A stretch of DNA of 64,000 nt, from assembly GCA_964489445.1 (NCBI GenBank), contig CAZAYU010000001.1, positions 74,717 through 138,716 on the forward strand. Direction: 5' to 3'. Each line of letters starts with the position of its first letter. The first letter of the stretch is position 1. The notes under the pieces are model-generated. The model saw nothing but the letters and a program-made list of their open reading frames with translations, ran no database searches and was not told the origin of the DNA. This document shows, piece by piece, positions 1 through 64,000 of the stretch. A program made the position numbers and the translations under genes. The stretch is from an uncultured Planctomycetia bacterium (GTDB taxonomy: Bacteria; Omnitrophota; Gorgyraeia; Duberdicusellales; 4484-171).

Positions 1-1149
1 GAAATCCTCAATAGGAATGGATCTGTAAAAGCATTTGAGGCATCATTTAAAAAGAAAAATTCTACACCCGTGTGGGTTTCTATAAATGCATGTTGTGTAT
101 TCTCCAATGACAACAAAAAATATATTGAAGGTGTGATCCAAAATATTTCCCAACAAAAAACCATTCAGAAAAAGTTACTATTAGAAAAAGACTTCCTTCA
201 GGGCTTTTTCTATAATGTTCCCGACGCAGTATACTTTAAGGATAAGGACAACCGAATCATAAAAGTTAACAAGTTTTATGTCAATGGAACCGGGCTTCCA
301 GAAAACGAAATCATCGGAAAAACTGATTTTGACTTTTTCCCATATTACCAAGCTAAAGAAATGTTTGAAGATGATAATGTAATTCTAAAAACCGGGAAAC
401 CAATAATCGGAAAAATCGAAAAAACTCTTCTCCCAAACGGAACACGTAATCAAGTAATTACCACTAAAATTCCTATTTACGATAAATCCAGCAGAATTAT
501 CGGAACAATGGGAACTACCAGAGACATGACCACCTATGCTAATTTTGAAAAGCAAAGGCTAGACATGGTTGTAAATGCTTTAGAAATACTAGGTAAAGCT
601 TTAGATTTACGTGATCCTTATACTTTTAGTCACACCCGTCATGTAGCCTACATTGCCGAACTTATTGGCCAAGCTTTAAAATGGAGCGAAGATCGAATTC
701 TGGGTTTAAAACTAGCTGGAGAGCTGCACGATTTGGGTAAGATTAGTATACCTTTAGACATCCTTAACAAACCAGGAAAATTAAGCGCTTTGGAATTTAA
801 TTTGATTCAAGAGCATGTCATAAATTGTTATAATTTAATTAAAGGAATTGACTTTTCCTTTCCTATACCTGAAATCGTATATCAACACCACGAGCGATTA
901 GATGGGTCTGGGTATCCCAGAAAATTAAAAGAAAAAGATATTTTACCAGAATCAAGAATATTAGCAGTAAGTGACGTTTTAGAAGCAATGACTCATCACC
1001 GTCCATATCGACAAGCACTGGGAATACAAAAAGCTCACGAAGAACTCCTAGAAGGAAAAAATACTAAATATGATGCAAAAATAGTAGAAGTATTATCTAC
1101 CTTAATAAAAAAGAACGGAAATAAAGAATTCTGGCTAGGCAAACAATAA
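1..1149 (+). CDS. PAS-domain sensor fused to an HD-GYP phosphodiesterase domain. The 5' end is truncated by the window edge: the frame is open from nt 1 and the ORF track starts at an internal GTG at 70.
   Basis: The translation has an HD motif 'HDLGKISIP' and 'HHERLDGSGYP' (HD…GYP signature) in the C-terminal half. The N-terminal half is PAS-like ('FYNVPDAVYFKDKDNRIIKVNKFY'). The reading frame continues upstream to the window start. Confidence 0.75.
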   Translation, partial: EILNRNGSVKAFEASFKKKNSTPVWVSINACCVFSNDNKKYIEGVIQNISQQKTIQKKLLLEKDFLQGFFYNVPDAVYFKDKDNRIIKVNKFYVNGTGLPENEIIGKTDFDFFPYYQAKEMFEDDNVILKTGKPIIGKIEKTLLPNGTRNQVITTKIPIYDKSSRIIGTMGTTRDMTTYANFEKQRLDMVVNALEILGKALDLRDPYTFSHTRHVAYIAELIGQALKWSEDRILGLKLAGELHDLGKISIPLDILNKPGKLSALEFNLIQEHVINCYNLIKGIDFSFPIPEIVYQHHERLDGSGYPRKLKEKDILPESRILAVSDVLEAMTHHRPYRQALGIQKAHEELLEGKNTKYDAKIVEVLSTLIKKNGNKEFWLGKQ

Positions 1150-1210
1150 TTACACTCAAAACCAATTGCACTCATAAACCTAAAACTACAATAATTGAAG
1201 GAGGAAAATA

Positions 1211-4200
1211 ATGGGCAAAAGCAAAATTACCTTAGACGGAAATGCAGCTTGCGCATACGTCGCCCACGCTACTAACGAAGTTATCGCAATCTATCCAATA
1301 ACGCCATCATCCGGAGTTGGAGAAATTGCTGATGCACGCTCAGCCCAAGGCCTAGCTAATATTTGGGGTCAAATCCCTTCAGTTTCCGAACTACAATCTG
1401 AAGGTGGAGCCTCCGGAGCTGTTCACGGTTCGCTAACTACCGGCAGTCTTACAACCACGTTTACCGCATCTCAAGGATTATTGCTAATGGTTCCTAATAT
1501 GTTTAAAATCGCCGGAGAACTCACTCCCACCGTATTTCATGTAACTGCACGCACCGTTGCTTCTCACGCATTGTCTATATTCTGCGATCATTCTGATTGT
1601 ATGGCTGTCCGCTCAACAGGGTTTGCTTTTCTATTTGCTAATAATGTGCAGGAAGTAATGGATTTCGCATTAATTTCTCAAGCTTCAACTCTTGAATCAC
1701 GAATCCCGTTTTTACATATATACGATGGATTTCGTACATCTCATGAGATTCAAAAAATCGAACAGTTAAGCTTTGACGATATGCGTAAAATCATCAACGA
1801 TGATTTTGTTGACGCACATCATAAACGAGGACTTACCCCTGAAGCACCAGTAATTAGAGGTACTTCTCAGAATCCTGATGTTTTCTTCCAAGAAAGAGAA
1901 ACTGTAAATAGTTTTTACAATAATACTCCGGAAATCGTACAAAAAGTTATGAACCGGTTTGCTCAAGAAACCGGAAGACAGTACAATCTGTTTGACTACG
2001 TTGGCGCTCCTGACGCAGAAAGAATAATCATCATTATGGGCTCAGGAGGAGAGACAGTCCAAGAAGCAGTAGAATACTTAATTAAAAAAAATGAAAAAGT
2101 AGGTTTTGTGAGAGTGCGCCTATATCGCCCATTCTCAATTAGTCATTTTATAGACTCATTACCAAAAACAGTTAAAAAAATTGCAGTCTTGGATCGGACT
2201 AAAGAACCGGGAGCGGTAGGCGAACCTCTTTATTTAGATGTCCATTCTTCAATAACCGAAGCCGTAGAAAATCAATCAGCACCATTTAGCAAAGCACCAT
2301 TAATAGTTGGCGGTCGATATGGCTTAGGCTCCAAAGAATTTACACCGGCTATGGTAAAAGCTGTATTTGATAATCTTAGCAAGGAAAAACCAAGAAATCG
2401 TTTTACTGTTGGAATAAATGACAATATCACTAACACTAGCCTCAAGCTGGATTCTAAATTTATTTCAGAAGATCCTCAAAGCTTTCGAGGAATTTTCTAT
2501 GGTTTAGGCTCAGACGGAACAGTAAGCGCAAACAAAAATTCAATTAAAATTATTGGTGAGAATACCGAGAATTACGTTCAAGGATATTTTGTTTACGACT
2601 CTAAAAAGGCCGGATCGCAAACGGTATCTCATTTACGCTTTGGCAAAACACCAATTCTTGGAACTTATCTTATTCAATCTGCAAACTTTGTTGCCTGTCA
2701 CAACTTTTCCTTCCTAGAAAAATACGACTTACTCACGAGAGCGGAAAACAAAGCAACATTCCTTCTTGCTAGCCCGTACGATAAAAATGAAATCTGGGAT
2801 AAGCTCCCAAGAACAATTCAAGAAGAACTAATCAAAAAACAAATAAGATTTTACATTATAAACGCGAACAAGCTTGCCTTAGAATTGGGTTTAGGCGCGC
2901 GCATTAATATCATAATGCAAACCGCATTCTTTGCAATTACTGATATTCTATCTACTGAAGAAGCAGTAAAGGCGATTAAAGAAGCTGTTCAAAAAACCTA
3001 TGGTAAAAAAGGTGAAAAAGTAGTTCAAATGAACTATAGCGCTGTGGACAAGGCGCTAAAAGAAATCGAGGAAGTTTCTATCCCAGCAAATGCCACCAGC
3101 ACAATAAAAATGCAACCACCAGTTCCGGAAAACGCTCCGGATTTTGTAAAGAATGTTATCGGAAAGATAATTGGATACAAGGGAGATGATCTTCCTGTTT
3201 CCGCATTTCCAAAAGACGGAACTTACCCTACAGCCACTTCACAATATGAGAAAAGAAATGTAGCCACCCATATCCCACAGTGGGATCCGGAAAGTTGCAT
3301 CCAGTGTGGACAATGCTCATTGGTGTGTCCGCATGCAGCAATTAGAATGAAGATATACGATAAACAGCTGTTAAATAATGCTCCTGCAGGTTTTAAATCA
3401 ACCTCGGCCAAAGGTAAAGACTTAGCTGAAAAAACATTCACGCTGCAAGTTGCTCCTTACGACTGCACTGGGTGCGGAACATGTGTAAGAACCTGCCCAA
3501 TACAAAAACGTGATGACAATAAGCAATTAACTGGTTCAAAAGCAATAAACATGGTTTCTCAAATTGAAATTGCTGAAGTCGAAAATAAAAATTTTAATTT
3601 TTTCCTTTCTCTGCCGGATTTAGATGTTGAAAATCTTCCCGTACCCATAAACACGATAAAAGGTTCACAGCTTATCCGTCCATTATTTGAATTTTCCGGA
3701 GCTTGTGCTGGGTGTGGTGAAACCCCTTACGTAAAATTACTTACTCAGCTATTTGGCGATAGAACTTTAATCGCAAATGCTACTGGATGCTCTTCAATAT
3801 ACGGTGGGAATTTACCAACAACTCCTTACTGCAAACGTGAAGACGGCCGAGGCCCTGCTTGGTCTAATTCGCTGTTTGAAGATAACGCTGAGTTCGGATT
3901 CGGAATGCGGCTAAGTTTAGACCAAACATCACAGAAAGCCTTTTCTTTGTTAGAAAAAATAGCTGAAGTTGAAGGATTTAAGCAATACACCGATTTAATT
4001 GCTGAAATTAGATCATCGTCACAAAAAACTCACCAAGACATCGAAAAACAACGCAAGCGAATAACTCAACTTAAAAAAATACTAAAGGCTTCTGAGGATA
4101 GCCCTGACTGCGCTGAATTATTACCCATAGTTGACTACCTAACAAAAAAATGTGTTTGGATCCTTGGTGGTGATGGCTGGGCTTACGATATAGGTTACGG

Positions 4201-4816
4201 AGGACTAGACCATGTTCTAGCTTCCGGAAAAAATATAAACATCTTGGTGCTAGATACCGGTGTTTACTCAAACACTGGAGGACAAATGTCTAAAGCAACT
4301 CCAATGGGCGCAATTGCTAAATTTGCCGCTAACGGAAAGTCTCTCCCTAAAAAAGATTTAGCACTTCTCTCTATGACTTACGGAAATGTATATGTTGCTC
4401 GAATTGCCTTAGGAGCCAATCCTGCTCAAACCATTAAGGCGCTTATCGAGGCAGAGATGTACGATGGGCCTTCAATTGTCATTGCCTATACACATTGCAT
4501 CGCACATGGCATAAACATGACCAAAGGTTTAGATGAACAAAAGAATGCTGTTGCCTCAGGTGATTGGTTAATGATGCGCTTTAATCCAGACTTGTTAAAG
4601 CAAAATAAAAACCCATTACAAATTGACAGTAAACCACCAAGCATTCCGCTAGAAGATTACGTGTACAATGAAAACAGATTTAGATCATTAAAGGTATCTT
4701 CTCCAGAACGAGCAAAAATATTACTAGAAGAATCCAAAAAAGATATCCAGCAGAAGTTAAAACTTTACCAAGCATTAAGTAATATCGATTACACAGATAA
4801 CAATAATCAAACATAG
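1211..4816 (+). CDS. por: Pyruvate:ferredoxin (flavodoxin) oxidoreductase, single-polypeptide NifJ/YdbK type
   Basis: 1201 aa. The N-terminus 'ITLDGNAACAYVAHATNEVIAIYPITPSS' is typical of PFOR domain I. There are two ferredoxin-like [4Fe-4S] motifs, 'CIQCGQCSLVCP' and 'CTGCGTCVRTCP'. The TPP-binding motif 'GGDGWAYDIGYGG' is present. A strong SD 'GAAGGAGG' sits 8 nt upstream of the ATG. Confidence 0.95.
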   Translation: MGKSKITLDGNAACAYVAHATNEVIAIYPITPSSGVGEIADARSAQGLANIWGQIPSVSELQSEGGASGAVHGSLTTGSLTTTFTASQGLLLMVPNMFKIAGELTPTVFHVTARTVASHALSIFCDHSDCMAVRSTGFAFLFANNVQEVMDFALISQASTLESRIPFLHIYDGFRTSHEIQKIEQLSFDDMRKIINDDFVDAHHKRGLTPEAPVIRGTSQNPDVFFQERETVNSFYNNTPEIVQKVMNRFAQETGRQYNLFDYVGAPDAERIIIIMGSGGETVQEAVEYLIKKNEKVGFVRVRLYRPFSISHFIDSLPKTVKKIAVLDRTKEPGAVGEPLYLDVHSSITEAVENQSAPFSKAPLIVGGRYGLGSKEFTPAMVKAVFDNLSKEKPRNRFTVGINDNITNTSLKLDSKFISEDPQSFRGIFYGLGSDGTVSANKNSIKIIGENTENYVQGYFVYDSKKAGSQTVSHLRFGKTPILGTYLIQSANFVACHNFSFLEKYDLLTRAENKATFLLASPYDKNEIWDKLPRTIQEELIKKQIRFYIINANKLALELGLGARINIIMQTAFFAITDILSTEEAVKAIKEAVQKTYGKKGEKVVQMNYSAVDKALKEIEEVSIPANATSTIKMQPPVPENAPDFVKNVIGKIIGYKGDDLPVSAFPKDGTYPTATSQYEKRNVATHIPQWDPESCIQCGQCSLVCPHAAIRMKIYDKQLLNNAPAGFKSTSAKGKDLAEKTFTLQVAPYDCTGCGTCVRTCPIQKRDDNKQLTGSKAINMVSQIEIAEVENKNFNFFLSLPDLDVENLPVPINTIKGSQLIRPLFEFSGACAGCGETPYVKLLTQLFGDRTLIANATGCSSIYGGNLPTTPYCKREDGRGPAWSNSLFEDNAEFGFGMRLSLDQTSQKAFSLLEKIAEVEGFKQYTDLIAEIRSSSQKTHQDIEKQRKRITQLKKILKASEDSPDCAELLPIVDYLTKKCVWILGGDGWAYDIGYGGLDHVLASGKNINILVLDTGVYSNTGGQMSKATPMGAIAKFAANGKSLPKKDLALLSMTYGNVYVARIALGANPAQTIKALIEAEMYDGPSIVIAYTHCIAHGINMTKGLDEQKNAVASGDWLMMRFNPDLLKQNKNPLQIDSKPPSIPLEDYVYNENRFRSLKVSSPERAKILLEESKKDIQQKLKLYQALSNIDYTDNNNQT

Positions 4817-4828
4817 AAAGGAGGGATA

Positions 4829-5014
4829 ATGGCAAAAGTAACAGTTGATGAAAATGCATGCGTTGGTTGCGGGCTGTGCGTTAATCTTTGCCCAGATGTT
4901 TTTGAATTGAATGAAAACGGAATAGTAAAAGTAAAATCTAACGAACCAGGGAAATGTGATTTACAAGACTGTGCTTCACAATGCCCAGTAAACGCAATAA
5001 CCGTAGAAGCTTAA
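4829..5014 (+). CDS. Small ferredoxin (61 aa), the probable redox partner of PFOR
   Basis: Motifs 'CVGCGLCVNLCP' (CxxCxxCxxxCP) and 'CDLQDCASQCP' are present. The SD 'AAGGAGGG' is immediately upstream. The gene lies 12 nt after the por stop. Confidence 0.85.
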   Translation: MAKVTVDENACVGCGLCVNLCPDVFELNENGIVKVKSNEPGKCDLQDCASQCPVNAITVEA

Positions 5015-5024
5015 TTAATAAAAA

Positions 5025-5061
5025 ACACCCTGTTGATAAAGATCAACAGGGTGTTTTTTAT
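5025..5061. terminator. Bidirectional rho-independent terminator between the convergent ferredoxin (+) and ppiD-like (-) genes
   Basis: There is a perfect 13-bp stem 'ACACCCTGTTGAT'/'ATCAACAGGGTGT' with loop AAAG. An A-run precedes it and a T-run (TTTTTTA) follows, so it can function on either strand. Confidence 0.7.
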
Positions 5062-5070
5062 TTGATAAAC

Positions 5071-6471
5071 CTACAAAACTTTTAGATTAGCTTCTTCTTT
5101 AATTTTTATTAAAAGTCTTAGTCTTTCTAAAGTTTCTTTGTTCTTTCTAATAGTAGCAGAATAATTATCTTTTTCTTTATTAAATTCTTCTTCATCGAAA
5201 ACGCTAAGCTCTCTAAGCTGGATAACATACACACCATCAACAATTTCAACAGGTTCAGGATGTATATCATTTTCCTTAAGCGAAAACGCCACTGCGTTTA
5301 CTTGAGGATTTAATCCTATACCCTCAATGTATTCTCCGCTTTTAAACTGATTTGTCTCCTTAAATAATATACTTTTGCCATTAGCAAAACTTTTTAGATC
5401 TTTATTCCTGCTGTTAGTTATATTTTCAAGAATCTCTTTGCTATACAATCTTGCATCGTTGCGTGCACGCTGCAAGATTATTTTTTCTATAACCTGTTCT
5501 TTTACCTCCGACAGGGGAAATGCTTCAGCTGGAAAATTTTTTATTTTCTCAAAAAGAATCACCTCATTTTCAAGTTCCATGGGACCACTTAGTTTTCCTT
5601 CTTCTAACGAAAAAAATAACTCATTGACTTGAGGCTTCCAGCCAATACCTTCAATCGGATCTCTTAACCCTAGGGGGCCAGCTTGTTTAATTTCCGTTGA
5701 AAATTTCTCTGACAATTCATTAAGCGATGCAGCTTTCTGGATATCTGCTTGATTATCTTTTGTTATTTGGTCTTTTAAAATAGCCAAGTAACGGATAGAT
5801 ACTTTAGGCTCCTTTTGGAAAGTTGATATATTCAACTTATAAAATTCAGAGATATCACTATCTGTAATCCCTAAATCAACTCTAAACTCCTCATCTGGAA
5901 TAAACAGGTAGTCCAACTTTGCTTTTTGAGTATCACGACTATACGCATTCTTTACTTCTTCTTCGCTGACCACTATATCAATATTACTTGCAAACAGCTT
6001 GTCAATTTTTAAAAAATCACGCACACACTCTTCAAAATTACGCGTAGTAAGTCCTAAGCCATACTGTCGAGATAAAATATTTAAAAAGCGAGTGTAGGCA
6101 ACTTGATTGAATTGTCCCTGCGCAAATAAATTGCTTTTCAAAAAATTAATTACCTCTGCATCAGTGACGATTATGTTACTTTGCTTTGCTTTCCAAAGCA
6201 AAACCATCAAATCAAAACTTAAGCTTACTAAGTCTTCGTATTCAGCTCGCTCTTTGTTTTGTCCATAAAGCGATATATAAACCTTGGCTTTAGTCAAATA
6301 GTTGTTGAATTCTCTAGCCGTAATCTTTTTTCCACCAATCGTGCCAATGCTACCCAAGTGTCCTTCTTTTAAGGAAGAAAGCCCTCCCCAAAGAACAAAA
6401 GCTGGAACAATAATAATCAACAAACCCCAAAGGATTTTCTTAACATGACGATCACGAATTTTATTAAGCAT
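5071..6471 (-). CDS. Periplasmic chaperone / peptidyl-prolyl isomerase of the PpiD/SurA family, with an N-terminal membrane anchor
   Basis: The N-terminus 'MLNKIRDRHVKKILWGLLIIIVPAFVLWGG' has one TM segment and resembles PpiD. The rest is a long SurA-like chaperone region, with a PPIase-like segment near the C-terminus ('GWKPQVNELFFSLEEGKLSGPME'). Confidence 0.6.
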   Translation of the reverse strand: MLNKIRDRHVKKILWGLLIIIVPAFVLWGGLSSLKEGHLGSIGTIGGKKITAREFNNYLTKAKVYISLYGQNKERAEYEDLVSLSFDLMVLLWKAKQSNIIVTDAEVINFLKSNLFAQGQFNQVAYTRFLNILSRQYGLGLTTRNFEECVRDFLKIDKLFASNIDIVVSEEEVKNAYSRDTQKAKLDYLFIPDEEFRVDLGITDSDISEFYKLNISTFQKEPKVSIRYLAILKDQITKDNQADIQKAASLNELSEKFSTEIKQAGPLGLRDPIEGIGWKPQVNELFFSLEEGKLSGPMELENEVILFEKIKNFPAEAFPLSEVKEQVIEKIILQRARNDARLYSKEILENITNSRNKDLKSFANGKSILFKETNQFKSGEYIEGIGLNPQVNAVAFSLKENDIHPEPVEIVDGVYVIQLRELSVFDEEEFNKEKDNYSATIRKNKETLERLRLLIKIKEEANLKVL

Positions 6472-6626
6472 AGAGTTATATTAACCATTTATTATTATTT
6501 TTCAAGAAAAATTTAGTTAATAATTTAATTTGCAATAGACAAAAACTCCTTTTTAAAAAATAATATTTGTCAATAAACTCACTTTGTGTTATCTTTCTAG
6601 TAAGCATAATTTGTTCTTTTATAAAT

Positions 6627-6986
6627 GGGGGTGAACCGGATTCGACTCGAGGAGGATGTTTAAGGTCGCGTGCCGCGAGGGTAAGCCTTCCGCGTTAACG
6701 GGGCTTTCAAACAATAAACGCAACACCTTACGTTGCAGCACCTGCTTACGCACTTAGCTAAGTAGGCCCTTCATATTTTTTTCTCAGAGAATTTGAAGGT
6801 TCGGCTATGAGGATAGAGACAAATTCTTTTGCTTTAGGGAATTTGTCTTGAAATTACTTAAAGCTGCTTTCGGAAAAATCCGGCCTTACTGAGTTTTCCG
6901 AAAAAAGAATAAACTTAAGGATACGCATGTAGAAGCCTTAAGTTGAGACCTTGAGGACGCGGGTTCGATTCCCGCCACCTCCACCA
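6627..6986 (+). ncRNA. ssrA: tmRNA (SsrA), transfer-messenger RNA
   Basis: The 5' end 'GGGGTGAACCGGATTCGACTCGAGG' matches the conserved tmRNA 5' acceptor/D region (…GGATTCGAC…). The 3' end 'GGACGCGGGTTCGATTCCCGCCACCTCCACCA' is a T-arm plus acceptor with encoded CCA. An internal tag reading frame ends '…GCTTACGCACTTAGCTAA' (…AYALS*). Length is ~360 nt. Confidence 0.85.
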
Positions 6987-7234
6987 AATTGTATTTCCAA
7001 AAGTTACACCGGCTAGACAATAGAGAATGGTAGTGATTAAATTAATCGGATCCAATGCCCTTTGGGCAATTCGATTACATCGAATATTGGATACGATTTG
7101 CGCGGCCTCCAGTAACACAATGTGACATTCTGACGATTAAACTTCGTCAAAAATAAAGTAGGAACACTACTTTTTATGATAAAATACAGTTATTGCACTT
7201 TTAATAATAGTATCTTAGAAAAGGAGGCTTTAGG

Positions 7235-7546
7235 ATGGCTAAAAAATATCTAGACAAAGGAAAAATAGAAGATATCTGGCCAATGGCTAAGAAGGAAATC
7301 GAAAAAGGATTAGAAAATGCTAAAAAGATGCTAGCTGCCGGAGAAAAATATCTTAAGGATTTATCAGAAAAAGGCATTGAGAAAACTAAAAAAACATCGT
7401 TTGCCTTAAAAAGAGAAAAGCTTTACTACGATTTAGGAAAAACCGTCGCATCAACTTCTCCCGAAAAATACACAAGCAATAAAAAAATTTCCAAGCTTGC
7501 TAAAGAAATTAAAAAATTAGATAAAGAAATCAAAAAAATAAAATAA
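7235..7546 (+). CDS. Small lysine/glutamate-rich hypothetical protein (103 aa), predicted to be largely helical or disordered
   Basis: The ORF has an SD 'AAGGAGG' 8 nt upstream. Composition is dominated by K/E with repeated 'KEIKKLDKEIKKIK'. No recognisable catalytic motif. Confidence 0.4.
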   Translation: MAKKYLDKGKIEDIWPMAKKEIEKGLENAKKMLAAGEKYLKDLSEKGIEKTKKTSFALKREKLYYDLGKTVASTSPEKYTSNKKISKLAKEIKKLDKEIKKIK

Positions 7547-7559
7547 AAAAGGACAAATT

Positions 7560-7880
7560 ATGGAAATTAAATTAACAAATGACAACTTTGATAGTGAAGT
7601 GCTTAACTCTGATAAGCCAGTACTTGTTGATTTTTGGGCCCCTTGGTGCGGTCCATGTCAAATGATTGCTCCAAATGTCGAAGCTATCGCCAAAGAATAC
7701 GCCGAAAAAGTAAAAGTCGGTAAGGTTAATGTTGATGAAGCTTCAGAAATTGCTACACGTTATTCAGTTATGAGTATTCCGGCCATAATGCTTTTTAACA
7801 AGGGAGAAATAGTTGAAAAACGCGTTGGGGTAATGAGCAAAGAAGATTTGGAAAAATTTATTCAACCATATATTTCTTAA
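7560..7880 (+). CDS. trxA: Thioredoxin
   Basis: Canonical 'WAPWCGPC' active site. 106 aa. 'VGKVNVDE' and 'IPAIMLF' fit the thioredoxin fold. Confidence 0.95.
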   Translation: MEIKLTNDNFDSEVLNSDKPVLVDFWAPWCGPCQMIAPNVEAIAKEYAEKVKVGKVNVDEASEIATRYSVMSIPAIMLFNKGEIVEKRVGVMSKEDLEKFIQPYIS

Positions 7881-7922
7881 CCGCTAACTTTTTCCAAATC
7901 AACTAAAAGTAATAACTCTATT

Positions 7923-7980
7923 TTAAGCTTTGATAAATACCGGCCACTCGACTAGGCAGCTTGTATTTATCAAAGCTTAA
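7923..7980. repeat. Perfect 18-bp inverted repeat with a 22-nt spacer (long stem-loop) between trxA and the tRNA promoter
   Basis: 'TTAAGCTTTGATAAATAC' (7923-7940) … 'GTATTTATCAAAGCTTAA' (7963-7980). No T-run follows it on either strand. Confidence 0.5.
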
Positions 7981-8111
7981 AAACAGGGGCAAAATAATAA
8001 AAAATGTTAATAGCTATATAACAAAGATAAATTTCGCAACACAAATAATGCCTTGCAATATAACAAGCCTAAAAATAGCTGCTGGTTAGTCAGCTACTTA
8101 ATAAAAAAATC

Positions 8112-8140
8112 TTGCTAAGCACTGCATAACTTGCTATAAT
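8112..8140 (+). promoter_or_regulatory. Sigma-70-like promoter upstream of the tRNA-Met/tRNA-Val pair
   Basis: 'TTGCTA' (8112-8117), a 17-nt spacer, then 'TATAAT' (8135-8140). It lies ~58 nt upstream of tRNA-Met. Confidence 0.45.
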
Positions 8141-8197
8141 CGTACCTTAAAATAAGCACTGGACAGAAAGAGGCTAAGCACTGATTTGCAGGCTAAA

Positions 8198-8271
8198 GGG
8201 CCCGTAGCTCAGTTGGTTAGAGCAGTTGACTCATAATCAATTGGTCCGGGGTTCGAATCCCTGCGGGCCCA
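8198..8271 (+). tRNA. tRNA-Met (anticodon CAU). It could instead be the lysidine-modified tRNA-Ile2.
   Basis: Cloverleaf: acceptor GGGCCCG/CGGGCCC, D-arm GCTC…GAGC, anticodon loop CTCATAA, T-loop GGTTCGAATCC. The anticodon stem is not GGG-rich, so it is unlikely to be the initiator. Confidence 0.9.
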
Positions 8272-8342
8272 TGCTGTAAACGTAGAAACAAAGAAGCATT
8301 GTCTGGCAACATAAAACAGATTCTGGCGTGCAAAATTTTAAC

Positions 8343-8416
8343 GGGCACATAGCTCAGCTGGTTAGAGCGCTACGTTCACATCGTAGAGGTCGCCCGTTCG
8401 ACCCGGGCTGTGCCCA
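8343..8416 (+). tRNA. tRNA-Val (anticodon CAC)
   Basis: Acceptor GGGCACA/TGTGCCC, anticodon arm CTACG-TTCACAT-CGTAG, T-loop GTTCGACCC. Confidence 0.9.
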
Positions 8417-8442
8417 TATAAAAGGGGTGACTAAATAACCAT

Positions 8443-9165
8443 ATGAATCTCAAAAACGAAATAAAAAAATTGGTTCAATTGCAAAAGATCGATTCTTGTA
8501 TATCTGTTTTGCTACAAGAAAAAGACATAGCTATTCCTTCTCAGCTAAATAATCTTCAAGATCAATTTGAAAAAAGTAAAGAAAAGCTTCTCATTCTTGA
8601 AGAAAAAAACAAAGAATTACTTTTAAAGAAAAAAGAAAAAGAAATTGAATTAGCTTCCAAAGAAGAAGGACTAAAAAAAGCGCAAGGACAATTATACCAA
8701 TTAAAAACAAACAAGGAATATCATGCAAAGCTTACCGAGATAGGATCGATAAAAGCAGATATCTCTATCTCGGAAGACGAAGTAATTGATGCCCTGGATA
8801 AACTTGAATTAGTAAAAAAAGAAACAAATTCAGTTAACGTGGAATTAAAAAACAACGAAGCAATATTAAAAGCAGAAGAATATAAACTCAAGGAAAAAAT
8901 AAGCAACATTGAGGCTGAGCTAGAACTACTACGTGGGAAAAAATCATTAATTGCCAAAGATATTGATCAAGAAATTTTAACTAAATATGAAGATCTTATT
9001 AAAACACGACAAGGACTAGCGATTGTCCCGATTGAAAATAGTAATTGTGGAGCCTGCTATATGAGTATTACCCCTCAAACGATTAACGAAATAAAGATGT
9101 ATCTTAAGCCCGTATTATGTGGGAATTGTGTAAGAATACTATATATTATGGATGATATCGAATAA
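8443..9165 (+). CDS. Coiled-coil protein with a C-terminal C4 zinc ribbon (COG1579/DUF164-like)
   Basis: About 180 aa of heptad-rich K/E/L sequence, then 'CGACYMSITPQ…CGNC'. This family is characteristically encoded next to rnhA, as here. Confidence 0.6.
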   Translation: MNLKNEIKKLVQLQKIDSCISVLLQEKDIAIPSQLNNLQDQFEKSKEKLLILEEKNKELLLKKKEKEIELASKEEGLKKAQGQLYQLKTNKEYHAKLTEIGSIKADISISEDEVIDALDKLELVKKETNSVNVELKNNEAILKAEEYKLKEKISNIEAELELLRGKKSLIAKDIDQEILTKYEDLIKTRQGLAIVPIENSNCGACYMSITPQTINEIKMYLKPVLCGNCVRILYIMDDIE

Positions 9166-9182
9166 AATTTAAAAATAGTACA

Positions 9183-9578
9183 ATGACTGAAATCTATATT
9201 GACGGAGCATCAGCCGGAAACCCTGGTCAAACAGGAATTGGTTATGTAATTTACAAAAATGGCCAAATACTAAAAAAAGGGAATGCGTCTCTGGGCATAC
9301 AAACAAATAATTTTGCTGAATATATGGCTTTGATTTTTGCCCTTGCTGAACTACTCGGCACTGATGAAAAGTCCTGCGCAGTCTTTTCCGACAGCCAACT
9401 TTTATGCGAGCAGATTAACGGAAACTTTAAGGTTAAAAATCAGAATATTTATCCATTATTTATCTTAGCAAAAAAATTAATATCTAACCTAGATTCCTTT
9501 AAAATTTCACATATCCGTAGAGAAAAAAATGAGGAAGCAGATAAGCTGGCAAAGCAAGCTACTGGATTTTTGTTGTAA
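9183..9578 (+). CDS. rnhA: Ribonuclease H (RNase HI family, short form)
   Basis: 'IYIDGASAGNPGQTGIGYVI' (first catalytic Asp), 'NNFAEYMALIFAL' (Glu), 'FSDSQLLCEQ' (Asp). 131 aa. Confidence 0.7.
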   Translation: MTEIYIDGASAGNPGQTGIGYVIYKNGQILKKGNASLGIQTNNFAEYMALIFALAELLGTDEKSCAVFSDSQLLCEQINGNFKVKNQNIYPLFILAKKLISNLDSFKISHIRREKNEEADKLAKQATGFLL

Positions 9579-9694
9579 AAAAATAATAAAAAAGTGAAAG
9601 TACAGCTGGATAGACAATATTAGATTATTTCTACATGTTGTATTTTCTGTTTCATTTTTGATCCTTTAACTTTATAAGAAACAAGGGGGTACAA

Positions 9695-10450
9695 ATGAGT
9701 GGACATTCAAAATGGGCAAGTATTAAACATAAGAAAGGTGCCGCAGATGCCAAACGTGGACGTATTTTTACTAAACTAATTCGGGAAATAACCGTTGCCG
9801 CTAAAGATGGTGGAGGAAGCCCAGAAACAAACCCCCGACTACGCACAGCAATAACCCGAGCTAACGATGCAAACATGCCTAAAGACAATATTGCAAAAGC
9901 AATAAAAAAAGGTACTGGGGAATTACCAGGAGTCAGTTATGAAAATTGCATATTTGAAGGATATGGTCCTGGAGGAGTAGCAATAATCGTTGAAGCACTA
10001 ACTGACAATAAAAATAGAGCCTCCGCAGAAATTAGAAATATTTTTACCAAACGTGGAGCTAATATGGCCGGTGCCGGAAGCGTATCTTGGATTTTCACAG
10101 CAAAAGGATATCTCCTAGTCAGCAAAGAAGAGATCGGAGAAGAAGAATTATTTTCAGTTGCGATTGACGCCGGAGCTGAGGATATTAAGGTTGATGAAAA
10201 AGTTCAAGAAGTTTTTTGTGATCCCAAAGATTTCGAAAATCTAAAAAAAGCTTTGGAAACAAAAAAAATCAAATTTGAATCTGCTGAATTAACCAAAATT
10301 CCCAACTCCACTATTAAAATAGCCGGCAATGAAGCTAAACAGCTACTTTCACTAATTGAAGTTCTCGAGGATCATGAAGATGTCCAAAAAGTTTACGCAA
10401 ATTTTGATATTCCTGATGAAGTCTTAGAAGAGCTTGCTCAAGAAATCTAA
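9695..10450 (+). CDS. yebC: YebC/PmpR family DNA-binding transcriptional regulator
   Basis: 'MSGHSKWASIKHKKGAADAKRGRIFTKLIREI' is the near-universal YebC N-terminus. 251 aa. Confidence 0.9.
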   Translation: MSGHSKWASIKHKKGAADAKRGRIFTKLIREITVAAKDGGGSPETNPRLRTAITRANDANMPKDNIAKAIKKGTGELPGVSYENCIFEGYGPGGVAIIVEALTDNKNRASAEIRNIFTKRGANMAGAGSVSWIFTAKGYLLVSKEEIGEEELFSVAIDAGAEDIKVDEKVQEVFCDPKDFENLKKALETKKIKFESAELTKIPNSTIKIAGNEAKQLLSLIEVLEDHEDVQKVYANFDIPDEVLEELAQEI

Positions 10451-10451
10451 A

Positions 10452-10952
10452 ATGATAGTGTTAGGCATTGATTTAGGATTGCGAGCTTGTGGTTATGTTG
10501 TGTGCAATTTAATAAAAATGGATATATCGCTGTTAAAAGAAGAGCAAATAACTCCTAACCCAAAAATGCCCTTGGTAAAAAGGCTAGGCTTAATTTACGA
10601 GGGGTTGTCAACAGAGATCAAACATTATTCTCCAGATGCAATCGTAGTTGAAAAACTTTATTCTCATTATCGCCATCCAGTAACATTAGGAGTGTTAGCC
10701 CAAGTAAAAGGAGCTATCGAGATTTTAGCTTATCAAACAAAAACAAACATATTTGAATATTCTCCGACTAGAGCGAGAAAATCATTTCTCGGAAGAGGAA
10801 ATGTTAACTCCCAACAAGTTAAGAAAATGGCTGAAAACGTTATGGGAATTCCATTTAAATCAATTCATACCGCTGATGCATTCTCTTTAATCGTCGCATT
10901 TTCACACGAGCAAAAAATAAAAAGAATAGCCTCAACGCTAAAGCATAATTAA
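10452..10952 (+). CDS. ruvC: Holliday-junction resolvase RuvC
   Basis: 'MIVLGIDLGLRACGY' (RuvC catalytic Asp in 'GIDLG'). I placed the start at the internal Met just after the yebC stop rather than the ORF-track start at 10434. This keeps the conserved yebC-ruvC linkage. Confidence 0.85.
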   Translation: MIVLGIDLGLRACGYVVCNLIKMDISLLKEEQITPNPKMPLVKRLGLIYEGLSTEIKHYSPDAIVVEKLYSHYRHPVTLGVLAQVKGAIEILAYQTKTNIFEYSPTRARKSFLGRGNVNSQQVKKMAENVMGIPFKSIHTADAFSLIVAFSHEQKIKRIASTLKHN

Positions 10953-10986
10953 AATAGAAAAATGCATTAACCAATAAGGATGTACT

Positions 10987-11595
10987 TTGATTTATCAAAT
11001 TAAAGGAAAGTTAATCAAGAAAAGTAAAGAGCATGTTATCGTTCAGTTAAATAACATGCTGTATAGGATATCTATCCCCGAAACTGTATCCAGTAATATA
11101 TTACCCGGCCAAGAAGAAATAAGTCTAGTTATATACCATTACATCAATATTGACAAAAATAGAGGTATTCCCGTTTTAATCGGTTTTCTTGATGAGCTAG
11201 AACGAGATTTTTTTGAAAAATTTATCAGCGTATCAGGCGTAGGGCCTAAGGCCGCCCTGAAAGCTTTCAACAAGCCAGTCGCTCAAATGGCTCAGGCAAT
11301 TGAAGAAGGAGATACCAATTTTCTAAAAACACTAGCCGGAATCGGACTGCAAAAAGCTAAACAGATTATTGCCCACCTTCAAGGAAAAGTAGGAAGGTTT
11401 GCTTTGATGAAAGAAGCAAAAATCACATACCAAACAAACAACACCGAGATACTTGAAGAAACAAAAAAAATACTCAAACGTCTTCAGTACAACGAAAAAG
11501 AAATCACCAGTATGATAGAATCAGCCTTAAAGGATACCCCAGATGTCACCAGCAGCGAAGAATTACTGAACAAAATATACCAGCAAAAACGATAA
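10987..11595 (+). CDS. ruvA: Holliday-junction DNA helicase subunit RuvA
   Basis: N-terminal OB domain, 'FISVSGVGPKAALKAF' helix-hairpin-helix, C-terminal RuvB-interaction domain. 202 aa. Confidence 0.85.
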   Translation: MIYQIKGKLIKKSKEHVIVQLNNMLYRISIPETVSSNILPGQEEISLVIYHYINIDKNRGIPVLIGFLDELERDFFEKFISVSGVGPKAALKAFNKPVAQMAQAIEEGDTNFLKTLAGIGLQKAKQIIAHLQGKVGRFALMKEAKITYQTNNTEILEETKKILKRLQYNEKEITSMIESALKDTPDVTSSEELLNKIYQQKR

Positions 11596-12176
11596 TGGAA
11601 AAAAACACGCTAAAATCAATATTGGAATCATTATTATTTATTAACGAAAAACCAATATCTATCAGCGAGTTAACACAAATTATTGATGTCCAAAAAAATG
11701 AGATTGAAAGCAACTTAACAGAGCTCATTGATGAATATTCAGAACGTAAAACCGGTATATGCATTGTTAGAATTGCCGGAGGATATCAAATGTGCTCAAC
11801 TCCTGATAATTCTCCCTGGGTAAAAAAGATGTACCAGGAACGCAACAAACAGAAACTCTCTATCGCTTCTCTAGAAACCCTAGCTATTGTCGCCTATAAG
11901 CAGCCAATAACGCGTATTGAAATAGAGGCAATAAGAGGGGTTAAAGTAGACGCAATGACACGAAAACTCTCTGAGCTAGGCTTAATAAAAATAGCTGGCA
12001 AAAAAGATGTTATTGGTAAACCATTCCTTTATATAACTACTAGAAACTTTTTAGAGTATTTTGGTATAAACTCTTTGAAGGAACTGCCGAGTCTAGAAGA
12101 GTTTACTGCAATAGTACCACAAAATAATACCCATAATAACATTATTAACCCTCAGCAAGAAAAAGAGGAGAATTGA
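11595..12176 (+). CDS. scpB: Segregation and condensation protein B (ScpB)
   Basis: 'LESLLFINEKPISISELTQI' and a second winged helix 'LETLAIVAYKQPITRIEIEAIRGV' are typical of the ScpB tandem wHTH. Its start overlaps the ruvA stop (TAATG). Confidence 0.75.
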   Translation: MEKNTLKSILESLLFINEKPISISELTQIIDVQKNEIESNLTELIDEYSERKTGICIVRIAGGYQMCSTPDNSPWVKKMYQERNKQKLSIASLETLAIVAYKQPITRIEIEAIRGVKVDAMTRKLSELGLIKIAGKKDVIGKPFLYITTRNFLEYFGINSLKELPSLEEFTAIVPQNNTHNNIINPQQEKEEN

Positions 12177-12179
12177 ACG

Positions 12180-13319
12180 ATGAAAAACTATTTTGCTTCT
12201 GAATCAGTAACCGAAGGCCACCCAGATAAAGTCTGTGACCAAATATCTGATGCAGTGTTAGATGCTGTTTTAGATTGTGACACCCAAGGACGCGTCGCCT
12301 GCGAAACATTAGTAACAAGAGGCTTTGTGATGGTTGCTGGTGAAATTACGACAGAATGTTATGTAAAAATACCTAACGTGGTAAGAAAAGTACTAAGAGA
12401 TATCGGGTACGATGACCCACGTACAGGATTTGACTATGAAAGCTGCGGAGTTACCACTGCAATTCAAGAGCAATCTCCAGACATTGCATTAGGAGTAGAT
12501 ACCGGGGGAGCGGGAGATCAGGGATTAATGTTTGGCTTTGCTAATTCTGAAACTCCAGAGTTAATGCCTCTTCCAATAATGCTTGCCCATAAACTATCTC
12601 GTAGGCTCGCTCAATTAAGAAAAGAGGGAACACTCTCTTATTTGCGCCCTGACGGAAAATCACAAGTTTCTGTTGAATATGAAAACGGCATTCCGAAAAG
12701 AATCGATGCAATAATAATCGGGGCCCACCACACCAGGCAAACAAAAATGGAAGAGCTAAGACGCGACATTAAGAAATTAGTAATAGATGAAACAATCTCA
12801 CCAGAAATGATTGATGTAAATACAAAAATATTTATTAACGGCACAGGGCGTTTTGAAGTTGGCGGCCCAGTATCTGACACCGGAGTTACCGGAAGAAAAA
12901 TCATTGTTGATACATACGGAGGCTTTGCTCGACATGGTGGAGGCGCTTTTTCAGGAAAAGACCCAACAAAGGTAGACCGATCCGCCTCATACATGGCCCG
13001 CTACATCGCAAAAAATATTGTTAAGTCCAAAGCCGCTACGGCCTGCGAAATACAACTTTCATATTGTATTGGCGTCGCCGAACCAGTATCTGTAAATGTA
13101 GACACCTTCGGCACGGGAAAGGTAAATGATCAAAAAATATCGAAAGTAGTTAGACAGATTTTTAAACTCACCCCCGCAGGGATAATTCAAGAGCTGAATT
13201 TGCTACGACCTGTCTACACTCAAACAGCTGCTTACGGGCACTTTGGACGAGAGGAAAATGGGTTTACTTGGGAAAACACAGACAAAGCTGCTGATCTAAA
13301 ACATGCTTTAGATACCTAA
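12180..13319 (+). CDS. metK: S-adenosylmethionine synthetase
   Basis: '[24 protein letters not shown]' and '[17 protein letters not shown]' are MetK signatures. 379 aa. Confidence 0.95.
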
Positions 13320-13338
13320 ATTTAACAAAAGGAGTTTT

Positions 13339-14601
13339 ATGAACTACCATATTAAAGACAAACAACTAAAAACCAGCGGCAAGAAACGGATAGAATGGGC
13401 AGTCAAAAGAATGCCAGTATTAGAAACAATCAGGGAAAAATTTCGAAAAAATAAGCCTTTAAAAAATTTAAATATCGGTGCATGCTTACACGTTACTACT
13501 GAAACTGCGGCTCTAGCTATAACTATTAAAGCTGCCGGTGCTAATTTTTCTTTGTGCGCTTCAAATCCTTTGTCTACTCAAGATGATACAGCAGCTTCAT
13601 TAGTATTTGACTACGGAATAAATGTATACGCAATTAATTCTGAAAATAATAAAACTTATTATCAGCACATTGATACAGTTCTCAAATCAAAGCCGCAAAT
13701 AACTCTTGACGATGGAGCAGACTTAGTCTCCACTATCCACAAAAGAGCCGTAAACAATACTTCATCTTATCTGCCATGGGGAAGCACTGAAGAAACGACT
13801 ACCGGAGTAATCCGTTTAAAAGCGTTACAAAAAGAAGGACGACTACTCTACCCAGTTATTGCTGTAAACGATGCTTACACTAAACATCTTTTTGATAATC
13901 GCTATGGAACCGGACAATCTACTCTTGATGGAATAATAAGAGCCACAAATAAATTAATTGCCGGGTCAACGGTAGTTATCTGCGGTTACGGATTTTGTGG
14001 AAAAGGAGTTGCTTTACGTTCCAGAGGACTAGGTGCTAACGTAATCGTCTGTGAGGTTGACCATTTAAAAGCACTAGAAGCAATTATGGACGGCTTTCGT
14101 GTAATGCCAATGATTCAAGCTGCAAAAATCGGGAACATATTTATAACTCTGACCGGGGATATAAACGTTATCGCCAAACAACACTTCCCGTTAATGAAAA
14201 GTGGCGCATTTGTAGCTAATTCCGGACATTTTGATGTAGAAATAGATATTAAAAGCTTACAGAAAATGGCTATAAGAAAAAAAGAGATTAAACCACTACT
14301 TACTGAATACACTCTTAAAAATAATCGAAAAATTTATTTGTTAGGAGAAGGAAGGCTAGTTAATCTTGCTTGCGCAGAAGGACACCCGGCAGAAGTAATG
14401 GATTTAAGTTTCGCCAACCAAGCATTAAGCTGTGAATTTATCGCCAAACAGCACAAAACTCTAGAAAAAAAAGTTTACAAAGTCCCCGATGTGATAGATA
14501 ATAATATCGCTAAATTAAAACTAGCAGCGTTCGATGTTAAGATTGACAAATTGACTCCCGAACAAAAAAAATACTTATCAAGCTGGCAAGAAGGAACTTA
14601 A
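13339..14601 (+). CDS. ahcY: Adenosylhomocysteinase (SAH hydrolase)
   Basis: NAD-binding 'VICGYGFCGKGVALRSRGLGANVIVCEVD'. 420 aa. The metK neighbour makes this an activated-methyl-cycle pair. Confidence 0.9.
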   Translation: MNYHIKDKQLKTSGKKRIEWAVKRMPVLETIREKFRKNKPLKNLNIGACLHVTTETAALAITIKAAGANFSLCASNPLSTQDDTAASLVFDYGINVYAINSENNKTYYQHIDTVLKSKPQITLDDGADLVSTIHKRAVNNTSSYLPWGSTEETTTGVIRLKALQKEGRLLYPVIAVNDAYTKHLFDNRYGTGQSTLDGIIRATNKLIAGSTVVICGYGFCGKGVALRSRGLGANVIVCEVDHLKALEAIMDGFRVMPMIQAAKIGNIFITLTGDINVIAKQHFPLMKSGAFVANSGHFDVEIDIKSLQKMAIRKKEIKPLLTEYTLKNNRKIYLLGEGRLVNLACAEGHPAEVMDLSFANQALSCEFIAKQHKTLEKKVYKVPDVIDNNIAKLKLAAFDVKIDKLTPEQKKYLSSWQEGT

Positions 14602-14633
14602 TGCGTCAGCATTTTAAAAATATTTTTTAAAGT

Positions 14634-15587
14634 ATGAAACGAATCGGAATTTTAACAAGAGATTGTGCCGGAATTAATGCCTGTATCCGGGCAGTAGTAA
14701 GAACTGCTTCTTCTTTCGGCGTTGAGACTATAGGCATCATGAGAGGATACCAAGGGCTTATTGACAACAACGTACGTCTTTTAGACCGTCGGTCAGTATC
14801 CGGAATTATTAATCTCGGAGGAACGATCTTAAAAACAGCCCGTGCATATCGCTTCAAGACTCATCAGGGGCAAGCTCAAGCACTTAAGACAATAAAAGAA
14901 AACAAACTTGAAGGATTAATAGTTATCGGAGGCAACGGCTCTCTAACTGGAGCTCATGTTTTGGCCACAAAGTACAATATTAAAACCATTGGCATCCCAG
15001 CAACAATCGATAACGATATAAATAATGTAGAAATGTCTATCGGTGCTGACACAGCGGTTAATGTTGCCATGGACGCTCTGGATAAGATAAGAGACACCGC
15101 AACCTCCCTGGAAAGAATATTCGTAGTAGAAGTTATGGGGCGTGATTGCGGATATATTGCATTAAGGGTAGCCTTAGCCGGAGGATGTGAAGAGGTAATC
15201 TTACCAGAAAAAAATTATAGCATGAAAAAAATCTGTAATGAAATCATTGAAGGTAACGTAAAAGGAAAAGTCAGCTGGATAATTGTTGTCGCCGAAGGAA
15301 AAGCAAAAGCCGCAAACATTGCTGACAAGATTACTAAAACCACTGGACTTGAAACAAAAACCGTTGTCCTGGGGCACATCCAGCGAGGAGGATCTCCTTT
15401 AGCCTTTGACCGTTTGATTGCTGCTCGTTACGCTAACTATGCTTTTAATTTGCTAAAGAAAAATAAAAGCAATTGTTGTGTGACAATTAAAAACGGAAAA
15501 CTAACTACCATCCCTTTAGCTGTCGCCATTAAGCATAAAGATATTGGGATTGAGGAAAACTACAAGCTAATAAAATTATTGACTTAG
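14634..15587 (+). CDS. pfkA: 6-phosphofructokinase family protein, paralogue 1. The nucleotide-binding loop is atypical.
   Basis: 'TIDNDI' catalytic motif, 'VVEVMGRDCGY' and 'LGHIQRGGSP' are conserved. The canonical 'GGDxPGMN' loop is 'RDCAGIN', and 'GGDGS' is 'GGNGS'. Confidence 0.85.
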   Translation: MKRIGILTRDCAGINACIRAVVRTASSFGVETIGIMRGYQGLIDNNVRLLDRRSVSGIINLGGTILKTARAYRFKTHQGQAQALKTIKENKLEGLIVIGGNGSLTGAHVLATKYNIKTIGIPATIDNDINNVEMSIGADTAVNVAMDALDKIRDTATSLERIFVVEVMGRDCGYIALRVALAGGCEEVILPEKNYSMKKICNEIIEGNVKGKVSWIIVVAEGKAKAANIADKITKTTGLETKTVVLGHIQRGGSPLAFDRLIAARYANYAFNLLKKNKSNCCVTIKNGKLTTIPLAVAIKHKDIGIEENYKLIKLLT

Positions 15588-15614
15588 ACTATACTTACCA
15601 AATAAGGAGGAAAA

Positions 15615-17018
15615 ATGGTTTATCAAGATGAGAATGCATTATTTGACGGAATTATTTTAGCCGAAGAAAACGATAAAGTAATTATTAAAGATGCTGTTGC
15701 TTTTCGTGAAAGCGTAATTGACAATCTCGTTGACACGATGATTCTTAGCGAAAACGCACACATGAGAAAAACTTGTTATTGGGTAACCTACAATGCTTGC
15801 CGTCAATTTAATGTGTATTTTTCCTCAATTCAAGGACTATACGAGGCTATGGGGAAAAAGGAAGTAAAAGGGTTTACTGTCCCAGCAATGAACATTCGAA
15901 CCCTCACGTTTGATTTAGCCAAAACTATTTTTCGCTCAGCAAGTAGAATCAATGCTGCAGCTTTTATTTTTGAGATAGCAAAAAGCGAAATTAGTTACAC
16001 TGGCCAACGCCCGATAGAGTATTCAAGCATTATCGCATTAGCCGCTATAAAAGAAAATTATCAGGGGCCAATTTTTATTCAAGGCGACCATTTCCAAGTA
16101 AAAGCCACTAGCTATTTAAAAAATAAAGAATCAGAGATTACTCCATTAAAAGAATTAATAAAAGAAGCCATCGAATCCTTTTTTTATAACATCGATATTG
16201 ACACATCAACTCTTGTTGACCTATCAAAGCAAACATTAGACGAACAGCAAGGGCTCAACTATCAAGTTTGCTCAGAAATTACTAAGCATATTAGAAATTT
16301 ACAACCAGAGGGAATCGAAGTATCAATCGGTGGAGAAATAGGTGAGGTAGGCGGAAAAAATTCTACCCCTGAAGAATTAAATGCTTTTATGTCTGGCTAC
16401 TTAAAAGAAGTGACTGATTGCAAAGGAATTTCAAAAATCAGTATTCAAACTGGAACCAGCCACGGCGGTGTAGTTTTGCCGGACGGATCAATAGCCAAGG
16501 TAAGTATTGATTTTGACACACTAAAGAATTTATCAGAGATATCAAGAGAAAAATACTTAATGGCCGGAGCAGTGCAGCACGGCGCATCAACACTACCAAA
16601 TGAAGCCTTTCACAGATTTTCAGAAATTGAATGTGCAGAAATTCATCTTGCCACTCAATTTCAAAATATGGTTTACGACCATCTCCCACTTCCATTAAAA
16701 GAGAAAATCTATACTTGGCTCCATGAAAACGCAGCGGCAGAAAAAAAACCAGATTGGACCGACGACCAATTTATTTACAAAACAAGAAAAAAAGCACTTG
16801 GCCCATTTAAAAAAGAAATTCACTCTTTGCCAAAAGAAATTAAAAACAATATTTCTGGTTTTTTGGAAAAAGAATTTTCCTTTTTGTTTGATCAACTTAA
16901 AATTAAGGACACTAAAGAAGTAGTAAACAAATTCATAAAGCCTGTGTTTATTGAGAAAAGTAAATCATATTTTTTAAAGGAAGAAAAAGATCTTGGGGTG
17001 TTAGAAGGAGCTGATTAA
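15615..17018 (+). CDS. Class II (metal-dependent) fructose/ketose-bisphosphate aldolase family protein, long form (467 aa)
   Basis: 'PIFIQGDHFQ' (cf. HxDH), 'IGGEIGEVGGKN' (cf. ELGxxGGxED), 'IQTGTSHGGV' (cf. FGNVHGVY), 'GAVQHGAST' (cf. HGGSG). It lies immediately downstream of pfk. Confidence 0.5.
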   Translation: MVYQDENALFDGIILAEENDKVIIKDAVAFRESVIDNLVDTMILSENAHMRKTCYWVTYNACRQFNVYFSSIQGLYEAMGKKEVKGFTVPAMNIRTLTFDLAKTIFRSASRINAAAFIFEIAKSEISYTGQRPIEYSSIIALAAIKENYQGPIFIQGDHFQVKATSYLKNKESEITPLKELIKEAIESFFYNIDIDTSTLVDLSKQTLDEQQGLNYQVCSEITKHIRNLQPEGIEVSIGGEIGEVGGKNSTPEELNAFMSGYLKEVTDCKGISKISIQTGTSHGGVVLPDGSIAKVSIDFDTLKNLSEISREKYLMAGAVQHGASTLPNEAFHRFSEIECAEIHLATQFQNMVYDHLPLPLKEKIYTWLHENAAAEKKPDWTDDQFIYKTRKKALGPFKKEIHSLPKEIKNNISGFLEKEFSFLFDQLKIKDTKEVVNKFIKPVFIEKSKSYFLKEEKDLGVLEGAD

Positions 17019-17175
17019 GAAACATAATTAACAAAACACAGCCTATCTAGCAGAAAATGTTGGAAGATTATCCTTTGTAATTTTCTAACATTACAATAGA
17101 AATACTGCAGACAGGCGCTAACTAGACTTAAACATTTTTTCAATAAATGCTTGAGTCTTCTCGAGGGAATAAAAA

Positions 17176-18840
17176 ATGATGCGTTCAGACAGATGTAAAA
17201 AAGGTTTAGAAAGAATGCCTAACCGGGCTTTACTCTACGGTACCGGATTACACACATCACATATAAATCGGCCATTTATCGGAATTGCTTCTGCTTTTAG
17301 CGATCTTATCCCTGGACATATTAATATGCGCTCTTTAGAAAGATATATCGAGAGAGGTGTTGAAAACAAAAATGGAACTCCATTTATTTTTGGTGTTCCC
17401 GGAATATGTGACGGGATTGCTATGGGACATCCAGGAATGAAACAGTCACTACCTTCAAGAGAATTAATTGCGGATATCATCGAAAGCATTTCCCATGCCC
17501 ACGCTTTTGATGGACTAATACTCCTTACAAACTGCGACAAAATAACCCCAGGAATGATAATCGGATCTTTAAGGGTTAATATCCCCACTATTGTAGTAAC
17601 AGCCGGTCCAATGTTAGCTGGACATTTCGGTAAGAAAAGACTTTCGTTGGTAAGAGACACTTTTGAAGCCGTTGGGCGATTTAAATCCGGAGAAATCGAT
17701 GAGCTGGAAAGAGAAAAATTAGAAATTGAGGCTTGCCCGTCGTGCGGTTCATGCCAAGGACTATATACCGCGAACACAATGGCTTGTTTAACCGAAGCAA
17801 TGGGCCTTTCGTTACCTTATTGTGCTGCAACCCCTGCCGTTTTAAATAAAAAATTACGTATCGCCTACGAAAGTGGACAAACAATAGTTCAACTAATCAA
17901 AGATGATATAAAACCCAAGAGTATTGTTAATCAAAAATCAATAAAAAACGCCATCCGTGTTGATATGGCTTTAGGCGGTTCAACCAATACAGTATTGCAT
18001 CTTGCCGCCATCGCTAAAGAAGCAGGCGTAAAGCTAGAATTAAAGGATTTTGATCGAATCAGCAAGGATACCCCGCACATTTCTAATTTAAGACCCGGGG
18101 GGAACTATTTTATGGAAGACTTAGACCACGCTGGTGGAATACCTGCCGTCTTAAAACGTCTTTCTGGCAAAATAATCGACAACCCTACAATTTGCGGAAA
18201 AACAATAAAAAAAATATCAAGCAAAGCAACTATCTACGATAATGATATTATTCGCCCTCACGGAAAAGTGCACCATAAAGAAGGAGGTATAGCAATCCTC
18301 TTCGGTAACCTAGCAACCGAGGGTTGCGTTGTAAAGCAATCGGCTGTTGAACCAAAGATGATGAAGTTCAACGGAAAAGCGCGGATATTTAATTCTGAAG
18401 AAGAAGCAATGAATGCAATCCTCGGAAAAAAAATTAAAAAAGGTGAAGTTATCGTTATTAGGTACGAAGGCCCAAGTGGAGGACCAGGGATGAGAGAAAT
18501 GCTCTCACCGACGTCAGCCATCGTAGGAATGAAACTCCATAATGACGTTGCGTTAATTACTGACGGACGTTTCTCCGGAGGAACTCGTGGCCCATGTATC
18601 GGCCATATCTCTCCAGAAGCAGCAAAAGGAGGATTAATCGCCTATCTAAAAAATAATGATATAATCACTATTGATATTCCTAAACGCAAAATTAATGTTA
18701 AACTGACTGAAAAAGAAATTAAAATAAGAAAGAATACAATAAAGATTTTACCTCCTAAAATAAAATCCGGATATTTATCTCGTTATTCAAAAATGGTCGG
18801 TTCTGCATCTGAGGGAGCTGTCTTGAGTGAATTTAAATAA
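17176..18840 (+). CDS. ilvD: Dihydroxy-acid dehydratase (IlvD/EDD family)
   Basis: 'CDKITPGM' Fe-S ligand motif, '[18 protein letters not shown]', '[11 protein letters not shown]'. 554 aa. Confidence 0.9.
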
Positions 18841-18933
18841 TAGAAATCGTAAAGTCCTTCACTATAGCGCAATAGGAACAGTTTCCTATTGACATTCATC
18901 TTACCCTTTGCTATGATTATTACCATGAGAGTT

Positions 18934-19983
18934 ATGCGTTTACTCTGGAAAAAATTTAATAATCTTTTAGGTGCATTTTCTAGTGATATTGGTATTGATT
19001 TGGGAACGGCTAGTACCTTAGTTTACTTAAGGGGAGAAGGAATCGTTCTCTGTGAGCCATCAGTTGTGGCAATTTACAAAAACACCGGAATACCTCTGGC
19101 AGTCGGAGAAGAAGCTAAAAGAATGCTCGGAAAAACACCGGGAAGCATCGTCGCTATTCGCCCAATGAAAGATGGCGTTATTGCCGACTTTGCTGTAACT
19201 GAAGAAATGCTACGCTATTTTATTAAAAAAGCTTACCCGCGAAGACTAGCTATTGGGCCAAGAATAGTTATCGCAGTTCCTTCAGGAATAACAGAAGTAG
19301 AAAGAAGGGCGGTAAAGGAATCTGCCCATAGAGCCGGTGCTAGAGAAGTAATATCTATAGAAGAACCTATAGCTGCTGCTATCGGAGTTGGACTTCCCAT
19401 TGCTGAACCGCAAGGAAATATGATTATTGACGTCGGTGGAGGAACTACAGAAATTGCCGTAATATCTCTGGGAGGAATTGTTTACGCTCGTTCGATACGT
19501 GTTGGCGGTGATGAAATGGATGCTGCCATACTTGAACATATGAAAAAAAATCATAACTTAATGACCGGAGAACGCACTGCTGAAGAAATTAAAATAAAGA
19601 TTGGTTCAGCTTGGCCGATGGATGAAGAATTAACCATTGAAGTACGCGGTAGAGATTTAATCACAGGATTACCTAAATTTATAAGAGCAAACTCTCAAGA
19701 AATCAAAACAGCCTTAGACGCCCCATTAAAAAAAATAATTGAAGCTACAAAAGTAACATTGGAACAAACGCCTCCCGAACTAGCAGCTGACTTGATTGAA
19801 AGAGGGATTGTACTTTGCGGCGGAGGATCATTACTACGTGGATTAGATAAATTAATTTCTGAAGAAACCGGGTTAGCTTGCTTTGTCGCAGACGACCCAT
19901 TGACTGCTGTAGCTATGGGTACCGGAAAAATTTTAGAAGAACCAAAATTCCTAAAGAAACTTACCCTTGTATCTTCCTTCTAA
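18934..19983 (+). CDS. mreB: Rod-shape-determining protein MreB
   Basis: '[15 protein letters not shown]', 'EPSVVAI', '[13 protein letters not shown]', '[15 protein letters not shown]'. I chose the start at the internal Met (MRLLWKKF…). The upstream part of the ORF has a hydrophobic non-MreB extension and contains a hairpin. Confidence 0.9.
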
Positions 19984-20707
19984 GCTAAAATTTAAATACA
20001 TTGCCGTTTTACTTACCACAGTATTGTTATTTTTTCTTCCATTCAAGAAGCCTCTTTCTGCTATATTAATGCTATTTTTAAGGCCAATAACATTTACTCC
20101 GGAATATTACAAAACAAAAATAGACAATATAGAAAAAGAAAATCTTTCTCTCCTGCTATCTCTAGAAAATACCCGTACTCTTGAAGATGAAAATCAAAAG
20201 CTAAAAAAGGCTCTTGATTTCAAACAAAAAAGCAAATTCACATTTATCGGTGCTGAAGCTATTGCATACTCTCCTTCAAACTGGACAAGGTCAGCGCTAT
20301 TAAACGTTGGAATTGAGGATGGTATTAAAAACGATCTATTTGCTGTTAGCAGTAACGGAAATCTTTTAGGAAAAATTAGTGATGCTACAGAAAAAAATTG
20401 CCGTCTCACATTTATTAACGATCCAAATTTTAGTCTAACAGTATTTATCGGAAAAGAGACTGTCGGACTCTTAAAGGGGAACCTGATTGGTGCAAAAATA
20501 TTATATATTGAAAACGACCAACAACTAAGAATCGGAGAAAGAGTCTGGGTAAAAAATCCAGGTTTACCAGAACCGATCGAAATTGGCACAATTAAAAGCG
20601 CCAAAAGAAATAGTAATAATTTATTTTGGTCAGTAAGCGTCCAGTTACCATTTAAGAATACGCTTTTTGAGCAAGTTTTTATCATTAAACTTGAAAAAAA
20701 TGATTAA
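19967..20707 (+). CDS. mreC: Rod-shape-determining protein MreC (putative)
   Basis: Position between mreB and mreD/mrdA, an N-terminal TM segment, a coiled-coil ('[13 protein letters not shown]'), then a β-rich domain. Overlaps the mreB end. Confidence 0.55.
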
Positions 20708-21194
20708 AACCACACGAATTATTTTTTTCCTCTGTTTCCTTTTAACTTTAGATATAGTCAAGCCTCTAGGCTACTCATTATCTGTTAATTTTTTATTACT
20801 TGGTATTATATTTATTTCTTCTCAACACCCATCATTTATTACCCTTTTTTTATGTGTTATTTTCGGCTTCATAAATGACATTTTTGCGAATAATAGACTA
20901 TCATTGAGTCTCGCAGAATTCTTGATTGTGTACTTTTTTATAAGGTATCTTGCAAGATACACGAACATTCCAAGCCAAAATAAATATGCATTACTTGTTA
21001 AAATCATTTTGTTATTGCTGATAATTTTTGGTGATATTATCTTGAACTCACTTGAGGTGATGGTATTCCTTCCTTTGTTTTCTCTAACCATCCTTATTCA
21101 ATCCCTTTTTATCTACGCTTTGCTTGCATATTTTGCAAATAGATGGCTAAAAAACGACATTTCTTGCAATAGTAACCATTATCTACGCGGTTGA
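20667..21194 (+). CDS. mreD: Rod-shape-determining protein MreD (putative polytopic membrane protein)
   Basis: Roughly 5 hydrophobic helices in 175 aa. Conserved position mreC-mreD-mrdA. Confidence 0.45.
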   Translation: MSKFLSLNLKKMIKTTRIIFFLCFLLTLDIVKPLGYSLSVNFLLLGIIFISSQHPSFITLFLCVIFGFINDIFANNRLSLSLAEFLIVYFFIRYLARYTNIPSQNKYALLVKIILLLLIIFGDIILNSLEVMVFLPLFSLTILIQSLFIYALLAYFANRWLKNDISCNSNHYLRG

Positions 21195-21206
21195 TACAAA
21201 ATATAG

Positions 21207-22922
21207 ATGACAAGAAAAAAAATAACCAACCCCTCATCTAATCTACCATTAAGAATATGCTCGTTTGGTTTTTTAATTTTAGTTGCTGTTCTTTTTTTCT
21301 ACCAATTTGTTCACGGTAACTACTACTTTATGCGCGCCAAAAATAATTATGTACGGCTTATCCCTTCAAGAGCAATCAGAGGAGCAATATTCGACCGCAA
21401 TGGCCAGCCTTTAGCTTACGACAGAGCAACTTTTAGCCTTAGTTTAATTCCTTATCAATCTTCCAAAATAAAGGATATAATAATCAAAGATTTAAGTTCC
21501 GTTCTTGGCTACGAACAATCTTTGCTACATAAAAATTATAAAAAAAACTTTCAGAATTATTTTAGCCCTGTGAATTTAATTGATGAAATTGACAAAACTA
21601 CTGCTTTAGAAGTAAAAGAGAAATTTAGTGATGATGTCTTGATAAACCCTCAACCACAAAGATACTATCCATATCCGTATCAATTTTCCCACGTAATAGG
21701 ATATGTTAAGAATGCCTCTATATTTTATGAGAAATTAAAAAAATACGGATACCATCCACTTGAAAGAGTAGGATTTTCCGGTGTTGAACAGCACTACAAC
21801 TCATATCTCAAGGGCGAAGATGGAGGAGATTTAATTGAAGTAAACTCAAAAGGAAAAACAGTAGGTTTTTTAGGAGAGCTACTTCCCAAAAAAGGAAAAG
21901 ATATTTATTTAACTATCGATAAAGAAATCCAACTACTTGCAGTTAAAATCTTGGGTAAAAGGCGAGGAGCAATACTATTAATGGACTCTAGTAATGGGGA
22001 GATTATTGCTCTATGCTCTTCTCCATCATTTGATCTTAACGATTTTATCAGCGGAAACAATATAGAAACGCTATTGCAAGACAAAAGAAGTCCATTACTA
22101 AACCGGGCAACACAATCCACATATCCAATAGGATCAGTCTTTAAGCCAATACTGGGGATGGCAGGGTTGTCTGAAGAAAAAATAACCGAATCAACTATTG
22201 TTAATTGCGAAGGAAGTTTTAAACTAGGTAATACTTCCTTTCGCTGTGGACAAATTCACAAAAACCAAAATATTTATCAAGCACTATCTCATTCATGTAA
22301 CACTTATTTCTATAATTTAGGATTAGCTCTCGGACCTAATTTAATTTCTAAGTGGGCACAAAAGTTTAATCTCAATAAACAAACTGGGATAGACATCCCT
22401 TACGAGAAGAGCGGATTTATCCCCACAGTCAAATGGAAACAAAAAATAAAAAAACAAAATTGGTTCTCAGGAGATACAATAAATCTTTCCATCGGCCAAG
22501 GCTATTTAAGCGTCAGCCCCATCGAAACACTTGTTGCAATAAATGCTTTTGCTAACGGTGGCTATATTGTAACTCCAAGGCTCATCAAACAAATCGATAA
22601 CACGCCTGTCAACAACGCAACAAGCACGGATTTGCTTATGGAAAAAACAAACGTTGACATAGTTACACGAGGATTAAGGAAAGTCGTCACTGACGCCAAC
22701 GGAACAGCACACATGCTCGATAAGCTAAACTTTGCAGTTTCCGGAAAAACTGGCACAGCACAAAACAACAAGGCCCCTCACGGATGGTTCATCGGCTTCT
22801 TCCCTCATAAGGCAAAAAAGTATACTCTTTGTGTATTCTTGGAAAACTGCTCTTCTAGTCATAAAGCGGTTGAAGCAACCTATATTTTATTAAAAACGAT
22901 AAATGCTAAAAACCTCCTTTAA
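21207..22922 (+). CDS. mrdA: Penicillin-binding protein 2 (elongasome D,D-transpeptidase)
   Basis: 'SVFKP' (SxxK), 'SCN' (SxN) and 'KTGTA' (KTG) motifs, with an N-terminal TM anchor. 571 aa. Confidence 0.85.
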   Translation: MTRKKITNPSSNLPLRICSFGFLILVAVLFFYQFVHGNYYFMRAKNNYVRLIPSRAIRGAIFDRNGQPLAYDRATFSLSLIPYQSSKIKDIIIKDLSSVLGYEQSLLHKNYKKNFQNYFSPVNLIDEIDKTTALEVKEKFSDDVLINPQPQRYYPYPYQFSHVIGYVKNASIFYEKLKKYGYHPLERVGFSGVEQHYNSYLKGEDGGDLIEVNSKGKTVGFLGELLPKKGKDIYLTIDKEIQLLAVKILGKRRGAILLMDSSNGEIIALCSSPSFDLNDFISGNNIETLLQDKRSPLLNRATQSTYPIGSVFKPILGMAGLSEEKITESTIVNCEGSFKLGNTSFRCGQIHKNQNIYQALSHSCNTYFYNLGLALGPNLISKWAQKFNLNKQTGIDIPYEKSGFIPTVKWKQKIKKQNWFSGDTINLSIGQGYLSVSPIETLVAINAFANGGYIVTPRLIKQIDNTPVNNATSTDLLMEKTNVDIVTRGLRKVVTDANGTAHMLDKLNFAVSGKTGTAQNNKAPHGWFIGFFPHKAKKYTLCVFLENCSSSHKAVEATYILLKTINAKNLL

Positions 22923-22925
22923 CTT

Positions 22926-24026
22926 ATGATAAGATTTTTTAAACATTTTGCCCGCCAAATAAACAGTTTAAAAACAATTATTATTTGTGTGCTATCGCTA
23001 AACATTTTAAGCATACTATCTATTTATAGCAGTCTTCATCAAGGAGGAGAGCTCGTTGATATCCACACCCTTCAAAAACAAATAGCTTGGATAATTATCT
23101 CCTGGTGTGTTTTAATAATTTTTTCATTAATAAATTACCATGTCTATTTTGGATTAAGTTACGTATTATACACCCTAAACCTGTTATTGCTCGTTGGTGT
23201 GCATTTTTTCGGTGAAAAAGCAATGGGTGCACAACGCTGGCTTTCAGTCTCAGGAATCACTTTTCAGCCTTCAGAATTATCTAAAATAGCAATTATCATT
23301 ATTTTAGCAAGAATTTTTTCTCAATCAAGAAAACATAGCTTTCTGAAAGGTTTCCTGTTCCCGTTTTTCCTAACCGCCATAAACGCATTCCTAATCTTTA
23401 AACAACCAGACTTAGGCACTGCCTTGATTATACTCTTGATGTTTTTTGCACTAGGCCTATGCTCTAGACTAAACAAACTATACTTCGTCGCCCTGATAAT
23501 CTTCTCGGTAGTTGCATCTCCTTTGGCTTTAGGCCACTTAAAAGAGTATCAAAAAAAACGCTTAGCAGTATTTATTAACCCCAACGCTGACCCTTTAGGA
23601 TCGGGGTACACAATCATCCAATCAAAAATTGCTATCGGGTCTGGTAAGGCTTTCGGAAAGGGATTTTTATCCGGAACCCAAAACCAATTCAATTTCCTTC
23701 CCGAAAGACATACTGATTTTATATTTACCGTTGTTGCAGAGGAATGGGGATTCTTTGGCTCATTGTTCTTGCTTTTACTCTACTGGTTGCTCATAAAGAA
23801 AATTATGCAAATTACCCGCAACTTTAGAGATACTTTTGCTTATTTTTTGTCAATCGGTATAGGACTATTGTTTTTTCTGCATGTTTTCATTAACATCGGA
23901 ATGACTTTGGGGATTCTTCCTGTAGTAGGGCTACCATTAATACTCTTAAGCTATGGGGGAACAAACATGCTAACAATATTTGTTCTTCTAGGGATACTCG
24001 CAAATATTGTTCGCTTTCATAAATAA
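22926..24026 (+). CDS. rodA: Peptidoglycan glycosyltransferase RodA (SEDS family)
   Basis: Polytopic. 'GAQRWL…PSELSKIAIII' and 'PERHTDFIFTVVAEEWGF' are SEDS signatures. Follows mrdA. Confidence 0.85.
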   Translation: MIRFFKHFARQINSLKTIIICVLSLNILSILSIYSSLHQGGELVDIHTLQKQIAWIIISWCVLIIFSLINYHVYFGLSYVLYTLNLLLLVGVHFFGEKAMGAQRWLSVSGITFQPSELSKIAIIIILARIFSQSRKHSFLKGFLFPFFLTAINAFLIFKQPDLGTALIILLMFFALGLCSRLNKLYFVALIIFSVVASPLALGHLKEYQKKRLAVFINPNADPLGSGYTIIQSKIAIGSGKAFGKGFLSGTQNQFNFLPERHTDFIFTVVAEEWGFFGSLFLLLLYWLLIKKIMQITRNFRDTFAYFLSIGIGLLFFLHVFINIGMTLGILPVVGLPLILLSYGGTNMLTIFVLLGILANIVRFHK

Positions 24027-24052
24027 TTTAGAATATTCAACCAGCAGGAAGG

Positions 24053-24412
24053 TTATCGTACTAAAAGACGTGTCTTTATGTGCTTTGCTTTAAAAAAATG
24101 GCGAGTAAATTTTTTAGCCAGTAAATGATCGTATTTTTGACAAGAAAAAATATTTATGTACGCAGTTTCCCAAAATTCAGAAAAATGACCGGTTATTGAG
24201 CTTGTTTCTATCAACTGCACTAAGGAGTACCCTTTGGTATGAGCTTCCTTCTCACCAAAATAGGGAAGAAGCGTTTTTCCGTATTTTTTCATTTTGATTA
24301 ACCGACATAGCTCATCAACATATTCCTGCAATTTATCTTTAGATGATATTACTTTAGAATCACATCCAATAAGATTAATTATTAATTCGTAACCGTAAAT
24401 CTTTTGGGTCAT
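24053..24412 (-). CDS. SpeH-like pyruvoyl-dependent decarboxylase proenzyme paralogue. It could be an arginine decarboxylase or a non-processing regulatory subunit.
   Basis: 119 aa. 'GYSLVQLIETSSITGHFSE' aligns to the SpeH processing region 'ISESHLSVHTWPE', but Glu-Ser is replaced by Thr-Ser. Overlaps speE by 4 nt. Confidence 0.55.
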   Translation of the reverse strand: MTQKIYGYELIINLIGCDSKVISSKDKLQEYVDELCRLIKMKKYGKTLLPYFGEKEAHTKGYSLVQLIETSSITGHFSEFWETAYINIFSCQKYDHLLAKKFTRHFFKAKHIKTRLLVR

Positions 24413-25245
24413 TTTATCACCTCCTTTAGATGATTAGGGAGTTTTAAACTAGAAAAATGTATGTCTGGATTGTAGTACTTTGTTTTTAGGTTTAATTTTC
24501 TGTATCGATTGGCAATCACACGGTAAGATATTTTTTCAAAATTCCTACCTTTTGCTCCAATTAAAAAACTAAAAAATCCGCCAATATATGTAGGTATCGC
24601 CGCTAGCTGAACTATTGAGTAAGGAAAAATATTCTTAATTAATTTATGACTATCTCTTAACACTTTCTCTTGAAGCATTACCGACCCGGTTTGACGAACC
24701 ATCATTCCTTTTTCTTTTAATAACGCATATACATTACGATAAAATGACCCAGAGAATAGAATCTTTGAAGGACCCACAGGATCAGAAGAATCAACAATAA
24801 CAATGTCAAATTTTTCTTTTGTCTGTCTAACAAATTTTGCTCCATCTTCGATAATCACTTTTACGCGACTATCGTTAAATGAACCCTTATTCAGAAAAGT
24901 TAGATGTTTCTTAGAGAATTTTATCACATCTTCATCGATCTCAACAAGAACCACTCTTTTGACCTTATGTTTTAGGACCTCTCTTAAAACACCGCCATCA
25001 CCAGCTCCAATAATTAGCACATTCCTTGGATTACCACACGCAACAAGCAGGGGATGAACAAGCATCTCGTGATAAATGAACTCGTCAACTTCAGTAGTTT
25101 GAATAATTCCGTCTAGATATAATACTTTTCCAAAAGCAGGAGTTTTGTAAATGCAGCAGTTTTGATATTTAGTCTGTTTTTCGCAAACGCGTTTTCCTTG
25201 CAAACCTAATTTAATACCTGGATGTAAATTCTCATAAAACCACAT
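24409..25245 (-). CDS. speE: Spermidine synthase (aminopropyltransferase)
   Basis: 'VLIIGAGDGGVLREVLKH', 'VDSSDPVGPS'. 278 aa. Confidence 0.9.
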   Translation of the reverse strand: MWFYENLHPGIKLGLQGKRVCEKQTKYQNCCIYKTPAFGKVLYLDGIIQTTEVDEFIYHEMLVHPLLVACGNPRNVLIIGAGDGGVLREVLKHKVKRVVLVEIDEDVIKFSKKHLTFLNKGSFNDSRVKVIIEDGAKFVRQTKEKFDIVIVDSSDPVGPSKILFSGSFYRNVYALLKEKGMMVRQTGSVMLQEKVLRDSHKLIKNIFPYSIVQLAAIPTYIGGFFSFLIGAKGRNFEKISYRVIANRYRKLNLKTKYYNPDIHFSSLKLPNHLKEVIK

Positions 25246-25263
25246 AATATTACAAAAAAATAA

Positions 25264-25638
25264 TTAAAATAGGCCGCGTTTTAACTCAGCAATTTGAACA
25301 TTATTTGTTTCAAATCCCTTTTTCAATACTGCTATAGATTTATAGGGGTTAACATCTCCGCAAACAAAAACATCTAAAGCTGCATATTTGTATTCCGGCC
25401 AAGTATGCACACTTAAATGCGACTCCATGATTATCGCTACCCCAGATATACCTCCGGACGGAGAAAACTTATGTAGCTCAATTTTAAGCAATGTTGCTTC
25501 ACAAGCCTTTATAGCATCTTTTAAGATTTTTTTTATTTTAGAGAGAGAGGAGAGATTTTTAGCATCCCACAGCTCAATAATTAATTGAACTCCAGCATAA
25601 CGTATATCTCCATTTGTGCAGCAAAATTCTTTGGCCAT
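25264..25638 (-). CDS. speH: S-adenosylmethionine decarboxylase proenzyme (small SpeH type)
   Basis: 'GVAIIMESHLSVHTWPEYKYAALDVFVCGD', which is the canonical ES↓S autoprocessing site. 124 aa. Confidence 0.85.
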   Translation of the reverse strand: MAKEFCCTNGDIRYAGVQLIIELWDAKNLSSLSKIKKILKDAIKACEATLLKIELHKFSPSGGISGVAIIMESHLSVHTWPEYKYAALDVFVCGDVNPYKSIAVLKKGFETNNVQIAELKRGLF

Positions 25639-25845
25639 TCCTTATACTAAATGTTTCATCTTCAACTTGCATACGATTATTATATGATACGGGTTTTTTC
25701 CGATTTTTGCAAGACTTTTTTTAAAAAACAAAAATAAAGATAAATTTCTTGGTGAATTCTTTTTTTTCTGTTAAAATCTCTCTCGAAGCTTTATTGTTAT
25801 TTTTTAAGAATAATACTTTAAATGCTGGCATCCTTTTACAATTTA

Positions 25846-25918
25846 GCCGGCGTAGCTCAGCTGGCAGAGCAAGGGTTTCGTAAATCCTAGGTCGGAGGTT
25901 CAACTCCTCTCGCCGGCT
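25846..25918 (+). tRNA. tRNA-Thr (anticodon CGU)
   Basis: Acceptor GCCGGCG/CGCCGGC, anticodon arm AGGGT-TTCGTAA-ATCCT, T-loop GGTTCAACTCC. Confidence 0.9.
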
Positions 25919-25941
25919 TAAAAAAAATTCCTATAAAGCCA

Positions 25942-27186
25942 ATGGTTAAAAACTACTTTAAGCTTCTAACAAAAAGGAATTTCCTTCTACTTTGGTCTGG
26001 CCAAATAATTTCCCAATTTGGAGACCGCCTTACTCAAATCGCACTAATCGGGTTAGTGTCAAAAGTATCTACTTCTTCCTCGCAGCTCGCTTTTGTTATG
26101 AGTTTATCCATAATTCCGGTTTTTATAATTTCTCCGATTTCCGGAGTATACATTGACCGCTGGGATAAACGCAAAACAATGTTTTTTAGCGATCTGCTAA
26201 GAGGATTATGTATACTACTGATTCCCTTATTTATTGTAAAATTTACTTCTTTAATTCCTGTTTATTGTTTAATATTTATTTCGTTCATTGCTGGTAGATT
26301 TTTTATTCCGGCAAAAATGGCGTTCGTTCCGGAAATTTGCAATAAACAAGAAATATTTATGGCAAACTCGTTAATATCAATAACCGCAACTATTGCCGCA
26401 ATACTTGGTTTTGGAATAGGGGGAATTATCGTTGAACGATGGAAGGTCGTTGCGGCTTTTCATTTAGATGCAGCTACTTTTCTACTCTCAGCCCTAGCTA
26501 TTTTTTTTATTACTGTACATAAAAAGGGAGATTTTACCGCCGGAGACATCTTGTCTATTGGAAAGGATATGTTAAAGAACGTTAAGAGTTCATTCACTAG
26601 TGAGTTCAAAGAAGGAATAAGGTATATTAAAAACGCTAAAGAAACTAAGTATGCCTTTAAAATATTTTTTTTCCTCTTTTCTTATTTGGGATGCCTTTAT
26701 GTAGTATTTATCCGTTTTATCCAAAATACGCTATCTACAATCACCAAAGACCTAGGTCTTGTTGCTGTTTCTTTAGCTATAGGCCTTTTTTTCGGTTCTC
26801 TGGTTTACGGCAAAATTGCACATAAATTTTCCGTAAAAAAAACGATTAATTTTTCGGTATTATTTTCTTCTTTTTTTATTATATTCTTTGCTGCTTTTTT
26901 AAAATTATACCCAGTAACCATGTACGCGCTTTTTCTTGCATTCATTTTAGGAGCAATAATTTCTCCGGTATTTGTAGGAGTTAACTCACTTATTCACGAA
27001 AAAAGCGATAAAAATCTCTTGGGTAGAATCTTTAGCGGATTAGAAATTATCTCTCATCTGGGATTCTTAATCACAATGTATATTTGTTCATTCCTTGCCG
27101 ACATTTTTACTCCCTTTACAATAATAATTTCTGTTGGTATACTTGGTGTTTGTTTTTCTATATTTTTTATTCTTAGCAATGATTAA
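25942..27186 (+). CDS. MFS transporter (12-TM, EntS/macrolide-efflux-like)
   Basis: 'LLWSGQIISQFGDRLTQIALIGLV' N-terminal MFS motif. About 12 hydrophobic helices. 414 aa. Confidence 0.8.
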   Translation: MVKNYFKLLTKRNFLLLWSGQIISQFGDRLTQIALIGLVSKVSTSSSQLAFVMSLSIIPVFIISPISGVYIDRWDKRKTMFFSDLLRGLCILLIPLFIVKFTSLIPVYCLIFISFIAGRFFIPAKMAFVPEICNKQEIFMANSLISITATIAAILGFGIGGIIVERWKVVAAFHLDAATFLLSALAIFFITVHKKGDFTAGDILSIGKDMLKNVKSSFTSEFKEGIRYIKNAKETKYAFKIFFFLFSYLGCLYVVFIRFIQNTLSTITKDLGLVAVSLAIGLFFGSLVYGKIAHKFSVKKTINFSVLFSSFFIIFFAAFLKLYPVTMYALFLAFILGAIISPVFVGVNSLIHEKSDKNLLGRIFSGLEIISHLGFLITMYICSFLADIFTPFTIIISVGILGVCFSIFFILSND

Positions 27187-28471
27187 AGTAAAAGAGTTTA
27201 AAGAACCTCAGCAAAGCCAGCAAAGTATAGCATATTTGACTCCAAAGATGCTTTCTCTGCCTGTATCTCAGCATATTGGGTCACCTGCAACGCCGTGTGT
27301 CAAAAAAACAGACACAGTCAAAGAGGGAGATTTAATTGCTAAAATATCTAGTTTTATATCTGCGTCAATACACGCCCCAACGAATGGAAAAATAACAGAT
27401 ATTACCAACGAAAATTATCCAGCATTCAAAAACACATTCTGTATTAATATTAAATGCGAAGAACCAAATAATGAATACATACCCCGAACTAATATCAACT
27501 CGTTGTCGAGCGCTCAAGTTTTAGACATAATAAAAAATTCTGGGATTGTCGGAATGGGAGGAGCGGGTTTTCCTACTCACATAAAATTAAACCCACCAAA
27601 AAAGATTAATACTTTGTTAATTAACGGATGCGAATGCGAGCCGTATCTATCATCAGACTGCCGTTTAATGATAGAAAGAACAAAAGAAATATTTAAAGGA
27701 ATAGCTATTATTCAGAAATTAATAAATCCTAAAAATATTATCTTTGCTGTCGAAGCTAACAAGCCAGAGGCAATAAAAAAAATTAACCTTTTGTTAAGTT
27801 TAAAAAAAATAGCAATTCCTAATTTAAGATTAAAAATATTAGAATCAAAATACCCTCAAGGAGGAGAAAAACAACTAATATTTAACGCTACCGGATGCAA
27901 GATTCCCCCAAAAAAAATTCCCGCTGATATCGGCTGCCTAGTGCATAACGTTGCCACAGTATTTGCTATCTACGAAGCTGTGTATTTAAAAAAGCCATTA
28001 ATTGAAAGGTTAGTCTGTTTCTGCGGAGATGCATTGCACACTCCCAAAAACATTTGGGTAAAAATCGGAACAACTTTAAGGGAGCTATTCAATGAGAAGG
28101 TTTTAGAGTTTACCCAGCAACCGAAAAGAATTATATCCGGTGGCCCATTGATGGGTTTATCATTAGACAGCCTTGATTATCCCATCTTAAAGAATAACGG
28201 AGGATTTTTATTCTTAAAAAGTGAATTGCCCGATACAAGTGAAAATCCTTGTATAAGGTGCGCACGCTGTGTTGACACTTGTCCAATGAATCTTTTGCCA
28301 ATGCAATTTGTTAAATTAACTAAACAACAAGATTATTCAAAACTTAATCAATTCTATATCGCAGATTGTATTGAATGTGGATGCTGTGCCTATATTTGCC
28401 CAGCTAAAATACCAATTGTTCATTATACTAAAGTTGGAAAAGCGCAGTTGCGCAAAACAAACAATTTATAG
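27179..28471 (+). CDS. rnfC: Rnf complex subunit C (NADH-binding, 2×[4Fe-4S])
   Basis: 'GMGGAGFPTHIKL', 'CIRCARCVDTCP', 'CIECGCCAYICP'. I moved the start to the Met (MIKVKEF…) that follows the MFS stop. Confidence 0.9.
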   Translation: MIKVKEFKEPQQSQQSIAYLTPKMLSLPVSQHIGSPATPCVKKTDTVKEGDLIAKISSFISASIHAPTNGKITDITNENYPAFKNTFCINIKCEEPNNEYIPRTNINSLSSAQVLDIIKNSGIVGMGGAGFPTHIKLNPPKKINTLLINGCECEPYLSSDCRLMIERTKEIFKGIAIIQKLINPKNIIFAVEANKPEAIKKINLLLSLKKIAIPNLRLKILESKYPQGGEKQLIFNATGCKIPPKKIPADIGCLVHNVATVFAIYEAVYLKKPLIERLVCFCGDALHTPKNIWVKIGTTLRELFNEKVLEFTQQPKRIISGGPLMGLSLDSLDYPILKNNGGFLFLKSELPDTSENPCIRCARCVDTCPMNLLPMQFVKLTKQQDYSKLNQFYIADCIECGCCAYICPAKIPIVHYTKVGKAQLRKTNNL

Positions 28472-28481
28472 TTATAGACAG

Positions 28482-29408
28482 ATGAAACTATCAATTACAA
28501 ACTCCCCACATTTACAAAATACTACACATATCTCGCGCCTGATGCGCCAAGTGATTATTGCCCTTACACCAGCAATAATTGCTTCTGTTTATTTTTTCGG
28601 ACATCAGGCAATGTATCTTATTCTAAATTGTACAATAACTGCAGTTGTTACTGAATTTTTAATCTTAAAAATTCGCAAAAAACCATCTCAAATACATGAT
28701 TGCAGCGCTGCATTAACCGGCATATTATTGGCACTAATACTACCACCATCAATAAAATGGTACGCCGCTTGCCTTGGGTCTATTGTTTCGGTCCTTATTG
28801 GTAAACATTTATTTGGGGGACTAGGATCTAACATTTTTAATCCGGCATTACTGGGAAGAGCCTTTCTCATGGCTGCTTATCCCAGAATGCTAACAACGTT
28901 TATCACCCCAGAAAAAGTTGATGCAGTGACAACTGCCACACCGCTTGCTTTACTCAAATTTAACCAAGCTACTACACCAACTTTAGACTTATTCTTCGGT
29001 AATATTTCCGGAAGCTTAGGCGAAACTTCAGCAATATGCTTGATTATTGGCGGATTATATCTATTAATTCGCAAAATCGCTGATTGGCGAATACCATTAA
29101 GTTTATTGTTAACCGTAAGCGGCATCTCTCTGGTGTTTTATCTTATAAACCCTTTAAATGGCTCAGTATTATTTCATCTTTACAGTGGAGGAATGCTTCT
29201 TGGCGCTTTCTTTATGGCCACCGATCCGGTTACAACCCCGGTAACTAAAAAAGGTCGTTACATATTTGGCATTTCTTGTGCGATAATTATTATGGTTATT
29301 AGGTATTTCGGCGGATTACCTGAGGGAGTAATGTATTCAGTTCTATTTATGAATGCTTTTACACCATTGATAAACCGCTACACAAAACCTAAAAGATACG
29401 GAACATGA
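28482..29408 (+). CDS. rnfD: Rnf complex subunit D (membrane, FMN-binding)
   Basis: Polytopic. 'GGMLLGAFFMATDPVT' (RnfD/NqrB signature). Start placed at 'MKLSITNS', after the rnfC stop. Confidence 0.85.
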   Translation: MKLSITNSPHLQNTTHISRLMRQVIIALTPAIIASVYFFGHQAMYLILNCTITAVVTEFLILKIRKKPSQIHDCSAALTGILLALILPPSIKWYAACLGSIVSVLIGKHLFGGLGSNIFNPALLGRAFLMAAYPRMLTTFITPEKVDAVTTATPLALLKFNQATTPTLDLFFGNISGSLGETSAICLIIGGLYLLIRKIADWRIPLSLLLTVSGISLVFYLINPLNGSVLFHLYSGGMLLGAFFMATDPVTTPVTKKGRYIFGISCAIIIMVIRYFGGLPEGVMYSVLFMNAFTPLINRYTKPKRYGT

Positions 29409-29968
29409 AAGAAACTTTTAAAATTGTAATTGTTCTAACCTTTGTTTGCATTGTTTGTTCATTTTTTCTTTCGCTCGCCTTTAATTCTGCTAAGCAAAAA
29501 ATAAGCTTAAACGAAAAAAAATTAATCGAAGAATCAATTATTAAAATTTCTCCGTTAACAAAAAAAATAAAGAATATTTCAGGAGATAGCGAAGATCTCT
29601 ATCAGCTCAAAGACAAACATTCTCAGCTCAACGGATACGCATTCATAGCCAGTGGACAAGGCTATCAGGGAACTATAAAAATTCTAGCTGTAAGCGATAC
29701 TTCTTTCAACAAGCTAACCGGCATTGAAATTATTGAAGCTGTAGAAACTCCAGGGTTAGGAGCAAAGATAGCCGAAGCACCATTTTTAAACCAGTTTAAG
29801 GGATTAAACGTTTCTTTAGAGATATCTTGCACAAAGAAACAAATAACAGAAGATAACCAAATAGAAGCAATTACCGGAGCAACTATATCTTCAAACGCAG
29901 TAACTCGCATTTTAAATAATCGTTTAGCAGAAATCAAAGAACAGCTCAAAAAATCATTACAAAAATGA
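29405..29968 (+). CDS. rnfG: Rnf complex subunit G (periplasmic FMN-binding)
   Basis: N-terminal TM, then the 'ITGATISSNAV' covalent-FMN threonine motif. Confidence 0.8.
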   Translation: MKETFKIVIVLTFVCIVCSFFLSLAFNSAKQKISLNEKKLIEESIIKISPLTKKIKNISGDSEDLYQLKDKHSQLNGYAFIASGQGYQGTIKILAVSDTSFNKLTGIEIIEAVETPGLGAKIAEAPFLNQFKGLNVSLEISCTKKQITEDNQIEAITGATISSNAVTRILNNRLAEIKEQLKKSLQK

Positions 29969-30540
29969 AAAACTTTCTGAAAGGACTCTGGGGCCAACAT
30001 CCAATTTTAAGGCAGTTACTAGGAATGTGCCCAACTTTGGCAGTTACCACATCCGCTAAAAACGGATTATCCATGGGAATGGCGGTTATTTTTGTGCTAT
30101 TTTTTTCTTCATTAGTTGTTTCGTTGATTAAAAAGCTAATCCCTCCTCAGATAAGAATTGCTGTATACACCGTAATAATTGCGACTTTTGTAACAATCGT
30201 AGATATTTTTCTAAAAGCTTATTTTCCGGATATCAGCCGGGCGTTAGGTCCATATGTTCCACTAATTATTGTAAACTGTATTATCCTGGGAAGATGCGAA
30301 GCTTTCGCGTCAAAGCACAATGTTTCTTCGTCCTTGCTCGACGCCTTAGGGATGGGTTTGGGTTTTACTTGGGGAGTATTTGTCCTCGGGTCAATAAGAG
30401 AAATATTCGGCGCCGGAACTTTATTGGGATTTCAAGTTTTGCCGACAAGCTACCCGCCATTAGTAATAATGATTCTGCCTGCAGGTGCATTCTTGGTTCT
30501 AGGATTTTTAGTGGCCATAATGAATAAAATTGAAAACTAA
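29965..30540 (+). CDS. rnfE: Rnf complex subunit E
   Basis: 6-TM RnfA/E/NqrDE family. 'LGMCPTLAVTTS', 'LIIVNCIILGR'. Confidence 0.85.
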   Translation: MKNFLKGLWGQHPILRQLLGMCPTLAVTTSAKNGLSMGMAVIFVLFFSSLVVSLIKKLIPPQIRIAVYTVIIATFVTIVDIFLKAYFPDISRALGPYVPLIIVNCIILGRCEAFASKHNVSSSLLDALGMGLGFTWGVFVLGSIREIFGAGTLLGFQVLPTSYPPLVIMILPAGAFLVLGFLVAIMNKIEN

Positions 30541-30553
30541 CTAAAAAATATAT

Positions 30554-31135
30554 ATGGAAAAATTAATAATTATTTTTATCTCAACAGTGCTCATCAACAA
30601 TTTAGTCTTATCTTATTTTTTAGGTATTTGCCCATTTCTAGGAGTATCCGGTAAAATTGAGTCTGCATTCGGAATGGGAATGGCGGTTACATTCGTGATG
30701 ACATTAGCAGTTAGTGTAAGTTGGCTAATTTACCATTTAGTCTTAGTTAAATGGAATTTAATATTCCTTCAATATGTAATTTTTATTCTAGTGATTGCTT
30801 CCTTGGTACAAATAGTAGAAATGTTTATTAAACGTTATTCACAGGAACTTTATCAATCATTGGGAATTTACCTGCCGTTGATTACTACTAACTGCGCAAT
30901 CTTAGGGGCAGCTTTATTTATGGTTACCAGAAATTATAAATTTCTAGAAGCAGTTATTTTTGGATTTTCCGGGGGAATCGGATTCTCTCTGGTGTTAGTT
31001 GTAATGGCTGGAATACGAGAAGAATTAGATTATGCAGATATTCCTGCTGCATTCAAAGGGGCGCCTCTTACTTTGATTACTGCCGGAATTCTTGCTCTTA
31101 TTTTTATGGGGTTTTCCGGGCTACTAAGCACATAA
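30554..31135 (+). CDS. rnfA: Rnf complex subunit A
   Basis: 6-TM. 'LGICPFLGVS', 'LITTNCAILGA'. Paralogue of rnfE. Confidence 0.85.
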   Translation: MEKLIIIFISTVLINNLVLSYFLGICPFLGVSGKIESAFGMGMAVTFVMTLAVSVSWLIYHLVLVKWNLIFLQYVIFILVIASLVQIVEMFIKRYSQELYQSLGIYLPLITTNCAILGAALFMVTRNYKFLEAVIFGFSGGIGFSLVLVVMAGIREELDYADIPAAFKGAPLTLITAGILALIFMGFSGLLST

Positions 31136-31139
31136 CAAT

Positions 31140-31949
31140 ATGAATAAAAATATTATCGCTGTATTAGCCCTAGGACTTTCTGGATTTGTTTTTTCTTTAT
31201 TGCTGGCTTTTTTAAGCAAAAAACTAAAAACAAAGACTGACCCACTGTTAGAAAGAATATTATCTTTACTTCCCGGAATTAATTGCGGAGCCTGTGGCTT
31301 TAGTGGGTGTACAGCTTTTGCTGAGGCAATAATAAAAGAAAAATCTATCTTTAAGGGTTGTCTGCCAGGAGGTAAAGCACTTAACGAAAAACTAGCCACT
31401 GAGTTAGGAATCGCCTCTGTAGATGCAAACAATAGAAATACTATAATCTGCCACTGCCAAGCAAATAGCAGCGAAAAGAAAGTATCTGCAGACTACCAAG
31501 GCCCTAAAACATGTGCTGCTGCTCAAGTAACTGGAGGAGCAATTAATTGCTCTTACGGATGTATTGGTTTCGGTGATTGTGTAGACAAATGTCCGGTTAA
31601 CGCAATAACTATCCATGACAAGGCAGTCCAAATTAACTACAAAAAGTGCATTGCTTGTGGACAATGTATCGCAGCATGTCCCAGAAATTTACTGGAAATT
31701 GTTTCGTATGCTGAAAATAATAATTATTTTATCGGATGCAACAATAAAAATAATGCACTTAAAGTTAAAAAAGTCTGCAGCCGTGGATGTATTGGTTGCG
31801 GAATTTGCACCCGCGGAAAAAATTCACCATACTACTTAAAAGAAAATCTTTCCTACATCGATAATCAAAAACTAAAAAACAATCAAGCAGCTCTTGAAGT
31901 CGGTAAAGAAAAATGTCCGACAAAATGCATAGTTAGCTTTAAGGTGTAA
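31140..31949 (+). CDS. rnfB: Rnf complex subunit B (polyferredoxin)
   Basis: N-terminal TM, then 'INCGACGFSGC'. There are multiple CxxCxxCxxxCP clusters ('CIGFGDCVDKCP', 'CIACGQCIAACP', 'CIGCGICTRG'). Confidence 0.85.
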   Translation: MNKNIIAVLALGLSGFVFSLLLAFLSKKLKTKTDPLLERILSLLPGINCGACGFSGCTAFAEAIIKEKSIFKGCLPGGKALNEKLATELGIASVDANNRNTIICHCQANSSEKKVSADYQGPKTCAAAQVTGGAINCSYGCIGFGDCVDKCPVNAITIHDKAVQINYKKCIACGQCIAACPRNLLEIVSYAENNNYFIGCNNKNNALKVKKVCSRGCIGCGICTRGKNSPYYLKENLSYIDNQKLKNNQAALEVGKEKCPTKCIVSFKV

Positions 31950-32200
31950 AGCACAGAGGGATAAATAAGGTTTAGGCTGAGGATAAGGCTACTATAGGGT
32001 TAAGGGGTAAGGATTAAGAGATAAGTGGGGGAAAGTGACGGACGATAGATGATGGAAGAGGGACGATGAATAAAAAACAAGGTTCAAGAATAAAGGTTAA
32101 AGGAAAAAGGACCGAAGAAGGACAAAACCGAATTGCCACCTTCAAGGTGGAAGATGGATAGCATAAAAAAATGTGTAAAAGAATCAAAGCGTAGATGCGT
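31950..32200 (+). repeat. Polypurine (GA-rich) tract of ~250 nt with degenerate GG(A/T)TAAG-type short repeats
   Basis: The + strand is almost entirely purine, e.g. 'GGGATAAATAAGG…GAGGATAAGG…GGTTAAGGGGTAAGGATTAAGAGATAAGTGGGGGAAAG…GGAAGAGGGACGATGAATAAAAAACAAGG…AAAGGAAAAAGGACCGAAGAAGGACAAAACCGAA'. The minus strand is correspondingly a CT-tract. It lies between rnfB and the fibre-protein gene. Confidence 0.6.
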
Positions 32201-32333
32201 AAAAGTGCGAATGTGAGCAAAAAATAAATATCATTCAGATAAAAAAGCATCTCCTATATGCGCATATGATTAACTCATTTAATTTGTTCGACTTATTTAA
32301 CATATTCACACATTTACGCATTAACTACTTAAC

Positions 32334-32342
32334 GGGGGGGGG
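32334..32342 (+). promoter_or_regulatory. Homopolymeric G9 tract overlapping the ribosome-binding region of the fibre-protein gene. Candidate slipped-strand phase-variation switch.
   Basis: 'AACGGGGGGGGGAAAAATG'. The nine Gs end 5 nt before the ATG at 32347. A G9 run is compositionally exceptional in this AT-rich window. Confidence 0.5.
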
Positions 32343-32346
32343 AAAA

Positions 32347-33903
32347 ATGAAAAAAAGTGCTTTAAAGTCCGTTTGCTTAAGCGTATTTCTTTTATTGTGT
32401 TTGATATACATTCCGTTGTTTGCTCAAGAAATAGATGATAGCGCTGAAACAATAACCCTAGTTACTTATTATCCAGCACCGATTGGTGTATATAGTGATC
32501 TGAGAGCTAAAAAAATGGCTATTGGTGAAGAGTATTACAATCCAGAAACTCATTGTTTTGATGACGGAACAGGAAATTGTGATCCTACGGAACAAGCAGT
32601 GATACCATCAGAAGCAGATTTAGTAGTGCAAGGTAATGTGGGTATTGGGACGACGAGTCCAGTTGAGATGTTGCATATAGAGAACAACCATGACGATAAT
32701 ACCGAAATAGTAATTGGAAATAATTCTAATACTGCCCATGCATCTGTCGGCATCCGAGCAAGATCTGCGGATTCTGAGATTTCTATAGGAGCCCTGCCAA
32801 GTAATAATACCAACTACCCTTTTTGTGCTGATCGTGCTTTTATAATGAGCGGCGTAGCTTCGCTTGGATTGCTTGATACGGCTGGTCTTAGTCTTGGCGC
32901 CACAAAAAGCGATGCTGATATGCGTTTTTATACCGGAGGTTATGCAGTGGCCAATGAACGCATAAGAATTGATTCAAGCGGCAATGTAGGAATTGGGACT
33001 ACAGATCCCAAAGCGCAGCTCCATGTTAATAGCGATACAACTCAAGGAATGGTTAGTATTTCCGGGGTTTCAGATAGTAGCTCTACTTATTCTGCACTTT
33101 ATTTACATGATGATAGCGCAGATAATGATAGCAATTGGGTCTTAGCTCACAAAAACATGCAAGGCGCTGCTGGCGAAAATGATTTTTGGATTGGCTACTG
33201 GGAAAATTCAAGCAGTATGCATACCAATTTTGTAATTGATAGTGAAACTGGAAATGTAGGGATTGGCACCACAAATCCAGAAGCAACATTAGATGTTTAC
33301 ACAGGTCCAGTATATATTGGAAGAGATAGCGGTGGAAAGCCCGGCATGACCTTAGGAGAATCTTCTGCTGTTGGTACTAAACCGGACATTAGATTTGACG
33401 CACAAGGGCTAATCGCCGCTTACAGCAACATTTTTATTAACATCGATTCCGACAATAACAAAGCTAACAACGGAATATATTTTATGCATGATGCTGATAC
33501 AATAGCTGGAGAAACTATTGCTTACATAGTAGAAAACGGTAACATGTGGCTAAAAGGTACCTTAGAAGAAAATTCAGATATTCGCCTTAAAAAAAATATC
33601 CACAGTGTAGACTCTTCCTTAACACAAATTGCAAAAATGAACCCGGTAACTTTTGAATGGAAAAATCCAGGATATCCTTCCGGCAGGCAAATCGGTTTAA
33701 TAGCCCAAGAAATAGAGACTATCTATCCGGAAGTAGTATCTACAAATCAGGAAACAGGATATAAATCTATCGCGTATACAAAGTTAATCCCGATTCTAAT
33801 ACAAGCAGTAAAAGAACTTTCAACAGAAAATGATTTTTTTAAAAAAGAACTAGAAAAACAAAATGAAAACATAAAAAATATTGAACAAAAAATGAATAAA
33901 TAA
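32347..33903 (+). CDS. Secreted fibre / tail-fibre-like protein with a C-terminal intramolecular-chaperone autoprocessing domain (peptidase S74 / endosialidase-chaperone type)
   Basis: Signal peptide 'MKKSALKSVCLSVFLLLCLIYIPLFAQE'. Three spaced repeats: 'GNVGIGTTSP', 'GNVGIGTTDP', 'GNVGIGTTNP'. The C-terminus 'NSDIRLKKNIHSVDSSLTQIAKMNPVTFEWKNPGYPSGRQIGLIAQEIETIYPEVVS…GYKSIAYTKLIPILIQAVKEL' matches the S↓D-x-RLK…GLIAQEV…PE(A/V)V chaperone domain that self-cleaves in phage tail spikes. The start follows the ORF-track internal Met, not the upstream Met at 32266. Confidence 0.7.
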   Translation: MKKSALKSVCLSVFLLLCLIYIPLFAQEIDDSAETITLVTYYPAPIGVYSDLRAKKMAIGEEYYNPETHCFDDGTGNCDPTEQAVIPSEADLVVQGNVGIGTTSPVEMLHIENNHDDNTEIVIGNNSNTAHASVGIRARSADSEISIGALPSNNTNYPFCADRAFIMSGVASLGLLDTAGLSLGATKSDADMRFYTGGYAVANERIRIDSSGNVGIGTTDPKAQLHVNSDTTQGMVSISGVSDSSSTYSALYLHDDSADNDSNWVLAHKNMQGAAGENDFWIGYWENSSSMHTNFVIDSETGNVGIGTTNPEATLDVYTGPVYIGRDSGGKPGMTLGESSAVGTKPDIRFDAQGLIAAYSNIFINIDSDNNKANNGIYFMHDADTIAGETIAYIVENGNMWLKGTLEENSDIRLKKNIHSVDSSLTQIAKMNPVTFEWKNPGYPSGRQIGLIAQEIETIYPEVVSTNQETGYKSIAYTKLIPILIQAVKELSTENDFFKKELEKQNENIKNIEQKMNK

Positions 33904-33905
33904 AA

Positions 33906-34298
33906 ATGTTTACCAAGGCTGTTACAGTAGAGGAAGTAATCGGTGATAAAGTAAGAATTCGGTTTACAAAGCAAAAAACCTGCGGATGCTGCCGAATGTT
34001 TTCACTTTGTGGAGGAAATAACGAAACAATGACTATTGACAATCCTGGCTTAGACATTCAAAAAGAAAACTTATTGGAAATTAATATTGATGAACAAAAA
34101 AGTTATCTAGCTGGAATAATTACATTTCTCTTGCCTAGTTCTATTTTTATAGCCGGCTTAATAGCATTTAAAGACAGGGGAGAGATGAATAGCTTCTTGT
34201 TATCATCATTAATAGTTTTTGCTTACTTTATTATTGTAAAGATTGGCTTAAGAAAATACGGAAAACACTTCACCATAAAAATAAACAGAAAATTATGA
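33906..34298 (+). CDS. RseC/MucC-family small membrane protein (SoxR-reducing-system / Fe-S associated), putative
   Basis: 130 aa. The architecture matches RseC: an N-terminal β-strand 'AVTVEEVIGDKVRIRF', a cysteine cluster 'CGCCRMFSLCGG', then two TM helices. Its stop overlaps the purN start (ATGA). Confidence 0.5.
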   Translation: MFTKAVTVEEVIGDKVRIRFTKQKTCGCCRMFSLCGGNNETMTIDNPGLDIQKENLLEINIDEQKSYLAGIITFLLPSSIFIAGLIAFKDRGEMNSFLLSSLIVFAYFIIVKIGLRKYGKHFTIKINRKL

Positions 34299-34894
34299 AT
34301 ATTGCTGTTCTAGCCTCTGGTAACGGAAGTAACTTCGAAGCATTGGTTAAATATTTAAAATCAGCCAAAATAGACGCTAAGATAAACTTATTAGTTGTTG
34401 ATAAAAAAAATGCATTTGTCCGCACCCGGGCAAAAAAACTAAAAATTAAGGAATTACTTATCGACCAGAGAAAATTTCCTACTCGTATTGCCTTTGAGAA
34501 AGAAATTGCCGGACATCTTCAAAAAGAACAAATTGATTTGGTAGTCCTAGCCGGATATATGCGGATAATTTCTTCGTACTTCATTAAACAATTTAAAAAC
34601 AAAATCATCAATATTCATCCAGCACTCTTGCCAGCATTCAGAGGAAGAGATGCAATCAAAAGAGCATTTAATCACGGATCTAAGGTAAGCGGGGTAACTA
34701 TTCATTTTGTTGATGAACAAATTGATCACGGACCAATCATCCTCCAGGAAAGCATAGAGATTCCAAAAAACATAACCCTAAAAAAATTTGAAGCAAAAAT
34801 TCACGCCTTAGAGCATAAACTATTACCTCAAGCAATAAAACTATTCAGTGAAAAAAAAGTACGATTATTCGAAAAGAAAGTTAAGATTACCTAG
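34295..34894 (+). CDS. purN: Phosphoribosylglycinamide formyltransferase
   Basis: 'IAVLASGNGSNFEAL', 'NIHPALLPAFRG', 'SGVTIHFVDEQIDHGPII'. Confidence 0.9.
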   Translation: MNIAVLASGNGSNFEALVKYLKSAKIDAKINLLVVDKKNAFVRTRAKKLKIKELLIDQRKFPTRIAFEKEIAGHLQKEQIDLVVLAGYMRIISSYFIKQFKNKIINIHPALLPAFRGRDAIKRAFNHGSKVSGVTIHFVDEQIDHGPIILQESIEIPKNITLKKFEAKIHALEHKLLPQAIKLFSEKKVRLFEKKVKIT

Positions 34895-35723
34895 CCTCAA
34901 TGTCCAACACTTTTTCTAAAAGAGCTTTCTTGGTGTAGCGACGGCTCTTCTGGTTAAGAGTATCAGTAATTTCAATTTCAACAATACTTGCAGGAGAATC
35001 ATATGTTTCCAAAAGACGTTTTATAGTTTTTTCTGCCTCAAGAAACGGAGACAAGGAATCATCATTATTAGAAACTATTTCAATATTAAATAAAACCTGT
35101 AATGTTTTATTGCTGAATGCCGTCCGTAAATCATTTATCTTATATTCATCCTTTACATCCGGATCAATAAATTTACGGCGTAAGTTTTGTTTTGTAAGGT
35201 AAGAGATATGCTTTTCTAAAGTTATTTCTTCAGTAAACGGAATATGCTTTCCTTCCGTATCTCCTAGCGCTTTGGGGTTACGAAAGGAATCAAACACAAC
35301 TCTATGGTGGCGATCATCTAAAGAAATTTGTTTCATTTGAAATTTAATTCTATCCGGAATAAATTCAATTGTATAAACATCCGCTCCAATATCTTTGATA
35401 TCTGAAGCAACAAGACAATAAAATTCAGGCGGTTTGTCCATATTTAAAAACACTCTAATCAGAGAAAGAGAGATCCTGCGAATATCCTCTGCGGCCTTCT
35501 CATCCCATTTTCCTTCATCATCAACTATTTTATCAAAAGGTGCATAAATCCAAACAGTATTCCCGGCTGTCCATGTTTTTACGTCCAAACTAAACTCTTT
35601 CTTACATATATTTTGAATAACCTTAGCGATATCTTCGCGAGAGTAAGTGGTGGGGATAGAGCAAGAAACAAGAAAAAAGATTCCTAAGCTAATCAGTAGA
35701 TTCTTGAAAACGTCTCTTACCAT
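34887..35723 (-). CDS. Hypothetical lipoprotein
   Basis: Lipobox 'FFLVSC↓SIP' after an N-terminal signal sequence. No catalytic motif recognised. It lies downstream of, and is probably co-transcribed with, ftsH. Confidence 0.5.
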   Translation of the reverse strand: MVRDVFKNLLISLGIFFLVSCSIPTTYSREDIAKVIQNICKKEFSLDVKTWTAGNTVWIYAPFDKIVDDEGKWDEKAAEDIRRISLSLIRVFLNMDKPPEFYCLVASDIKDIGADVYTIEFIPDRIKFQMKQISLDDRHHRVVFDSFRNPKALGDTEGKHIPFTEEITLEKHISYLTKQNLRRKFIDPDVKDEYKINDLRTAFSNKTLQVLFNIEIVSNNDDSLSPFLEAEKTIKRLLETYDSPASIVEIEITDTLNQKSRRYTKKALLEKVLDIEAR

Positions 35724-37371
35724 ATTTTTTGAATATTTCTATAATTTCATCATATTCTAGCTCGCCTTTCCTAAGTAGCTCTTGAGCAAAATATTCCAAT
35801 AATTCTTTTTCTTCGGATAAAATTCCAGTTACATCTTCCAAGCACTGCCGCATAATAGATTGTGTATCCTCGTCGAGTTTTTCTCGAGTCTTTTCTGAAA
35901 TCCTTTCCGCCAATGTCTGTCCATGCCAAGCACTATCTAACGAATAAAAATTACCGATAATTCCAGACTTTCCCATGCCCCAGCGCCAAACCATTTGATG
36001 TGCCAAGCGTAAAGCGTACGAAAAATCACTATCCACACCTGAAGAAGTGGTGCCAAATTTTAAATTTTCAGCCGCATAGCTAGCAATACATGTTTTAATA
36101 TTTGCTAAAAACCAATCTCTTCTTTGAATGTGTGTTTCTTCTGGCGGGCGATGACCAACAAAGCCTAATGCTCCTTTTCGAGGAACAATCGAAGCCTTAA
36201 TAACATCATCCGTGGGGTGGGTAAGATAAGCAATTATTGCGTGCCCGGCTTCATGATAGGCAGTCCATTCTTTTTCTTTATCACTTAAAATAATTTGGCT
36301 TTTTAAACCAAAAACAACTCGATCGTAAGCTTCAGAGAGATCCTTGTAGGTAATCTTTACATTTTTGTTGCGTACCGTAATTAAAGAAGCCTCTCTAACC
36401 ATATTAGCAATATCCGCCGGCGAAAAACCAACCGCTCTTTTTGCTAGCATACCCGAATCCACTGAAGAATCAAATTGGGTTTTACTTAAGTAATAATCAA
36501 ACAATTTCTCCCGGTCATCTAAGCGAGGATTGCTTACATATATCTTACGATCAAATCTTCCGGCCCGCATTAATGCTGGATCTAAGTCACTATCGTTCAC
36601 ATTAGTCGCCGCAATCACTACGATATTGTTGTCTGTTTGTCTAAGGCCATCCATCTCCGTTAACAGCTGGTTCACGGTCGCATTATAACTCATGCCGCCA
36701 CCCATACCACTCACATTTACCCGTGGGCGAGCAATCGTATCTATCTCATCGATAAATACTAAAGCCCCACCATGAATATCAGCCAAAACTCTGGCTTCTT
36801 TAAATAAAGACTTAATTCGTGCTGCGCCAACTCCGACAAACATTCCAATAAACTCACTTCCTACAGTCGCTAAAAATGGTAAGCCAGTTTCTGTAGCAAT
36901 CGCTTTAGCTAAGTAAGTCTTCCCACAGCCAGGAGCGCCAACCATCAATATGCCCTTAATTATTCTTCCGCCTACCTGCTGGAGATGACTACGATCTTTG
37001 ATTAAGCTAATAACTTCCCAAACTTCTTTTTTCTCTGATTCCATACCCACAACATCAGACCACTTAATATCCACATCTTTAGCTTTAATCTTTTTTTGGC
37101 CCATCTTCGACATCCCACCACCAAACATAAACCAATAATGAAAACTCATGTAAATCGTCGCAAACACAAAGGCAGTAATTACGCTTAAGAACAACTGTAA
37201 AGGAATAGCGGCTAGAGTCATTTTCTTATAAAAAGACTCTAGACTCAAAAAATGTTTTGTCCCAATAACAAGAAGAAAAATCAAAGCGATAAGAAAGATG
37301 AGGCCGATAAGAATAGCTATCATCTTTAGCCAGTAGAGTTTAAGCAATATTTTTAATTTCCGTTTATCCAT
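35689..37371 (-). CDS. ftsH: ATP-dependent zinc metalloprotease FtsH (short form, 560 aa, with a minimal periplasmic loop)
   Basis: Walker A 'GAPGCGKTYLAKAIA', Walker B 'VFIDEIDTI', SRH 'ATNVNDSDLDPALMRAGRFDR', Zn site 'HEAGHAI'. Two N-terminal TM helices are separated by only ~20 residues. Confidence 0.85.
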   Translation of the reverse strand: MDKRKLKILLKLYWLKMIAILIGLIFLIALIFLLVIGTKHFLSLESFYKKMTLAAIPLQLFLSVITAFVFATIYMSFHYWFMFGGGMSKMGQKKIKAKDVDIKWSDVVGMESEKKEVWEVISLIKDRSHLQQVGGRIIKGILMVGAPGCGKTYLAKAIATETGLPFLATVGSEFIGMFVGVGAARIKSLFKEARVLADIHGGALVFIDEIDTIARPRVNVSGMGGGMSYNATVNQLLTEMDGLRQTDNNIVVIAATNVNDSDLDPALMRAGRFDRKIYVSNPRLDDREKLFDYYLSKTQFDSSVDSGMLAKRAVGFSPADIANMVREASLITVRNKNVKITYKDLSEAYDRVVFGLKSQIILSDKEKEWTAYHEAGHAIIAYLTHPTDDVIKASIVPRKGALGFVGHRPPEETHIQRRDWFLANIKTCIASYAAENLKFGTTSSGVDSDFSYALRLAHQMVWRWGMGKSGIIGNFYSLDSAWHGQTLAERISEKTREKLDEDTQSIMRQCLEDVTGILSEEKELLEYFAQELLRKGELEYDEIIEIFKKYGKRRFQESTD

Positions 37372-37510
37372 AATTTCTCCTATTTTGTTAGCTTTAATAT
37401 TACCATAAACAGCTACAACTGTCTACGGATAAACTCCTAGATACTACCTCAAACACTAGCTTGAAAAAAAACATTGCCAAAAGCAAAACTTATGCTATAC
37501 TTTTTTCACT

Positions 37511-38503
37511 ATGAATTTCGAAAGTAGACAGCCAGATGAAATCATCCAAGATTTCAAAAATAAAATAAAACTACATTTGCCAAAGTCATTTTCCTTGCCA
37601 CTAATTGCTATCATCATTCTTGCTATCTTTATTCTTAAGGGTTCATTTTATACTATTCCACCTGATTCAGTGGGAGTGGTGTTACGTTTTGGAAAATTTG
37701 TTGGCACAACCAAACCCGGCTTACATTTCAAACTACCTTTAGGAATTGAAAAATTTACTCCGGTTAGAGTTGAAAAAATATACACTGATGAATTTGGATT
37801 TCGAACTCAGAGTGCCGGGGTTAAAACAATTTATAGCCAAAAATCATACGATGATGAATCATTAATGTTAACTTCGGATTTAAATGTTTTAGATTTAGAG
37901 TGGATTATTCAATATCGAATACGGAATCCTTTTGACGCGTTGTTTAACATTCGTGATTTATCAAAAACACTGAGAGATGTCTCTGAATCAGTAATGCGAG
38001 CGATTGTCGGAGACTACACGTTCAATGAAGTGCTCACATCTAAACGAATCGAAATAAACAATAAGGCCCAAGAAGAAATGCAGCAAATCCTTGATTTTTA
38101 TACTACTGGAATTCAAATTGTAAAAGTCAAGCTACAAGACGTAAATCCTCCAGATCCAGTTAAGTCTGCCTTCAATGAGGTAAACCAGGCAAAACAAGAA
38201 AAAGAAAAATTAATTAATCAAGCTTGGGAGATCTATAACCAAAAAATACCTCAAGCAAAAGGAGAAGCGCTAAAGAAAATTAAAGAAGCCGAAGGGTATG
38301 CTTTAGAAAAGGTTAATTGGGCCCAAGGAGACGCTGCAAGGTTTCTCTTACTTTGGGAAGAATACGCACAAGCAAAAGATGTAACAGCCAAAAGGTTGTA
38401 CTTAAATTACATGAATGAGGTTCTTCAAAAAGCAGGTAAAAAATATATTGTTGACACTAAAGAAAAAGGAATACTTCCTTTACTAAAATTACAAAATGAA
38501 TAA
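37511..38503 (+). CDS. hflK: FtsH protease modulator HflK (SPFH/band-7 domain)
   Basis: 'FYTIPPDSVGVVLRFGKFVGTTKPGLHFKLP' is the HflK N-terminal consensus. It has a single TM and an SPFH domain. Divergent from ftsH. Confidence 0.8.
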   Translation: MNFESRQPDEIIQDFKNKIKLHLPKSFSLPLIAIIILAIFILKGSFYTIPPDSVGVVLRFGKFVGTTKPGLHFKLPLGIEKFTPVRVEKIYTDEFGFRTQSAGVKTIYSQKSYDDESLMLTSDLNVLDLEWIIQYRIRNPFDALFNIRDLSKTLRDVSESVMRAIVGDYTFNEVLTSKRIEINNKAQEEMQQILDFYTTGIQIVKVKLQDVNPPDPVKSAFNEVNQAKQEKEKLINQAWEIYNQKIPQAKGEALKKIKEAEGYALEKVNWAQGDAARFLLLWEEYAQAKDVTAKRLYLNYMNEVLQKAGKKYIVDTKEKGILPLLKLQNE

Positions 38504-39473
38504 ATCAAATATCGCACTCATCACTGGAATTATTGTTGTAATCCTTATCCTAGCTGGAAATCCGTTTTACGTTCTTCCTGAGGGAACACAAGCGGTAATT
38601 ACCCAGTTTGGCGAACCTATCGGTGAATCTGTAACTAAAGCCGGCCTTCACTTAAAAATACCGTTCATCCAAAAAGTTAATTATTTCGAGAAAAGAATAC
38701 TTCCTTGGGACGGCGACCCTAATCAAATACCCACTAAAGACAAAAGATATATTTGGGTAGACACAACCGCTCGTTGGAAAATAATTGACCCGCTTAAATT
38801 TTTTAAAACAGTTTCTAACGAAAGAGGGGGACACGCTATATTAGACGGAATTATTGACGCTGCTGTACGTGATGCAATCACATCTCAAAAACTAATTGAA
38901 ATTGTCCGCTCTACAAATCGGATTATTGACAACCAAATAATCATTGAAAATGATGAAGAATTTATTGATGAGGGTGCGCTTGAAACAACTAAAACCGGCC
39001 GAGAAAAAATCAGAAAAGGAATTGTAGCCGGTGCACGAAAAGATTTAGGAGATCGCTACGGAATCGACCTCATTGACGTTCAAATCAAAAGAGTAAACTA
39101 TGTTGAAGAAGTCCAGCGGAAAGTATATGAAAGAATGATTGCTGAACGCCGAAGAGCAGCAGAAAAATACCGCTCTGAAGGAAGAGGAGTTCGAGCTGAT
39201 ATTGAAGGACGAACAGAAAAAGAATTAAAGGCTGTCCTCTCTGAAGCCTATAAAAAAGCTCAAAGCATCAAGGGAAAGGCCGACGCTACATCTACCAAGA
39301 TATACGCCGATGCCTACGGTAAAGACCTGGAATTTTATTCTTTCATGGAGACACTAAAAACATATGTCAAGACAATAGAGAAAAACACAACCATAATTTT
39401 AACTACAGAGGGCGAATATTTTAAATATTTAAACCAGCCATTTGAATCACTTCGATCCAAAGATCAAAACTAG
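38496..39473 (+). CDS. hflC: FtsH protease modulator HflC
   Basis: 'PFYVLPEGTQAVITQFGEP', 'YERMIAERRRAAEKYRSEGRG', 'FYSFMETLKTY'. Overlaps the hflK stop. Confidence 0.8.
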   Translation: MNKSNIALITGIIVVILILAGNPFYVLPEGTQAVITQFGEPIGESVTKAGLHLKIPFIQKVNYFEKRILPWDGDPNQIPTKDKRYIWVDTTARWKIIDPLKFFKTVSNERGGHAILDGIIDAAVRDAITSQKLIEIVRSTNRIIDNQIIIENDEEFIDEGALETTKTGREKIRKGIVAGARKDLGDRYGIDLIDVQIKRVNYVEEVQRKVYERMIAERRRAAEKYRSEGRGVRADIEGRTEKELKAVLSEAYKKAQSIKGKADATSTKIYADAYGKDLEFYSFMETLKTYVKTIEKNTTIILTTEGEYFKYLNQPFESLRSKDQN

Positions 39474-39560
39474 GTATAGAAATTACCTAACCATGTTGAG
39501 CGTTAAACAATCTAGAGTGTTTATACAAATAAGATTTAGAAATTCTTAAATTTAATACCC

Positions 39561-40412
39561 ATGGATTCTGCAATATTGCTGATATCTTGCCCCGATCAAA
39601 AAGGAATAACTGCTGAGGTAACCACTTTTGTTTATACGCATAACGGAAATATTGAACATGCCGACCAACATATTGACACCCATTCTAATACTTTTTTTAT
39701 GCGCATTGAATGGTCACTAAAAAACTTTGGCCTACCTAAAAATCAAATTTCCAAGAAACTTCTCTCCTTAACTAAAAAATTTAAAATGGACTGGTCTCTT
39801 TTTTTTACTGCTAAAATACCGCGAGTTGCTATATTTGCTTCGCAGTCTACACATTGTCTCTATGACTTGCTCTGGAAACAAAAACAGAATCAATTAAAAT
39901 GTGTAGTTTCACTGATTATCAGTAATCATCCTCAAATATCTTCAGTTGCTAAGAGCTTTAATGTAAAATTCGCTTATATCCCTAAAACTCTAAAAACTAA
40001 ATCAATCGCTGAAAAAAAAGAAATCGCTTTGTTACAAAAAGAAAAAATCGAGTTGATTGTTTTAGCTCGCTACGCACAAATTTTAACAAAACAGTTTGTT
40101 CAAGAGTTCCCTAATAAAATTATCAACATTCATCACTCATTTCTTCCGGCATTCATTGGCCAAAACCCCTATCAACAAGCCTATAGACGTGGGGTAAAAA
40201 TTATTGGAGCTACCAGCCATTATGTCACTGAAAAATTAGATGATGGACCAATTATCGAGCAAGACATCGTAAGAATAAGCCATCGCCGTTGTTTGGCTGA
40301 TTTAAAAATTGAAGGACAAGAATTAGAAAGAATAGTCTTAAGCCGGGCTGTCCGCTGGCATTTAGAACGAAAATTGCTTACCTACAAAAATAAAACAGTA
40401 GTCTTTGATTAA
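39561..40412 (+). CDS. purU: Formyltetrahydrofolate deformylase
   Basis: N-terminal ACT domain ('AILLISCPDQKGITAEVTTFV') plus a formyltransferase domain ('NIHHSFLPAFIG', 'GATSHYVTEKLDDGPII'). Confidence 0.85.
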   Translation: MDSAILLISCPDQKGITAEVTTFVYTHNGNIEHADQHIDTHSNTFFMRIEWSLKNFGLPKNQISKKLLSLTKKFKMDWSLFFTAKIPRVAIFASQSTHCLYDLLWKQKQNQLKCVVSLIISNHPQISSVAKSFNVKFAYIPKTLKTKSIAEKKEIALLQKEKIELIVLARYAQILTKQFVQEFPNKIINIHHSFLPAFIGQNPYQQAYRRGVKIIGATSHYVTEKLDDGPIIEQDIVRISHRRCLADLKIEGQELERIVLSRAVRWHLERKLLTYKNKTVVFD

Positions 40413-40478
40413 ACTGTTGCACAAAGCAGATATTCATGTTAGATTATCTGTCTGTAGTTCAATAAGGAGTAGCTATAA

Positions 40479-41771
40479 ATGAAAAAATGTACAAGTTTTC
40501 TCTTGAGTGTTGTGGGGCTGGTCGGTATTCTAACCGGTTGCACACCAAGCAACAAAACAAATGAGGACATTGTTGTTTGGCATTGGATGAACGACCGTCA
40601 AACCGCTTTTCTAAAACTTGCCGAACAATACAAAGAGGAAAACGGAATTAATGTAACTTTTAAGTTATTTTCCCCTCCCGATATCTATTCGCAGAAAGTA
40701 ATCGCGGCAGCCAGAGCTGGAAATTTACCAGATATTTTTGGTATCCTGGGAGAGAAAAAAACTATTTCTTCCTTTGTTAAAGCTGGACACATTTTAAACC
40801 TGACTCCTTATATACAAGAAAATAATCGCAAATGGCAAAATAGCTTTTACCCTCAGGCACTAAATGTAACTGAGTTTAAAAACAAAAATTCATACGAAGC
40901 ACCTGAAGGATTTTACGGAATCCCCATTGACATGACTGTGGTAGAGTTTTTATATAACAAAGAACTATTTAAAAAAGCCGGATTAGACCCTAATAAACCA
41001 CCAAGTAGTTTTGAACAATTTATTGACTATGCAAAAATAATAAAAGACAAGCTATCTGTTGACGGATTTACCTGCGGATGGGGCGAAGGGTGGTTAATCA
41101 ACGCCATTGCAATAGAATGGGCTATAAATTTAATGGGAGAAGAAAAGTTCTTGCAGACAATTAAAGGCGAAGTGCCCTACACTGACGCGCAATGGATAGA
41201 AGTATTCTCGTTATTTGAAAAAATAAAAAATGCAAACATTCTCTCTTCAAATATTACCACAATGATCAATAAAGAAGCAGAAGATTCTTTTTCTAAGAAC
41301 CAAGCTGTCTTTTCCTTCAATGGAAGCTGGTCAATCAACGTTTATAAGCAATTAGCACCTGATTTACAATACGCTTTCTTCCCATTACCAGAAATATCAA
41401 AAAAATTTCCGGTTAAAATATGGGGAGGAGCAGGATCATCGTTTATGGTTAACGCTCATTCAAAAAAGACAGAAAAAGTAGTTTCTTTCTTAAAATGGTT
41501 GACATCACCCAAACAACAAAAATTTCTTGTCAAAGAAACTAACAATCTCCCAGCAATTAAAGGCTGCACAAAAGAATTGTCTCCCGTCATGCTTTCGTTG
41601 GTGGATGATTTTGGAATACTTACCCACAGGAATATTTGGCCATACAATGAAAGCTCTCCAGTAATCGAAGTTACGATCAAAAGCTTACAGCAAATTATTA
41701 TGGGGTTAAAGACACCACAAGAGGCAGCTCTAGACATACAGTCCGTAAAGGAAAGGGAAATGCGTAAATGA
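40479..41771 (+). CDS. ABC transporter substrate-binding lipoprotein (family 1, carbohydrate type)
   Basis: Lipobox 'ILTGC↓TPS'. About 400 aa of periplasmic SBP with a 'W…GG…' sugar-SBP pattern. Followed by two MalFG-type permeases. Confidence 0.8.
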   Translation: MKKCTSFLLSVVGLVGILTGCTPSNKTNEDIVVWHWMNDRQTAFLKLAEQYKEENGINVTFKLFSPPDIYSQKVIAAARAGNLPDIFGILGEKKTISSFVKAGHILNLTPYIQENNRKWQNSFYPQALNVTEFKNKNSYEAPEGFYGIPIDMTVVEFLYNKELFKKAGLDPNKPPSSFEQFIDYAKIIKDKLSVDGFTCGWGEGWLINAIAIEWAINLMGEEKFLQTIKGEVPYTDAQWIEVFSLFEKIKNANILSSNITTMINKEAEDSFSKNQAVFSFNGSWSINVYKQLAPDLQYAFFPLPEISKKFPVKIWGGAGSSFMVNAHSKKTEKVVSFLKWLTSPKQQKFLVKETNNLPAIKGCTKELSPVMLSLVDDFGILTHRNIWPYNESSPVIEVTIKSLQQIIMGLKTPQEAALDIQSVKEREMRK

Positions 41772-42661
41772 ACGAATATACACTAAAAGACAAAAGTGTA
41801 AATTTTGCATTTATTTTACCAGCCTTCTTAATATTTGCCATATTCTATCTTTACCCTTTTTTCTACTCATTTATACTAAGCTTTCAACGCGGAGACGGAA
41901 TTTATTTATCTAAATTCATCGGGTTAGCTAATTTCAAGGAAGTTATTCTATATGATAAAGCCTGGTGGAAATCAATGTACAACGCAGGATTTATTACTTT
42001 CTGGGCGTTAACTTTTCAAAACATACTCGCATTTACATTAGCATTGGGAGTGGATAAAGCAATTAAAACCGGTAAAATTTATCGGGTAGTTTTTTTTATC
42101 CTTCCTGTGCTTTCCGAGATAATTATCGGTTTATTAATGAGAGAGCTACTTATCTCTAACCCGGGTATTCTTAACCAATGGTTGGAAAAGATAAATTTAG
42201 GCTTTATCGCCCAAGACTGGCTGGGGAAAAATAGCGTTTTGTTAACAACTGCTTTGGTCCATTGTTGGAAAGGATTTGGGTGGGCATTCATTATTTTTCT
42301 AGCTGGATTACAAACTGTCCCGGAACAATTATATGAAGCTTCAAAAATAGACGGAGCCAACCCTTGGCAAACTTTCTGCAATATTACTTTACCTCTTTTA
42401 ATGCCAGTTGTGTCTCTAGTTATAGTGCTTACACTTCTGGGAACAATGCAAGCTTTTGCCATGATTCTAGCTTTAACCAGAGGTGCAGGAGGCTTAACCG
42501 AGGTTCCGGTGATGAGAATATACAACCATCTGCGAGGAAGCCAGGTAGGATTAGCTTGCGCCGAAGGAATAGTTCTTGGAGCTATGCTTGTGGCAGTATC
42601 ATTCGGAATGTTTAATGTCTCTAAATGGATAAGGAGTCGTTGGGGTGTATTACCGCGCTAA
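41768..42661 (+). CDS. Carbohydrate ABC transporter permease (MalF/UgpA-like)
   Basis: 6 TM. EAA-loop region 'EASKIDGANPWQTFCNITLPLL'. Confidence 0.8.
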   Translation: MNEYTLKDKSVNFAFILPAFLIFAIFYLYPFFYSFILSFQRGDGIYLSKFIGLANFKEVILYDKAWWKSMYNAGFITFWALTFQNILAFTLALGVDKAIKTGKIYRVVFFILPVLSEIIIGLLMRELLISNPGILNQWLEKINLGFIAQDWLGKNSVLLTTALVHCWKGFGWAFIIFLAGLQTVPEQLYEASKIDGANPWQTFCNITLPLLMPVVSLVIVLTLLGTMQAFAMILALTRGAGGLTEVPVMRIYNHLRGSQVGLACAEGIVLGAMLVAVSFGMFNVSKWIRSRWGVLPR

Positions 42662-43481
42662 AAAAATTATATTTCTGGTTATTCTGCATACTTTGTTATT
42701 AAGCGTAGCGTTAAGCTGCGTCGGTCCGTTATTTTGGATGATTAACGCTTCATTTAAGACCGAAGGAGAGTTTCGCCAAGACCATGGATTAAAGGTTGCT
42801 TCTTCTCTTAATTGGAAAAATTATAAAAAAGCAATTACCGAAGGAAAATTGGGATTTTATTTTTTAAATAGTGTATTTTACACTTTTGTTACAGTATCTT
42901 TGATAGTTATCGTTTCCTCTTTAGCTGCTTTTGCTTTTTCCCGTTTAAATTTTCCCGGAAAAAATATTATATTCTTTATGTTCTTGACGGCGATGATGAT
43001 CCCGCTTCCTGCCGGATTTGTGCCAGTTTACATTCTTCTTAATAAACTTCATCTGGTAAATCGCACTGGGTATATTATGGCAATGTCCAATATGGGGCTT
43101 TCTTTGAGTATTTATCTTTTAAAGACTTTTTTTGACCAACTTCCTCGTGATCTTGAAGACGCGGCTAAAATCGACGGATGCAATAAATTACAAATTTGGT
43201 GGAACGTCGGTCTACCACTAGTTGCCCCAGCTCTTGCTGTTGTAATTATTTTTAACTCTCTTACCGTCTGGAATGAATTTGTTCTTGCTTCCTTGATGTT
43301 TACTGACAACAGCATGATGCCTCTTCAAGTCGGCTTAATGGATTTTTACAACCAAAATATCATCCAACACACTCTATTGATGGCCTCTTTGGCTATTGCC
43401 GCTGTACCGATCATTATGCTTTACTTACGAATGCAAAAACAAATAATTAAAGGCATAACTGCAGGAGCAATGGTCGGATAA
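42645..43481 (+). CDS. Carbohydrate ABC transporter permease (MalG/UgpE-like)
   Basis: 6 TM. EAA loop 'DLEDAAKIDGCNKLQIWWNVGLPL'. Confidence 0.8.
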   Translation: MYYRAKKIIFLVILHTLLLSVALSCVGPLFWMINASFKTEGEFRQDHGLKVASSLNWKNYKKAITEGKLGFYFLNSVFYTFVTVSLIVIVSSLAAFAFSRLNFPGKNIIFFMFLTAMMIPLPAGFVPVYILLNKLHLVNRTGYIMAMSNMGLSLSIYLLKTFFDQLPRDLEDAAKIDGCNKLQIWWNVGLPLVAPALAVVIIFNSLTVWNEFVLASLMFTDNSMMPLQVGLMDFYNQNIIQHTLLMASLAIAAVPIIMLYLRMQKQIIKGITAGAMVG

Positions 43482-43490
43482 ATAAAAAAA

Positions 43491-45821
43491 ATGAAAACAC
43501 AAAAAAATAAAAATAGAAATAGTGTGAGAAAAGCAACGATATTACTTATTTTTTGTTGGCTGACAATTGGAACGGTTTTTTCCGAAGATGCATCAGACTA
43601 TGTAAACAAAGGATGGGCCATCTTAGGAGAACGACAGTTTAGCGATGTTTATAAAATCACAGATTCATGTATTTCTGAATTTTCCGAGATTGCTAATGCA
43701 TCTGCAAAATCATTAAACAACTTCCCCTCAAAGGGAGAAGAAGATAAGTACAGGATAATGAACAATGTAGCAACTTGTTATTTCATCAAAGGAGAAGCGC
43801 TAATGCGCGATGGGAAAATAAACGAAGCCAAAGATGTATTTAAAAAGGTGATAGCTGCGTACCCTTTCGCTCAAAGCTTTGATCCTCGTGGATGGTATTG
43901 GTCGATCAAAGAAAAGTCAGAGATAACTTTAAATAAACTAGAAACCGGAGAAGTAAGGGAAGACAATGACACACTAGACAAAACAACAATCACTAAGGTA
44001 ACTCTTTATGATAAGGGAACAGAATTTCCGGTTAAATACTCTGAATACGGAAAATTTACTAATATAGGAACAGAAAATTATAAATATATAGTAGAGGACC
44101 CAATTAAACTATCTAAAGCTATTGGGGAAGGAATATACCCAAACACTTCTTCCATAAAATTTGATCCGGAATATATCAAATTAAAAAGAAAATTATTTAA
44201 GATTAATCACTGGGAAATACTAAACTCTCGTGACTTAAACACAGCTTTTTACAAATGGAATGTAGCTTCGGAACCTCCAGCCGTAAAACAATTTTATATC
44301 GCCGAGATTCTAGAGAAAAGCGGATTAATAAAACAGGCAATTAAAGCATACTATGCAATATTAGTTCATTTTCCTGATAGCTATAGCTGGACATATTGGC
44401 ATACACCGTGGTACGTCGGTAAGGCTTCCCTGTACCGGATAAAATATTTACTAAAAAAATACCCTAAACTAGGACTTAAATTAGAAAATGCAAAAATAAA
44501 GATTATCAATGGCTACGACAACAATGTCCGGAATGACAAATTTATTGTAAACCCTGGTATCTTAAAAAAAGTTTCTCTTAAAGATAAACTTGCCAGTGCT
44601 TACAATAATTTAACTTGCTCAAAGATGTGCAGTGATAGAAAAAATAAAACAAGGAAAATTAAGGAAACAGAAGGAAAATCTGTGAAGCTCGTCGAATACC
44701 AAAACGGAAACTGGCAGTTACTCGTTAATAATAAGCCTTTCATAATTAAAGGAATTACTTATGGTCCAACTCGTGTTGGAGAATCACCAGATGAAGGAAC
44801 TATGCAAAACTGGTCAACGCAAGATTTAAATAACAATGGCATAATTGACTCTCCATATGAAAGTTGGGTTGATGAAAATAAAAATAACGTAAAGGATGAA
44901 AATGAGAAAATTGTAGGTGATTTTTATCTTCTTAACGACATGGGGGTCAATACCTTACGTCTCTATCACCAACCATTTGAGTTAAATCAAAAAATTATTC
45001 GACAAATGCATGCAAAATATGGTATATATATAATAATAGGCGATTTTTTAGGAAAATACGCTATCGGAAGTAAAGCGGGCTGGGAAAAAGGAACAGATTA
45101 CGATAACCCCGAACATCAAAAAAATATGATAGAAAGCGTAAAAAAAATGGTTGAGGATTTTAAAGACGAACCTTACGTTTTAATGTGGCTTCTGGGAAAT
45201 GAAAATGTTTATGGATTGGGTTGCAACGCTGATAAAAAGCCAGAAAGTTTTTTTAAATTCGCCAACAAAGTTGCTTCCTTAATTAAAACTCTGGATCCAC
45301 AAAAAAGACCAGTTGCTATCTCCTCTGGAGATATTTTATACTTAGATATTTTTGCAAAAAATTGTCCGGACATCGACATATTCGGAACTAATGCATATCG
45401 AGGGCAATACGGCTTTTTAGATATCTGGGATGAAGTAAAAGAGGCTACAGGAAAACCAGCAATGCTTACCGAATACGGAGCCCCTTCTTACGCTAGAGGA
45501 TACACCCTGGAAGAAGCTGAAAAATATCAAGCCAATTATCATGAAGCTTGTTGGCAAGATATTGTCTGTAACTCTTCTGGCTATGGTGCAGGAAATGCTA
45601 TTGGCGGAATTGCATTTGAATGGGTTGATGAATGGTGGAAGGCCTATGAGCCTGCCCACCATGATAAAAAAGGATTATTTACTGGTCCTTTTTTAGATGG
45701 GTATATGCATGAGGAATGGCTAGGAGTGTGCAGTCAAGGGGAGGGAAACGAATCTCCTTACCTGCGCCAGCTTAAAGATTCTTATTTTACTTACAAACGG
45801 CTTTGGAACGAAAATGATTAA
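43491..45821 (+). CDS. Secreted TPR-like N-terminal domain fused to a glycoside-hydrolase family-2-type TIM-barrel domain (putative glycosidase)
   Basis: N-terminal signal/TM. The C-terminal half has 'NTLRLYHQP' (cf. GH2 NxxRxSHYP), 'MWLLGNENVYG' (cf. LacZ WSLGNESG acid/base), 'MLTEYGAPSY' (cf. nucleophile xEYAHAMG) and 'FEWVDEWWK'. Confidence 0.5.
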   Translation: MKTQKNKNRNSVRKATILLIFCWLTIGTVFSEDASDYVNKGWAILGERQFSDVYKITDSCISEFSEIANASAKSLNNFPSKGEEDKYRIMNNVATCYFIKGEALMRDGKINEAKDVFKKVIAAYPFAQSFDPRGWYWSIKEKSEITLNKLETGEVREDNDTLDKTTITKVTLYDKGTEFPVKYSEYGKFTNIGTENYKYIVEDPIKLSKAIGEGIYPNTSSIKFDPEYIKLKRKLFKINHWEILNSRDLNTAFYKWNVASEPPAVKQFYIAEILEKSGLIKQAIKAYYAILVHFPDSYSWTYWHTPWYVGKASLYRIKYLLKKYPKLGLKLENAKIKIINGYDNNVRNDKFIVNPGILKKVSLKDKLASAYNNLTCSKMCSDRKNKTRKIKETEGKSVKLVEYQNGNWQLLVNNKPFIIKGITYGPTRVGESPDEGTMQNWSTQDLNNNGIIDSPYESWVDENKNNVKDENEKIVGDFYLLNDMGVNTLRLYHQPFELNQKIIRQMHAKYGIYIIIGDFLGKYAIGSKAGWEKGTDYDNPEHQKNMIESVKKMVEDFKDEPYVLMWLLGNENVYGLGCNADKKPESFFKFANKVASLIKTLDPQKRPVAISSGDILYLDIFAKNCPDIDIFGTNAYRGQYGFLDIWDEVKEATGKPAMLTEYGAPSYARGYTLEEAEKYQANYHEACWQDIVCNSSGYGAGNAIGGIAFEWVDEWWKAYEPAHHDKKGLFTGPFLDGYMHEEWLGVCSQGEGNESPYLRQLKDSYFTYKRLWNEND

Positions 45822-45844
45822 CAGTATAAATAAAGGAGGTTTAC

Positions 45845-47038
45845 ATGCGTAAGCTAAGCGGCTTAACTATCACTGTGTGTGCATTTGCATTTCTCTTGGT
45901 TAGCGGAATTTCTTTCTCCGCTGTATGCCAGGATGTTGAAGACTTTTATGTCTATTCTGATAAAAATTCTCCTTCGAACCATTTTATTCCTAGTGGATGG
46001 ATGGGTGATAATAATGACCTTCAATTTAACGACCAGGCAACCAACGAAGCATCTTCCGGGGCAACTTCTATAAAGATAGTCTACACTGCTAAAAAATCAC
46101 AAAATAATGGTTGGGCCGGAATTTATTGGCAATCTTCTCAAAATAACTGGGGTGGAAGGGATAGCGGTTTTGACTTGAGCAACTACAATGAGTTAACTTT
46201 TATGGCTAAAGGTGCCGAAGGCGGAGAAGTAATCACTAAAATAAAAGTAGGTGGAATTACCTCCAACGCAGTTACCGGCGAACCAGTAGCATTTCCCGAC
46301 ACTGTCAATGTAGAAATTGACCCTATAAAACTAACTAACGACTGGCAAGAATATTCGATTAATCTAGCCGACAAAGACCTAACCAATGTTAATGGAGGAT
46401 TAGCTATCATTTTTAATGCAGATCAGGCAAACGGAAAGCAAACAGTTTACCTAGATGATATTAAATACACCTACATTGCTGATCTAAAAAAGAAAGAGTC
46501 TGCGGTAAATTTCCCTTTTTACGTATACGCAGACAGCGGATCCCTAGACAATCATTTTACCCCTAGCGGATGGATGCCAACAACTGCGGCTAGAGATTTA
46601 CGAATGGATACTAATTGGAAGAATTACCCATTTAGTGGAGATACCTGCATGAGAGTTGAATACAAGAATGACTCTGGAACACGTTGGGCCGGAATTTATT
46701 GGCAGAATCCAGCAAACAACTGGGGAACTATCCCTGGCGTAGGATTCGATCTTCAAGGAGCAGACAAAATTACCTTTTGGGCGCGTGGCGACAAGGGTGG
46801 AGAAATAATCACTGAATTTAAAATTGGTGGCATTGCTAGCGGTGAACATATTGATTCTGACTCTGCGAGCATCGGCCCTGTTCAATTAACAAAAGAATGG
46901 ACAAAATACGAAATTGATTTACGTGGACGCGATCTTTCCTATATTATTGGAGGATTTTGTTGGGCTACTAACATTGATGTAAACGACCCTGAGGGAATAG
47001 TATTCTACTTAGACGAGCTTAAATACGTAAAAGAATAG
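45845..47038 (+). CDS. Secreted protein made of two tandem ~170-aa β-sandwich carbohydrate-binding-like repeats
   Basis: Signal peptide. Repeat 1 'NHFIPSGWMGD…WAGIYWQSSQNNWGG…GFDLSNYNELTFMAKGAEGGEVITKIKVGGI'. Repeat 2 'NHFTPSGWMPT…WAGIYWQNPANNWGT…GFDLQGADKITFWARGDKGGEIITEFKIGGI'. Confidence 0.45.
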   Translation: MRKLSGLTITVCAFAFLLVSGISFSAVCQDVEDFYVYSDKNSPSNHFIPSGWMGDNNDLQFNDQATNEASSGATSIKIVYTAKKSQNNGWAGIYWQSSQNNWGGRDSGFDLSNYNELTFMAKGAEGGEVITKIKVGGITSNAVTGEPVAFPDTVNVEIDPIKLTNDWQEYSINLADKDLTNVNGGLAIIFNADQANGKQTVYLDDIKYTYIADLKKKESAVNFPFYVYADSGSLDNHFTPSGWMPTTAARDLRMDTNWKNYPFSGDTCMRVEYKNDSGTRWAGIYWQNPANNWGTIPGVGFDLQGADKITFWARGDKGGEIITEFKIGGIASGEHIDSDSASIGPVQLTKEWTKYEIDLRGRDLSYIIGGFCWATNIDVNDPEGIVFYLDELKYVKE

Positions 47039-47082
47039 TTGTAGAAAAATAATCTTTTACATCACAAAAAGCACATAAATAA

Positions 47083-48414
47083 ATGGGACTATCTAAACAC
47101 AAAAAGAACAAACTGTTAAGCTTTATCTTATTGGTAATTTTCTTAATCATCTTAGGAATAGTGCTGTTCTGGATGGGAAAAACTAGATGTGATGGCAATC
47201 TATTGAAAAACAACAAAAAAATTATAGCAAATAATTTACTTACTGCTCAAAACCAACAAATAACACCTCCTGCTGGGCCAATAGTCATAAAAGCTACCTC
47301 TGAGGGTGGATACACTTTGTATGTAGGGAAAGAACCATTCCTCGCCAAAGGAGTCGGATACAACCCCACCCCAATCGGCAAAGGATACACCTATGATTTT
47401 TTTCAAGATGAAAGTAAACCTTGGTTGGTCGATGGGAAGCTAATGCAAAAAGCAGGAATCAATTGTGTTCGGATTTACACAACGAGTAAAGATCTAGACA
47501 AAGTAAAATTATTTATCCGAGAAATGTACGAAAACTTCGGTATTTACACCATTGTTAGTGATTGGTTAGGATTATGGAATTACCCAAGAGCTAACTACGC
47601 TGACAAAAATTTTCAAGAAAGCGTTAAACAAAAAATGCTCACCATCGTCGAGGCATTAAAAGATGAAAAAGGACTCCTGATGTGGATGTTGGGGAATGAA
47701 AATAACTACACATTTTCCGGGAAAATTGGTTTCTGGACTTCTCCGGAAATTGAAAAGATCGAGCAACCTGCCGAAAAACAAGTTAAAAGAGCAGAAATTT
47801 ACTATTCCTTCGTAAACGAGATTGCTTCTAGTATTAAAGCAATCGACAAATCACATCCAGTCGCCTTAGGAAACGGAGAAGCTAACTTTTTAGGAGTAGC
47901 TGCAAATACCTGCAATGACATTGATATTCTGGCAATAATCATCTACCGTGGAAAAACATTCGGTAATTTGTTTAACACCATCAGGAATACATTCAATAAG
48001 CCAATTATTCTTTCTGAATTCGGGTGTGAATCTTTCGATGCATATAAGAAAGAAGAAAACCAAGATATTCAATCAGATTTTTTGCTTGCTCAATGGAAGG
48101 AACTATATGCGAATACTACTCTCAGCGGAAACAAGGCTGGAAATTGTATTGGGGGATGTTCTTTCGAGTGGACTGATGAATGGTGGAAGCATAATGAAGG
48201 ATATGCTGATGATTGGAAAATTCACAATCAAGAAGCAGGATGGTCACATGGTGCATATTTCTTTGATATTCGCTCAGACAATAACCTAAATATGAATGAA
48301 GAATGGTTTGGCATCATCAGCTTAAGCAAGGAAATGGAAAACGGAATAAACAAGCGCACACCTAAAAAATCATTCTATACCTTAAAAAACTTCTTCTCTA
48401 ATCTTCAATATTAA
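47083..48414 (+). CDS. GH2-type TIM-barrel glycosidase-like protein, a membrane-anchored paralogue of the 43491-45821 C-terminal domain
   Basis: N-terminal TM. 'GINCVRIYTTSKD', 'MWMLGNENNY', 'ILSEFGCESF', 'FEWTDEWWKHNEG'. The same motif order as the upstream paralogue. Confidence 0.5.
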   Translation: MGLSKHKKNKLLSFILLVIFLIILGIVLFWMGKTRCDGNLLKNNKKIIANNLLTAQNQQITPPAGPIVIKATSEGGYTLYVGKEPFLAKGVGYNPTPIGKGYTYDFFQDESKPWLVDGKLMQKAGINCVRIYTTSKDLDKVKLFIREMYENFGIYTIVSDWLGLWNYPRANYADKNFQESVKQKMLTIVEALKDEKGLLMWMLGNENNYTFSGKIGFWTSPEIEKIEQPAEKQVKRAEIYYSFVNEIASSIKAIDKSHPVALGNGEANFLGVAANTCNDIDILAIIIYRGKTFGNLFNTIRNTFNKPIILSEFGCESFDAYKKEENQDIQSDFLLAQWKELYANTTLSGNKAGNCIGGCSFEWTDEWWKHNEGYADDWKIHNQEAGWSHGAYFFDIRSDNNLNMNEEWFGIISLSKEMENGINKRTPKKSFYTLKNFFSNLQY

Positions 48415-48512
48415 CAAGATTCATTTATTTGCCTAGTATTATACATCTGGCATAGTAGTAAATAATATACTACTTGGAAAATTATTAAAAGCATTATCAA
48501 TGTAGTGATAAT

Positions 48513-49145
48513 ATGAAAAATTACTGGTACCTAGCATTAGTACTATCCCTCTCTATCCATAGCCTGTTATTTATTAAGTACGGCATTTCTTTAAATGAGA
48601 TTCTCAAAAAAGAAGAAACAACTAACTCAAGAACAACAAAGATTGAGCTCACACCCGAGACAATGAAAAAAATAACAAAAAACAAACCTTTGAACGTGCA
48701 AGACATAAAACCACTTCCGTATCTGGAAAATTTTGTTGATGATCTAAACAAGAAAAATAAACCATCCTTGCTTAAAAAACTACAGATATCCCAGAAAAAT
48801 ATAAAGGATGTATTCTTTTCAGAAACATCACCGAGCAACCACGAACTGGAAAAGAATGACGCATACATGAATTATTACCGGTTAATAAGAGAAAAAATAA
48901 AAGCTAACGCTTACCATAACTACAATAGCAAAAGAGAAGGAGAGGTCCTCATCAATTTCATGGTCTTAGCCAGCGGATTACTCCAAGATATTGCTTTTGA
49001 CCAGAAATCAGTTGCTAGTGATGTTTTGAAAAAAATCGCCTTAAAAAGCGTTGGGGAATCTTCCCCGTTTCCAGAATTTCCAGAAGAACTAAAACAATAT
49101 TCTTATCTGCGATTTAACATATCAATATACTTTAAAAACGACTAG
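48513..49145 (+). CDS. TonB-family C-terminal-domain protein (putative energy transducer)
   Basis: An N-terminal TM ('YLALVLSLSIHSLLFI'), a linker, then a C-terminal TonB-like β-domain 'GEVLINFMVLASGLLQDIAFDQKSVASDVLKKIALKSV…FPEFP'. Confidence 0.45.
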   Translation: MKNYWYLALVLSLSIHSLLFIKYGISLNEILKKEETTNSRTTKIELTPETMKKITKNKPLNVQDIKPLPYLENFVDDLNKKNKPSLLKKLQISQKNIKDVFFSETSPSNHELEKNDAYMNYYRLIREKIKANAYHNYNSKREGEVLINFMVLASGLLQDIAFDQKSVASDVLKKIALKSVGESSPFPEFPEELKQYSYLRFNISIYFKND

Positions 49146-49150
49146 TTCTG

Positions 49151-49942
49151 ATGAATACCGAGCAACCACAGCTAAACACATCCAAATCTTTTAATGAAAA
49201 AACATCGGTTAAATTAAATGTAGCAATCAACAAGGGCTCATCAAGGATTTCCGCCAAAGCAATACTCCTGCCTTATAGTGAATGCCCCTCATCTCACGAA
49301 CTAATAACGACAACTATTGGAAAAATCATCCCTAGACAAAAAATAATAATCTTAAGCCCTAAATACGCAAATATTCATTCAGCTAATTATTTTCTGTCAA
49401 ACCGCAAACAATTATCAATACCCCTCAACAAAGCAAAGCTTGACGCTACTCTTACCAAGGCGATACTAAGTAATAAAAAATATCCCTTATCTGGCAGCCA
49501 AGAGTATATTTCTAAAAAAATGTTATCTACCTTGCAACATTTTTTTAAAAAATCACAGTTAACACTAATTAAATGCCAGAACTGCTCTTTAGGCACATAC
49601 CGAGAAATATCAACTCAAATGTTTGAAGCTTTAAAACATACACATAACGACACCTTGCTGATCGCTTTAGCCGACTTAGCCACATCTAATTCGGAAGCTA
49701 CTGTCAGAAAAATAGACAGACTGCTGATTGATGCAATTATAAATTTAAACGATGACTATATTATTGAAAAGATAAAAACCGAAAAGCTTCAAATGCTCGG
49801 AGAAGCTTCGCTTCTTATCTTGCTTAATTACTTAAAAATGACTGGCATCAAAAAAACACGAGTTAACGGATATAAGGTTAGAACAATAGCTGACAAGAAA
49901 CACCCTTTTATGTCCGGACACGCTGGAATCATTTTCCAATAA
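49151..49942 (+). CDS. Hypothetical protein, possibly MEMO1 / AmmeMemoRadiSam-system protein B-like
   Basis: The C-terminal 'MSGHAGIIFQ' resembles the MEMO family C-terminal 'GYAAIAF'. Otherwise weak. 263 aa. Confidence 0.35.
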   Translation: MNTEQPQLNTSKSFNEKTSVKLNVAINKGSSRISAKAILLPYSECPSSHELITTTIGKIIPRQKIIILSPKYANIHSANYFLSNRKQLSIPLNKAKLDATLTKAILSNKKYPLSGSQEYISKKMLSTLQHFFKKSQLTLIKCQNCSLGTYREISTQMFEALKHTHNDTLLIALADLATSNSEATVRKIDRLLIDAIINLNDDYIIEKIKTEKLQMLGEASLLILLNYLKMTGIKKTRVNGYKVRTIADKKHPFMSGHAGIIFQ

Positions 49943-50023
49943 ATTTTAAACTATTTGCATATTAACCAATCTGGTAGTAAAATTAGGGTTAAATCATTGT
50001 AAATTAGAGTAACTTCACAAATA

Positions 50024-50299
50024 ATGGATAAGAAAAACAACACAAAAGGACCTCAGAAACCTACATTTGCTTTATTCCTTTCATCCCTAGGTATGCAAGC
50101 AATGATTGCGCTAGGCAAGATTGAGAACCCGCTAACAAAAAAAACAGAAAAAAACCATAATCAAGCTAGCTTCCTAATTGATACCTTGGAAATAATTAAA
50201 GAAAAAACAAAAAATAATCTCTCAAAAGACGAAGAAAAGCTGCTCGATGAGTACTTATTTAATCTAAAGATGATATACGCCAAAGCCATAAAAGAATGA
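50024..50299 (+). CDS. DUF1844-like small protein
   Basis: 'FALFLSSLGMQAMIALGKIENPLTKKTEKNHNQASFLIDTLEIIKEKTKNNLSKDEEKLLDEYLFNLKMIY' matches the conserved DUF1844 pattern (F..F..SL..QAL..LG…NP.T…E.NL.QA…ID.L..L.EKTKGNL…E..LL…L..L…Y). Confidence 0.4.
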   Translation: MDKKNNTKGPQKPTFALFLSSLGMQAMIALGKIENPLTKKTEKNHNQASFLIDTLEIIKEKTKNNLSKDEEKLLDEYLFNLKMIYAKAIKE

Positions 50300-50472
50300 T
50301 AAGTAAAGACCTCTTGAAAATTTTGGCTTGCCCGCTATGCAAAACAAACGTCATTCTAAAAAATGGCTATCTTGTTTGTGAAGAATGTGGCAGAAAATAC
50401 CCAATAAAAGATGAAATACCAATAATGTTAATTGAGGAGGCATCAATTGATGAAAAAATCAGTAAAAAGTAG
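50296..50472 (+). CDS. Trm112/YcaR-like zinc-finger small protein (UPF0434). 58 aa, below the ORF-track cutoff.
   Basis: 'MISKDLLKILACPLCKTNVILKNGYLVCEECGRKYPIKDEIPIMLIEEA' is the classic Trm112p-like pattern (LL.IL.CP.CK..L…..L.C..C…YPI.DGIP.ML..EA). Its stop overlaps the aroQ start region. Confidence 0.55.
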   Translation: MISKDLLKILACPLCKTNVILKNGYLVCEECGRKYPIKDEIPIMLIEEASIDEKISKK

Positions 50473-50905
50473 AATTTTAGTAATTCATGGCCCCAATTTA
50501 CAGCTTCTAGGAAAAAGGGAGAAAGGCATTTATGGAACATGCACCCTAAAAAATATTAACGACAGCTTGAGAAAGGAGGCCTCTAAACACAACATTGACT
50601 TAAAAATAATTCAATCTAATTCTGAAGAAAAAATAATTAACGCTATAACTAATTTAGATTATAATTTCTTGCTTATAAACCCCGCTGCATACACACACAC
50701 TTCTGTAGCAATACGTGATGCGTTATTGGCTACGGGCAAACCATCTATAGAAGTTCATCTCTCAAACATCTACAAGCGAGAAGATTTCCGTAAAAAATCA
50801 TTGACAAGCGACATTGTCATCGGAGTAATAGCCGGATTAGGAAAACTAAGCTACCTACTTGCACTACACGCGGCAATTTCTCTGATCAAACATCCTAAAC
50901 AATAA
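50450..50905 (+). CDS. aroQ: 3-dehydroquinate dehydratase, type II
   Basis: 'ILVIHGPNLQLLGKREKGIYG', 'INPAAYTHTSVAIRDA', 'IEVHLSNI'. I placed the start at 'MKKSVKS'. Confidence 0.9.
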   Translation: MKKSVKSRILVIHGPNLQLLGKREKGIYGTCTLKNINDSLRKEASKHNIDLKIIQSNSEEKIINAITNLDYNFLLINPAAYTHTSVAIRDALLATGKPSIEVHLSNIYKREDFRKKSLTSDIVIGVIAGLGKLSYLLALHAAISLIKHPKQ

Positions 50906-50906
50906 G

Positions 50907-51986
50907 GTGAAATACAAGATTCAAAAATGTGCAAAGCAGTTGAAAAAACTACAACTAGATGCTCTGCTTGTTTCTAACCCGGAAAACATAGCTTATCTTA
51001 CAGAATATAGAAATATTAACGGACAGCTTCTCGCTACTTGCGATCAGCAGCTAATCCTATTCATCAGCCCTCTCTACAAGGATTACACTCAAGAAACCCC
51101 GTATCTCAAGATAATTGTCCTGGGCAACGGAGAAAATTTAGCCACCGCCTTAGTTCAAACACTCAAAAAGTATAAATATAAAAGAGTTGGCTTCGAACAA
51201 AGTAATATTTCATACCAACAACAATTAAATTTAAATAGCAAGCTAGTTGAAAATAATATTATTTTTTTAAAAACTTACAACCTCGTCAAAAGAATAAGAA
51301 TGATAAAAAGCAAGAAAGAAATAGATTTAATAAGACAATCAGTCCAAATAAGCAAAGAAGCATTCAGCTTTATTAAAAACATTGTTAAACCTAATATGAC
51401 CGAAAAAACACTTTCTATCGAAATTGAACGCTTTTTAAGACTTAGAGGCGACAACGAAATTGCTTTTAGCACCATTGTCGCATCTGAGAAAAATAGTGCC
51501 TTACCACATCATTTCCCTAAAAAGGAGAAGCTGGGTAAAAGTTTTTTCCTAATTGACTTAGGCTCAAGATATTATGGATATTGCGCTGACTTGACAAAGA
51601 TATTTTTTTGGAGTAAAATACCACTTCATTTACGAAATATCTACGATGTAATCCTAGAGGCACAAGAAGCGAGCATAAAAAAAATACGAGAAGGTGTCAC
51701 CGCAGAGGAAATTGATACAGCAGCCAGAATAGTTATCGAGAAAAAAGGGTGGGGAAAAAATTTTAGCCATAGTCTTGGTCATGGAGTTGGATTATCAGTA
51801 CACGAACTACCATTACTCGCTCCCGGAAACAAAGAAATATTGAAAGAAGGAATGGTTGTAACTATTGAACCAGCAGTATATTTTAGTAATAAATTTGGAA
51901 TTAGAATTGAAGATATGGTTTTAGTCAAGAAAAATAAAGGAGAGATTTTAAGTGGCAATCTCAATCGGCAGCCTGAAAGTATCTAA
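50907..51986 (+). CDS. M24-family Xaa-Pro aminopeptidase/dipeptidase
   Basis: Creatinase-like N-terminal domain plus a pita-bread domain. 'FLIDLGSRYYGYCADLTK', 'HSLGHGVGLSVHE', 'IEPAVY…GIRIEDMVLV'. Confidence 0.85.
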   Translation: MKYKIQKCAKQLKKLQLDALLVSNPENIAYLTEYRNINGQLLATCDQQLILFISPLYKDYTQETPYLKIIVLGNGENLATALVQTLKKYKYKRVGFEQSNISYQQQLNLNSKLVENNIIFLKTYNLVKRIRMIKSKKEIDLIRQSVQISKEAFSFIKNIVKPNMTEKTLSIEIERFLRLRGDNEIAFSTIVASEKNSALPHHFPKKEKLGKSFFLIDLGSRYYGYCADLTKIFFWSKIPLHLRNIYDVILEAQEASIKKIREGVTAEEIDTAARIVIEKKGWGKNFSHSLGHGVGLSVHELPLLAPGNKEILKEGMVVTIEPAVYFSNKFGIRIEDMVLVKKNKGEILSGNLNRQPESI

Positions 51987-52512
51987 CGTAATCCAATATA
52001 ATAACGATCTGTACACCATACTAACTTGTGAGCACGCAAAATTAGGCAGAGGACCTGCTTTTTGCCGTGCCAAGCTTAAGAGTATTAAAAATGCCCAGAT
52101 TATCAACTGTACTTTACGTGATTCCGATAACATCAAGCAAATGTTTACGGAAAAACGAAAAATGCAGTATCTTTATGCTGATAGTGCCGGATATCATTTT
52201 CTAGATCTGGAAACATATGAAGAACTTGTACTAAGCAAAGAAAGAATTAATGGTAACCAAATTTGGCTACGAGATAATCTTGAGCTCTCTGGGGTATTTT
52301 GCAATAACAACTTAATCGACATGGAATTTCCGGCATACATAACATTAAAAGTTGATGAAGTTACTCCCGGAATTCGTGGGAACACAGTAAAAGCCGGCAC
52401 AAAACCAGCAAAGCTGGAAACAGGTCTCATTATTAACGTTCCATTATTTATCGAAAATAATGACACGATAAAGGTTGATACATCAACGAAAGAATACGCG
52501 GGGAAAACGTAA
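51952..52512 (+). CDS. efp: Elongation factor P
   Basis: 186 aa. 'KLGRGPAFCRAKLKSIKNAQI' (KPGKG-like loop) and the three-domain EF-P pattern. Overlaps the peptidase 3' end. Confidence 0.85.
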   Translation: MAISIGSLKVSNVIQYNNDLYTILTCEHAKLGRGPAFCRAKLKSIKNAQIINCTLRDSDNIKQMFTEKRKMQYLYADSAGYHFLDLETYEELVLSKERINGNQIWLRDNLELSGVFCNNNLIDMEFPAYITLKVDEVTPGIRGNTVKAGTKPAKLETGLIINVPLFIENNDTIKVDTSTKEYAGKT

Positions 52513-52552
52513 TTAAACGTAAAATCAAAAAAGATACACCTGGAGGATTATT

Positions 52553-52975
52553 ATGGAAGCAAGTAAATTAAAGAAATTTATTGAATTTATGAATGAAAAT
52601 AATTTGGCTGAATTAGAGATTGAAGAGGAAGGAAAACGTATTCGTTTAAAAAAAAATGTTTGCAGCGAACAAATAACCACCCCTAAGCCATCTGTTAACA
52701 TTCCAGATCACACCTCCGAACTAAAAACCGATAACCTAGCAGAAATAACATCTCCTATGGTAGGTACTTTTTATCGTGCTCCATCTCCAGAAGCAAATCC
52801 TTACAAGAACGTGGGAGAGAACGTTAATCCCGGCGATGTCTTATGTATTATTGAAGCAATGAAATTAATGAACGAAATAAAATCTGAAATCAGTGGCAAG
52901 ATTATCCAGGTTTCCGTAGAAAACGGAGAACCAGTTGAATTCGGGCAAACACTATTTAGGATTGACCCACTATAA
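52553..52975 (+). CDS. accB: Biotin carboxyl carrier protein of acetyl-CoA carboxylase
   Basis: Biotinylation motif '[10 protein letters not shown]' plus a C-terminal lipoyl-like domain. Confidence 0.85.
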
Positions 52976-52978
52976 AAT

Positions 52979-54331
52979 ATGTTTTCTAAAGTTTTAATTG
53001 CAAATAGAGGTGAAATAGCAATACGAATTATCCGCGCCTGCAAAGAGCTAGGTCTAAAAACGGTTGCTGTTTATTCTGAAGCCGATAAAAATTCTCTTCA
53101 TCTGGAATTTGCCGACGAGGCTATTTGCATTGGTAAGCCACCTTCCGCTGAAAGCTACTTAAACATTCCTAGGATTATCAGTGCTGCAGAAATTACCGAT
53201 AGTGATGCTATACATCCTGGGTATGGATTCCTAGCCGAAAATCCTCACTTTGCCGAAGTTTGTGAATCCTGTGGAATAAAGTTTATTGGCCCCTCAGCCG
53301 AAAGCATTAAACTTATGGGTGACAAAATTCAGGCAAAAATGACCATGAAGAAAGCAGGAATCCCCCTTATCCCCGGCAGTAGTGGAAACATCCAGGATAA
53401 AGAAGAGGCTCTAAAAGTAGCTGAAGACATAGGCTACCCTTTAATTATAAAAGCAAAAGCCGGAGGTGGAGGGAAAGGAATGCGTGTTTGCCATAGCGAT
53501 GTTCGATTGGTAAGCGCCTTACTTACCGCACAAAACGAAGCTAATGCTTCTTTTGGTGACTCAGAAGTATACATTGAGAAATTTATTGAAAACCCTCGCC
53601 ACATCGAAGTCCAAATCGCTGCCGACAACTATGGAAATGCTATTTATTTAGGCGAAAGAGACTGTAGTATCCAAAGGCGACATCAAAAAATAATTGAAGA
53701 AACACCTTCACCAGCTGTTAATCCTCGAATGCGTAAGCGCTTAGGAGAATTATGTCTCAAAGGAATAAAATTTATTGGTTACCAAAGTGTAGGGACTATT
53801 GAATTTCTTTTAGATAAGCAAGGAAATTTTTATTTTATGGAGATGAATACACGAATACAGGTCGAGCATACGATCACCGAAGAAGTGACTGGAATAGATC
53901 TAGTAAAATTACAAATTCTCCTTGCTGCCGGAGAAAAAATGAACACAAAGCAAGATGAAATTAAGATAAACGGATCTTCGATCGAGTGCCGAATAAACGC
54001 CGAAGACCCTGATCAGAATTTCCTTCCATCACCCGGAGTGATTAATTTTTACTATACACCAGGCGGCAAGGATATCCGAGTTGACACCCATATATATTCA
54101 GGATACCGCATCCCACCGTTTTATGATTCTTTAATTGCCAAGGTCATAGCAACTGCGCCATCACGTAAAGAAGCCCTAATAAAGATGGATCGAGCATTAT
54201 CGGAATTCTTAATTGAACCAGTCAAGACAACTGTTCCTTTTTGTCAAAAAGTAATAAACAATCCTGACTTCAGAAGAGGTCAATACGATACAGGATTTTT
54301 AGAAAAATTTTTTAAAACTCAAGATGAGTAG
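52979..54331 (+). CDS. accC: Biotin carboxylase
   Basis: '[22 protein letters not shown]', '[13 protein letters not shown]', '[16 protein letters not shown]'. 450 aa. Confidence 0.95.
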
Positions 54332-54352
54332 ACACAAAAAAGGAGGTAGATA

Positions 54353-54934
54353 ATGGGGCTCTTAACAACATTACTATACATTATCTTATCAATTGTCTCT
54401 GGCACTTTATTGATCGGTATATCCTTGAATATAGCTGATATTCCGACTCTACTTGGCATGCTCGAATCTAAAATCATTGCAGACCCTTTGCTAAAAACTA
54501 CTTTTTTACTCGTTGGAACCATTATTATCCTTCTTTGTTTGCGCTATATACAAAGAATATTTCTTAAATCCCACAGAAATAAATCAATATCTTTTAAAAC
54601 ACCTCAAGGAAATGTAAGTATTACTATCCTGGCCATTGAAGATATGCTAAAAAAAATGCTTGAAGAAAAACCGGAGGTATCACACATTAAGCCTAGAGTA
54701 TCATTAAAAAAGAAAAAAATAGAAGTATCAACTAAAGGAGTTTTGACCGCAGAAGTAAATCTTGTCGAGTTCACAAAGGAAATACAAGAAAAAATAAAGG
54801 AAAAAATAAACACTCTCCTTGGTGAGGATAAGCAAGTAGAAGTAAATCTAGAAATTAAAAAAGTTTCTTTGGGCAACAAAAACAAAACTCTAGAGAAAGA
54901 AGAGCCAAAAGTACCATTTCGCAATTACTCATAA
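54353..54934 (+). CDS. Hypothetical membrane protein. It might be an Asp23-associated membrane anchor (AmaP-like).
   Basis: Two N-terminal TM helices, then a charged K/E-rich tail. Genes downstream of accBC are often Asp23/AmaP family, so this is a synteny-based guess only. Confidence 0.3.
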   Translation: MGLLTTLLYIILSIVSGTLLIGISLNIADIPTLLGMLESKIIADPLLKTTFLLVGTIIILLCLRYIQRIFLKSHRNKSISFKTPQGNVSITILAIEDMLKKMLEEKPEVSHIKPRVSLKKKKIEVSTKGVLTAEVNLVEFTKEIQEKIKEKINTLLGEDKQVEVNLEIKKVSLGNKNKTLEKEEPKVPFRNYS

Positions 54935-55117
54935 CAAAAGAGTAGCTCTTTTGACTACTGCTCTAATCTGCTAAAATATAAGCAATAAAATAGAGCTAGT
55001 ATTCTTACAAGAAACCAAGGAAACAGTTTTTAAATTAAAGCATTTTGAAATTATCATCTGGCTATACTTTGATGTAATAATTAAACAACTATATCACTAC
55101 CAAAAAGGGGGAACAAA

Positions 55118-56143
55118 ATGAAAATTGGAATTCTTACCGGCGGAGGAGATTGCCCAGGATTAAATTCAGTAATTAGGGCAGTAGTCAGAAAAGCAATCAG
55201 TGAAAACCAGGAGGTTATCGGCTTAAAATATGGATGGAAAGGCTTGTTAGAAAAAGATTATGTGCCGTTAGACTTAGATTCTGTTTCCGGAATCTTACCA
55301 AAAGGAGGAACAATCCTTGGCACATCCAGAACAAATCCTTGCAAAAAAGAAGGCGAAGTTGAAAAGGTTATTCAAAATTTTAATGAACTAGGACTAAACG
55401 CCTTGGTTGCAATTGGAGGAGAAGATACTTTAGGCGTAGCCACTAAATTATTTGAGAAGGGGTTAAATGTTGTTGGAGTTCCTAAAACTATCGACAATGA
55501 TCTTGGGGCAACTGACTTTACATTCGGCTTTGATACTGCAATAAACATTGTGACAACTTGCATAGATCGCCTCCACACAACCGCCGAATCACACAACCGT
55601 GTTATGGTTGTCGAGGTTATGGGCAGACATGCTGGGTGGATAGCTGCTTATTCCGGAATTGCCGGCGGAGCAGATTATATACTCATTCCGGAATTGCTGA
55701 TTGATATCGACGAAGTCTGTCAATCATTAAAAATGCGCCATCAAAGAAACAAAAAATTCAGTATTGTTGTAATATCAGAGGGTGCTGCCTTTAAAGACAA
55801 AGACTTGTTTCTTCAAGAAGAAAAAATGGATGAATTTGGACACGTTCGTTTAGGCGGTATTGGACACGCATTAGGCAAAATAATTGAGCAAAAAACTGGT
55901 TTCGAAACAAGGGTCACTGTTTTAGGGCATATCCAACGTGGCGGTTCTCCGTCTGCTTTTGACCGCGTTTTGGGGACACGCTTCGGAATCATGGCGTACG
56001 ATTTAATTAAATCTGGAAAATTTGGTAGAATGGCCAGCCTTAAAGGTAACGACATTGTAGATGTTCCATTGAGCGCAGCTACCGAGAAACTAAAAACTTT
56101 AGATTTACGATTATATGAAATGGCTAAGATTTTCTTTAAATAA
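55118..56143 (+). CDS. Phosphofructokinase paralogue 2, probably pyrophosphate-dependent (Pfp-type, short form)
   Basis: Canonical 'GGGDCPGLN'. 'GGEDTLG' (cf. PPi-type GGDDS versus ATP-type GGDGS). 'VPKTIDNDL', which has Lys where ATP-PFKs have Gly. 'MGRHAGW', 'LGHIQRGGSP'. Confidence 0.8.
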   Translation: MKIGILTGGGDCPGLNSVIRAVVRKAISENQEVIGLKYGWKGLLEKDYVPLDLDSVSGILPKGGTILGTSRTNPCKKEGEVEKVIQNFNELGLNALVAIGGEDTLGVATKLFEKGLNVVGVPKTIDNDLGATDFTFGFDTAINIVTTCIDRLHTTAESHNRVMVVEVMGRHAGWIAAYSGIAGGADYILIPELLIDIDEVCQSLKMRHQRNKKFSIVVISEGAAFKDKDLFLQEEKMDEFGHVRLGGIGHALGKIIEQKTGFETRVTVLGHIQRGGSPSAFDRVLGTRFGIMAYDLIKSGKFGRMASLKGNDIVDVPLSAATEKLKTLDLRLYEMAKIFFK

Positions 56144-56152
56144 CTATTTTTT

Positions 56153-56728
56153 ATGAATCCGACAATCAAAACATCAATCGACAAGCATGCTGAGACTCTG
56201 GAAACATTAAGGCATAGTTGTCAAGTTATCGATGATATTGCCTTAATGTTTATCACATCACTAAAAAATAATGGCAAGATAATATTTATGGGTAACGGCG
56301 GCAGCGCTGCAGACTCGCAACACTTAGCCGCAGAGCTAATAGGTCGCTTCAAAAAAAACAGAGCGTCTCTACCGGCAATAGCCTTATCGACAAACACATC
56401 TACTATCACTGCTATTGGTAACGACTTCGGATTTGAACAAATATTCTCTCGCCAAGTAGAGGCACTCGCTTCCAGCCTAGATATCTTGGTGGGAATATCT
56501 ACTTCTGGCAACTCAAATAATGTCATTAACGCAATTGAGACAGCAAAACAATCTAATGTTAAAACTGTTGGCTTTTTAGGCCATGGTGGAGGGAGACTAA
56601 AAGAACTAGTGGACACACCTTTGATAATTAATTCTTTTGATACTCCACGCATCCAAGAAATGCATTTGTTGTCCGGCCATATAATTTGTGAAATAGTTGA
56701 ACAATATTTTACAGAAAAAAATGGGTAA
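56153..56728 (+). CDS. gmhA: D-sedoheptulose-7-phosphate isomerase (SIS domain)
   Basis: 'IIFMGNGGSAADSQHLAAELIGRF', 'ISTSGNSNNVINA'. Confidence 0.85.
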   Translation: MNPTIKTSIDKHAETLETLRHSCQVIDDIALMFITSLKNNGKIIFMGNGGSAADSQHLAAELIGRFKKNRASLPAIALSTNTSTITAIGNDFGFEQIFSRQVEALASSLDILVGISTSGNSNNVINAIETAKQSNVKTVGFLGHGGGRLKELVDTPLIINSFDTPRIQEMHLLSGHIICEIVEQYFTEKNG

Positions 56729-57182
56729 AATTAAAAACATCACAATTTTGAAAAAAATTGTTTTAGACATGCGAAACAAGCACAAAAAAATTGTTTTCAC
56801 AAATGGATGTTTTGATTTGATACACCCTGGACATATTAAAATATTAAAAACAGCAAAAAAAACCGGAGATATTCTCATCGTTGCTTTAAATTCCGATAAT
56901 TCAGTAAAAAAAATTAAAGGCCCTAAACGCCCAATATTAAACGAAAAAGCACGTGCAACAATCTTGGAAAGTATTGGCGTAGTAGACTATATTATCTTAT
57001 TTAACCAAAAAACACCTTATGAATTGATTAAGGCTTTAAAGCCTGACATTCTAGTTAAAGGTGGAGACTGGAAGGAAAACGAAATAATCGGCGCAGACAT
57101 TACCAATAAAATTTACCGCGTAAAAATTAGACCAGGATACTCAACTAGTAAAATAATTGAAAAAATCAAAAAACATAATTGA
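56697..57182 (+). CDS. D-glycero-β-D-manno-heptose-1-phosphate adenylyltransferase (RfaE domain II / HldE C-terminal, cytidylyltransferase fold)
   Basis: 'KIVFTNGCFDLIHPGHIKIL' (HxGH nucleotidyltransferase motif), 'IVALNSDNSVKKIKGPKRP'. Confidence 0.8.
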   Translation: MNNILQKKMGKIKNITILKKIVLDMRNKHKKIVFTNGCFDLIHPGHIKILKTAKKTGDILIVALNSDNSVKKIKGPKRPILNEKARATILESIGVVDYIILFNQKTPYELIKALKPDILVKGGDWKENEIIGADITNKIYRVKIRPGYSTSKIIEKIKKHN

Positions 57183-57624
57183 TAGAGGTACACTAAGAAT
57201 TGTCGATGCCAATTTTAACCGCGCAAAGGAAGGATTGCGTGTCGCTGAAGATATATTTAGGTTCGCTATCTCTAATGATTCTCTTCGTAAAAAGGCAAGA
57301 CGTCTAAGACATGCTTTAGACCCACTAAACAGAGAAATAATCCTTCAAAAGTCTATTCTAAGCCGCTGCACCAAAGAAGATCTTGGCCGAAAAACAGATT
57401 GCCTTGAAATTAAACGAAGGAATTTAAATAGTATCTTGTATGCTAACTTACAAAGAGCCAAGGAAGCACTGAGAGTGCTAGAGGAAACGTTTAAATTAAT
57501 AACACCCAAAGCTGTCCCGACAATTAAAAAAATTAGATATGCGATATACACCCTGGAAAAAGAAGCTACTAAAGCCTGGCCTCCTTTATGTGATCCTCGA
57601 CACGAGGATAATCAACAGCGCTAA
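57157..57624 (+). CDS. Hypothetical protein. It overlaps thiE by 86 nt and may be an N-terminal domain frameshifted from thiE.
   Basis: 155 aa, basic, helical ('RAKEGLRVAEDIFRF…LQRAKEALRVLEETFKL'). No catalytic motif recognised. Ends in the +1 frame relative to thiE across an A5 run. Confidence 0.35.
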   Translation: MKKSKNIIDRGTLRIVDANFNRAKEGLRVAEDIFRFAISNDSLRKKARRLRHALDPLNREIILQKSILSRCTKEDLGRKTDCLEIKRRNLNSILYANLQRAKEALRVLEETFKLITPKAVPTIKKIRYAIYTLEKEATKAWPPLCDPRHEDNQQR

Positions 57625-58201
57625 TAAAAATATTTTTCTGCTAACAGATAAATTAGCATATTATGGTGTTGATATTTTCCAATTACGCATAAATAATGCC
57701 AATGATAAAGAGATAGAAGATACCGCTATAAAAATCGCACATATTGTTCATAAACAAAAAAAAATATTTATAGTAAATAACCGAGCCGATATTGCGTGTA
57801 TATCTAAGGCGGACGGATTACATTTAGGGAATAAAGATATTTCTCCGATAAACGCACGAAAAATAATCGGTAAAAATGCATTAATTGGAAAGACTGTTCA
57901 TTCTTTATCCGAAGCTAAATTATTTCAAAAAGAATGCGTAGACTATTTAAGCATCGGTCCAGTATTTTCAACAAAAATAAAAAAACATTTACCTCAATTG
58001 GGTATTAACAAATTAAAAGCTATTTGTGCTAGCACCTCAAAACTAATATTTGCTATCGGCGGCATAAATCTGTATAATGTACACTCATTAGCTAAGGCAA
58101 ACATTCAAAACATAGCACTTTGCCAGGGGATAATCTTAACTAATAAGGGAATTAAGACTACCATAAACCAATATAAAAAATGTTTAGTAAAAGCTTCTTA
58201 A
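57539..58201 (+). CDS. thiE: Thiamine-phosphate synthase
   Basis: 'LLYVILDT' (cf. LYxITD), 'FQLRINNANDKE', 'IGKTVHSLSEA', 'DYLSIGPVFSTKIK', 'IFAIGGIN'. Confidence 0.8.
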   Translation: MRYTPWKKKLLKPGLLYVILDTRIINSANKNIFLLTDKLAYYGVDIFQLRINNANDKEIEDTAIKIAHIVHKQKKIFIVNNRADIACISKADGLHLGNKDISPINARKIIGKNALIGKTVHSLSEAKLFQKECVDYLSIGPVFSTKIKKHLPQLGINKLKAICASTSKLIFAIGGINLYNVHSLAKANIQNIALCQGIILTNKGIKTTINQYKKCLVKAS

Positions 58202-59430
58202 GCCATTTAGCAAAAAAAGAAAAAGTCAGCATTTCTTTTCTAAGACGACAATTAGATAACGGAAAAATTGTTATTCCATTGAATAAGAAAAGAAATATCC
58301 CTAACCCATGCGCTATAGGTACAGGATTAAAAGTTAAAATAAACACGAATATTGGGTTATCCACTAAGGAAGTTGATACTAAAGTAGAACTAAAAAAGGT
58401 TTTTCGAGCCTGCAAATACAACACAGATACTATTATGGACTTAAGTGTTGCTGATAATTTTCAACAGTTACGCAATCAAACATTAAAAAAATGCCCCGTC
58501 CCCTTAGGTACTGTTCCAATATACGAAGCAGTTATTGCTGCAAAAAATAAAAAAAAAGAAATTGAGGATATTACTTTCGAGGATATTTTTAGCGTTTTAA
58601 AAAAACAAGCTGATGAGGGAATTGATTTCTTTACAATACATGCGGGAATTTTAAGAAAAGCAATCTCAATGTTAAAACAAAAAAGAAGAGTGGGGGGAAT
58701 TGTAAGTAGAGGAGGAGCACTGCTTGCTCGTTGGATGTCCGCAAACAAAAAAGAAAACCCGTTTTACGACAACTTTGATAAAATACTTAAATTAGCTAAA
58801 GATTATAACATTACCTTAAGCCTGGGTGACGCTTTACGTCCAGGTGCAATCGCTGATTCTACCGATAAATTACAAATACTTGAATTACGCACTCTGGGAG
58901 AGTTAGTAAAAAGATGCAGAAAAAAGGGAGTTCAGGTGATGGTGGAAGGACCTGGTCATATTCGGTTAGACGAAATACCAATGAACATGATGCTCGAGAA
59001 AAAGTACTGTCATGGTGCCCCTTTCTATGTTCTTGGCCCGCTAACTACAGATATCGCTGCTGGATACGATCATATCACTTCAGCCATCGGCGGAGCAATC
59101 GCAGCATTTTACGGTGCCGATTTCTTATGTGTAGTAACTCCGGCTGAACACCTCCGACACCCAACATCTGACGACATCCAGGATGGTGTTATCGCTTCAA
59201 GTATTGCTGCTCACTCTGTTAACGTTTTGCGCTTCAAAGATGAATGGGAAAAAGATAAACTCCTTTCACGCTACAGAGCTAAGCGAAACTGGGACAAGAT
59301 ACTTGAAAAAACCATCGACACTGATAAAGCTAAACAATACAGAAAAAAAATAAAATCTTCCGAAAGCACATGTTCAATGTGCGGTGATTTTTGCTCTCTA
59401 AAAATTACCGAGGAATGTAATCTACTTTGA
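58180..59430 (+). CDS. thiC: Phosphomethylpyrimidine synthase ThiC (short anaerobe/archaeal-type form)
   Basis: 'VEGPGHIRLDEIPMNM', 'YVLGPLTTDIAAGYDHITSAIG', C-terminal 'CSMCGDFCSLK' Fe-S motif. 416 aa. Confidence 0.9.
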   Translation: MFSKSFLSHLAKKEKVSISFLRRQLDNGKIVIPLNKKRNIPNPCAIGTGLKVKINTNIGLSTKEVDTKVELKKVFRACKYNTDTIMDLSVADNFQQLRNQTLKKCPVPLGTVPIYEAVIAAKNKKKEIEDITFEDIFSVLKKQADEGIDFFTIHAGILRKAISMLKQKRRVGGIVSRGGALLARWMSANKKENPFYDNFDKILKLAKDYNITLSLGDALRPGAIADSTDKLQILELRTLGELVKRCRKKGVQVMVEGPGHIRLDEIPMNMMLEKKYCHGAPFYVLGPLTTDIAAGYDHITSAIGGAIAAFYGADFLCVVTPAEHLRHPTSDDIQDGVIASSIAAHSVNVLRFKDEWEKDKLLSRYRAKRNWDKILEKTIDTDKAKQYRKKIKSSESTCSMCGDFCSLKITEECNLL

Positions 59431-59523
59431 TAAGTGTTTGGTTCCCAATTGTTTATAACAAATATATTTTCCTTATCTAGAAAATGATATTTATCTTTCA
59501 GATTAAGTATAATTACAAAGCAT

Positions 59524-59594
59524 GCGGGCGTGGTTCAATGGTAGAACATTAGCTTCCCAAGCTAGTAACGGCGGTTCGATTCCGCTCGCCCGCT
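59524..59594 (+). tRNA. tRNA-Gly (anticodon CCC)
   Basis: Acceptor GCGGGCG/CGCCCGC, short D-arm GTTC…GAAC, anticodon loop TTCCCAA, T-loop GGTTCGATTCC. Confidence 0.9.
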
Positions 59595-59757
59595 TGTAGG
59601 CTAGATTTATGAACACATGTTGTTGACGCTAAAAAAAATTATTTTGAAAAATAAAGCAATGTAGGCTACTTAAAACTAGCTAAATTATTCTTATTGCTTT
59701 ATTTACACTTTAAGATAATATGTCTATTAATCCTTTTTTAACTGTTGTATTTTTTAA

Positions 59758-60411
59758 ATGAATAATATATTTCTTTTATTTATAACCATTGGTTTTACTT
59801 CGTGTGTTTCAGCTGGCCCAGCACTTCAATCATCTTCTCAACAATTTTATCCTAGCTCCATACTCAAAGAAAGTACTATTTCCCATTATGTTAAAAAGGG
59901 AGATTCCTTATGGAAAATATCCCGACTATACTCAACCAGCATCAGCGAATTGATGAAAAAAAATAAAATTACTTCCCCCAAAGATCTAAAAATTGGCCAA
60001 ATAATTTACATCCCTCAATACCGCACCACAAAAAATAAAAAATCCTTTATTTTTCCGGTTAATGGCGAAATAATAAGTTTTTTTGGCGAGAATACAAAGA
60101 ATCTGGCAAATAATGGAATAGATATTAGCTTAAATACTAGCAATAAGAATGTTCATGCCGCTTTAAGCGGAAAAGTAGTTTTTGCGCGTAATCTTAAAGG
60201 GTGGGGTAAGGCTATCATTTTAAAACATGACTATAGTTTTTACACAATTTATGCTAACATAAGCATTACCTTAGTTGAGGAGGACAATTATGCAAAAAAG
60301 GGGGATTTGATCGGTCGTTTAGCTTCTAATAGTAACAACCAGCCCGTTTTGCATTTTGAAATAAGAAAAAACCATATTCCGCAAAATCCATTAAAATACA
60401 TTAGTAATTAG
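59758..60411 (+). CDS. LysM-domain peptidoglycan-binding M23 (LytM-type) metalloendopeptidase
   Basis: Signal peptide. LysM 'HYVKKGDSLWKISRLYSTSISELMKKNKI'. M23 'GIDISL…VHAALSGKVVFA…GKAIILKHDYSFYTIYANI'. Confidence 0.8.
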   Translation: MNNIFLLFITIGFTSCVSAGPALQSSSQQFYPSSILKESTISHYVKKGDSLWKISRLYSTSISELMKKNKITSPKDLKIGQIIYIPQYRTTKNKKSFIFPVNGEIISFFGENTKNLANNGIDISLNTSNKNVHAALSGKVVFARNLKGWGKAIILKHDYSFYTIYANISITLVEEDNYAKKGDLIGRLASNSNNQPVLHFEIRKNHIPQNPLKYISN

Positions 60412-60415
60412 TTTC

Positions 60416-62002
60416 ATGAATAAAAATAAATTACAACCAAATATGCTTTTCCCGTTAGTTAAGCGGATAAAAGCCTTCTCTCAAGGATACAGGCAAAATA
60501 TAGTTTTAATTGGGCAAGATACATCTGAGATATCTCATCTCTTAGAAAATTATATTACTTCTATCAAAATAGACAATACAACCTACATCCATGTATCCGC
60601 ATCCTGCGCAGATAAAAAAGAATTTCTAAAAGCTACTGCACTTTCCTTGCTAGGCAATTACACTGGTTCAAGTAGTAATCTAGATACCTTAATCAATAAT
60701 TCTGCTGTTAGTTTAAAATCAACAGTAACCTACATAAAAAACCAGCTCAGAAAAACAAATACTTCATTCTTAGATATTCTAGAAACAATTAATAAATTCA
60801 GTAATGAGACAAAAAATAAATGTATTTTGATCATTGAAGATTTTATTGACTTAAAGGAAATATTTAACAATTTTTACCAAGACTTCGCTAAATTCATCAC
60901 ACTTCAAAGAAATTGCATGATAATCTTATCTACTATTAACCATAAAAGCGCTGACAAGATTCTTTCAGGGGATTTAAACTTATTGTTCGGTAATTTTGAA
61001 AAAATAACACTATCTAGAACACCTTCCTTAGACAATTTACTCTACCTAAAAGAACTAATATTTCCATTTTCTCCGTCGCCATTTTTTCTTTCCTTTTTTT
61101 CTGAAATTGCTGGAAACAACTTAACCTACTATCCTACCCTAGCCAAGGCAATACAAAGTAGCTATCACCCAGACAGCGAGGAAGATTCAATAATTTCCAT
61201 CGTACGAGATATTCTTTACCACAGAGAAACATTTTTTTTCCAAAAGTTTTCTAAAAAAATTAACTCAATCAAAGAAAAAACAAAAACCTATTTTCCAATA
61301 ATACAACTACTAACAGCGCTAAGTGAAGGATACTTGAGAAAAAACGAGCTACTAGGCATACTAAATTGGAGCACCAGAATGCTAAATGCTAGGCTGCAAA
61401 TACTTTCCGATTTGAATTACATTGAAAACTTGGGAACAATTTATAAGATTAATGACCCTTTATTCTCTTTCTGGCTTAATTGTGTGTTCCGTTTCTACTG
61501 TTTACCTCCCATACTCAATCCTTCTCGCCGGATATCACTCTACAGGCAAAAAATACGAGAAAATATCATCACCTTCAAGGAGGACTTTTTCAAAAGCAAG
61601 ATCAAAAAAATGATTCAATTATTTTTGGCATTTCAAAATGACAAGATTAAGCTAGAAAAAGCAAAATACAGTCTCCCGTTAATAAAAAGGACAAAGATAA
61701 TTTCTTATCCTGAAAAAGATTTCCACATTTTTGTTGGAGAAGGAAAAGGAATTATTTTTGCTGGAATTAAAGAGAATGACGCCCAAGAGAGTGATATATT
61801 TGATTTCATTGAGAAAAGCTCCGCGGTTAGAGGAAAACAAGTAAAAAAAATATTCGTATCACTAGGGATTCTTCCACCTACAGCACGCACTATTGCTAAA
61901 AACAACAAAGTGTTAATTTGGGATGTCAACGAAGTCAATCGTCTTTTTAGTATTTACAATAAACCATTAGTCGGCTCACATAAAAAAATAATTAACAAAT
62001 AG
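60416..62002 (+). CDS. Archaeal-type ATPase-like protein with a degenerate Walker A, a central winged helix and a C-terminal DUF234-like (restriction-endonuclease-fold) domain. Function unknown.
   Basis: The position where Arch_ATPase proteins have GxxxxGKT reads 'IVLIGQDTSEISHLLE'. A Walker-B-like 'CILIIEDFIDL' is present. wHTH 'LRKNELLGILNWSTRMLNARLQILSDLNYIE'. The C-terminus is 'HIFVGEGKGIIFAGIKENDAQESD…KVLIWDVNEVN'. Confidence 0.4.
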   Translation: MNKNKLQPNMLFPLVKRIKAFSQGYRQNIVLIGQDTSEISHLLENYITSIKIDNTTYIHVSASCADKKEFLKATALSLLGNYTGSSSNLDTLINNSAVSLKSTVTYIKNQLRKTNTSFLDILETINKFSNETKNKCILIIEDFIDLKEIFNNFYQDFAKFITLQRNCMIILSTINHKSADKILSGDLNLLFGNFEKITLSRTPSLDNLLYLKELIFPFSPSPFFLSFFSEIAGNNLTYYPTLAKAIQSSYHPDSEEDSIISIVRDILYHRETFFFQKFSKKINSIKEKTKTYFPIIQLLTALSEGYLRKNELLGILNWSTRMLNARLQILSDLNYIENLGTIYKINDPLFSFWLNCVFRFYCLPPILNPSRRISLYRQKIRENIITFKEDFFKSKIKKMIQLFLAFQNDKIKLEKAKYSLPLIKRTKIISYPEKDFHIFVGEGKGIIFAGIKENDAQESDIFDFIEKSSAVRGKQVKKIFVSLGILPPTARTIAKNNKVLIWDVNEVNRLFSIYNKPLVGSHKKIINK

Positions 62003-62015
62003 AGTTTTATAGATA

Positions 62016-62513
62016 ATGAGAATTCTAGTAATTTCTGATACTCACATACCTACTACCGCCGATAGACTCCCCAAGATAATCGAAAAAGAAGCAAGGATTA
62101 GCGATTGCTGTATACACGCTGGAGACTTTACTTCCTATGCTACTCTTGTAAGATTAAAAAAAATTACTAAAGTTTACGGAGTCTGTGGTAATATGGACGA
62201 TGTAGCCATACAGAAAGCTCTTCCTAAACAGCAAGTTATCGTGCTTGATAAACTTACCATCGGCATTACTCACGGATACGGCAAGCCCAATGACACCCCT
62301 AAGCAAATTAAAAAAACATTTTCCTTTTATAATGAAAAAATCGATATATTTATTTTTGGCCATTCCCACAGGTCACTTGACAAGGAAATTAACGGACAAC
62401 TCTTTTTTAATCCTGGATCACCAACCGACACATTCTATGCTCCTTATACTTCCTATGGCGTAATAGAACTCACGAACGGAAAAATTAAAAGAAAGATTAT
62501 AAAAAATGGATAA
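62016..62513 (+). CDS. YfcE/MJ0936-family metallophosphoesterase
   Basis: 'MRILVISDTHIP', 'HAGDF', 'GNMD', 'ITHGYG', 'FIFGHSH'. These are the calcineurin-like motifs I-V in a 165-aa protein. Confidence 0.8.
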   Translation: MRILVISDTHIPTTADRLPKIIEKEARISDCCIHAGDFTSYATLVRLKKITKVYGVCGNMDDVAIQKALPKQQVIVLDKLTIGITHGYGKPNDTPKQIKKTFSFYNEKIDIFIFGHSHRSLDKEINGQLFFNPGSPTDTFYAPYTSYGVIELTNGKIKRKIIKNG

Positions 62514-62979
62514 GCTTTGGGCCCCATGGAGAATAAAATATATCACACAAAAAAAGAAAAAGGGATGTATCTTTTGCCAAATTCATAATAAAAAACAGGA
62601 TAATAAAAACTTTGTTATCTTTAGAGCAAAATATTGTCTTGCCGTTCTTAACATTTTTCCGTACAATAATGGACATACATTATTGGTACCCAATCGTCAC
62701 ATTAAAACGCTAGAAGCCTTGACTGATCAAGAATTAATTGATATAAACAAAAGTTTAATCCGAATGAAAAAAATATTAAAAAAAACCTTAAGACCTGCGG
62801 GATTCAATATTGGTATTAATATCGGGAAAGTATCTGGAGCCGGGATTGATAATCATATTCATTTCCATATTGTCCCACGCTGGCTAGGTGATACAAATTT
62901 TATGCCAATCACTGCTTCAACTAAGATAATTTCTCAAAGTCTTAAGGAGCTACACAAACAACTCACAAAAAACATATGA
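62506..62979 (+). CDS. HIT-family nucleotide hydrolase/transferase
   Basis: 'WAPWRIKYI', 'GCIFCQI', histidine triad 'HIHFHIVPR'. It overlaps the upstream gene by 8 nt, and its stop overlaps the next start (ATGA). Confidence 0.8.
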   Translation: MDKLWAPWRIKYITQKKKKGCIFCQIHNKKQDNKNFVIFRAKYCLAVLNIFPYNNGHTLLVPNRHIKTLEALTDQELIDINKSLIRMKKILKKTLRPAGFNIGINIGKVSGAGIDNHIHFHIVPRWLGDTNFMPITASTKIISQSLKELHKQLTKNI

Positions 62980-64000
62980 GTATAAAACGACACAAAACAA
63001 GATTTGCCTCCTACCATACTGTCTACCGTCTTACCACATCTTTTGCTGACCTTAAAAGCTTTGCAATAGGAATCTGCCGCCTTTATCGAAAAACGTTTAA
63101 TGCCGAAAAAGTAACTCTGATATGTAAAAATATTGGATTCCAAGGGTTTTTAAAGGTACGCATAGAAAATAAACAACAATATTTAAAAAAGGGTGGCAAA
63201 TCAATCCTTACAAGCGTTGAAAAGGAAATAATAAAACAGGAACGCGAAATGATTTTTTCTAACCGACTTATTTGCCCATTTATATTTTCAGAGACTTTAG
63301 GCGGCATTTATGTAAAACGTGATTCTAAACTAAAGCTATTCACCGAAACAGAAAAGGCTCACTTCCTCTCGTTATGTGAGGAAGTAAGTCTCAGTTTAAA
63401 AGTATTTTCCTTATATCACGAGCAGCAGAAAATTATGTTAAACCACATAAAATATTTATCTAAATTTCTTAACCAATACGTACCAACTTCCTACTTACAC
63501 ACAAAAACTATATCCCGCCTAATTAAAAACATATGTACAGCCATGAAACTGTCGGATGCGGAAACAAAATCTTTAGTTCATGCGGCATTACTGCACGACG
63601 CCGGAAAAATTCAAGTTCCCTCAAATTTACTTGAGAAACAAAAACCACTGACTGATGATGAATTTAAACTAATTTCTAAGCACCCAAGAAAAGGTATAGA
63701 GCTAATTAAAAATCTTGAAATTTTAAAACCAGCCATCCCCATAATACTACATCACCATGAGCGATACGACGGAAAAGGATACCCTTCGGGCCTTAAAAAA
63801 GAAAAGATACCCCTAGGTTCACGGATTCTTTCTATACTAGACACCTTTGACGCAATGTATTTTGGGCGTCCTTACAGCAAAGAAAAAACATTAGAGGAAA
63901 TTGAAGAGGAATTTAAAAAACAAAAAGGAAAACAATTTGACCCAAAAATTGTAGATATTTTCCTAAAAATTCTTAAAAGAAAAAGCGTTCAAAAAATATT
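62976..64000 (+). CDS. Sensor-domain (GAF-like) plus HD-GYP phosphodiesterase, 3'-truncated by the window end. Not in the ORF track because no stop is reached.
   Basis: The frame is open from the ATG at 62976 to the window end. 'LLHDAGKIQVP' (HD) and 'HHHERYDGKGYP' (GYP). An N-terminal ~200 aa sensor region. Confidence 0.75.
   Translation, partial: MSIKRHKTRFASYHTVYRLTTSFADLKSFAIGICRLYRKTFNAEKVTLICKNIGFQGFLKVRIENKQQYLKKGGKSILTSVEKEIIKQEREMIFSNRLICPFIFSETLGGIYVKRDSKLKLFTETEKAHFLSLCEEVSLSLKVFSLYHEQQKIMLNHIKYLSKFLNQYVPTSYLHTKTISRLIKNICTAMKLSDAETKSLVHAALLHDAGKIQVPSNLLEKQKPLTDDEFKLISKHPRKGIELIKNLEILKPAIPIILHHHERYDGKGYPSGLKKEKIPLGSRILSILDTFDAMYFGRPYSKEKTLEEIEEEFKKQKGKQFDPKIVDIFLKILKRKSVQKI

Follow-up and report, generated by a model that had tools for sequence, protein, structure and literature searches.

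A purine-rich, non-coding module upstream of surface-fibre genes in an uncultured Omnitrophota bacterium

In the vlp and vsa systems of Mycoplasma, paralogous genes for surface proteins have conserved common 5' regions. If a spacer of 200–400 nt is left untranslated, it normally invites either hairpins or Rho-dependent termination, and the RNA on which Rho loads (viz. the rut site) is C-rich, G-poor, unstructured and untranslated. Ring proteins of the TRAP/HutP type bind NAG triplets which are separated by spacers of 2–4 nt. Among intergenic repeats, direct repeats of the heptamer TAACTGA have been described from Beggiatoaceae, Cyanobacteria and Bacteroidetes, and a post-transcriptional or translational role, with binders of the S1, Csp or CsrA type, has been proposed for them but is unproven (MacGregor 2015, PMC4679880).

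In the present work, a stretch of 64,000 nt from an uncultured member of the Omnitrophota (hereafter referred to as the window) was analysed, in which a purine-rich tract separates rnfB from a gene for a surface fibre. This tract is real, statistically outstanding and does not code for protein, and it has conserved counterparts, both paralogous and orthologous. The description that suits it best is that of a non-coding module which lies upstream of the gene in a lineage-specific surface-fibre unit.

The purine-rich tract and its repeats

The tract begins directly 3' of the rnfB stop codon (31949) and extends for about 300 nt. The tract proper (31950–32160, plus strand), which is homologous to the spacer 5' of a second fibre gene, does not code for protein and consists of 74% purine, with 9.5% C and 32% G. 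The purine content in 50-nt bins is 70–78% out to about position 32250, and over 31950–32200 it amounts to 73.3% (A 107, G 77, T 43 and C 24). In the whole 64 kb, no purine peak is higher at any scale between 100 and 300 nt; for a length of 250 nt the maximum is 0.744, compared to a mean of 0.532 (sd 0.055) in the window, and the C content (10%) is the lowest among the 637 tiles into which the window was divided. The genome is compact and has few long spacers, none of the others in the window resembling the tract, which is the sole intergenic region there with a purine fraction above 0.6. The first-pass annotation had described the plus strand as almost pure A+G at this place. The purine skew that it noted is real, but the near-purity is not, as about 27% of the bases are pyrimidines and the purines never continue without a break for more than 13 nt, whereas other parts of the window have runs of up to 20 nt. 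The motifs that it listed are all present in the tract, and its statement that nothing similar occurs elsewhere in the 64 kb holds for the purine peak, for the intergenic composition and in blastn searches, where the tract, when compared with all of the fetched loci and with the window, matched only the copies in loci L263–L265.

Within the tract, 17 nt after the rnfB stop codon, an in-phase hexanucleotide array (AAGGTT TAGGCT GAGGAT AAGGCT; 31967–31990, plus strand) is present, the end of which is 357 nt from the ATG of the fibre gene. This is the single (NAGGNT)x4 array on both strands of the window, and none of 20000 composition-matched shuffles of the tract yielded an in-phase array of this kind; hence its 6-nt units are arranged head to tail and in phase beyond what is expected from composition. 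Similarly, RAGGWT occurs 5 times where 0.35 is expected, and GGA 12 times where about 4 are expected. Tandem Repeats Finder detected only weak 7/14-nt arrays in the tract (scores 32–45), due to which the array is regarded as decayed. Decayed 7/14-nt repeats of this type (AGGGTTA AGGGGTA AGGATTA AGAGATA; Tandem Repeats Finder scores 32–39) are found at 31996–32025 on the plus strand, and they are partly alignable to the L263 copy.

The strand asymmetry of the tract, together with the spacing of GG dinucleotides at 6 nt in the hexamer array, could be taken to indicate a non-B conformation of the DNA, viz. the H-DNA or triplex that had been suggested earlier, or a G-quadruplex formed from a GG at every 6 nt. 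However, H-DNA calls for a homopurine mirror repeat that continues without interruption for at least about 15 nt, and in the tract the longest homopurine run of 13 nt is shorter than runs seen elsewhere in the window, the purines are interrupted every few bases, and a mirror repeat is lacking. The runs of three or more G residues are likewise too distant from each other for a canonical quadruplex. An explanation of this kind is in our view extremely improbable.

Genomic setting and homologous copies

The identities of the two neighbouring genes, as proposed from the sequence at first reading, were confirmed by Pfam. The upstream gene, rnfB (31140–31949, plus strand), is the last gene of rnfCDGEAB; it contains FeS and Fer4 domains and its homologues are named RnfB of Candidatus Omnitrophota. 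The downstream gene (32347–33903, plus strand) encodes a fibre protein of 518 aa, which has a signal peptide, an N-terminal region of 66 aa shared with a paralogue, and a Peptidase_S74 C-terminus. Its start is most likely the ATG at 32347 rather than that at 32266, because the signal peptide follows 32347, and a run of 9 G residues (32334–32342) provides an SD-like site before this codon. It is followed by rseC and purN (33906–34894, plus strand), with the start of rseC 2 nt after the fibre stop codon.

In three other lineages of Omnitrophota, rseC-purN comes immediately after rnfB (the two overlap by 8 nt in one lineage and by 1 nt in another, and are 89 nt apart in the third), whereas here the distance from rnfB to rseC is 1956 nt (31950–33905), which is made up of the tract and the fibre gene. 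Because rnfB abuts rseC-purN in these lineages, the tract and the fibre gene constitute a lineage-specific insertion into the operon, and the tract is not trailer junk of rnfB. A Pfam scan of 20 ORFs, neighbouring and small ones, revealed only housekeeping functions, and no gene for a recombinase, a regulator or a mobile element was found near the tract.

Between the tract proper and the start codon, an AT-rich region (32161–32346, plus strand) is present, which contains 21-nt inverted repeats (32195–32215 and 32301–32321) and shows loose similarity to the 97 nt 5' of the fibre homologue in locus L266. In the assembled consensus of six contigs from the same strain (L001–L003 and L005–L007), all identical to the window over 31950–32349, no variation in orientation or in the length of the 9-G run was seen, nor any sign of an invertible promoter or phase-variable switch in 32161–32346; three further contigs from Logan end at 32153, short of the 9-G run.

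A second fibre paralogue (P0141; 316 aa, PTL_trimer) is present in the same genome between kdsA and kdsD (DAHP_synth_1 and SIS/CBS genes) of the operon for KDO/LPS transport. Over the signal peptide and the TLVTYYPAPIG domain, 53 of 66 residues (~80%) are identical between the two fibre proteins, in comparison to ~30–40% beyond this region, and at the DNA level the first 66 codons are 80% identical with 17 synonymous differences. The spacer upstream of P0141 (L263 4809–5000, 190 nt; 72% purine, 11% C) is homologous to the tract. In this spacer, the hexamer array at the stop codon of the upstream gene (directly after kdsA) is followed in order by block A, the site of a 43-nt indel, block B, 40 nt and the start codon; the two blocks are described in the next section. 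In comparison to it, the window copy has 186 additional AT-rich nt (i.e. 32161–32346, which L263 lacks) between block B and the start codon, and also a 43-nt purine-rich stretch (32071–32113, plus strand) that is missing in L263. The fibre unit is present in this genome in at least two places, each of them within a housekeeping operon, viz. rnfB|fibre|rseC-purN and kdsA|fibre2|kdsD. A further fibre N-terminus was not found in the 64-kb window, and a protein search with the 82-aa N-terminus returned no candidates.

The closest relative, as judged by RnfB, is L013 (76% identity), the next one being at most 58% identical, and a scan of the contigs of GTDB representative genomes for RnfB revealed no close relative but only hits to Fer4 domains with identities of 50% or less. 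In L013, a cleaner hexamer tract (74% purine, 5.6% C) is found at the same place, beginning within the last codons of rnfB. It consists of blocks of AAGGAT/AAGGTT/GAGGTT hexamers and AAGTCCGAAGTCC units, with (AAGGWT/GAGGTT)n arrays of 5 and 4 units, and it contains GAAAACGACGGAAGAGGGA; the contig itself terminates in AAGGTTAAGGTTAAG. All three tracts thus have 72–74% purine and 6–11% C, and the NAGGNT motif occurs in them at 7–14 times the background rate. The first-pass annotation had named absence of the tract from related genomes as the outcome that would count against its proposals, and such an absence is not observed, in view of the orthologous tract in L013 and the paralogous one in L263. 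Further, of the possibilities it had raised, that of an upstream element or long 5' leader for the fibre gene fits, as the tract goes with this gene and not with rnfB. However, the tract should not be interpreted as a requirement of the fibre family, because a purine tract is absent upstream of the more distant fibre homologues L267 and L268; the homologue in L266, with only 97 nt of upstream sequence, is uninformative in this regard.

Repeats similar to those in the tract are of wider occurrence. A scan of metagenomes with AAGGWTAAGGWTRAGGWTRAGGWT identified at least 120 loci. Among the matches listed, about 46 are of the (AAGGAT)n type, and 31 of these, which lie inside long open frames, represent coding (KD)n repeats that are irrelevant here; another 73 are of the AAGGTT/GAGGTT type, with at least 46 of them located outside any long open frame, in contigs of 33–63% GC. 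About a dozen of these intergenic arrays in the same matches have a complementary (AACCTY)n arm within 20–100 nt, sometimes with a T run. The (RAGGTT)n arrays are thus common in environmental bacteria, where, together with a complementary arm, they often form long intergenic hairpins. The 5' part of the tract belongs to the same kind of repeat, the window copy having the purine arm only. Among the matches listed, these arrays lie a few nt from gene ends and exhibit no orientation bias relative to the flanking genes (12 ++ vs 10 --), which is an argument that hexamers of this kind can be present where the sense-strand RNA has no role. In tblastn searches of the 120 matches listed, no association of the arrays with fibre, RnfB or RseC proteins was seen. 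In viral contigs, the 18-mer hexamer pattern gave only chance-level matches, mostly coding (KD)n, and a 30-mer from block B gave 0 hits. A search of the literature for the hexamer strings and for tail fibres of Omnitrophota returned nothing specific and no description of (RAGGTT)n arrays. Intergenic arrays of hexamers are somewhat unusual.

A different view is that a slippage-prone (NAGGNT)n microsatellite came in with the insertion of the fibre gene, and that the purine richness is no more than what is left of it. The tract outside the blocks would then be neutral debris, and the blocks alone, if anything, would be functional. Several of the above observations agree with this possibility. Outside the blocks, the three copies can be aligned by composition alone and they differ by large indels (43 nt and 14 nt); perfect (RAGGTT)n arrays are frequent in unrelated metagenome contigs and are found in both orientations relative to genes; and the contigs L013 and L266 both break off within or close to sequence of this kind. 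However, the composition has been retained in all three copies, two of which have accumulated 17 synonymous changes in the 66 neighbouring codons, and random mutation of a pure repeat should erode the strand asymmetry. The compactness of this genome, where no comparable spacer was seen, also speaks against neutral debris, and this explanation, the main alternative to the one favoured below, is on balance rather unlikely.

Conserved blocks within the tract

Block A (32037–32067, plus strand; GACGGACGATAGATGATGGAAGAGGGACGAT) contains the direct repeat GGACGAT at 32040–32046 and 32061–32067, i.e. with 21-nt spacing. In the comparison with L263 4893–4919 (GAYGGACGATAGATGAYGGAAGAGGGACGA), 26 of 27 positions (96%) are identical, with one mismatch, and the core ACGGAAGAGGGA is also present in L013, the consensus being GAYGGACGAT..GGAAGAGGGACGA. 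No structure was predicted for block A by folding. Block B (32124–32160, plus strand; AAAACCGAATTGCCACCTTCAAGGTGGAAGATGGATA, also represented by the string CCGAATTGCCACCTTCAAGGTGGAAGATGG) is identical in the paralogous locus at all of its 37 positions. Because both blocks are more conserved than the adjacent coding DNA (80%), they should either be under constraint at the nucleotide level or have been locally converted, and they provide two short, sharply conserved sequences which can be tested as control elements. The identity of block B in the two loci also accounts for the fact that three independent Logan contigs (k = 31) all stop at 32153, as the 37-nt repeat is longer than k, and an inversion or variant at this position, considered as the cause of these breaks, was discarded.

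Block B includes a palindrome, CCACCTT-C-AAGGTGG (32136–32150, plus strand), which folds as a 6-bp stem (CCACCU..AGGUGG) and is followed in the window by A-rich sequence. In L013, the base of the stem (CACCUA/UAGGUG) is shared, and a 25-nt inner hairpin (z -3.2) lies within it; on the minus strand of L013, which alone looks terminator-like, the hairpin is followed by TTTTTAATCT. No covariation was detected in the stem, the shared pairs being identical in the three known copies. The stem is overlapped by the -35 hexamer and spacer of a sigma-70-like site, which in the L263 copy reads TTGCCA-18-GATAAT (10/12), with the palindrome within its spacer. At the corresponding position of the window (32133–32162, plus strand), the -35 hexamer TTGCCA and the 18-nt spacer are retained but are followed by GATAGC, a degraded -10, because the homology to L263 ends at 32160, and a scan of the window tract for sigma-70 sites, the two hexamers of which should be 16–18 nt apart, flagged neither this site nor any other.

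These features raise the possibility that regulation takes place at the DNA level, with block B serving as a promoter whose palindrome is an operator, block A as an activator site, and the hexamers as an array for protein binding or curvature. The promoter-like site over block B of L263, lying about 30 nt 5' of the ATG, the palindrome in the promoter spacer, the GGACGAT repeats two helical turns apart, and the conservation of the blocks in excess of that of synonymous sites are all consistent with it. However, a single promoter-like hit is the number expected from shuffled sequences, the -10 in the window is GATAGC, and block B is here 187 nt from the ATG. Further, the palindrome halves are 25 nt apart in L013 instead of 1 nt, which is tolerable for a hairpin but not for a dimeric operator, and therefore a hairpin is favoured. 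A regulator gene was also not found nearby, and control of this type, at the level of the DNA, is unlikely.

Coding potential, structure and possible function of the spacer

If the tract encoded a small protein, then its reading frame should be conserved in the homologous loci, and this is not the case. The first candidate, a 31-aa ORF on the plus strand (32066–32161), is called by some JGI annotations and has an SD-like site upstream, with GGAAGAGGGA as the presumed ribosome-binding site; it was rejected, its start codon and frame being missing from both L263 and L013, and in tblastn searches the peptide matched only contigs of the identical strain. The second candidate, a low-complexity ORF of 78 aa on the minus strand (32014–32250), was likewise rejected, as it has no Pfam hit, indels disrupt its frame in L263, and neither of the two homologous tracts has a counterpart of it. 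The window and L263 copies share no reading frame, because the 43-nt indel is not a multiple of 3. The initial judgement that no ORF in the tract is credible is thus upheld, and a small protein is an explanation to which we give almost no weight.

A structured non-coding RNA, which the first-pass annotation had also listed, finds no support. At the gathering score no Rfam family was hit in any of the three copies, and at E values of up to 10 nothing of relevance was hit in them either; in the window, the best overlap with 31950–32160 scored 11.4 bits (ZEB2_AS1_3), with hits elsewhere in 31800–32450 reaching 23.3 bits compared to a threshold of 76.1 bits. The tract folds no better than its shuffles (MFE z -0.68 for the plus strand and -0.45 for the minus strand); on the minus strand its MFE ranks 1 of 637 tiles (least stable), and on the plus strand the GC-adjusted z is +2.2. 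A structured ncRNA or a riboswitch is thus not indicated. The density of SD-like sites, viz. 14 per 250 nt at -5 kcal/mol or stronger in comparison to a mean of 3.0 (sd 2.3), is the highest in the window, where the organism's usual SD sites are the canonical AAGGAGG/AAGGGGG. However, neither this density nor the low foldability should be interpreted as an independent signal, as both are automatic consequences of the richness in G and A. The proposal of an insulator between the two genes, if of the terminator type, also fails, since no terminator-like site (a GC-rich stem with a U run) was found in 31700–32500; after kdsA, a terminator is likewise absent.

An RNA without structure could alternatively be bound by a protein that recognises GGA or spaced purine triplets, either CsrA-like or a ring of the TRAP/HutP type. 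As a platform or sponge for such a protein, it could control the fibre gene or titrate its binding partner. The excess of GGA is in accordance with this, as is the expectation that the tract RNA would be single-stranded and accessible; AAGGAU corresponds to the core motif selected by SELEX for CsrA, and (NAG-GNU)n has the geometry of TRAP sites. However, the GGA motifs that are characteristic of CsrB/Rsm RNAs lie in hairpin loops, and here, despite the enrichment of GGA, they are outside such loops in an RNA that is essentially without hairpins. Even at E values of up to 10, no CsrB/Rsm family of Rfam was hit; the commonest hexamers among the metagenome matches listed (AAGGTT/GAGGTT) do not contain GGA; and homologues of CsrA, Hfq or TRAP are absent from the 64 kb, a result that is uninformative for the whole genome. 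We consider a platform or sponge to be very unlikely.

The explanation that we favour, albeit tentatively, is that the tract is a transcribed, unstructured and Rho-proof spacer, rich in SD-like sites and derived from hexamer repeats, which carries two constrained blocks for the control of the fibre gene. The module consists of decayed in-phase (NAGGNT)n repeats, which begin shortly beyond the stop codon of the preceding gene and in which blocks A and B are embedded. On the simplest reading, which assumes transcription, the transcript of the upstream operon would run through the tract; the lack of a terminator and the start of rseC only 2 nt after the fibre stop codon both point to this. The spacer RNA would then be long, not self-folding, very poor in C, and dense in SD-like AAGG, GAGG and GGGG, and its sense strand should present neither hairpins nor a C-rich, G-poor loading site for Rho, so that transcription could go on across about 400 nt that are not translated and reach the fibre gene as well as the displaced genes of the operon. 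The dense SD-like sites could, in addition, retain or load ribosomes, and the blocks may provide gene-specific control signals in the form of a promoter, a hairpin or a binding site. However, as the window copy has a degraded -10 and 186 additional nt between block B and the ATG, the mode of action of the blocks cannot be the same in the two copies. If the evasion of Rho or the retention of ribosomes holds, then it would give a simple rule for the design of long spacers that are left untranslated within an operon.

An extension of this explanation is that the spacer is a portable "expression adaptor", by means of which a fibre cassette can be inserted into an essential operon without polarity, with ribosomes and RNA polymerase kept engaged over several hundred untranslated nt. 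We regard this extension as quite unlikely. If it is correct, then the (RAGGTT)n arrays of many uncultured bacteria would constitute an undescribed class of functional intergenic repeats. The presence of a fibre gene with a conserved non-coding module wedged in the rnf and kds/lpt operons shows how compact genomes acquire and express such genes. As the Omnitrophota are very small cells which have not been cultured and may depend on a host, their surface fibres are plausible organelles of contact.

In comparison to the known systems, the tract resembles the homopurine mirror repeats of H-DNA in the asymmetry of purines and pyrimidines between its strands, but it differs from them in being interrupted at intervals of 13 nt or less and in having no mirror symmetry. 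With sponge RNAs such as CsrB and RsmZ it shares the presence of many GGA/AGGA motifs in a non-coding stretch of the size of a transcript; unlike them, it has no Rfam match, its motifs are not in hairpin loops and it lacks a promoter/terminator pair of its own. In being long, untranslated and unstructured, it corresponds to the setting in which Rho causes polarity, but with 9.5% C and 32% G its sense strand differs from a rut site and would be expected to evade Rho, the antisense strand being the one that would resemble an ideal rut. As in the Mycoplasma vlp/vsa genes, the fibre paralogues share upstream non-coding DNA and the signal-peptide region, diverge further downstream, and have a homopolymer run adjoining the start. 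However, only two copies of the fibre gene are known, which are located in separate operons and do not form a cluster, neither variation of the G-run nor inversion is seen in the strain contigs covering it, and a recombinase gene is not found nearby. The similarity is greatest with the intergenic TAACTGA repeats, and with the cyanobacterial STRR heptamers. The hexamers, like the TAACTGA repeats, are short tandem units restricted to intergenic DNA, with a patchy phylogenetic distribution, a variable copy number and no coding role. However, the unit in the tract is the purine-rich 6-nt NAGGNT; its array abuts the upstream stop codon and is 190–380 nt from the next start codon, whereas only a few nt separate the TAACTGA repeats from a start; and it has decayed and is joined to two conserved blocks that are unique. 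The TAACTGA/STRR repeats are the nearest described analogue of the tract but, due to these differences in unit and position, it is not a member of this group, and it is best described as a variant of an intergenic leader or spacer derived from short tandem repeats, with a putative function in the expression of the fibre gene that it precedes.

Sequence elements immediately upstream of the fibre gene

The fibre gene of the window (32347-33903, + strand) is preceded by a run of 9 G (32334-32342), which lies 4 nt 5' of its ATG (32347) and constitutes the strongest anti-SD match in this region (-10.5 kcal/mol). G-runs likewise precede the more distant fibre homologues in the loci L266 and L267. 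As the length of the 9-G run is constant across the strain contigs covering it, phase variation by means of this run is unproven for this gene, which the first-pass annotation had described as phase-variable. Closely 5' of the gene there is also a pair of 21-nt inverted repeats (32195-32215 and 32301-32321; arms 86% complementary), which encloses 85 nt and is contained within a 186-nt AT-rich segment that is absent from the paralogous locus of the same genome. The inverted-repeat segment (32195-32321) may represent a small element of invertible or MITE-like type; inversion of it was not seen, a single orientation being present in all 6 of the same-strain contigs that reach the repeat pair, and no recombinase gene was found near the repeats.

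A second fibre paralogue and a possible retroelement in a related organism

The paralogous locus (L263 4809-5951; JGI 3300022882 Ga0222626_1000019) encodes a second fibre protein of 316 aa with a PTL_trimer domain, and it carries upstream a purine-rich spacer homologous to the tract in the window. This paralogue is inserted between kdsA and kdsD-kdsC-lptC-lptB, and in the source genome fibre genes are housed in essential operons. The two loci share a 37-nt repeat, block B (32124-32160 in the window), and because its length exceeds k = 31, the Logan contigs from three independent assemblies (L004, L008 and L009) all terminate at the same base, viz. 32153, which provides indirect evidence that both copies of block B coexist in the samples behind these contigs. 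In L266 (1472-2625), the fibre homologue P0179, 57% identical to the N-terminal domain, has an ORF of 96 aa and then a bAvd gene (PF22296) on its 3' side, and this arrangement suggests that the fibre family is targeted by a diversity-generating retroelement in this related organism.

Hexamer arrays, rnf variants and other genes

Among the matches listed (metagenome loci L143-L262), perfect (AAGGTT/GAGGTT)n arrays are a frequent feature of the intergenic regions of environmental bacteria with 33-63% GC, e.g. L256 930-1010, L252 282-420 and L246 1637-1760; among these same matches, a complementary (AACCTY)n arm often comes after the array, giving rise to long hairpins, and in some two-armed loci a T run comes next. 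No description of this intergenic repeat class was found in the literature.

In a same-strain JGI contig (L002 3344-4269), rnfD is annotated as two ORFs of 113 and 179 aa, as against 308 aa, a difference that reflects either a frameshift variant or misassembly. In the closest relative (L013, at 310-381; RnfB 76% identical), rnfA is immediately preceded by a tRNA gene together with an ORF of 57 aa, in the position expected for rnfE, and this lineage may have a rearranged rnf operon. Elsewhere in the window, a stand-alone RNase H / RVT_3 domain protein of 131 aa (9183-9578) adjoins a zinc-ribbon protein, with tRNA-Met and tRNA-Val genes upstream. The tmRNA (6627-6986) specifies the tag peptide ATPYVAAPAYALS, with ALS at its C-terminus; tmRNA tag peptides commonly end in ALAA.

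Follow-up and report, generated by a model that had tools for sequence, protein, structure and literature searches.

The gene at positions 32,347 to 33,903 of the window, the 64,000-nucleotide stretch of Omnitrophota DNA analysed here, most probably (roughly seven chances in ten) encodes a homotrimeric surface fibre of the phage-tail-fibre type, which would be exported by the Sec pathway, anchored through its N-terminus, freed of its C-terminal chaperone by self-cleavage and used as an adhesin, on the plan of the mosaic adhesive trimer (MAT) fibres of Bdellovibrio. This reading builds on features that were established directly, namely the domains and homologies of the protein, the conservation of its motifs, the chromosomal setting and the insertion of its gene, and the distribution of the family. 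An earlier note on this DNA had proposed a domesticated tail-fibre module serving as a cell-surface fibre or adhesin, and this view is supported by the PF13884 domain, the Sec-type N-terminus, the matches to PHROG tail-fibre families, the non-phage setting and the MAT paradigm (PMC10769870). The features of the locus are collected in Table 1.

Table 1. Features of the fibre gene, its leader and its downstream neighbour, in window coordinates.
Feature	Residues	Position	Strand	Basis and remarks
Purine/GGA-rich leader, 397 nt, rnfB stop to fibre start		31950..32346	+	aligns with the P0021 upstream region; part of the inserted unit
Leader block A, ACGGACGATAGATGATGGAAGAGGGACGA		32038..32066	+	2 mismatches to the P0021 leader; absent from other Omnitrophota loci
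Leader block B with palindrome CCACCTT-C-AAGGTGG		32124..32160	+	identical in the P0021 leader
G9 tract plus AAAA, likely ribosome-binding region		32334..32346	+	directly before ATG 32347
Sec-type signal peptide	1-26	32347..32424	+	hydropathy profile; predicted cut between LFA and QE
Predicted mature fibre chain, 40.8 kDa, pI 4.2	27-409	32425..33573	+	computed; distal tip ~aa 316-409
Omnitrophota-specific head peptide, ETITLVTYYPAPIGVYSDLRAKK	27-56	32425..32514	+	consensus of 224 distinct sequences
Rest of N-terminal module (MAIGEEYY, Cys61...Cys70 loop, ADLVVQ), up to the first shaft repeat		32515..32631	+	alignments
Shaft repeat 1, GNVGIGTTSP	from 96	32632..32661	+	capping-loop-type motif; aligns to GNLGLGTAAP of Bd2133
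Shaft repeat 2, GNVGIGTTDP	from 212	32980..33009	+	aligned to Bd2133 repeats
Shaft repeat 3, GNVGIGTTNP	from 302	33250..33279	+	aligned to Bd2133 repeats
Predicted autocleavage/catalytic motif SDIRLK (S410-D-I-R-L-K415)	410-415	33574..33591	+	conservation and alignment
S74 intramolecular chaperone/autoprotease domain, 12.5 kDa	410-518	33574..33900	+	PF13884; ends in a long C-terminal helix
RseC/MucC-like gene		33906..34298	+	PF04246, E=1e-11; 2 nt past the fibre stop codon

An open reading frame at 32266..33903 (+) spans the fibre gene, and the preferred start at 32347 gives a gene at 32347-33903 (+) that encodes 518 residues. This start, adopted already in the earlier note, is better than the one at 32266, since a Shine-Dalgarno-like G9-AAAA sequence precedes 32347 and a purine-rich site is absent before the ATG at 32266; the equivalent MKK start is also used by P0021, a paralogue in the same genome, and by other homologues. 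Judged by hydropathy, the N-terminus comprises MKK, a hydrophobic core and the predicted cleavage site, and is of the Sec type, as had been claimed. The signal peptide is 85% identical to that of P0021, and N-termini resembling signal peptides were found in 141 of 144 representatives of the family that carries the head peptide described below, the head then lying at median position 35. Readings of this N-terminus as that of a lipoprotein or of a pilin were rejected, the sequence containing neither a lipobox nor a class-III pilin signal. After the predicted processing the mature chain would measure 383 residues, and the fibre body is rich in Gly, Ser, Ala, Asp and Asn. A trimeric autotransporter (type Vc) was also considered and rejected; a YadA-type β-barrel anchor is absent, and the only Pfam domain at the C-terminus is PF13884, whose removal by cleavage is predicted.

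The PF13884 (Peptidase_S74) profile matched residues 410-464 of the fibre with E=7.1e-16 and a score of 58.7 bits (curated cut-off, 22), covering profile positions 1-57 of 58, with Ser410 at profile position 1. This result bears out the S74 assignment made earlier, although the domain predicted to be released is 109 residues long and not ~120 as had been estimated. In a comparison of 120 homologues, conservation reaches at least 90% at Ser410, Asp411 and Lys415, and the presumed nucleophilic serine and general-base lysine (Ser410/Lys415) align with the corresponding residues of S74 domains in solved structures, including the MyRF ICA and phage long-tail-fibre S74 domains. The counterparts of SDIRLK in the aligned structures are ADLRAK in MyRF (7dc3), SDRRIK in 6f45 and SDERLK in 8jov. 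The catalytic dyad of S74 domains is Ser-Lys (SDxxxK), and the Ser-Asp dyad named in the earlier note was wrong. In the AF2 monomer model, residues 410-518 display pLDDT values of 90-97 with a helix at 477-517; the mean pLDDT of the whole protein is 65, shaft and head being modelled at low confidence. In the Foldseek search the C-terminal domain was matched best by the MyRF ICA 7dc3 (TM-score of 0.69 and rmsd of 3.0 Å at 25% identity). MyRF, the myelin regulatory factor, is a eukaryotic membrane-bound transcription factor whose biological role is unrelated to that of the fibre, and in 7dc3 the Ser position of the cleavage motif reads Ala; we take ADLRAK to represent MyRF Ser587/Lys592, the Ala presumably stemming from a cleavage-dead mutant. 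Taken with the conserved motif, the domain suggests that the fibre probably cleaves itself into products of 40.8 and 12.5 kDa, and we infer that it forms a trimer.

Upstream of this domain the chain contains three GNVGIGTT[SDN]P repeats, which are also visible at the DNA level (66-80% identity). The number of repeats reported in the earlier note was correct, but their spacing is only roughly even, with intervals of 116 and 90 residues. A phmmer search of the PDB identified Bd2133 as the best match to the shaft (E=2.6e-11 over residues 94-323), with further sequence matches to Bd1334, Bd3182 and Bd2439, deposited as "cell wall surface anchor family protein"; the PDB entries matched include 8oml, 8ojn and 8ol4. 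Foldseek likewise placed Bd2133 (E=5e-7), Bd1334 and Bd3182 at the top of its matches. The fibre body matched 33 PHROG families, all of the tail-fibre type.

S74 domains became known first from endosialidases and tailspike depolymerases. That origin is one of the points in favour of a secreted and released enzyme or spike, a tailspike-like depolymerase degrading polysaccharide, in which the S74 domain would be a folding aid only, as in endosialidases. Phage matches annotated as endo-N-acetylneuraminidase and hyaluronidase point the same way, as do sugar ABC transporter and glycoside-hydrolase-like genes located 6-14 kb downstream of the fibre gene. An enzyme is nevertheless unlikely, as the search of the fibre body for a catalytic domain in Pfam and NCBIfam returned no match and the 383-residue body is made up for the most part of GNVGIGT units whose homologues are fibre shafts without enzymatic function. 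In addition, the invariant head is found on hundreds of otherwise unrelated small proteins, which speaks for a shared role in docking or sorting rather than an enzymatic one.

The fibre gene is preceded by rnfCDGEAB and followed by the RseC/MucC-like gene and then purN. The location between the rnf operon and purN had thus been given correctly, with the RseC/MucC-like gene between fibre and purN overlooked. The latter gene is the original neighbour of rnfB and separate from the fibre, lying ~18 nt from rnfB in loci L016 and L053. In three syntenic relatives rnfB and rseC are adjacent, and the head-family genes of these relatives are located between ftsH and band7. Fibre gene and 397-nt leader together form a 1.95-kb insertion between rnfB and rseC, and the leader is absent from this site in the syntenic relatives. 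A search for terminal direct or inverted repeats of the transposon or MITE-like kind flanking the insert gave short A-rich matches only, none of them convincing. The Pfam scan of predicted open reading frames, which covered most of the 64-kb window, returned housekeeping families only and no phage family, in agreement with the earlier statement that the window holds no phage genes. A prophage at the rnfB/rseC site is ruled out because the insert measures only 1.95 kb.

Shaft and S74 domain are nonetheless homologous to many phage fibres (564 phage records match; 33 PHROG tail families), and the analysis covered part of the genome. Both points would suit a receptor-binding fibre that only seems isolated and belongs to a phage-derived particle (tailocin, eCIS or gene-transfer-agent-like) or to a prophage elsewhere in the genome. 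We consider such a fibre very improbable. A cleavable Sec signal peptide should be incompatible with assembly onto a particle in the cytoplasm, and the insert at this site measures only 1.95 kb. The head, which occupies the end that serves for baseplate attachment in phage fibres, is absent from all 32 viral loci confirmed in a search of 2.9 million viral contigs, and in a tblastn search of 50,697 phage records the fibre aligned, among the best matches listed, only from residue 92 onward. The survey of homologues for phage versus chromosomal context that the earlier note had suggested places all 79 head-family loci among housekeeping genes, where the head-family genes occur singly and without a recurrent structural-gene neighbour. 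Nor is there support, given the signal peptide and the absence of the head from confirmed viral matches, for the other option raised in that note, a lone receptor-binding protein, whether it be that of a phage or of a tailocin.

The insertion is lineage-specific and has no close orthologue, the nearest full-length relatives being ~30% identical apart from the head, as might be expected of a decaying, functionless relic of a past phage insertion. A relic is scarcely plausible, however, as the 518-codon frame is intact, the catalytic and structural motifs of the S74 domain are all conserved, and the family-typical architecture of signal peptide and head is strongly conserved. The identical protein is found on 13 contigs from several samples, and the sequence is identical in the 4 assemblies retrieved from these; the GC content of the gene is like that of the surrounding genome.

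The head, with the consensus E-x-ITxTTYYPxPxGxYxELR, is nearly invariant and directly follows the signal peptide. In its fuller form, E-[TS]-[IL]-T-[IL]-T-T-Y-Y-P-[SA]-P-[YF]-G-x-Y-x-E-[LM]-R, it extends over ~25 residues beginning 1-2 residues past the signal-peptidase cut, and the residues Y, Y, P, P, G and Y are invariant in the 224 distinct sequences compared. The conserved N-terminal module is only 30-70 residues long, the part of it that follows the head resembling shaft units found in viral fibres too. At least 329 genome stretches carry the head, several genomes in multiple copies, and a head-only search recovered 468 cluster representatives; the top 79 genome loci all belong to Omnitrophota or to PVC-labelled bins. 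Among head-bearing proteins, S74 tails were counted in 27 of one set of 90 and in 15 of another of 144 (10-30%), the other tails being unrelated, and the best relative differs for each segment of the fibre studied here. This genome contains at least two head-family paralogues, and other MAGs at least 4-5 head-family genes each. P0021 has leader, signal peptide and head in common with the fibre gene and differs in its tail. The nearly invariant head, its taxonomic spread, the swapping of tails, the 1.95-kb insertion and paralogue P0021 are new here.

A secretion or anchoring partner was sought beside the 79 head-family loci, where no conserved neighbour was found; the commonest neighbour cluster occurs at 8 of the 79 loci, and the recurrent neighbours are all housekeeping genes. 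Modelled alone by AF2, the head reaches a pLDDT of 58, a confidence too low for the model to be of use. We tentatively suggest, as a possibility that we hold to be rather less than even, that the head is a previously undescribed, Omnitrophota-specific N-terminal sorting or anchoring signal that docks swappable tips on the cell surface, and that the genes are cassettes which move from one intergenic site to another in a chromosome that is conserved in other respects. The tips carried by the head under a docking role would include S74 fibres, Cys-rich knobs and other phage-derived tips.

Block B of the leader contains a palindrome that occurs once in the window, with no copy expected by chance. 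Comparison of the leader with Rfam revealed no RNA family at E<=1, and signals of sigma-70 promoters or terminators in the leader did not exceed chance. Phase variation at the G9 tract was rejected, the tract having identical length in 4 independent assemblies. A family-wide regulatory element was rejected as well: the conserved blocks are found only upstream of the fibre gene and P0021, and are absent from 79 other loci and from the regions upstream of P0121 and P0122. The AG-rich character of the leader also raised the idea of a CsrA-like GGA leader.

Trimer formation, self-cleavage, anchoring by the head at the surface and the adhesin role, which are the inferred parts of the preferred reading, would be connected as follows. 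Removal of the 26-residue signal peptide would leave a mature N-terminus that starts almost directly with the head, and the head would hold the fibre on the cell envelope. The S74 domain may trimerise through its terminal helices and template the folding of an intertwined β-helical shaft with the three GNVGIGTTxP units. The Ser410/Lys415 dyad would then cut before Ser410 and release the 12.5-kDa chaperone, and this cleavage would expose the distal tip of a mature fibre of 40.8 kDa per chain, which might bind to a ligand of another cell or of some other surface. The gene itself is one cassette of a mosaic family in which signal peptide and head are constant and tails are swappable, and its insertion at the rnfB/rseC site included the leader.

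The bacteria of the phylum Omnitrophota, most of them ultra-small, are uncultured, and they are suspected epibiotic predators or parasites. The attachment devices proposed for them so far are pili and giant proteins only (PMC10066038; bioRxiv 10.1101/2023.11.21.568195), and tail-fibre-like proteins are mentioned in neither of these two studies. The present family suggests that Omnitrophota also possess a large set of small fibres derived from phage parts and bearing a common head, which may be regarded as analogous to the experimentally validated prey-binding MATs of Bdellovibrio; a prey- or host-binding role for the fibre is proposed by this analogy. The S74 domain type, its chromosomal non-phage use and its presence in Omnitrophota are already published, and this gene alone is an incremental addition. 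The sequence TYYPxPxGxY behind a signal peptide is a simple motif by which family members can be found, and these may supply candidates for the recognition of hosts or prey that are easy to express. Should the docking role of the head prove true, the family would constitute a host- or prey-recognition repertoire of these nanobacteria, parallel to the MATs and with a different anchoring solution.

Among known systems, the chaperone domains of phage endosialidase endoNF (3gw6) and of the T5 L-shaped tail fibre pb1 (4uw8) belong to the same domain family as that of the fibre, with the Ser-Lys dyad in common, and are located at the C-terminus of a trimeric fibre, the position that the domain occupies here. 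In contrast with the present protein, which has a signal peptide, endoNF and pb1 are virion proteins that are synthesised in the cytoplasm, have none and are encoded in phage structural modules. The MAT fibres of Bdellovibrio are closer: they are chromosomally encoded, carry a signal peptide and are displayed on the surface as trimers, and in 13 of 21 the C-terminus is formed by an S74 domain that contains SDxxxK (PMC10769870). Self-cleavage was demonstrated for Bd3182, where it is abolished by S782A, and this protein was compared with the P22 tailspike (PMC10769870); structures of Bdellovibrio bacteriovorus Bd3182 are available as PDB 8ojn/8onb/8onc (Caulton et al. 2024, PMC10769870).

MATs of the S74 subgroup such as Bd3182 and the present fibre are both products of chromosomal, non-phage genes; each starts with a signal peptide, is conserved at its N-terminal end and varies at the distal one, and each combines a (here predicted) β-helical shaft bearing G-N-x-G-x-G-T-x-x-P-x-x-x-L capping-loop units with a C-terminal S74 domain containing SDxxxK. 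Each belongs to a mosaic family with multiple gene copies. The fibre is shorter, at 518 residues (383 in the mature chain) compared with ~600-1,900 and typically ~1,000 in MATs, and its first shaft unit follows the signal-peptide cut after only 70 residues, where MATs have a β-rich N-terminal domain of ~130 residues. Surface display and cleavage were demonstrated for MATs, whereas the fibre is known here from its sequence. In both systems the Sec-exported fibre would still have to cross the outer membrane. Bd2133 (PDB 8ond), a MAT of the non-S74 type, provides the best solved-structure match to the shaft, its repeats aligning with all three GNVGIGT units, but it comprises 1,031 residues and ends in a β-sandwich tip in place of the S74 end of the 518-residue fibre.

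Within the phylum, the Candidatus Omnitrophica protein A0A2H0LB00 (COV76_08125) is listed as an "S74-like" MAT in Supplementary Table S3 of Caulton et al. 2024 (PMC10769870). It has an S74-type tip like the fibre, and predation or symbiosis is suspected for its lineage; the protein measures 713 residues and has so far been published as a table entry only, with no analysis of its family. The traits of MATs found in the fibre are the signal peptide, the homologous capping-loop shaft and mosaicism at the level of the family.

The fibre is encoded in a + strand frame open over 32266-33903, which extends upstream of the start at 32347 adopted in the earlier note. On sequence grounds 32347 is the credible start, since it is preceded by G9-AAAA while the more upstream ATG (32266) lacks a purine-rich site, and since the same-genome paralogue and other homologues begin at an equivalent MKK. 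The 518-aa product opens, as already proposed, with a predicted Sec-type signal peptide (MKK, a hydrophobic core and LFA/QE) and carries three GNVGIGTT[SDN]P units at residues 96, 212 and 302, visible also as DNA repeats; the three repeats previously described are present, although intervals of 116 and 90 aa do not bear out their supposed even spacing. The C-terminus matches the Pfam family Peptidase_S74 (S74; PF13884) with an E-value of 7.1e-16 and 58.7 bits (cut-off 22), the match starting at Ser410 of the SDIRLK motif, in agreement with the chaperone domain claimed earlier. The proposed domain size of ~120 aa is revised to 109 aa (12.5 kDa), as computed for the released domain, and the S74 catalytic pair is Ser-Lys rather than the Ser-Asp dyad previously named. 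In PHROGs, 33 families match the protein, and almost all of those with an assigned function are of the tail-fibre or baseplate kind, some of the matches spanning residues 94-509; an NCBIfam search of the protein gave no match.

The C-terminal domain can be aligned with S74 domains whose structures are solved; in these alignments Ser410 and Lys415 coincide with cleavage-motif positions of the MyRF ICA (7dc3), a phage long tail fibre (6f45) and 8jov. Ser410, Asp411 and Lys415 are at least 90% conserved across 120 homologues. The monomer AF2 model displays pLDDT values of 90-97 in the S74 domain and a long terminal helix extending from 477 to 517, and superposition of the modelled domain on the MyRF ICA gives a TM-score of 0.69 and 3.0 Å. 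For the shaft, phmmer aligned residues 94-323, including all three GNVGIGT units, with Bd2133 of Bdellovibrio (8ond; E = 2.6e-11) and also matched the protein to 8oml, 8ojn and 8ol4, while the top Foldseek ranks were taken by Bd2133, Bd1334 and Bd3182. The best solved relatives of the shaft are Bdellovibrio fibres, not virion proteins. Among the best matches listed, sequenced phages are similar only from about residue 92 onward, with a coverage of at most 63% and, in the longer matches, 25-37% identity.

Pfam scans of predicted ORFs across most of the window returned housekeeping families only (PFOR; RuvABC; MetK, AhcY; glycolytic enzymes; MreBC, PBP2, RodA; SpeDE; RnfCDGEAB; PurN, PurU; FtsH; sugar ABC transporter; EF-P; AccBC; ThiCE), and no capsid, terminase, portal, integrase or tail gene was found among the ORFs scanned, in keeping with the lack of phage genes noted earlier. 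The GC content at the fibre gene (0.378) is in line with the window, and the contigs encoding the identical protein number 13, come from several metagenomes and reach 509 kb in length. Several sizeable ORFs matched no Pfam family: 60416-62002 (528 aa), 54353-54934 (193 aa), 48513-49145 (210 aa) and 34887-35723 (278 aa). The last lies beside ftsH, a position kept in three syntenic relatives at 41-43% identity. Separately, the ABC transporter and GH-like genes at 40479-48414 may constitute a polysaccharide-utilisation cluster.

Coordinates of features in the window and at related loci (L-numbers)
Location	Feature	Detail
Window 6627-6986	tmRNA gene	encoded tag peptide ATPYVAAPAYALS
Window 8198-8416	tRNA-Met and tRNA-Val genes	
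Window 24053-25638, minus strand	two AdoMet_dc (S-adenosylmethionine decarboxylase) paralogues	on either side of spermidine synthase
Window 25845	tRNA-Thr gene	
Window 31950-32346	leader of the fibre gene	purine/GGA-rich, upstream of both same-genome paralogues; counterpart L005:9809-10000
Window 32038-32066	leader block	2 mismatches between fibre gene and P0021
Window 32124-32160	leader block	identical in both leaders; palindrome CCACCTT-C-AAGGTGG
Window 32195-32215 / 32301-32321	21-nt inverted-repeat pair	86% complementary, 85 nt apart
Window 32334-32342	G9 homopolymer	immediately 5′ of the start codon
Window 40479-43481	sugar ABC transporter	SBP and two permeases
Window 43491-48414	two weak GH2_C/GH72-like TIM-barrel proteins; one ORF without Pfam match	776 aa with TPR and 443 aa; 397 aa
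Window 59524	tRNA-Gly gene	
L005:10001-10951	paralogue P0021	same genome, outside the window
L016:5177-6600	ftsH-band7 site	two head-family genes in tandem
L053:5917-6618	ftsH-band7 site	one head-family gene, weak T4 Gp10_C-like tail
L060:3869-6711	ftsH-band7 site	one 5′-truncated head-family gene
L122:1-424	region upstream of P0122	5S rRNA and tRNA genes directly 5′

The backbone rnfA-rnfB-rseC-purN-(hyp, ftsH)-band7-band7-purU-SBP is common to three related genomes, represented by loci L016, L053 and L060 (Ca. Susulua stagnicola), which are 40-80% identical to the window in amino-acid sequence, depending on the gene. L060 begins at rseC, so the rnfB-rseC junction is visible in L016 and L053 only, where ~18 nt separate the rnfB stop from the start of rseC. 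At this junction the window holds a 1.95-kb unit, comprising a 397-nt leader and the fibre gene, that stops 2 nt short of the rseC ATG; the placement between rnf and purN is broadly right, but purN is separated from the fibre gene by an RseC/MucC-like gene. Between ftsH and band7 the window has only 140 empty nt, and in all three relatives this gap is occupied by one or two genes of the head family, whose products share the N-terminal module of the fibre and differ in their tails. In L060 the neighbours of this site are an IS30-like transposase, a nucleotidyltransferase and small TA-like ORFs. Taken over the three relatives, the ftsH-band7 site looks like a hot spot of cassette turnover. Gene order indicates that the fibre gene is an insertion and that the head family moves. 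No terminal repeats were found around the 1.95-kb insert, and no neighbour gene recurs across 79 head-family loci.

P0021 comprises 316 aa, lacks S74 and has a Cys-rich tail ending in CYALCCK; its gene lies within the LPS KDO/Lpt cluster, with kdsA on one side and kdsD-kdsC-lptC-lptB on the other. The Pfam label precomputed for it, PF26696 "PTL_trimer", was not detected in the local Pfam scan. P0021 and the fibre gene have in common ~200 nt of purine-rich leader, including an identical 37-nt palindromic block, and are 83% identical in DNA over the signal peptide and head. Rfam gave no match to the leader, and no counterpart was found in other species; it could act on both genes as a regulatory 5′ UTR or an operator, conceivably as a GGA leader of the CsrA-like kind. 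The inverted-repeat pair sits in a ~165-nt extra segment that is missing from the P0021 leader and includes the spurious ATG at 32266; either a small insertion of the MITE type or a long hairpin in the 5′ UTR could account for it. A G9 tract just upstream of a surface-protein start is the classic phase-variation layout; phase variation was considered here and rejected, the tract being identical in length in 4 of 4 independent assemblies examined. A further homologue, P0122, stems from the sequencing project that also yielded the window's assemblies; it is 86% identical in DNA to the fibre gene over the same 5′ coding region and different upstream, where its rRNA and tRNA genes were recognised by eye.

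The head, which directly follows the signal peptide, is common to 25 of the 120 best homologues. Its consensus over 224 distinct sequences is E-[TS]-[IL]-T-[IL]-T-T-Y-Y-P-[SA]-P-[YF]-G-x-Y-x-E-[LM]-R-[AS]-x-[RK]-[MIL]-A-[IV]-G-[DE]-x-Y, with six positions 100% invariant; the motif starts ~7-8 residues before YYP and thus lies at the very N-terminus of the predicted mature protein. Among 185,579 species-representative genomes scanned, at least 329 matches were confirmed; the best 79 of these loci all lie in MAGs of Omnitrophota or in bins labelled PVC, and a single genome often has several. An exhaustive head-only HMMER search (68 aa, without the shaft motif) returned 468 cluster representatives at 50% identity, in which the match always falls at ~residues 20-90; the motif was present in 144 of the 145 representatives examined and a signal-peptide-like N-terminus in 141. 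The AF2 model of the head has a pLDDT of 58. None of the loci confirmed in 2.9 million viral contigs carries the head, the only matches being to the shaft-like end (LVVEGNVGIGT). Since the protein has a predicted signal peptide and its head is missing from the confirmed loci of these viral contigs, it is very improbable that it serves as the fibre of a tailocin, eCIS or prophage encoded elsewhere.

S74 tails are carried by 27 of 90 genome-locus proteins and 15 of 144 representatives. Tails of other kinds are short, with a median of 264 aa, frequently Cys-rich and for the most part unmatched in Pfam; one gave a weak Gp10_C match. One member (L038:5914-7068) has a borderline match (24.9 bits; cut-off 25) to the Peptidase_G2 "IMC autoproteolytic cleavage" domain, which suggests that a second, unrelated phage-type intramolecular chaperone is also used in the family. 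The fibre itself is a mosaic whose best relatives differ by segment: P0021 and P0122 for the signal peptide and head, P0121 for the head-shaft region and module 2, P0007 for module 1, P0057 for the tip and P0080 for S74. P0122 represents a minimal form, with signal peptide, head, one repeat and S74 in 217 aa. The Omnitrophota-specific head, newly added here, marks out a large cassette-like family; tentatively, it might be a new N-terminal signal by which a swappable set of surface proteins is sorted or anchored. The fibre gene is unlikely to encode a released tailspike-like depolymerase, a reading that no catalytic-domain match supports and that is hard to reconcile with the shared head. That the gene is a decaying relic is scarcely credible, since its reading frame and motifs are intact and its family is conserved.

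Following established S74 biology and the precedent of the mosaic adhesive trimer (MAT) fibres, the protein would be exported through Sec with removal of the signal peptide, the C-terminal domain would nucleate trimerisation and the intertwined shaft would fold. Autocleavage by Ser410/Lys415 would release 12.5 kDa and leave a 40.8-kDa chain, whose head may attach the fibre while the freed distal tip may bind a ligand. The observation in the earlier note is confirmed; its interpretation as a domesticated tail-fibre module is supported by the S74 and MAT-shaft homology and the non-phage context, attachment and ligand binding being presumed by analogy.

The MAT superfamily was defined in B. bacteriovorus by Caulton et al. 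2024 (PMC10769870) and comprises 21 chromosomal, signal-peptide-bearing proteins with a conserved ~130-aa N-terminal domain and a trimeric β-helical shaft with capping-loop motifs, tipped by an S74 domain with SDxxxK in 13 members and by another tip in the rest. Surface display was demonstrated, Bd3182 self-cleaves at Ser782, cleavage is blocked by S782A, and one MAT tip binds a glycan (PMC10769870). Supplementary Table S3 of that study places an S74-like Candidatus Omnitrophica protein (A0A2H0LB00, 713 aa) among MAT-like proteins of other lineages, and NCBI labels related Omnitrophica proteins "tail fiber domain-containing protein"; this kind of object has therefore already been published. 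The attachment devices in the two main Omnitrophota genomics papers (PMC10066038; bioRxiv 10.1101/2023.11.21.568195) are pili and giant proteins, such fibres being unmentioned. Like the MATs, the fibre is encoded by a chromosomal non-phage gene and has a (predicted) signal peptide, a homologous shaft and an S74 end; shaft and S74 make it MAT-like and a candidate for the superfamily, whose strict membership is defined by the N-terminal domain. The protein belongs to a known class, the chromosomal MAT-like fibres ending in S74, noted once before in Omnitrophota.

Follow-up and report, generated by a model that had tools for sequence, protein, structure and literature searches.

Organization of the locus

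The DNA analysed is a stretch of 64 kb (hereafter the window). In it, six close-set, co-directional open reading frames occupy positions 40479-48414 of the + strand and are separated by spacers of -4, -17, 9, 23 and 44 nt; coordinates and lengths agree with those given in an earlier note on this DNA. The first gene (40479..41771) encodes a 430-aa substrate-binding lipoprotein of a CUT1-type sugar ABC importer, as judged from matches to Pfam SBP_bac_1 (PF01547; 2e-32, 113.7 bits against a cut-off of 26) and SBP_bac_8 (PF13416; 1e-30, 107.7 bits). Its lipobox reads LTGC, and the cysteine (C21) is invariant in 65 orthologues. The nearest solved relatives of the substrate-binding protein (SBP) bind oligosaccharides; they include the chitin oligosaccharide binder NagB2 (2e-22), binders of manno-, arabino- and xylo-oligosaccharides, and the Lin1841 protein, which we take to bind beta-1,2-gluco-oligosaccharides.

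The SBP gene is followed, with an overlap of 4 nt, by the gene for a MalF/UgpA-like permease (297 aa, 41768..42661) and then by that for a MalG-like permease (278 aa, 42645..43481). Both permeases match BPD_transp_1 (PF00528; 1.4e-14 and 1.1e-16, or 54.7 and 61.5 bits, respectively; cut-off 26.4). The NCBIfam matches, to UgpA and MalF for the former and to MalG (8e-31) for the latter, were under the cut-offs of those models. By its SBP and its pair of MalF/G-type permeases, the transporter part of the locus is a predicted CUT1-type importer, in line with the sugar ABC importer proposed in the earlier note.

The same note had found no ABC ATPase at the locus, and this held for the whole window, where no open reading frame combines a Walker A motif with LSGGQ; the sole Walker A motif belongs to an FtsH-like protease. 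Nor was an ABC ATPase found in 1.09 Mb of sequence from 80 related loci. The lack of an ATPase both here and in the related loci is consistent with an ATPase that is shared and encoded elsewhere. Shared, unlinked ATPases of the MsiK/MsmK type serve CUT1-family sugar importers in Actinobacteria and Firmicutes. As in those systems, an SBP and two permeases lie in a glycan-utilisation locus without an ATPase in cis, but the host here belongs to the PVC group and is diderm.

The three remaining genes encode a secreted 776-aa protein with a TPR-containing N-domain and a TIM barrel (43491..45821), a secreted, non-catalytic 397-aa protein with two beta-sandwich modules of CBM30/CBM11-like type (45845..47038), and a 443-aa paralogue of the 776-aa barrel that carries a membrane anchor (47083..48414). 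Genes for glycolysis, PFOR and Rnf fermentation are present in the same window.

Conservation in Omnitrophota

The window is from Candidatus Omnitrophota, and the related loci likewise came from genomes of Omnitrophota, two of which are assembled to chromosome level (1.28 and 1.52 Mb). Genes for the SBP and the permeases precede the gene for the 776-aa protein in all 62 loci where this could be tested, and the genes for the CBM-like protein and the membrane-anchored barrel follow it in 53 of 55. The six-gene order is thus a conserved feature of the phylum Omnitrophota, which the earlier note had not reported. Identity across the phylum is 50-85% for the cluster, and the MalG-like permease gene is the most conserved (median 68% identity in related loci). 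The locus adjoins housekeeping genes (for an FtsH-like protease, HflK/C and PurU) even in genomes of 1.3-1.5 Mb. In 9/62 loci an MFS_2/GPH sugar symporter gene lies between the permease genes and that of the 776-aa protein, and a variant of the locus carries extra ROK and LacI-family genes.

The barrels belong to clan GH-A

The 776-aa protein has a signal-peptide-like N-terminus, a conserved N-domain of ~350 aa (~32-385) that contains TPRs, and a barrel (~390-776) into which an EF-hand-like double loop is inserted at 445-469. Pfam reports Glyco_hydro_2_C (1.2e-16), Glyco_hydro_72 (8e-9) and TPR_6, in line with the TPR-like N-domain and C-terminal TIM barrel claimed earlier. In the 443-aa protein one strongly hydrophobic N-terminal helix (~11-31; Kyte-Doolittle 3.4) precedes the barrel, which matches Glyco_hydro_72 (1.7e-8), Glyco_hydro_cc (2e-6, above the cut-off) and Glyco_hydro_2_C (3.5e-5). 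Glyco_hydro_cc is the Pfam model for GH128 (PMC9830802). The two barrels share 29% identity over ~400 columns (E 6e-47), which makes them paralogues, as the earlier note had it.

The motifs read from the sequence in that note are nearly all where they were said to be: LGNEN at 568 in the 776-aa and 203 in the 443-aa protein, TEYG/SEFG at 660 and 311, and FEW(V/T)DEWWK at 709 and 361. NxxRxYH occurs as described in the 776-aa protein, but its histidine is missing from the 443-aa paralogue, which reads NCVRIYT. Each protein has a (beta/alpha)8 barrel with an Asn-Glu acid/base pair after beta4 (N570-E571 and N205-E206, respectively) and a nucleophile Glu after beta7 (E661 and E312), the arrangement that defines clan GH-A. 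None of these residues varies among 49 homologues of the 776-aa protein or among 59 of the 443-aa protein, and in the latter set R130, H258 and Y288 are invariant as well. The Asn-Glu pair and the nucleophile Glu also line up with the catalytic residues that experiments have assigned in GH158 (PMC13195107, PMC7157763). On this sequence evidence we place both barrels in clan GH-A with both catalytic glutamates kept, and the two extracytoplasmic glycanases are probably active.

Placement of the barrels among glycoside hydrolase families

For both barrels the best PDB match by sequence was GH158 (phmmer 3.4e-12 for the 776-aa and 6e-3 for the 443-aa protein), and the best Foldseek matches were to GH158 as well. 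The GH158 enzymes, namely BuGH158 from the 1,3-glucan utilisation locus of Bacteroides uniformis and GH158(Pro), are endo-beta-1,3-glucanases; however, the sequence match spans just ~130-180 residues, at 17-27% identity. In GH158 enzymes the barrel is followed by a C-terminal Ig-like domain of eight strands that packs against it (PMC7157763, PMC13195107). Such a domain is absent from both paralogues: the model of the 776-aa protein has only ~70 residues after beta8, forming two short strands and one helix, and the 443-aa protein, aligned to its C-terminus, ends similarly. The 776-aa protein further differs from GH158 in its 350-aa TPR-containing N-domain and EF-hand-like insert, and the 443-aa paralogue in its membrane anchor. 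Uptake here is by an SBP and an ABC system, and not by SusC/D as in the GH158 comparison system.

Automatic annotation treats these genes as ordinary GH2 genes, for a beta-glucuronidase or beta-galactosidase; public names are 'beta-glucuronidase' (JGI) and 'GH2 TIM barrel-domain containing protein' (NCBI). Glyco_hydro_2_C (PF02836), which covers the TIM barrel of beta-glucuronidase and LacZ, is indeed the top Pfam match of the 776-aa protein and exceeds its cut-off in both paralogues (61.2 and 23.5 bits against 21), and the 'NEN' and nucleophile motifs match. With the profile of the barrel family, GH2 glucuronidases score 1e-10. However, GH158 does equally well or better in sequence (1.4e-11 with the same profile) and in fold, and the 443-aa paralogue matches GH72 and GH128 better than Glyco_hydro_2_C. 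GH2 enzymes have sugar-binding and Ig-like domains in front of the barrel, and these are lacking here, as the earlier note had observed: neither PF02837 nor PF00703 was matched by either paralogue at E up to 0.1, and what precedes the barrel is a helical, TPR-like region in the 776-aa protein and a TM helix in the 443-aa protein. Every NCBIfam GH2 equivalog model stayed far under its cut-off (20-31 bits, for instance 30 bits, against 544-1284). An ordinary GH2 identity is therefore very improbable.

The barrels are about equidistant from GH158 and GH2 and do not fit cleanly into a characterised family. The characterised families nearest to them, GH158, GH157, GH72 and GH128, have activity on beta-1,3-glucan in common. 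For GH128 this activity is well known; for GH72 it is given by the titles of the PDB entries for Gas2 and Gel4, and for GH157 and GH158 by published work (PMC7157763, PMC13195107, PMC10229575). Sequence searches extended to E 1 matched no chain of GH157, the family of the Labilibaculum antarcticum endo-beta-1,3-glucanase (9fz9), and the Pfam scores for GH72, the family of the beta-1,3-glucanosyltransferases Gas2 and Gel4, are modest (35 bits). GH72 enzymes are known from fungi, where they are GPI-anchored.

The tandem CBM-like protein

The 397-aa protein has a signal-peptide-like N-terminus and consists of two modules (~32-212 and ~222-397) that are 41% identical (E 1e-41), so that its description as a pair of internal repeats stands. 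NHF(I/T)PSGWM, WAGIYWQ, NNWG, GFDL, GGE(V/I)IT and K(V/I)GGI each occur twice, also as described. With 20.5 bits, the protein stays below the cut-off of the CBM30 model PF21582 (27 bits), which some homologues pass (37.8 and 31.4 bits); no PDB sequence matched the module even at E 10. The module has a beta-sandwich fold of CBM30/11 type, and we assign it as a distant, predicted binding module of the CBM30/CBM11 type. Unlike the beta-glucan-binding CBM30 and CBM11 of Clostridium thermocellum cellulases, it forms a stand-alone secreted tandem pair rather than an appendage of an enzyme, and has a conserved motif set of its own (NHFxPSGWM, WAGIYWQ, NNWG).

At least six other proteins carry the module as an insertion within a barrel of the same family as those of the 776- and 443-aa proteins (phmmer 1e-12 to 1e-22). 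These fusions, which join the two in one chain, indicate that barrel and module are functionally coupled. Of 45 multidomain proteins with the module, 14 also contain a GH17-like domain, although the matches span only the last ~80 positions of the Pfam model. Its fusion to GH-A barrels and GH17-like domains hints indirectly that the module may bind beta-glucan chains. The module is also found in very large multidomain surface-type proteins.

A candidate beta-glucan uptake locus

The earlier reading of these genes as a glycan-uptake locus, with a sugar ABC importer that lacks an ATPase, two GH-A paralogues and a tandem CBM-like protein, is strengthened by the gene order conserved in 80 related loci, by the symporter, ROK and LacI-family additions, and by the barrel-module fusions. 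The symporter in 9/62 loci, the variant with ROK and LacI genes, and the oligosaccharide-binding relatives of the SBP all point to a catabolic context. A role in the catabolic capture, cleavage and import of a glycan is thus likely. The narrower identification of the glycan as beta-1,3-glucan or mixed-linkage beta-glucan is a more tentative proposal, for which we would put the chances at somewhat under even. The hints of beta-1,3-glucan, from the GH158, GH72 and GH128 matches of the barrels and from the GH17-like companions of the module, agree with each other, but several come from one and the same barrel and are not independent; CBM30 and CBM11 are known for beta-1,4 and mixed-linkage glucans, not for pure beta-1,3-glucan.

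As a whole, the locus is best explained, with somewhat better than even confidence, as an operon-like locus of Omnitrophota for the extracytoplasmic capture and cleavage of beta-glucan and the import of its oligosaccharides. A beta-linked glucan, most likely beta-1,3- or mixed-linkage, would be bound outside the cytoplasm, presumably in the periplasm, by the secreted tandem CBM30/11-like protein. It would be cut by the two putative retaining GH-A enzymes, which may divide the labour between them, one being soluble with its TPR-containing N-domain and the other anchored in the cytoplasmic membrane next to the transporter. The released oligosaccharides would flow inwards through the lipoprotein SBP to the MalF/G-type permease pair, which may be powered by an ABC ATPase encoded elsewhere in the genome, and the imported sugar could then feed the glycolysis, PFOR and Rnf fermentation genes of the window. 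The window and the cluster within it encode neither a cytoplasmic beta-glucosidase or phosphorylase nor an outer-membrane uptake component.

This absence and some further features count against the explanation. Conservation at 50-85% identity in a fixed housekeeping neighbourhood is unusual for a nutrient locus, and transglycosylation, in place of hydrolysis, is common among GH72 and bacterial GH17 enzymes. The barrels could, instead, be transglycosylases or trimming enzymes that remodel the cell's own periplasmic or surface beta-glucan, with the TPR domain as an assembly scaffold, the CBM protein as a polymer chaperone and the ABC system recycling fragments. The phylum-wide gene order among housekeeping genes, even in genomes of 1.3-1.5 Mb, would suit such a role, as would the match of both paralogues to GH72, a glucanosyltransferase family, the GH17-like domains of several module carriers, and the TPRs, which are typical of the periplasmic polysaccharide-assembly proteins PelB, AlgK and BcsC. 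However, the loci examined contain no glycosyltransferase or synthase in the cluster or within 8 kb, type I ABC systems with an SBP are importers, the SBP resembles binders of nutrient oligosaccharides, and the symporter, ROK and LacI-type genes of variant loci are marks of catabolism. We consider envelope remodelling improbable.

It is also possible, although again improbable, that the targets of the secreted CBM protein and of the enzymes are surface or periplasmic glycans of the prey or host cells to which Omnitrophota, as possible epibionts or predators, attach, and that the ABC system imports the products. Omnitrophota are reported to be ultra-small with host-dependent or predatory traits (PMC10066038), and a 2026 preprint describes proteins with a 'GH2' catalytic domain that recur beside giant-protein loci and are read as extracellular and cell-wall-targeting (10.64898/2026.06.07.730766). 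Conservation of the locus across the phylum, and the occurrence of the module in very large surface-type proteins, would fit. However, no link emerged between the locus and machinery for attachment or secretion; its neighbours in the window, as in both chromosome-level assemblies, are housekeeping genes, and not pilus, T2SS or giant genes. In addition, one enzyme is anchored in the cytoplasmic membrane of the cell that makes it, and that cell also carries the SBP as a lipoprotein. Harvesting from attached cells would, moreover, be a special case of beta-glucan capture and import, with the same mechanism and another source of glycan.

Implications for Omnitrophota

Omnitrophota are widespread and nearly all uncultured, and their food sources have been argued from genomes alone. 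Published surveys mention just 'sugar transport' and 'secreted glycoside hydrolases', and one of them states that its genomes lack the enzymes that begin the breakdown of polysaccharides (PMC8542988, PMC10066038). The locus described here, kept even in genomes of 1.3-1.5 Mb, combines an importer of oligosaccharides with two extracytoplasmic glycanases that are probably active and a dedicated predicted binding protein.

In the most far-reaching reading, the barrels would form a new family of clan GH-A and the repeat a new CBM family related to CBM30, and together with the orphan ABC importer they would make up a signature nutritional apparatus of Omnitrophota: the main sugar supply of ultra-small, host-dependent bacteria, possibly drawn from the glucans of the cells to which they attach. 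We regard this as unlikely; if true, it would give a concrete, testable handle on the diet of these bacteria. Should the substrate turn out to be an ordinary laminarin-type glucan, the result would be a useful annotation and no surprise. Confirmation of the substrate would identify a principal source of carbon for Omnitrophota and would probably extend the catalogue by one CBM family and by a family or subfamily of GH-A. It would also put right the names 'beta-glucuronidase' and 'hypothetical protein' that these genes now bear in hundreds of genomes.

Layout and importer of the cluster

The six plus-strand open reading frames of the earlier note were recovered within 40479-48414 at exactly its coordinates and lengths. 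Their packing is operon-like: the gene for the solute-binding protein (SBP) and the first permease gene overlap by 4 nt, the two permease genes overlap by 17 nt, the remaining spacers are 9, 23 and 44 nt in that order, and the cluster is flanked by 66 nt ahead of its first gene and 98 nt past its last. Searches of 39400-49300 for promoter-like sites (30 found, 31.6 expected from shuffles) and terminator-like sites (8 found, 7.3 expected) were uninformative on operon boundaries, and Rfam and tRNA scans gave no match inside the six-gene locus. An anti-phage defence, mobile element or prophage origin of the locus was rejected, as such domains are absent and the composition is flat (GC 0.355-0.385, inside the window range of 0.32-0.40).

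The same note had read the first three genes as an SBP lipoprotein and two MalFG-like permeases without an ABC ATPase, and this reading holds. The 430-aa protein is a family-1 SBP (Pfam PF01547, 2e-32) with a lipobox, the cysteine of which is invariant across 65 orthologues, and the 297-aa and 278-aa proteins are both binding-protein-dependent permeases (Pfam PF00528). The closest solved relatives of the SBP are all oligosaccharide binders (specific for chito-, manno-, arabino- or xylo-oligosaccharides or, in the case of the Lin1841 protein, beta-1,2-gluco-oligosaccharides). No open reading frame in the 64-kb window carries both Walker A and LSGGQ motifs, and no ABC ATPase was found across 80 related loci (1.09 Mb in total). 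No curated NCBIfam family covers the 397-aa protein, and NCBIfam models match the other cluster proteins below threshold only.

Barrel enzymes

The 776-aa protein matches Glyco_hydro_2_C (1.2e-16), Glyco_hydro_72 (8e-9) and TPR_6 in Pfam, and the 443-aa protein matches Glyco_hydro_72 (1.7e-8), Glyco_hydro_cc (2e-6) and Glyco_hydro_2_C (3.5e-5). The barrel of the former and the latter are paralogues (29% identity, E 6e-47), as had been proposed from the sequence alone; the motifs quoted in that proposal occur in both barrels and in both copies of the 397-aa repeat, except that the His of 'NxxRxYH' is missing from the 443-aa protein. The N-terminus of the 776-aa protein, like that of the 397-aa protein, is signal-peptide-like, and that of the 443-aa protein is a single, strongly hydrophobic helix. 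For the 776-aa protein, AF2 predicts a helical N-domain with short beta elements (residues ~32-385), a short beta stretch and a (beta/alpha)8 barrel (pLDDT 85, pTM 0.83).

When the PDB was searched with phmmer, GH158 was the top match for both the 776-aa protein (3.4e-12) and the 443-aa protein (6e-3). Foldseek ranked GH158 first, followed by GH2 glucuronidases and then GH72 (Gel4, Gas2). A profile built from 49 homologues matched GH158 (1.4e-11) no more closely than it matched the GH2 barrel (GH2 glucuronidases, 1e-10). Both paralogues lack the GH2 accessory domains, which had already been noted, and curated GH2 models also fail; the model of the 776-aa protein, in turn, lacks the C-terminal Ig-like domain of GH158. 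The barrels thus appear to be clean members of no characterised family. E571 and E661 of the 776-aa protein align (HMMER) to Glu143 and Glu229 of GH158(Pro), reported as acid/base and nucleophile, respectively (PMC13195107), and the Asn ahead of E571 matches a conserved Asn of BuGH158 (PMC7157763). Since these residues align with those of GH158, and since the Asn and both Glu never vary among 49 homologues of the 776-aa protein or among 59 orthologues of the 443-aa protein, both paralogues appear to be competent for catalysis with a retaining mechanism.

The N-domain of the 776-aa protein (window 43584-44645) is conserved to the same degree as the catalytic barrel. Its invariant aromatics are W137, Y183, Y197, Y199, W241, W256, Y302, W303, W307 and Y308, and in its repeated unit an 'AQxWDxxGW(Y/F)W' hairpin comes after a pair of TPR helices. 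By sequence, the N-domain found no homologue in the PDB, only a chance-level TPR match; it may serve as a glycan platform or in protein docking. Past the first barrel strand lies an insert, DLNNNGIIDSPYESWVDENKNNVKD (residues 445-469, window 44823-44897), made of two EF-hand/dockerin-like DxNxNxxxD loops, which suggests Ca2+ binding. Homologues keep the insert, with D445, W459 and D461 invariant and N447, N449, D453, N463 and N466 nearly so; the 443-aa paralogue is without it.

Tandem-module protein

The only Pfam match of the 397-aa protein is CBM30, below threshold (5e-4), and by sequence it matches nothing in the PDB even at E 10. Its two halves are 41% identical (E 1e-41), in agreement with the two internal repeats described for it earlier. 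When cluster representatives were searched exhaustively, the repeated module turned up in 2,558 clusters, with up to eight copies per protein and a largest carrier of 2,917 aa. The few named sources among the distant carriers include Omnitrophota, one Methanophagales archaeon and one Altiarchaeales archaeon. Partner domains in 45 multidomain carriers are GH17-like (14/45), beta-helix (4/45) and GH2_C (3/45); the GH17-like matches are partial, spanning only the last ~80 positions of the Pfam model, and for that reason we down-weighted GH17 co-occurrence as substrate evidence.

In six module-carrying proteins (P0296, P0303, P0351, P0369, P0383 and P0334) the module interrupts a barrel that belongs to the family of the window enzymes, with barrel segments flanking it on either side (phmmer 1e-12 to 1e-22). 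These fusions tie the stand-alone tandem protein to the barrel enzymes, and by this association the two very probably handle the same glycan. The insertion is an unusual domain architecture. P0296 comes from Omnitrophota, whereas for P0303 the CHU_C type IX secretion signal that it bears suggests an origin in Bacteroidota.

Conservation and variants of the locus

The 776-aa and 397-aa proteins have hundreds to thousands of homologues; identity among the best 120 for each protein is 56-87%, and any named source is Candidatus Omnitrophota (formerly Omnitrophica or OP3). When one genome per GTDB species was scanned with pattern seeds, 403 stretches proved to encode a relative, and 80 loci were kept, all of them on Omnitrophota MAGs, SAGs or chromosomes, with depositor labels that include 'uncultured Planctomycetia' or 'bacterium'. 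As a 2026 preprint counts slightly more than 700 species of the phylum for that GTDB release (10.64898/2026.06.07.730766), a large part of Omnitrophota appears to have the locus, the count of 403 being bounded by exact-pattern seeds and MAG incompleteness, and stretches possibly not equalling one per genome.

We mapped the window proteins onto the 80 loci by tblastn. The SBP-permease-permease order upstream of the 776-aa gene was found in all 62 loci whose contig reaches far enough, and the tandem-module protein followed by the membrane-anchored barrel in 53 of 55 loci downstream of it. Median identity for all six proteins is 56-68%. The housekeeping genes before the cluster are also common to the window and two chromosome-level assemblies (1.28 and 1.52 Mb): RseC-like, formyltransferase, FtsH-like protease, HflK/HflC-like band-7 and PurU.

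In nine loci (L047, L050, L056, L063, L066, L068, L071, L073 and L075) the second permease gene is separated from the 776-aa gene by an extra ~500-aa gene (for example, L050:6458-7987). It is an MFS_2/GPH-family sugar:cation symporter (Pfam PF13347, 1.5e-58), as read and Pfam-scanned in L050 and L071 and inferred from gap size in the other seven; an ABC system and a secondary transporter thus coexist in one cluster. A hidden ATPase in this gap was rejected, as both genes read there encode the sugar symporter. Two loci of the 55, L068 and L073, are without the membrane-anchored paralogue. In L073, from which the replacement gene content is taken, there are an additional protein that contains the TPR-plus-aromatic-hairpin unit of the N-domain twice (L073:10229-11368), a lipobox-bearing single-module binding protein, a ROK-family protein and a LacI-family regulator. 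Such additions are typical of sugar catabolic loci.

Neighbouring genes

Upstream of the cluster, the gene of a short (560 aa) FtsH-like AAA/M41 protease and that of a 278-aa lipoprotein-like product without a Pfam family overlap (34887-37371, minus strand) and are divergent from an HflK/HflC-like band-7 pair (37511-39473, plus strand). In many Omnitrophota loci this block accompanies the cluster (single genes in 18-31 of 80). A plus-strand gene for a 545-aa protein (32266-33903) encodes a C-terminal Peptidase_S74 domain (7.7e-16), an intramolecular chaperone of endosialidase and tail-spike proteins usually met in phage tail fibres; the gene lies in a conserved chromosomal neighbourhood and is present on the longer contig of locus L001 too.

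Adjoining the 3' end of the cluster, a 210-aa protein (48513-49145, plus strand) carries a single hydrophobic segment at its N-terminus and weakly matches the TonB C-terminal domain (3.7e-4, just under the cut-off), and a link to outer-membrane uptake is possible. It lies downstream of the cluster in 14 of 80 loci; the chromosome-level loci L003 and L004 carry a PagL-like outer-membrane protein instead. Two further plus-strand genes, for proteins of 193 aa (54353-54934) and 528 aa (60416-62002), gave no Pfam match at E up to 1e-5. Outside the locus, the window also encodes a tmRNA with the tag ATPYVAAPAYALS and tRNAs for Met, Val, Thr and Gly, four in all (6627-6986, 8198-8416, 25845-25919 and 59524-59594).

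Proposed function and substrate

We consider glycan capture, cleavage and import the likely function of the locus. GH128 is a family of beta-1,3-glucanases. GH72 enzymes are beta-1,3-glucanosyltransferases (PDB entry titles, Gas2 and Gel4), GH158 and GH157 are endo-beta-1,3-glucanase families (PMC7157763, PMC13195107, PMC10229575), and Pfam Glyco_hydro_cc is the GH128 model (PMC9830802). As these four families are the nearest neighbours of the barrels, they point to beta-1,3-glucan; the four routes are not fully independent and the indication is suggestive, and in fold both the GH5 mannanases and the enzymes of GH2 lie nearly as close. Our assignment of beta-1,3-glucan or mixed-linkage beta-glucan as the substrate is accordingly tentative, at somewhat less than an even chance. 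The secreted tandem-module protein would capture the beta-glucan, the soluble TPR-barrel enzyme would cut it once bound, and the membrane-anchored paralogue would cut it further, in the periplasm or at the cell surface. The SBP would then catch the oligosaccharides for import via the permeases, powered by a presumably shared ATPase encoded elsewhere.

Remodelling of a self-made envelope glucan would account for the unusual conservation of the locus and for its GH72/GH17 flavour, but it is unlikely given the importer in the cluster, the accessory genes of catabolic type and the lack of any synthase in the cluster or within 8 kb of it in the loci examined. Harvesting of a host or prey glycan, which would use the same mechanism on another glycan source, seems equally improbable. 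The database label of the barrels, 'beta-glucuronidase', is poorly supported and very unlikely to be correct.

The cluster lies in a window that also encodes two phosphofructokinases (14634-15587 and 55118-56143), an aldolase, a 1201-aa single-chain pyruvate:ferredoxin oxidoreductase (1211-4816) and an Rnf-type complex (27134-31949); no cytoplasmic glycosidase or phosphorylase was found in its 64 kb. This gene content fits a sugar-fermenting lifestyle, as described for most Gorgyraia and Velamenicoccia (PMC10066038).

We found no description of this locus in the literature on Omnitrophota and Velamenicoccus archaeovorus. One survey of Omnitrophota reports that enzymes for initial polysaccharide depolymerisation are absent from its genomes (PMC8542988), and a 2026 preprint mentions 'GH2' proteins near giant genes with no further analysis (10.64898/2026.06.07.730766). 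As a kind of system, ABC-type glycan-utilisation loci that include extracytoplasmic GH-A enzymes and a CBM protein are well known. What is new is a barrel lineage between GH158 and GH2 with its own TPR-containing N-domain and EF-hand-like insert, a CBM30-like module family and its stand-alone tandem arrangement, and the strict conservation of the locus across a whole candidate phylum.
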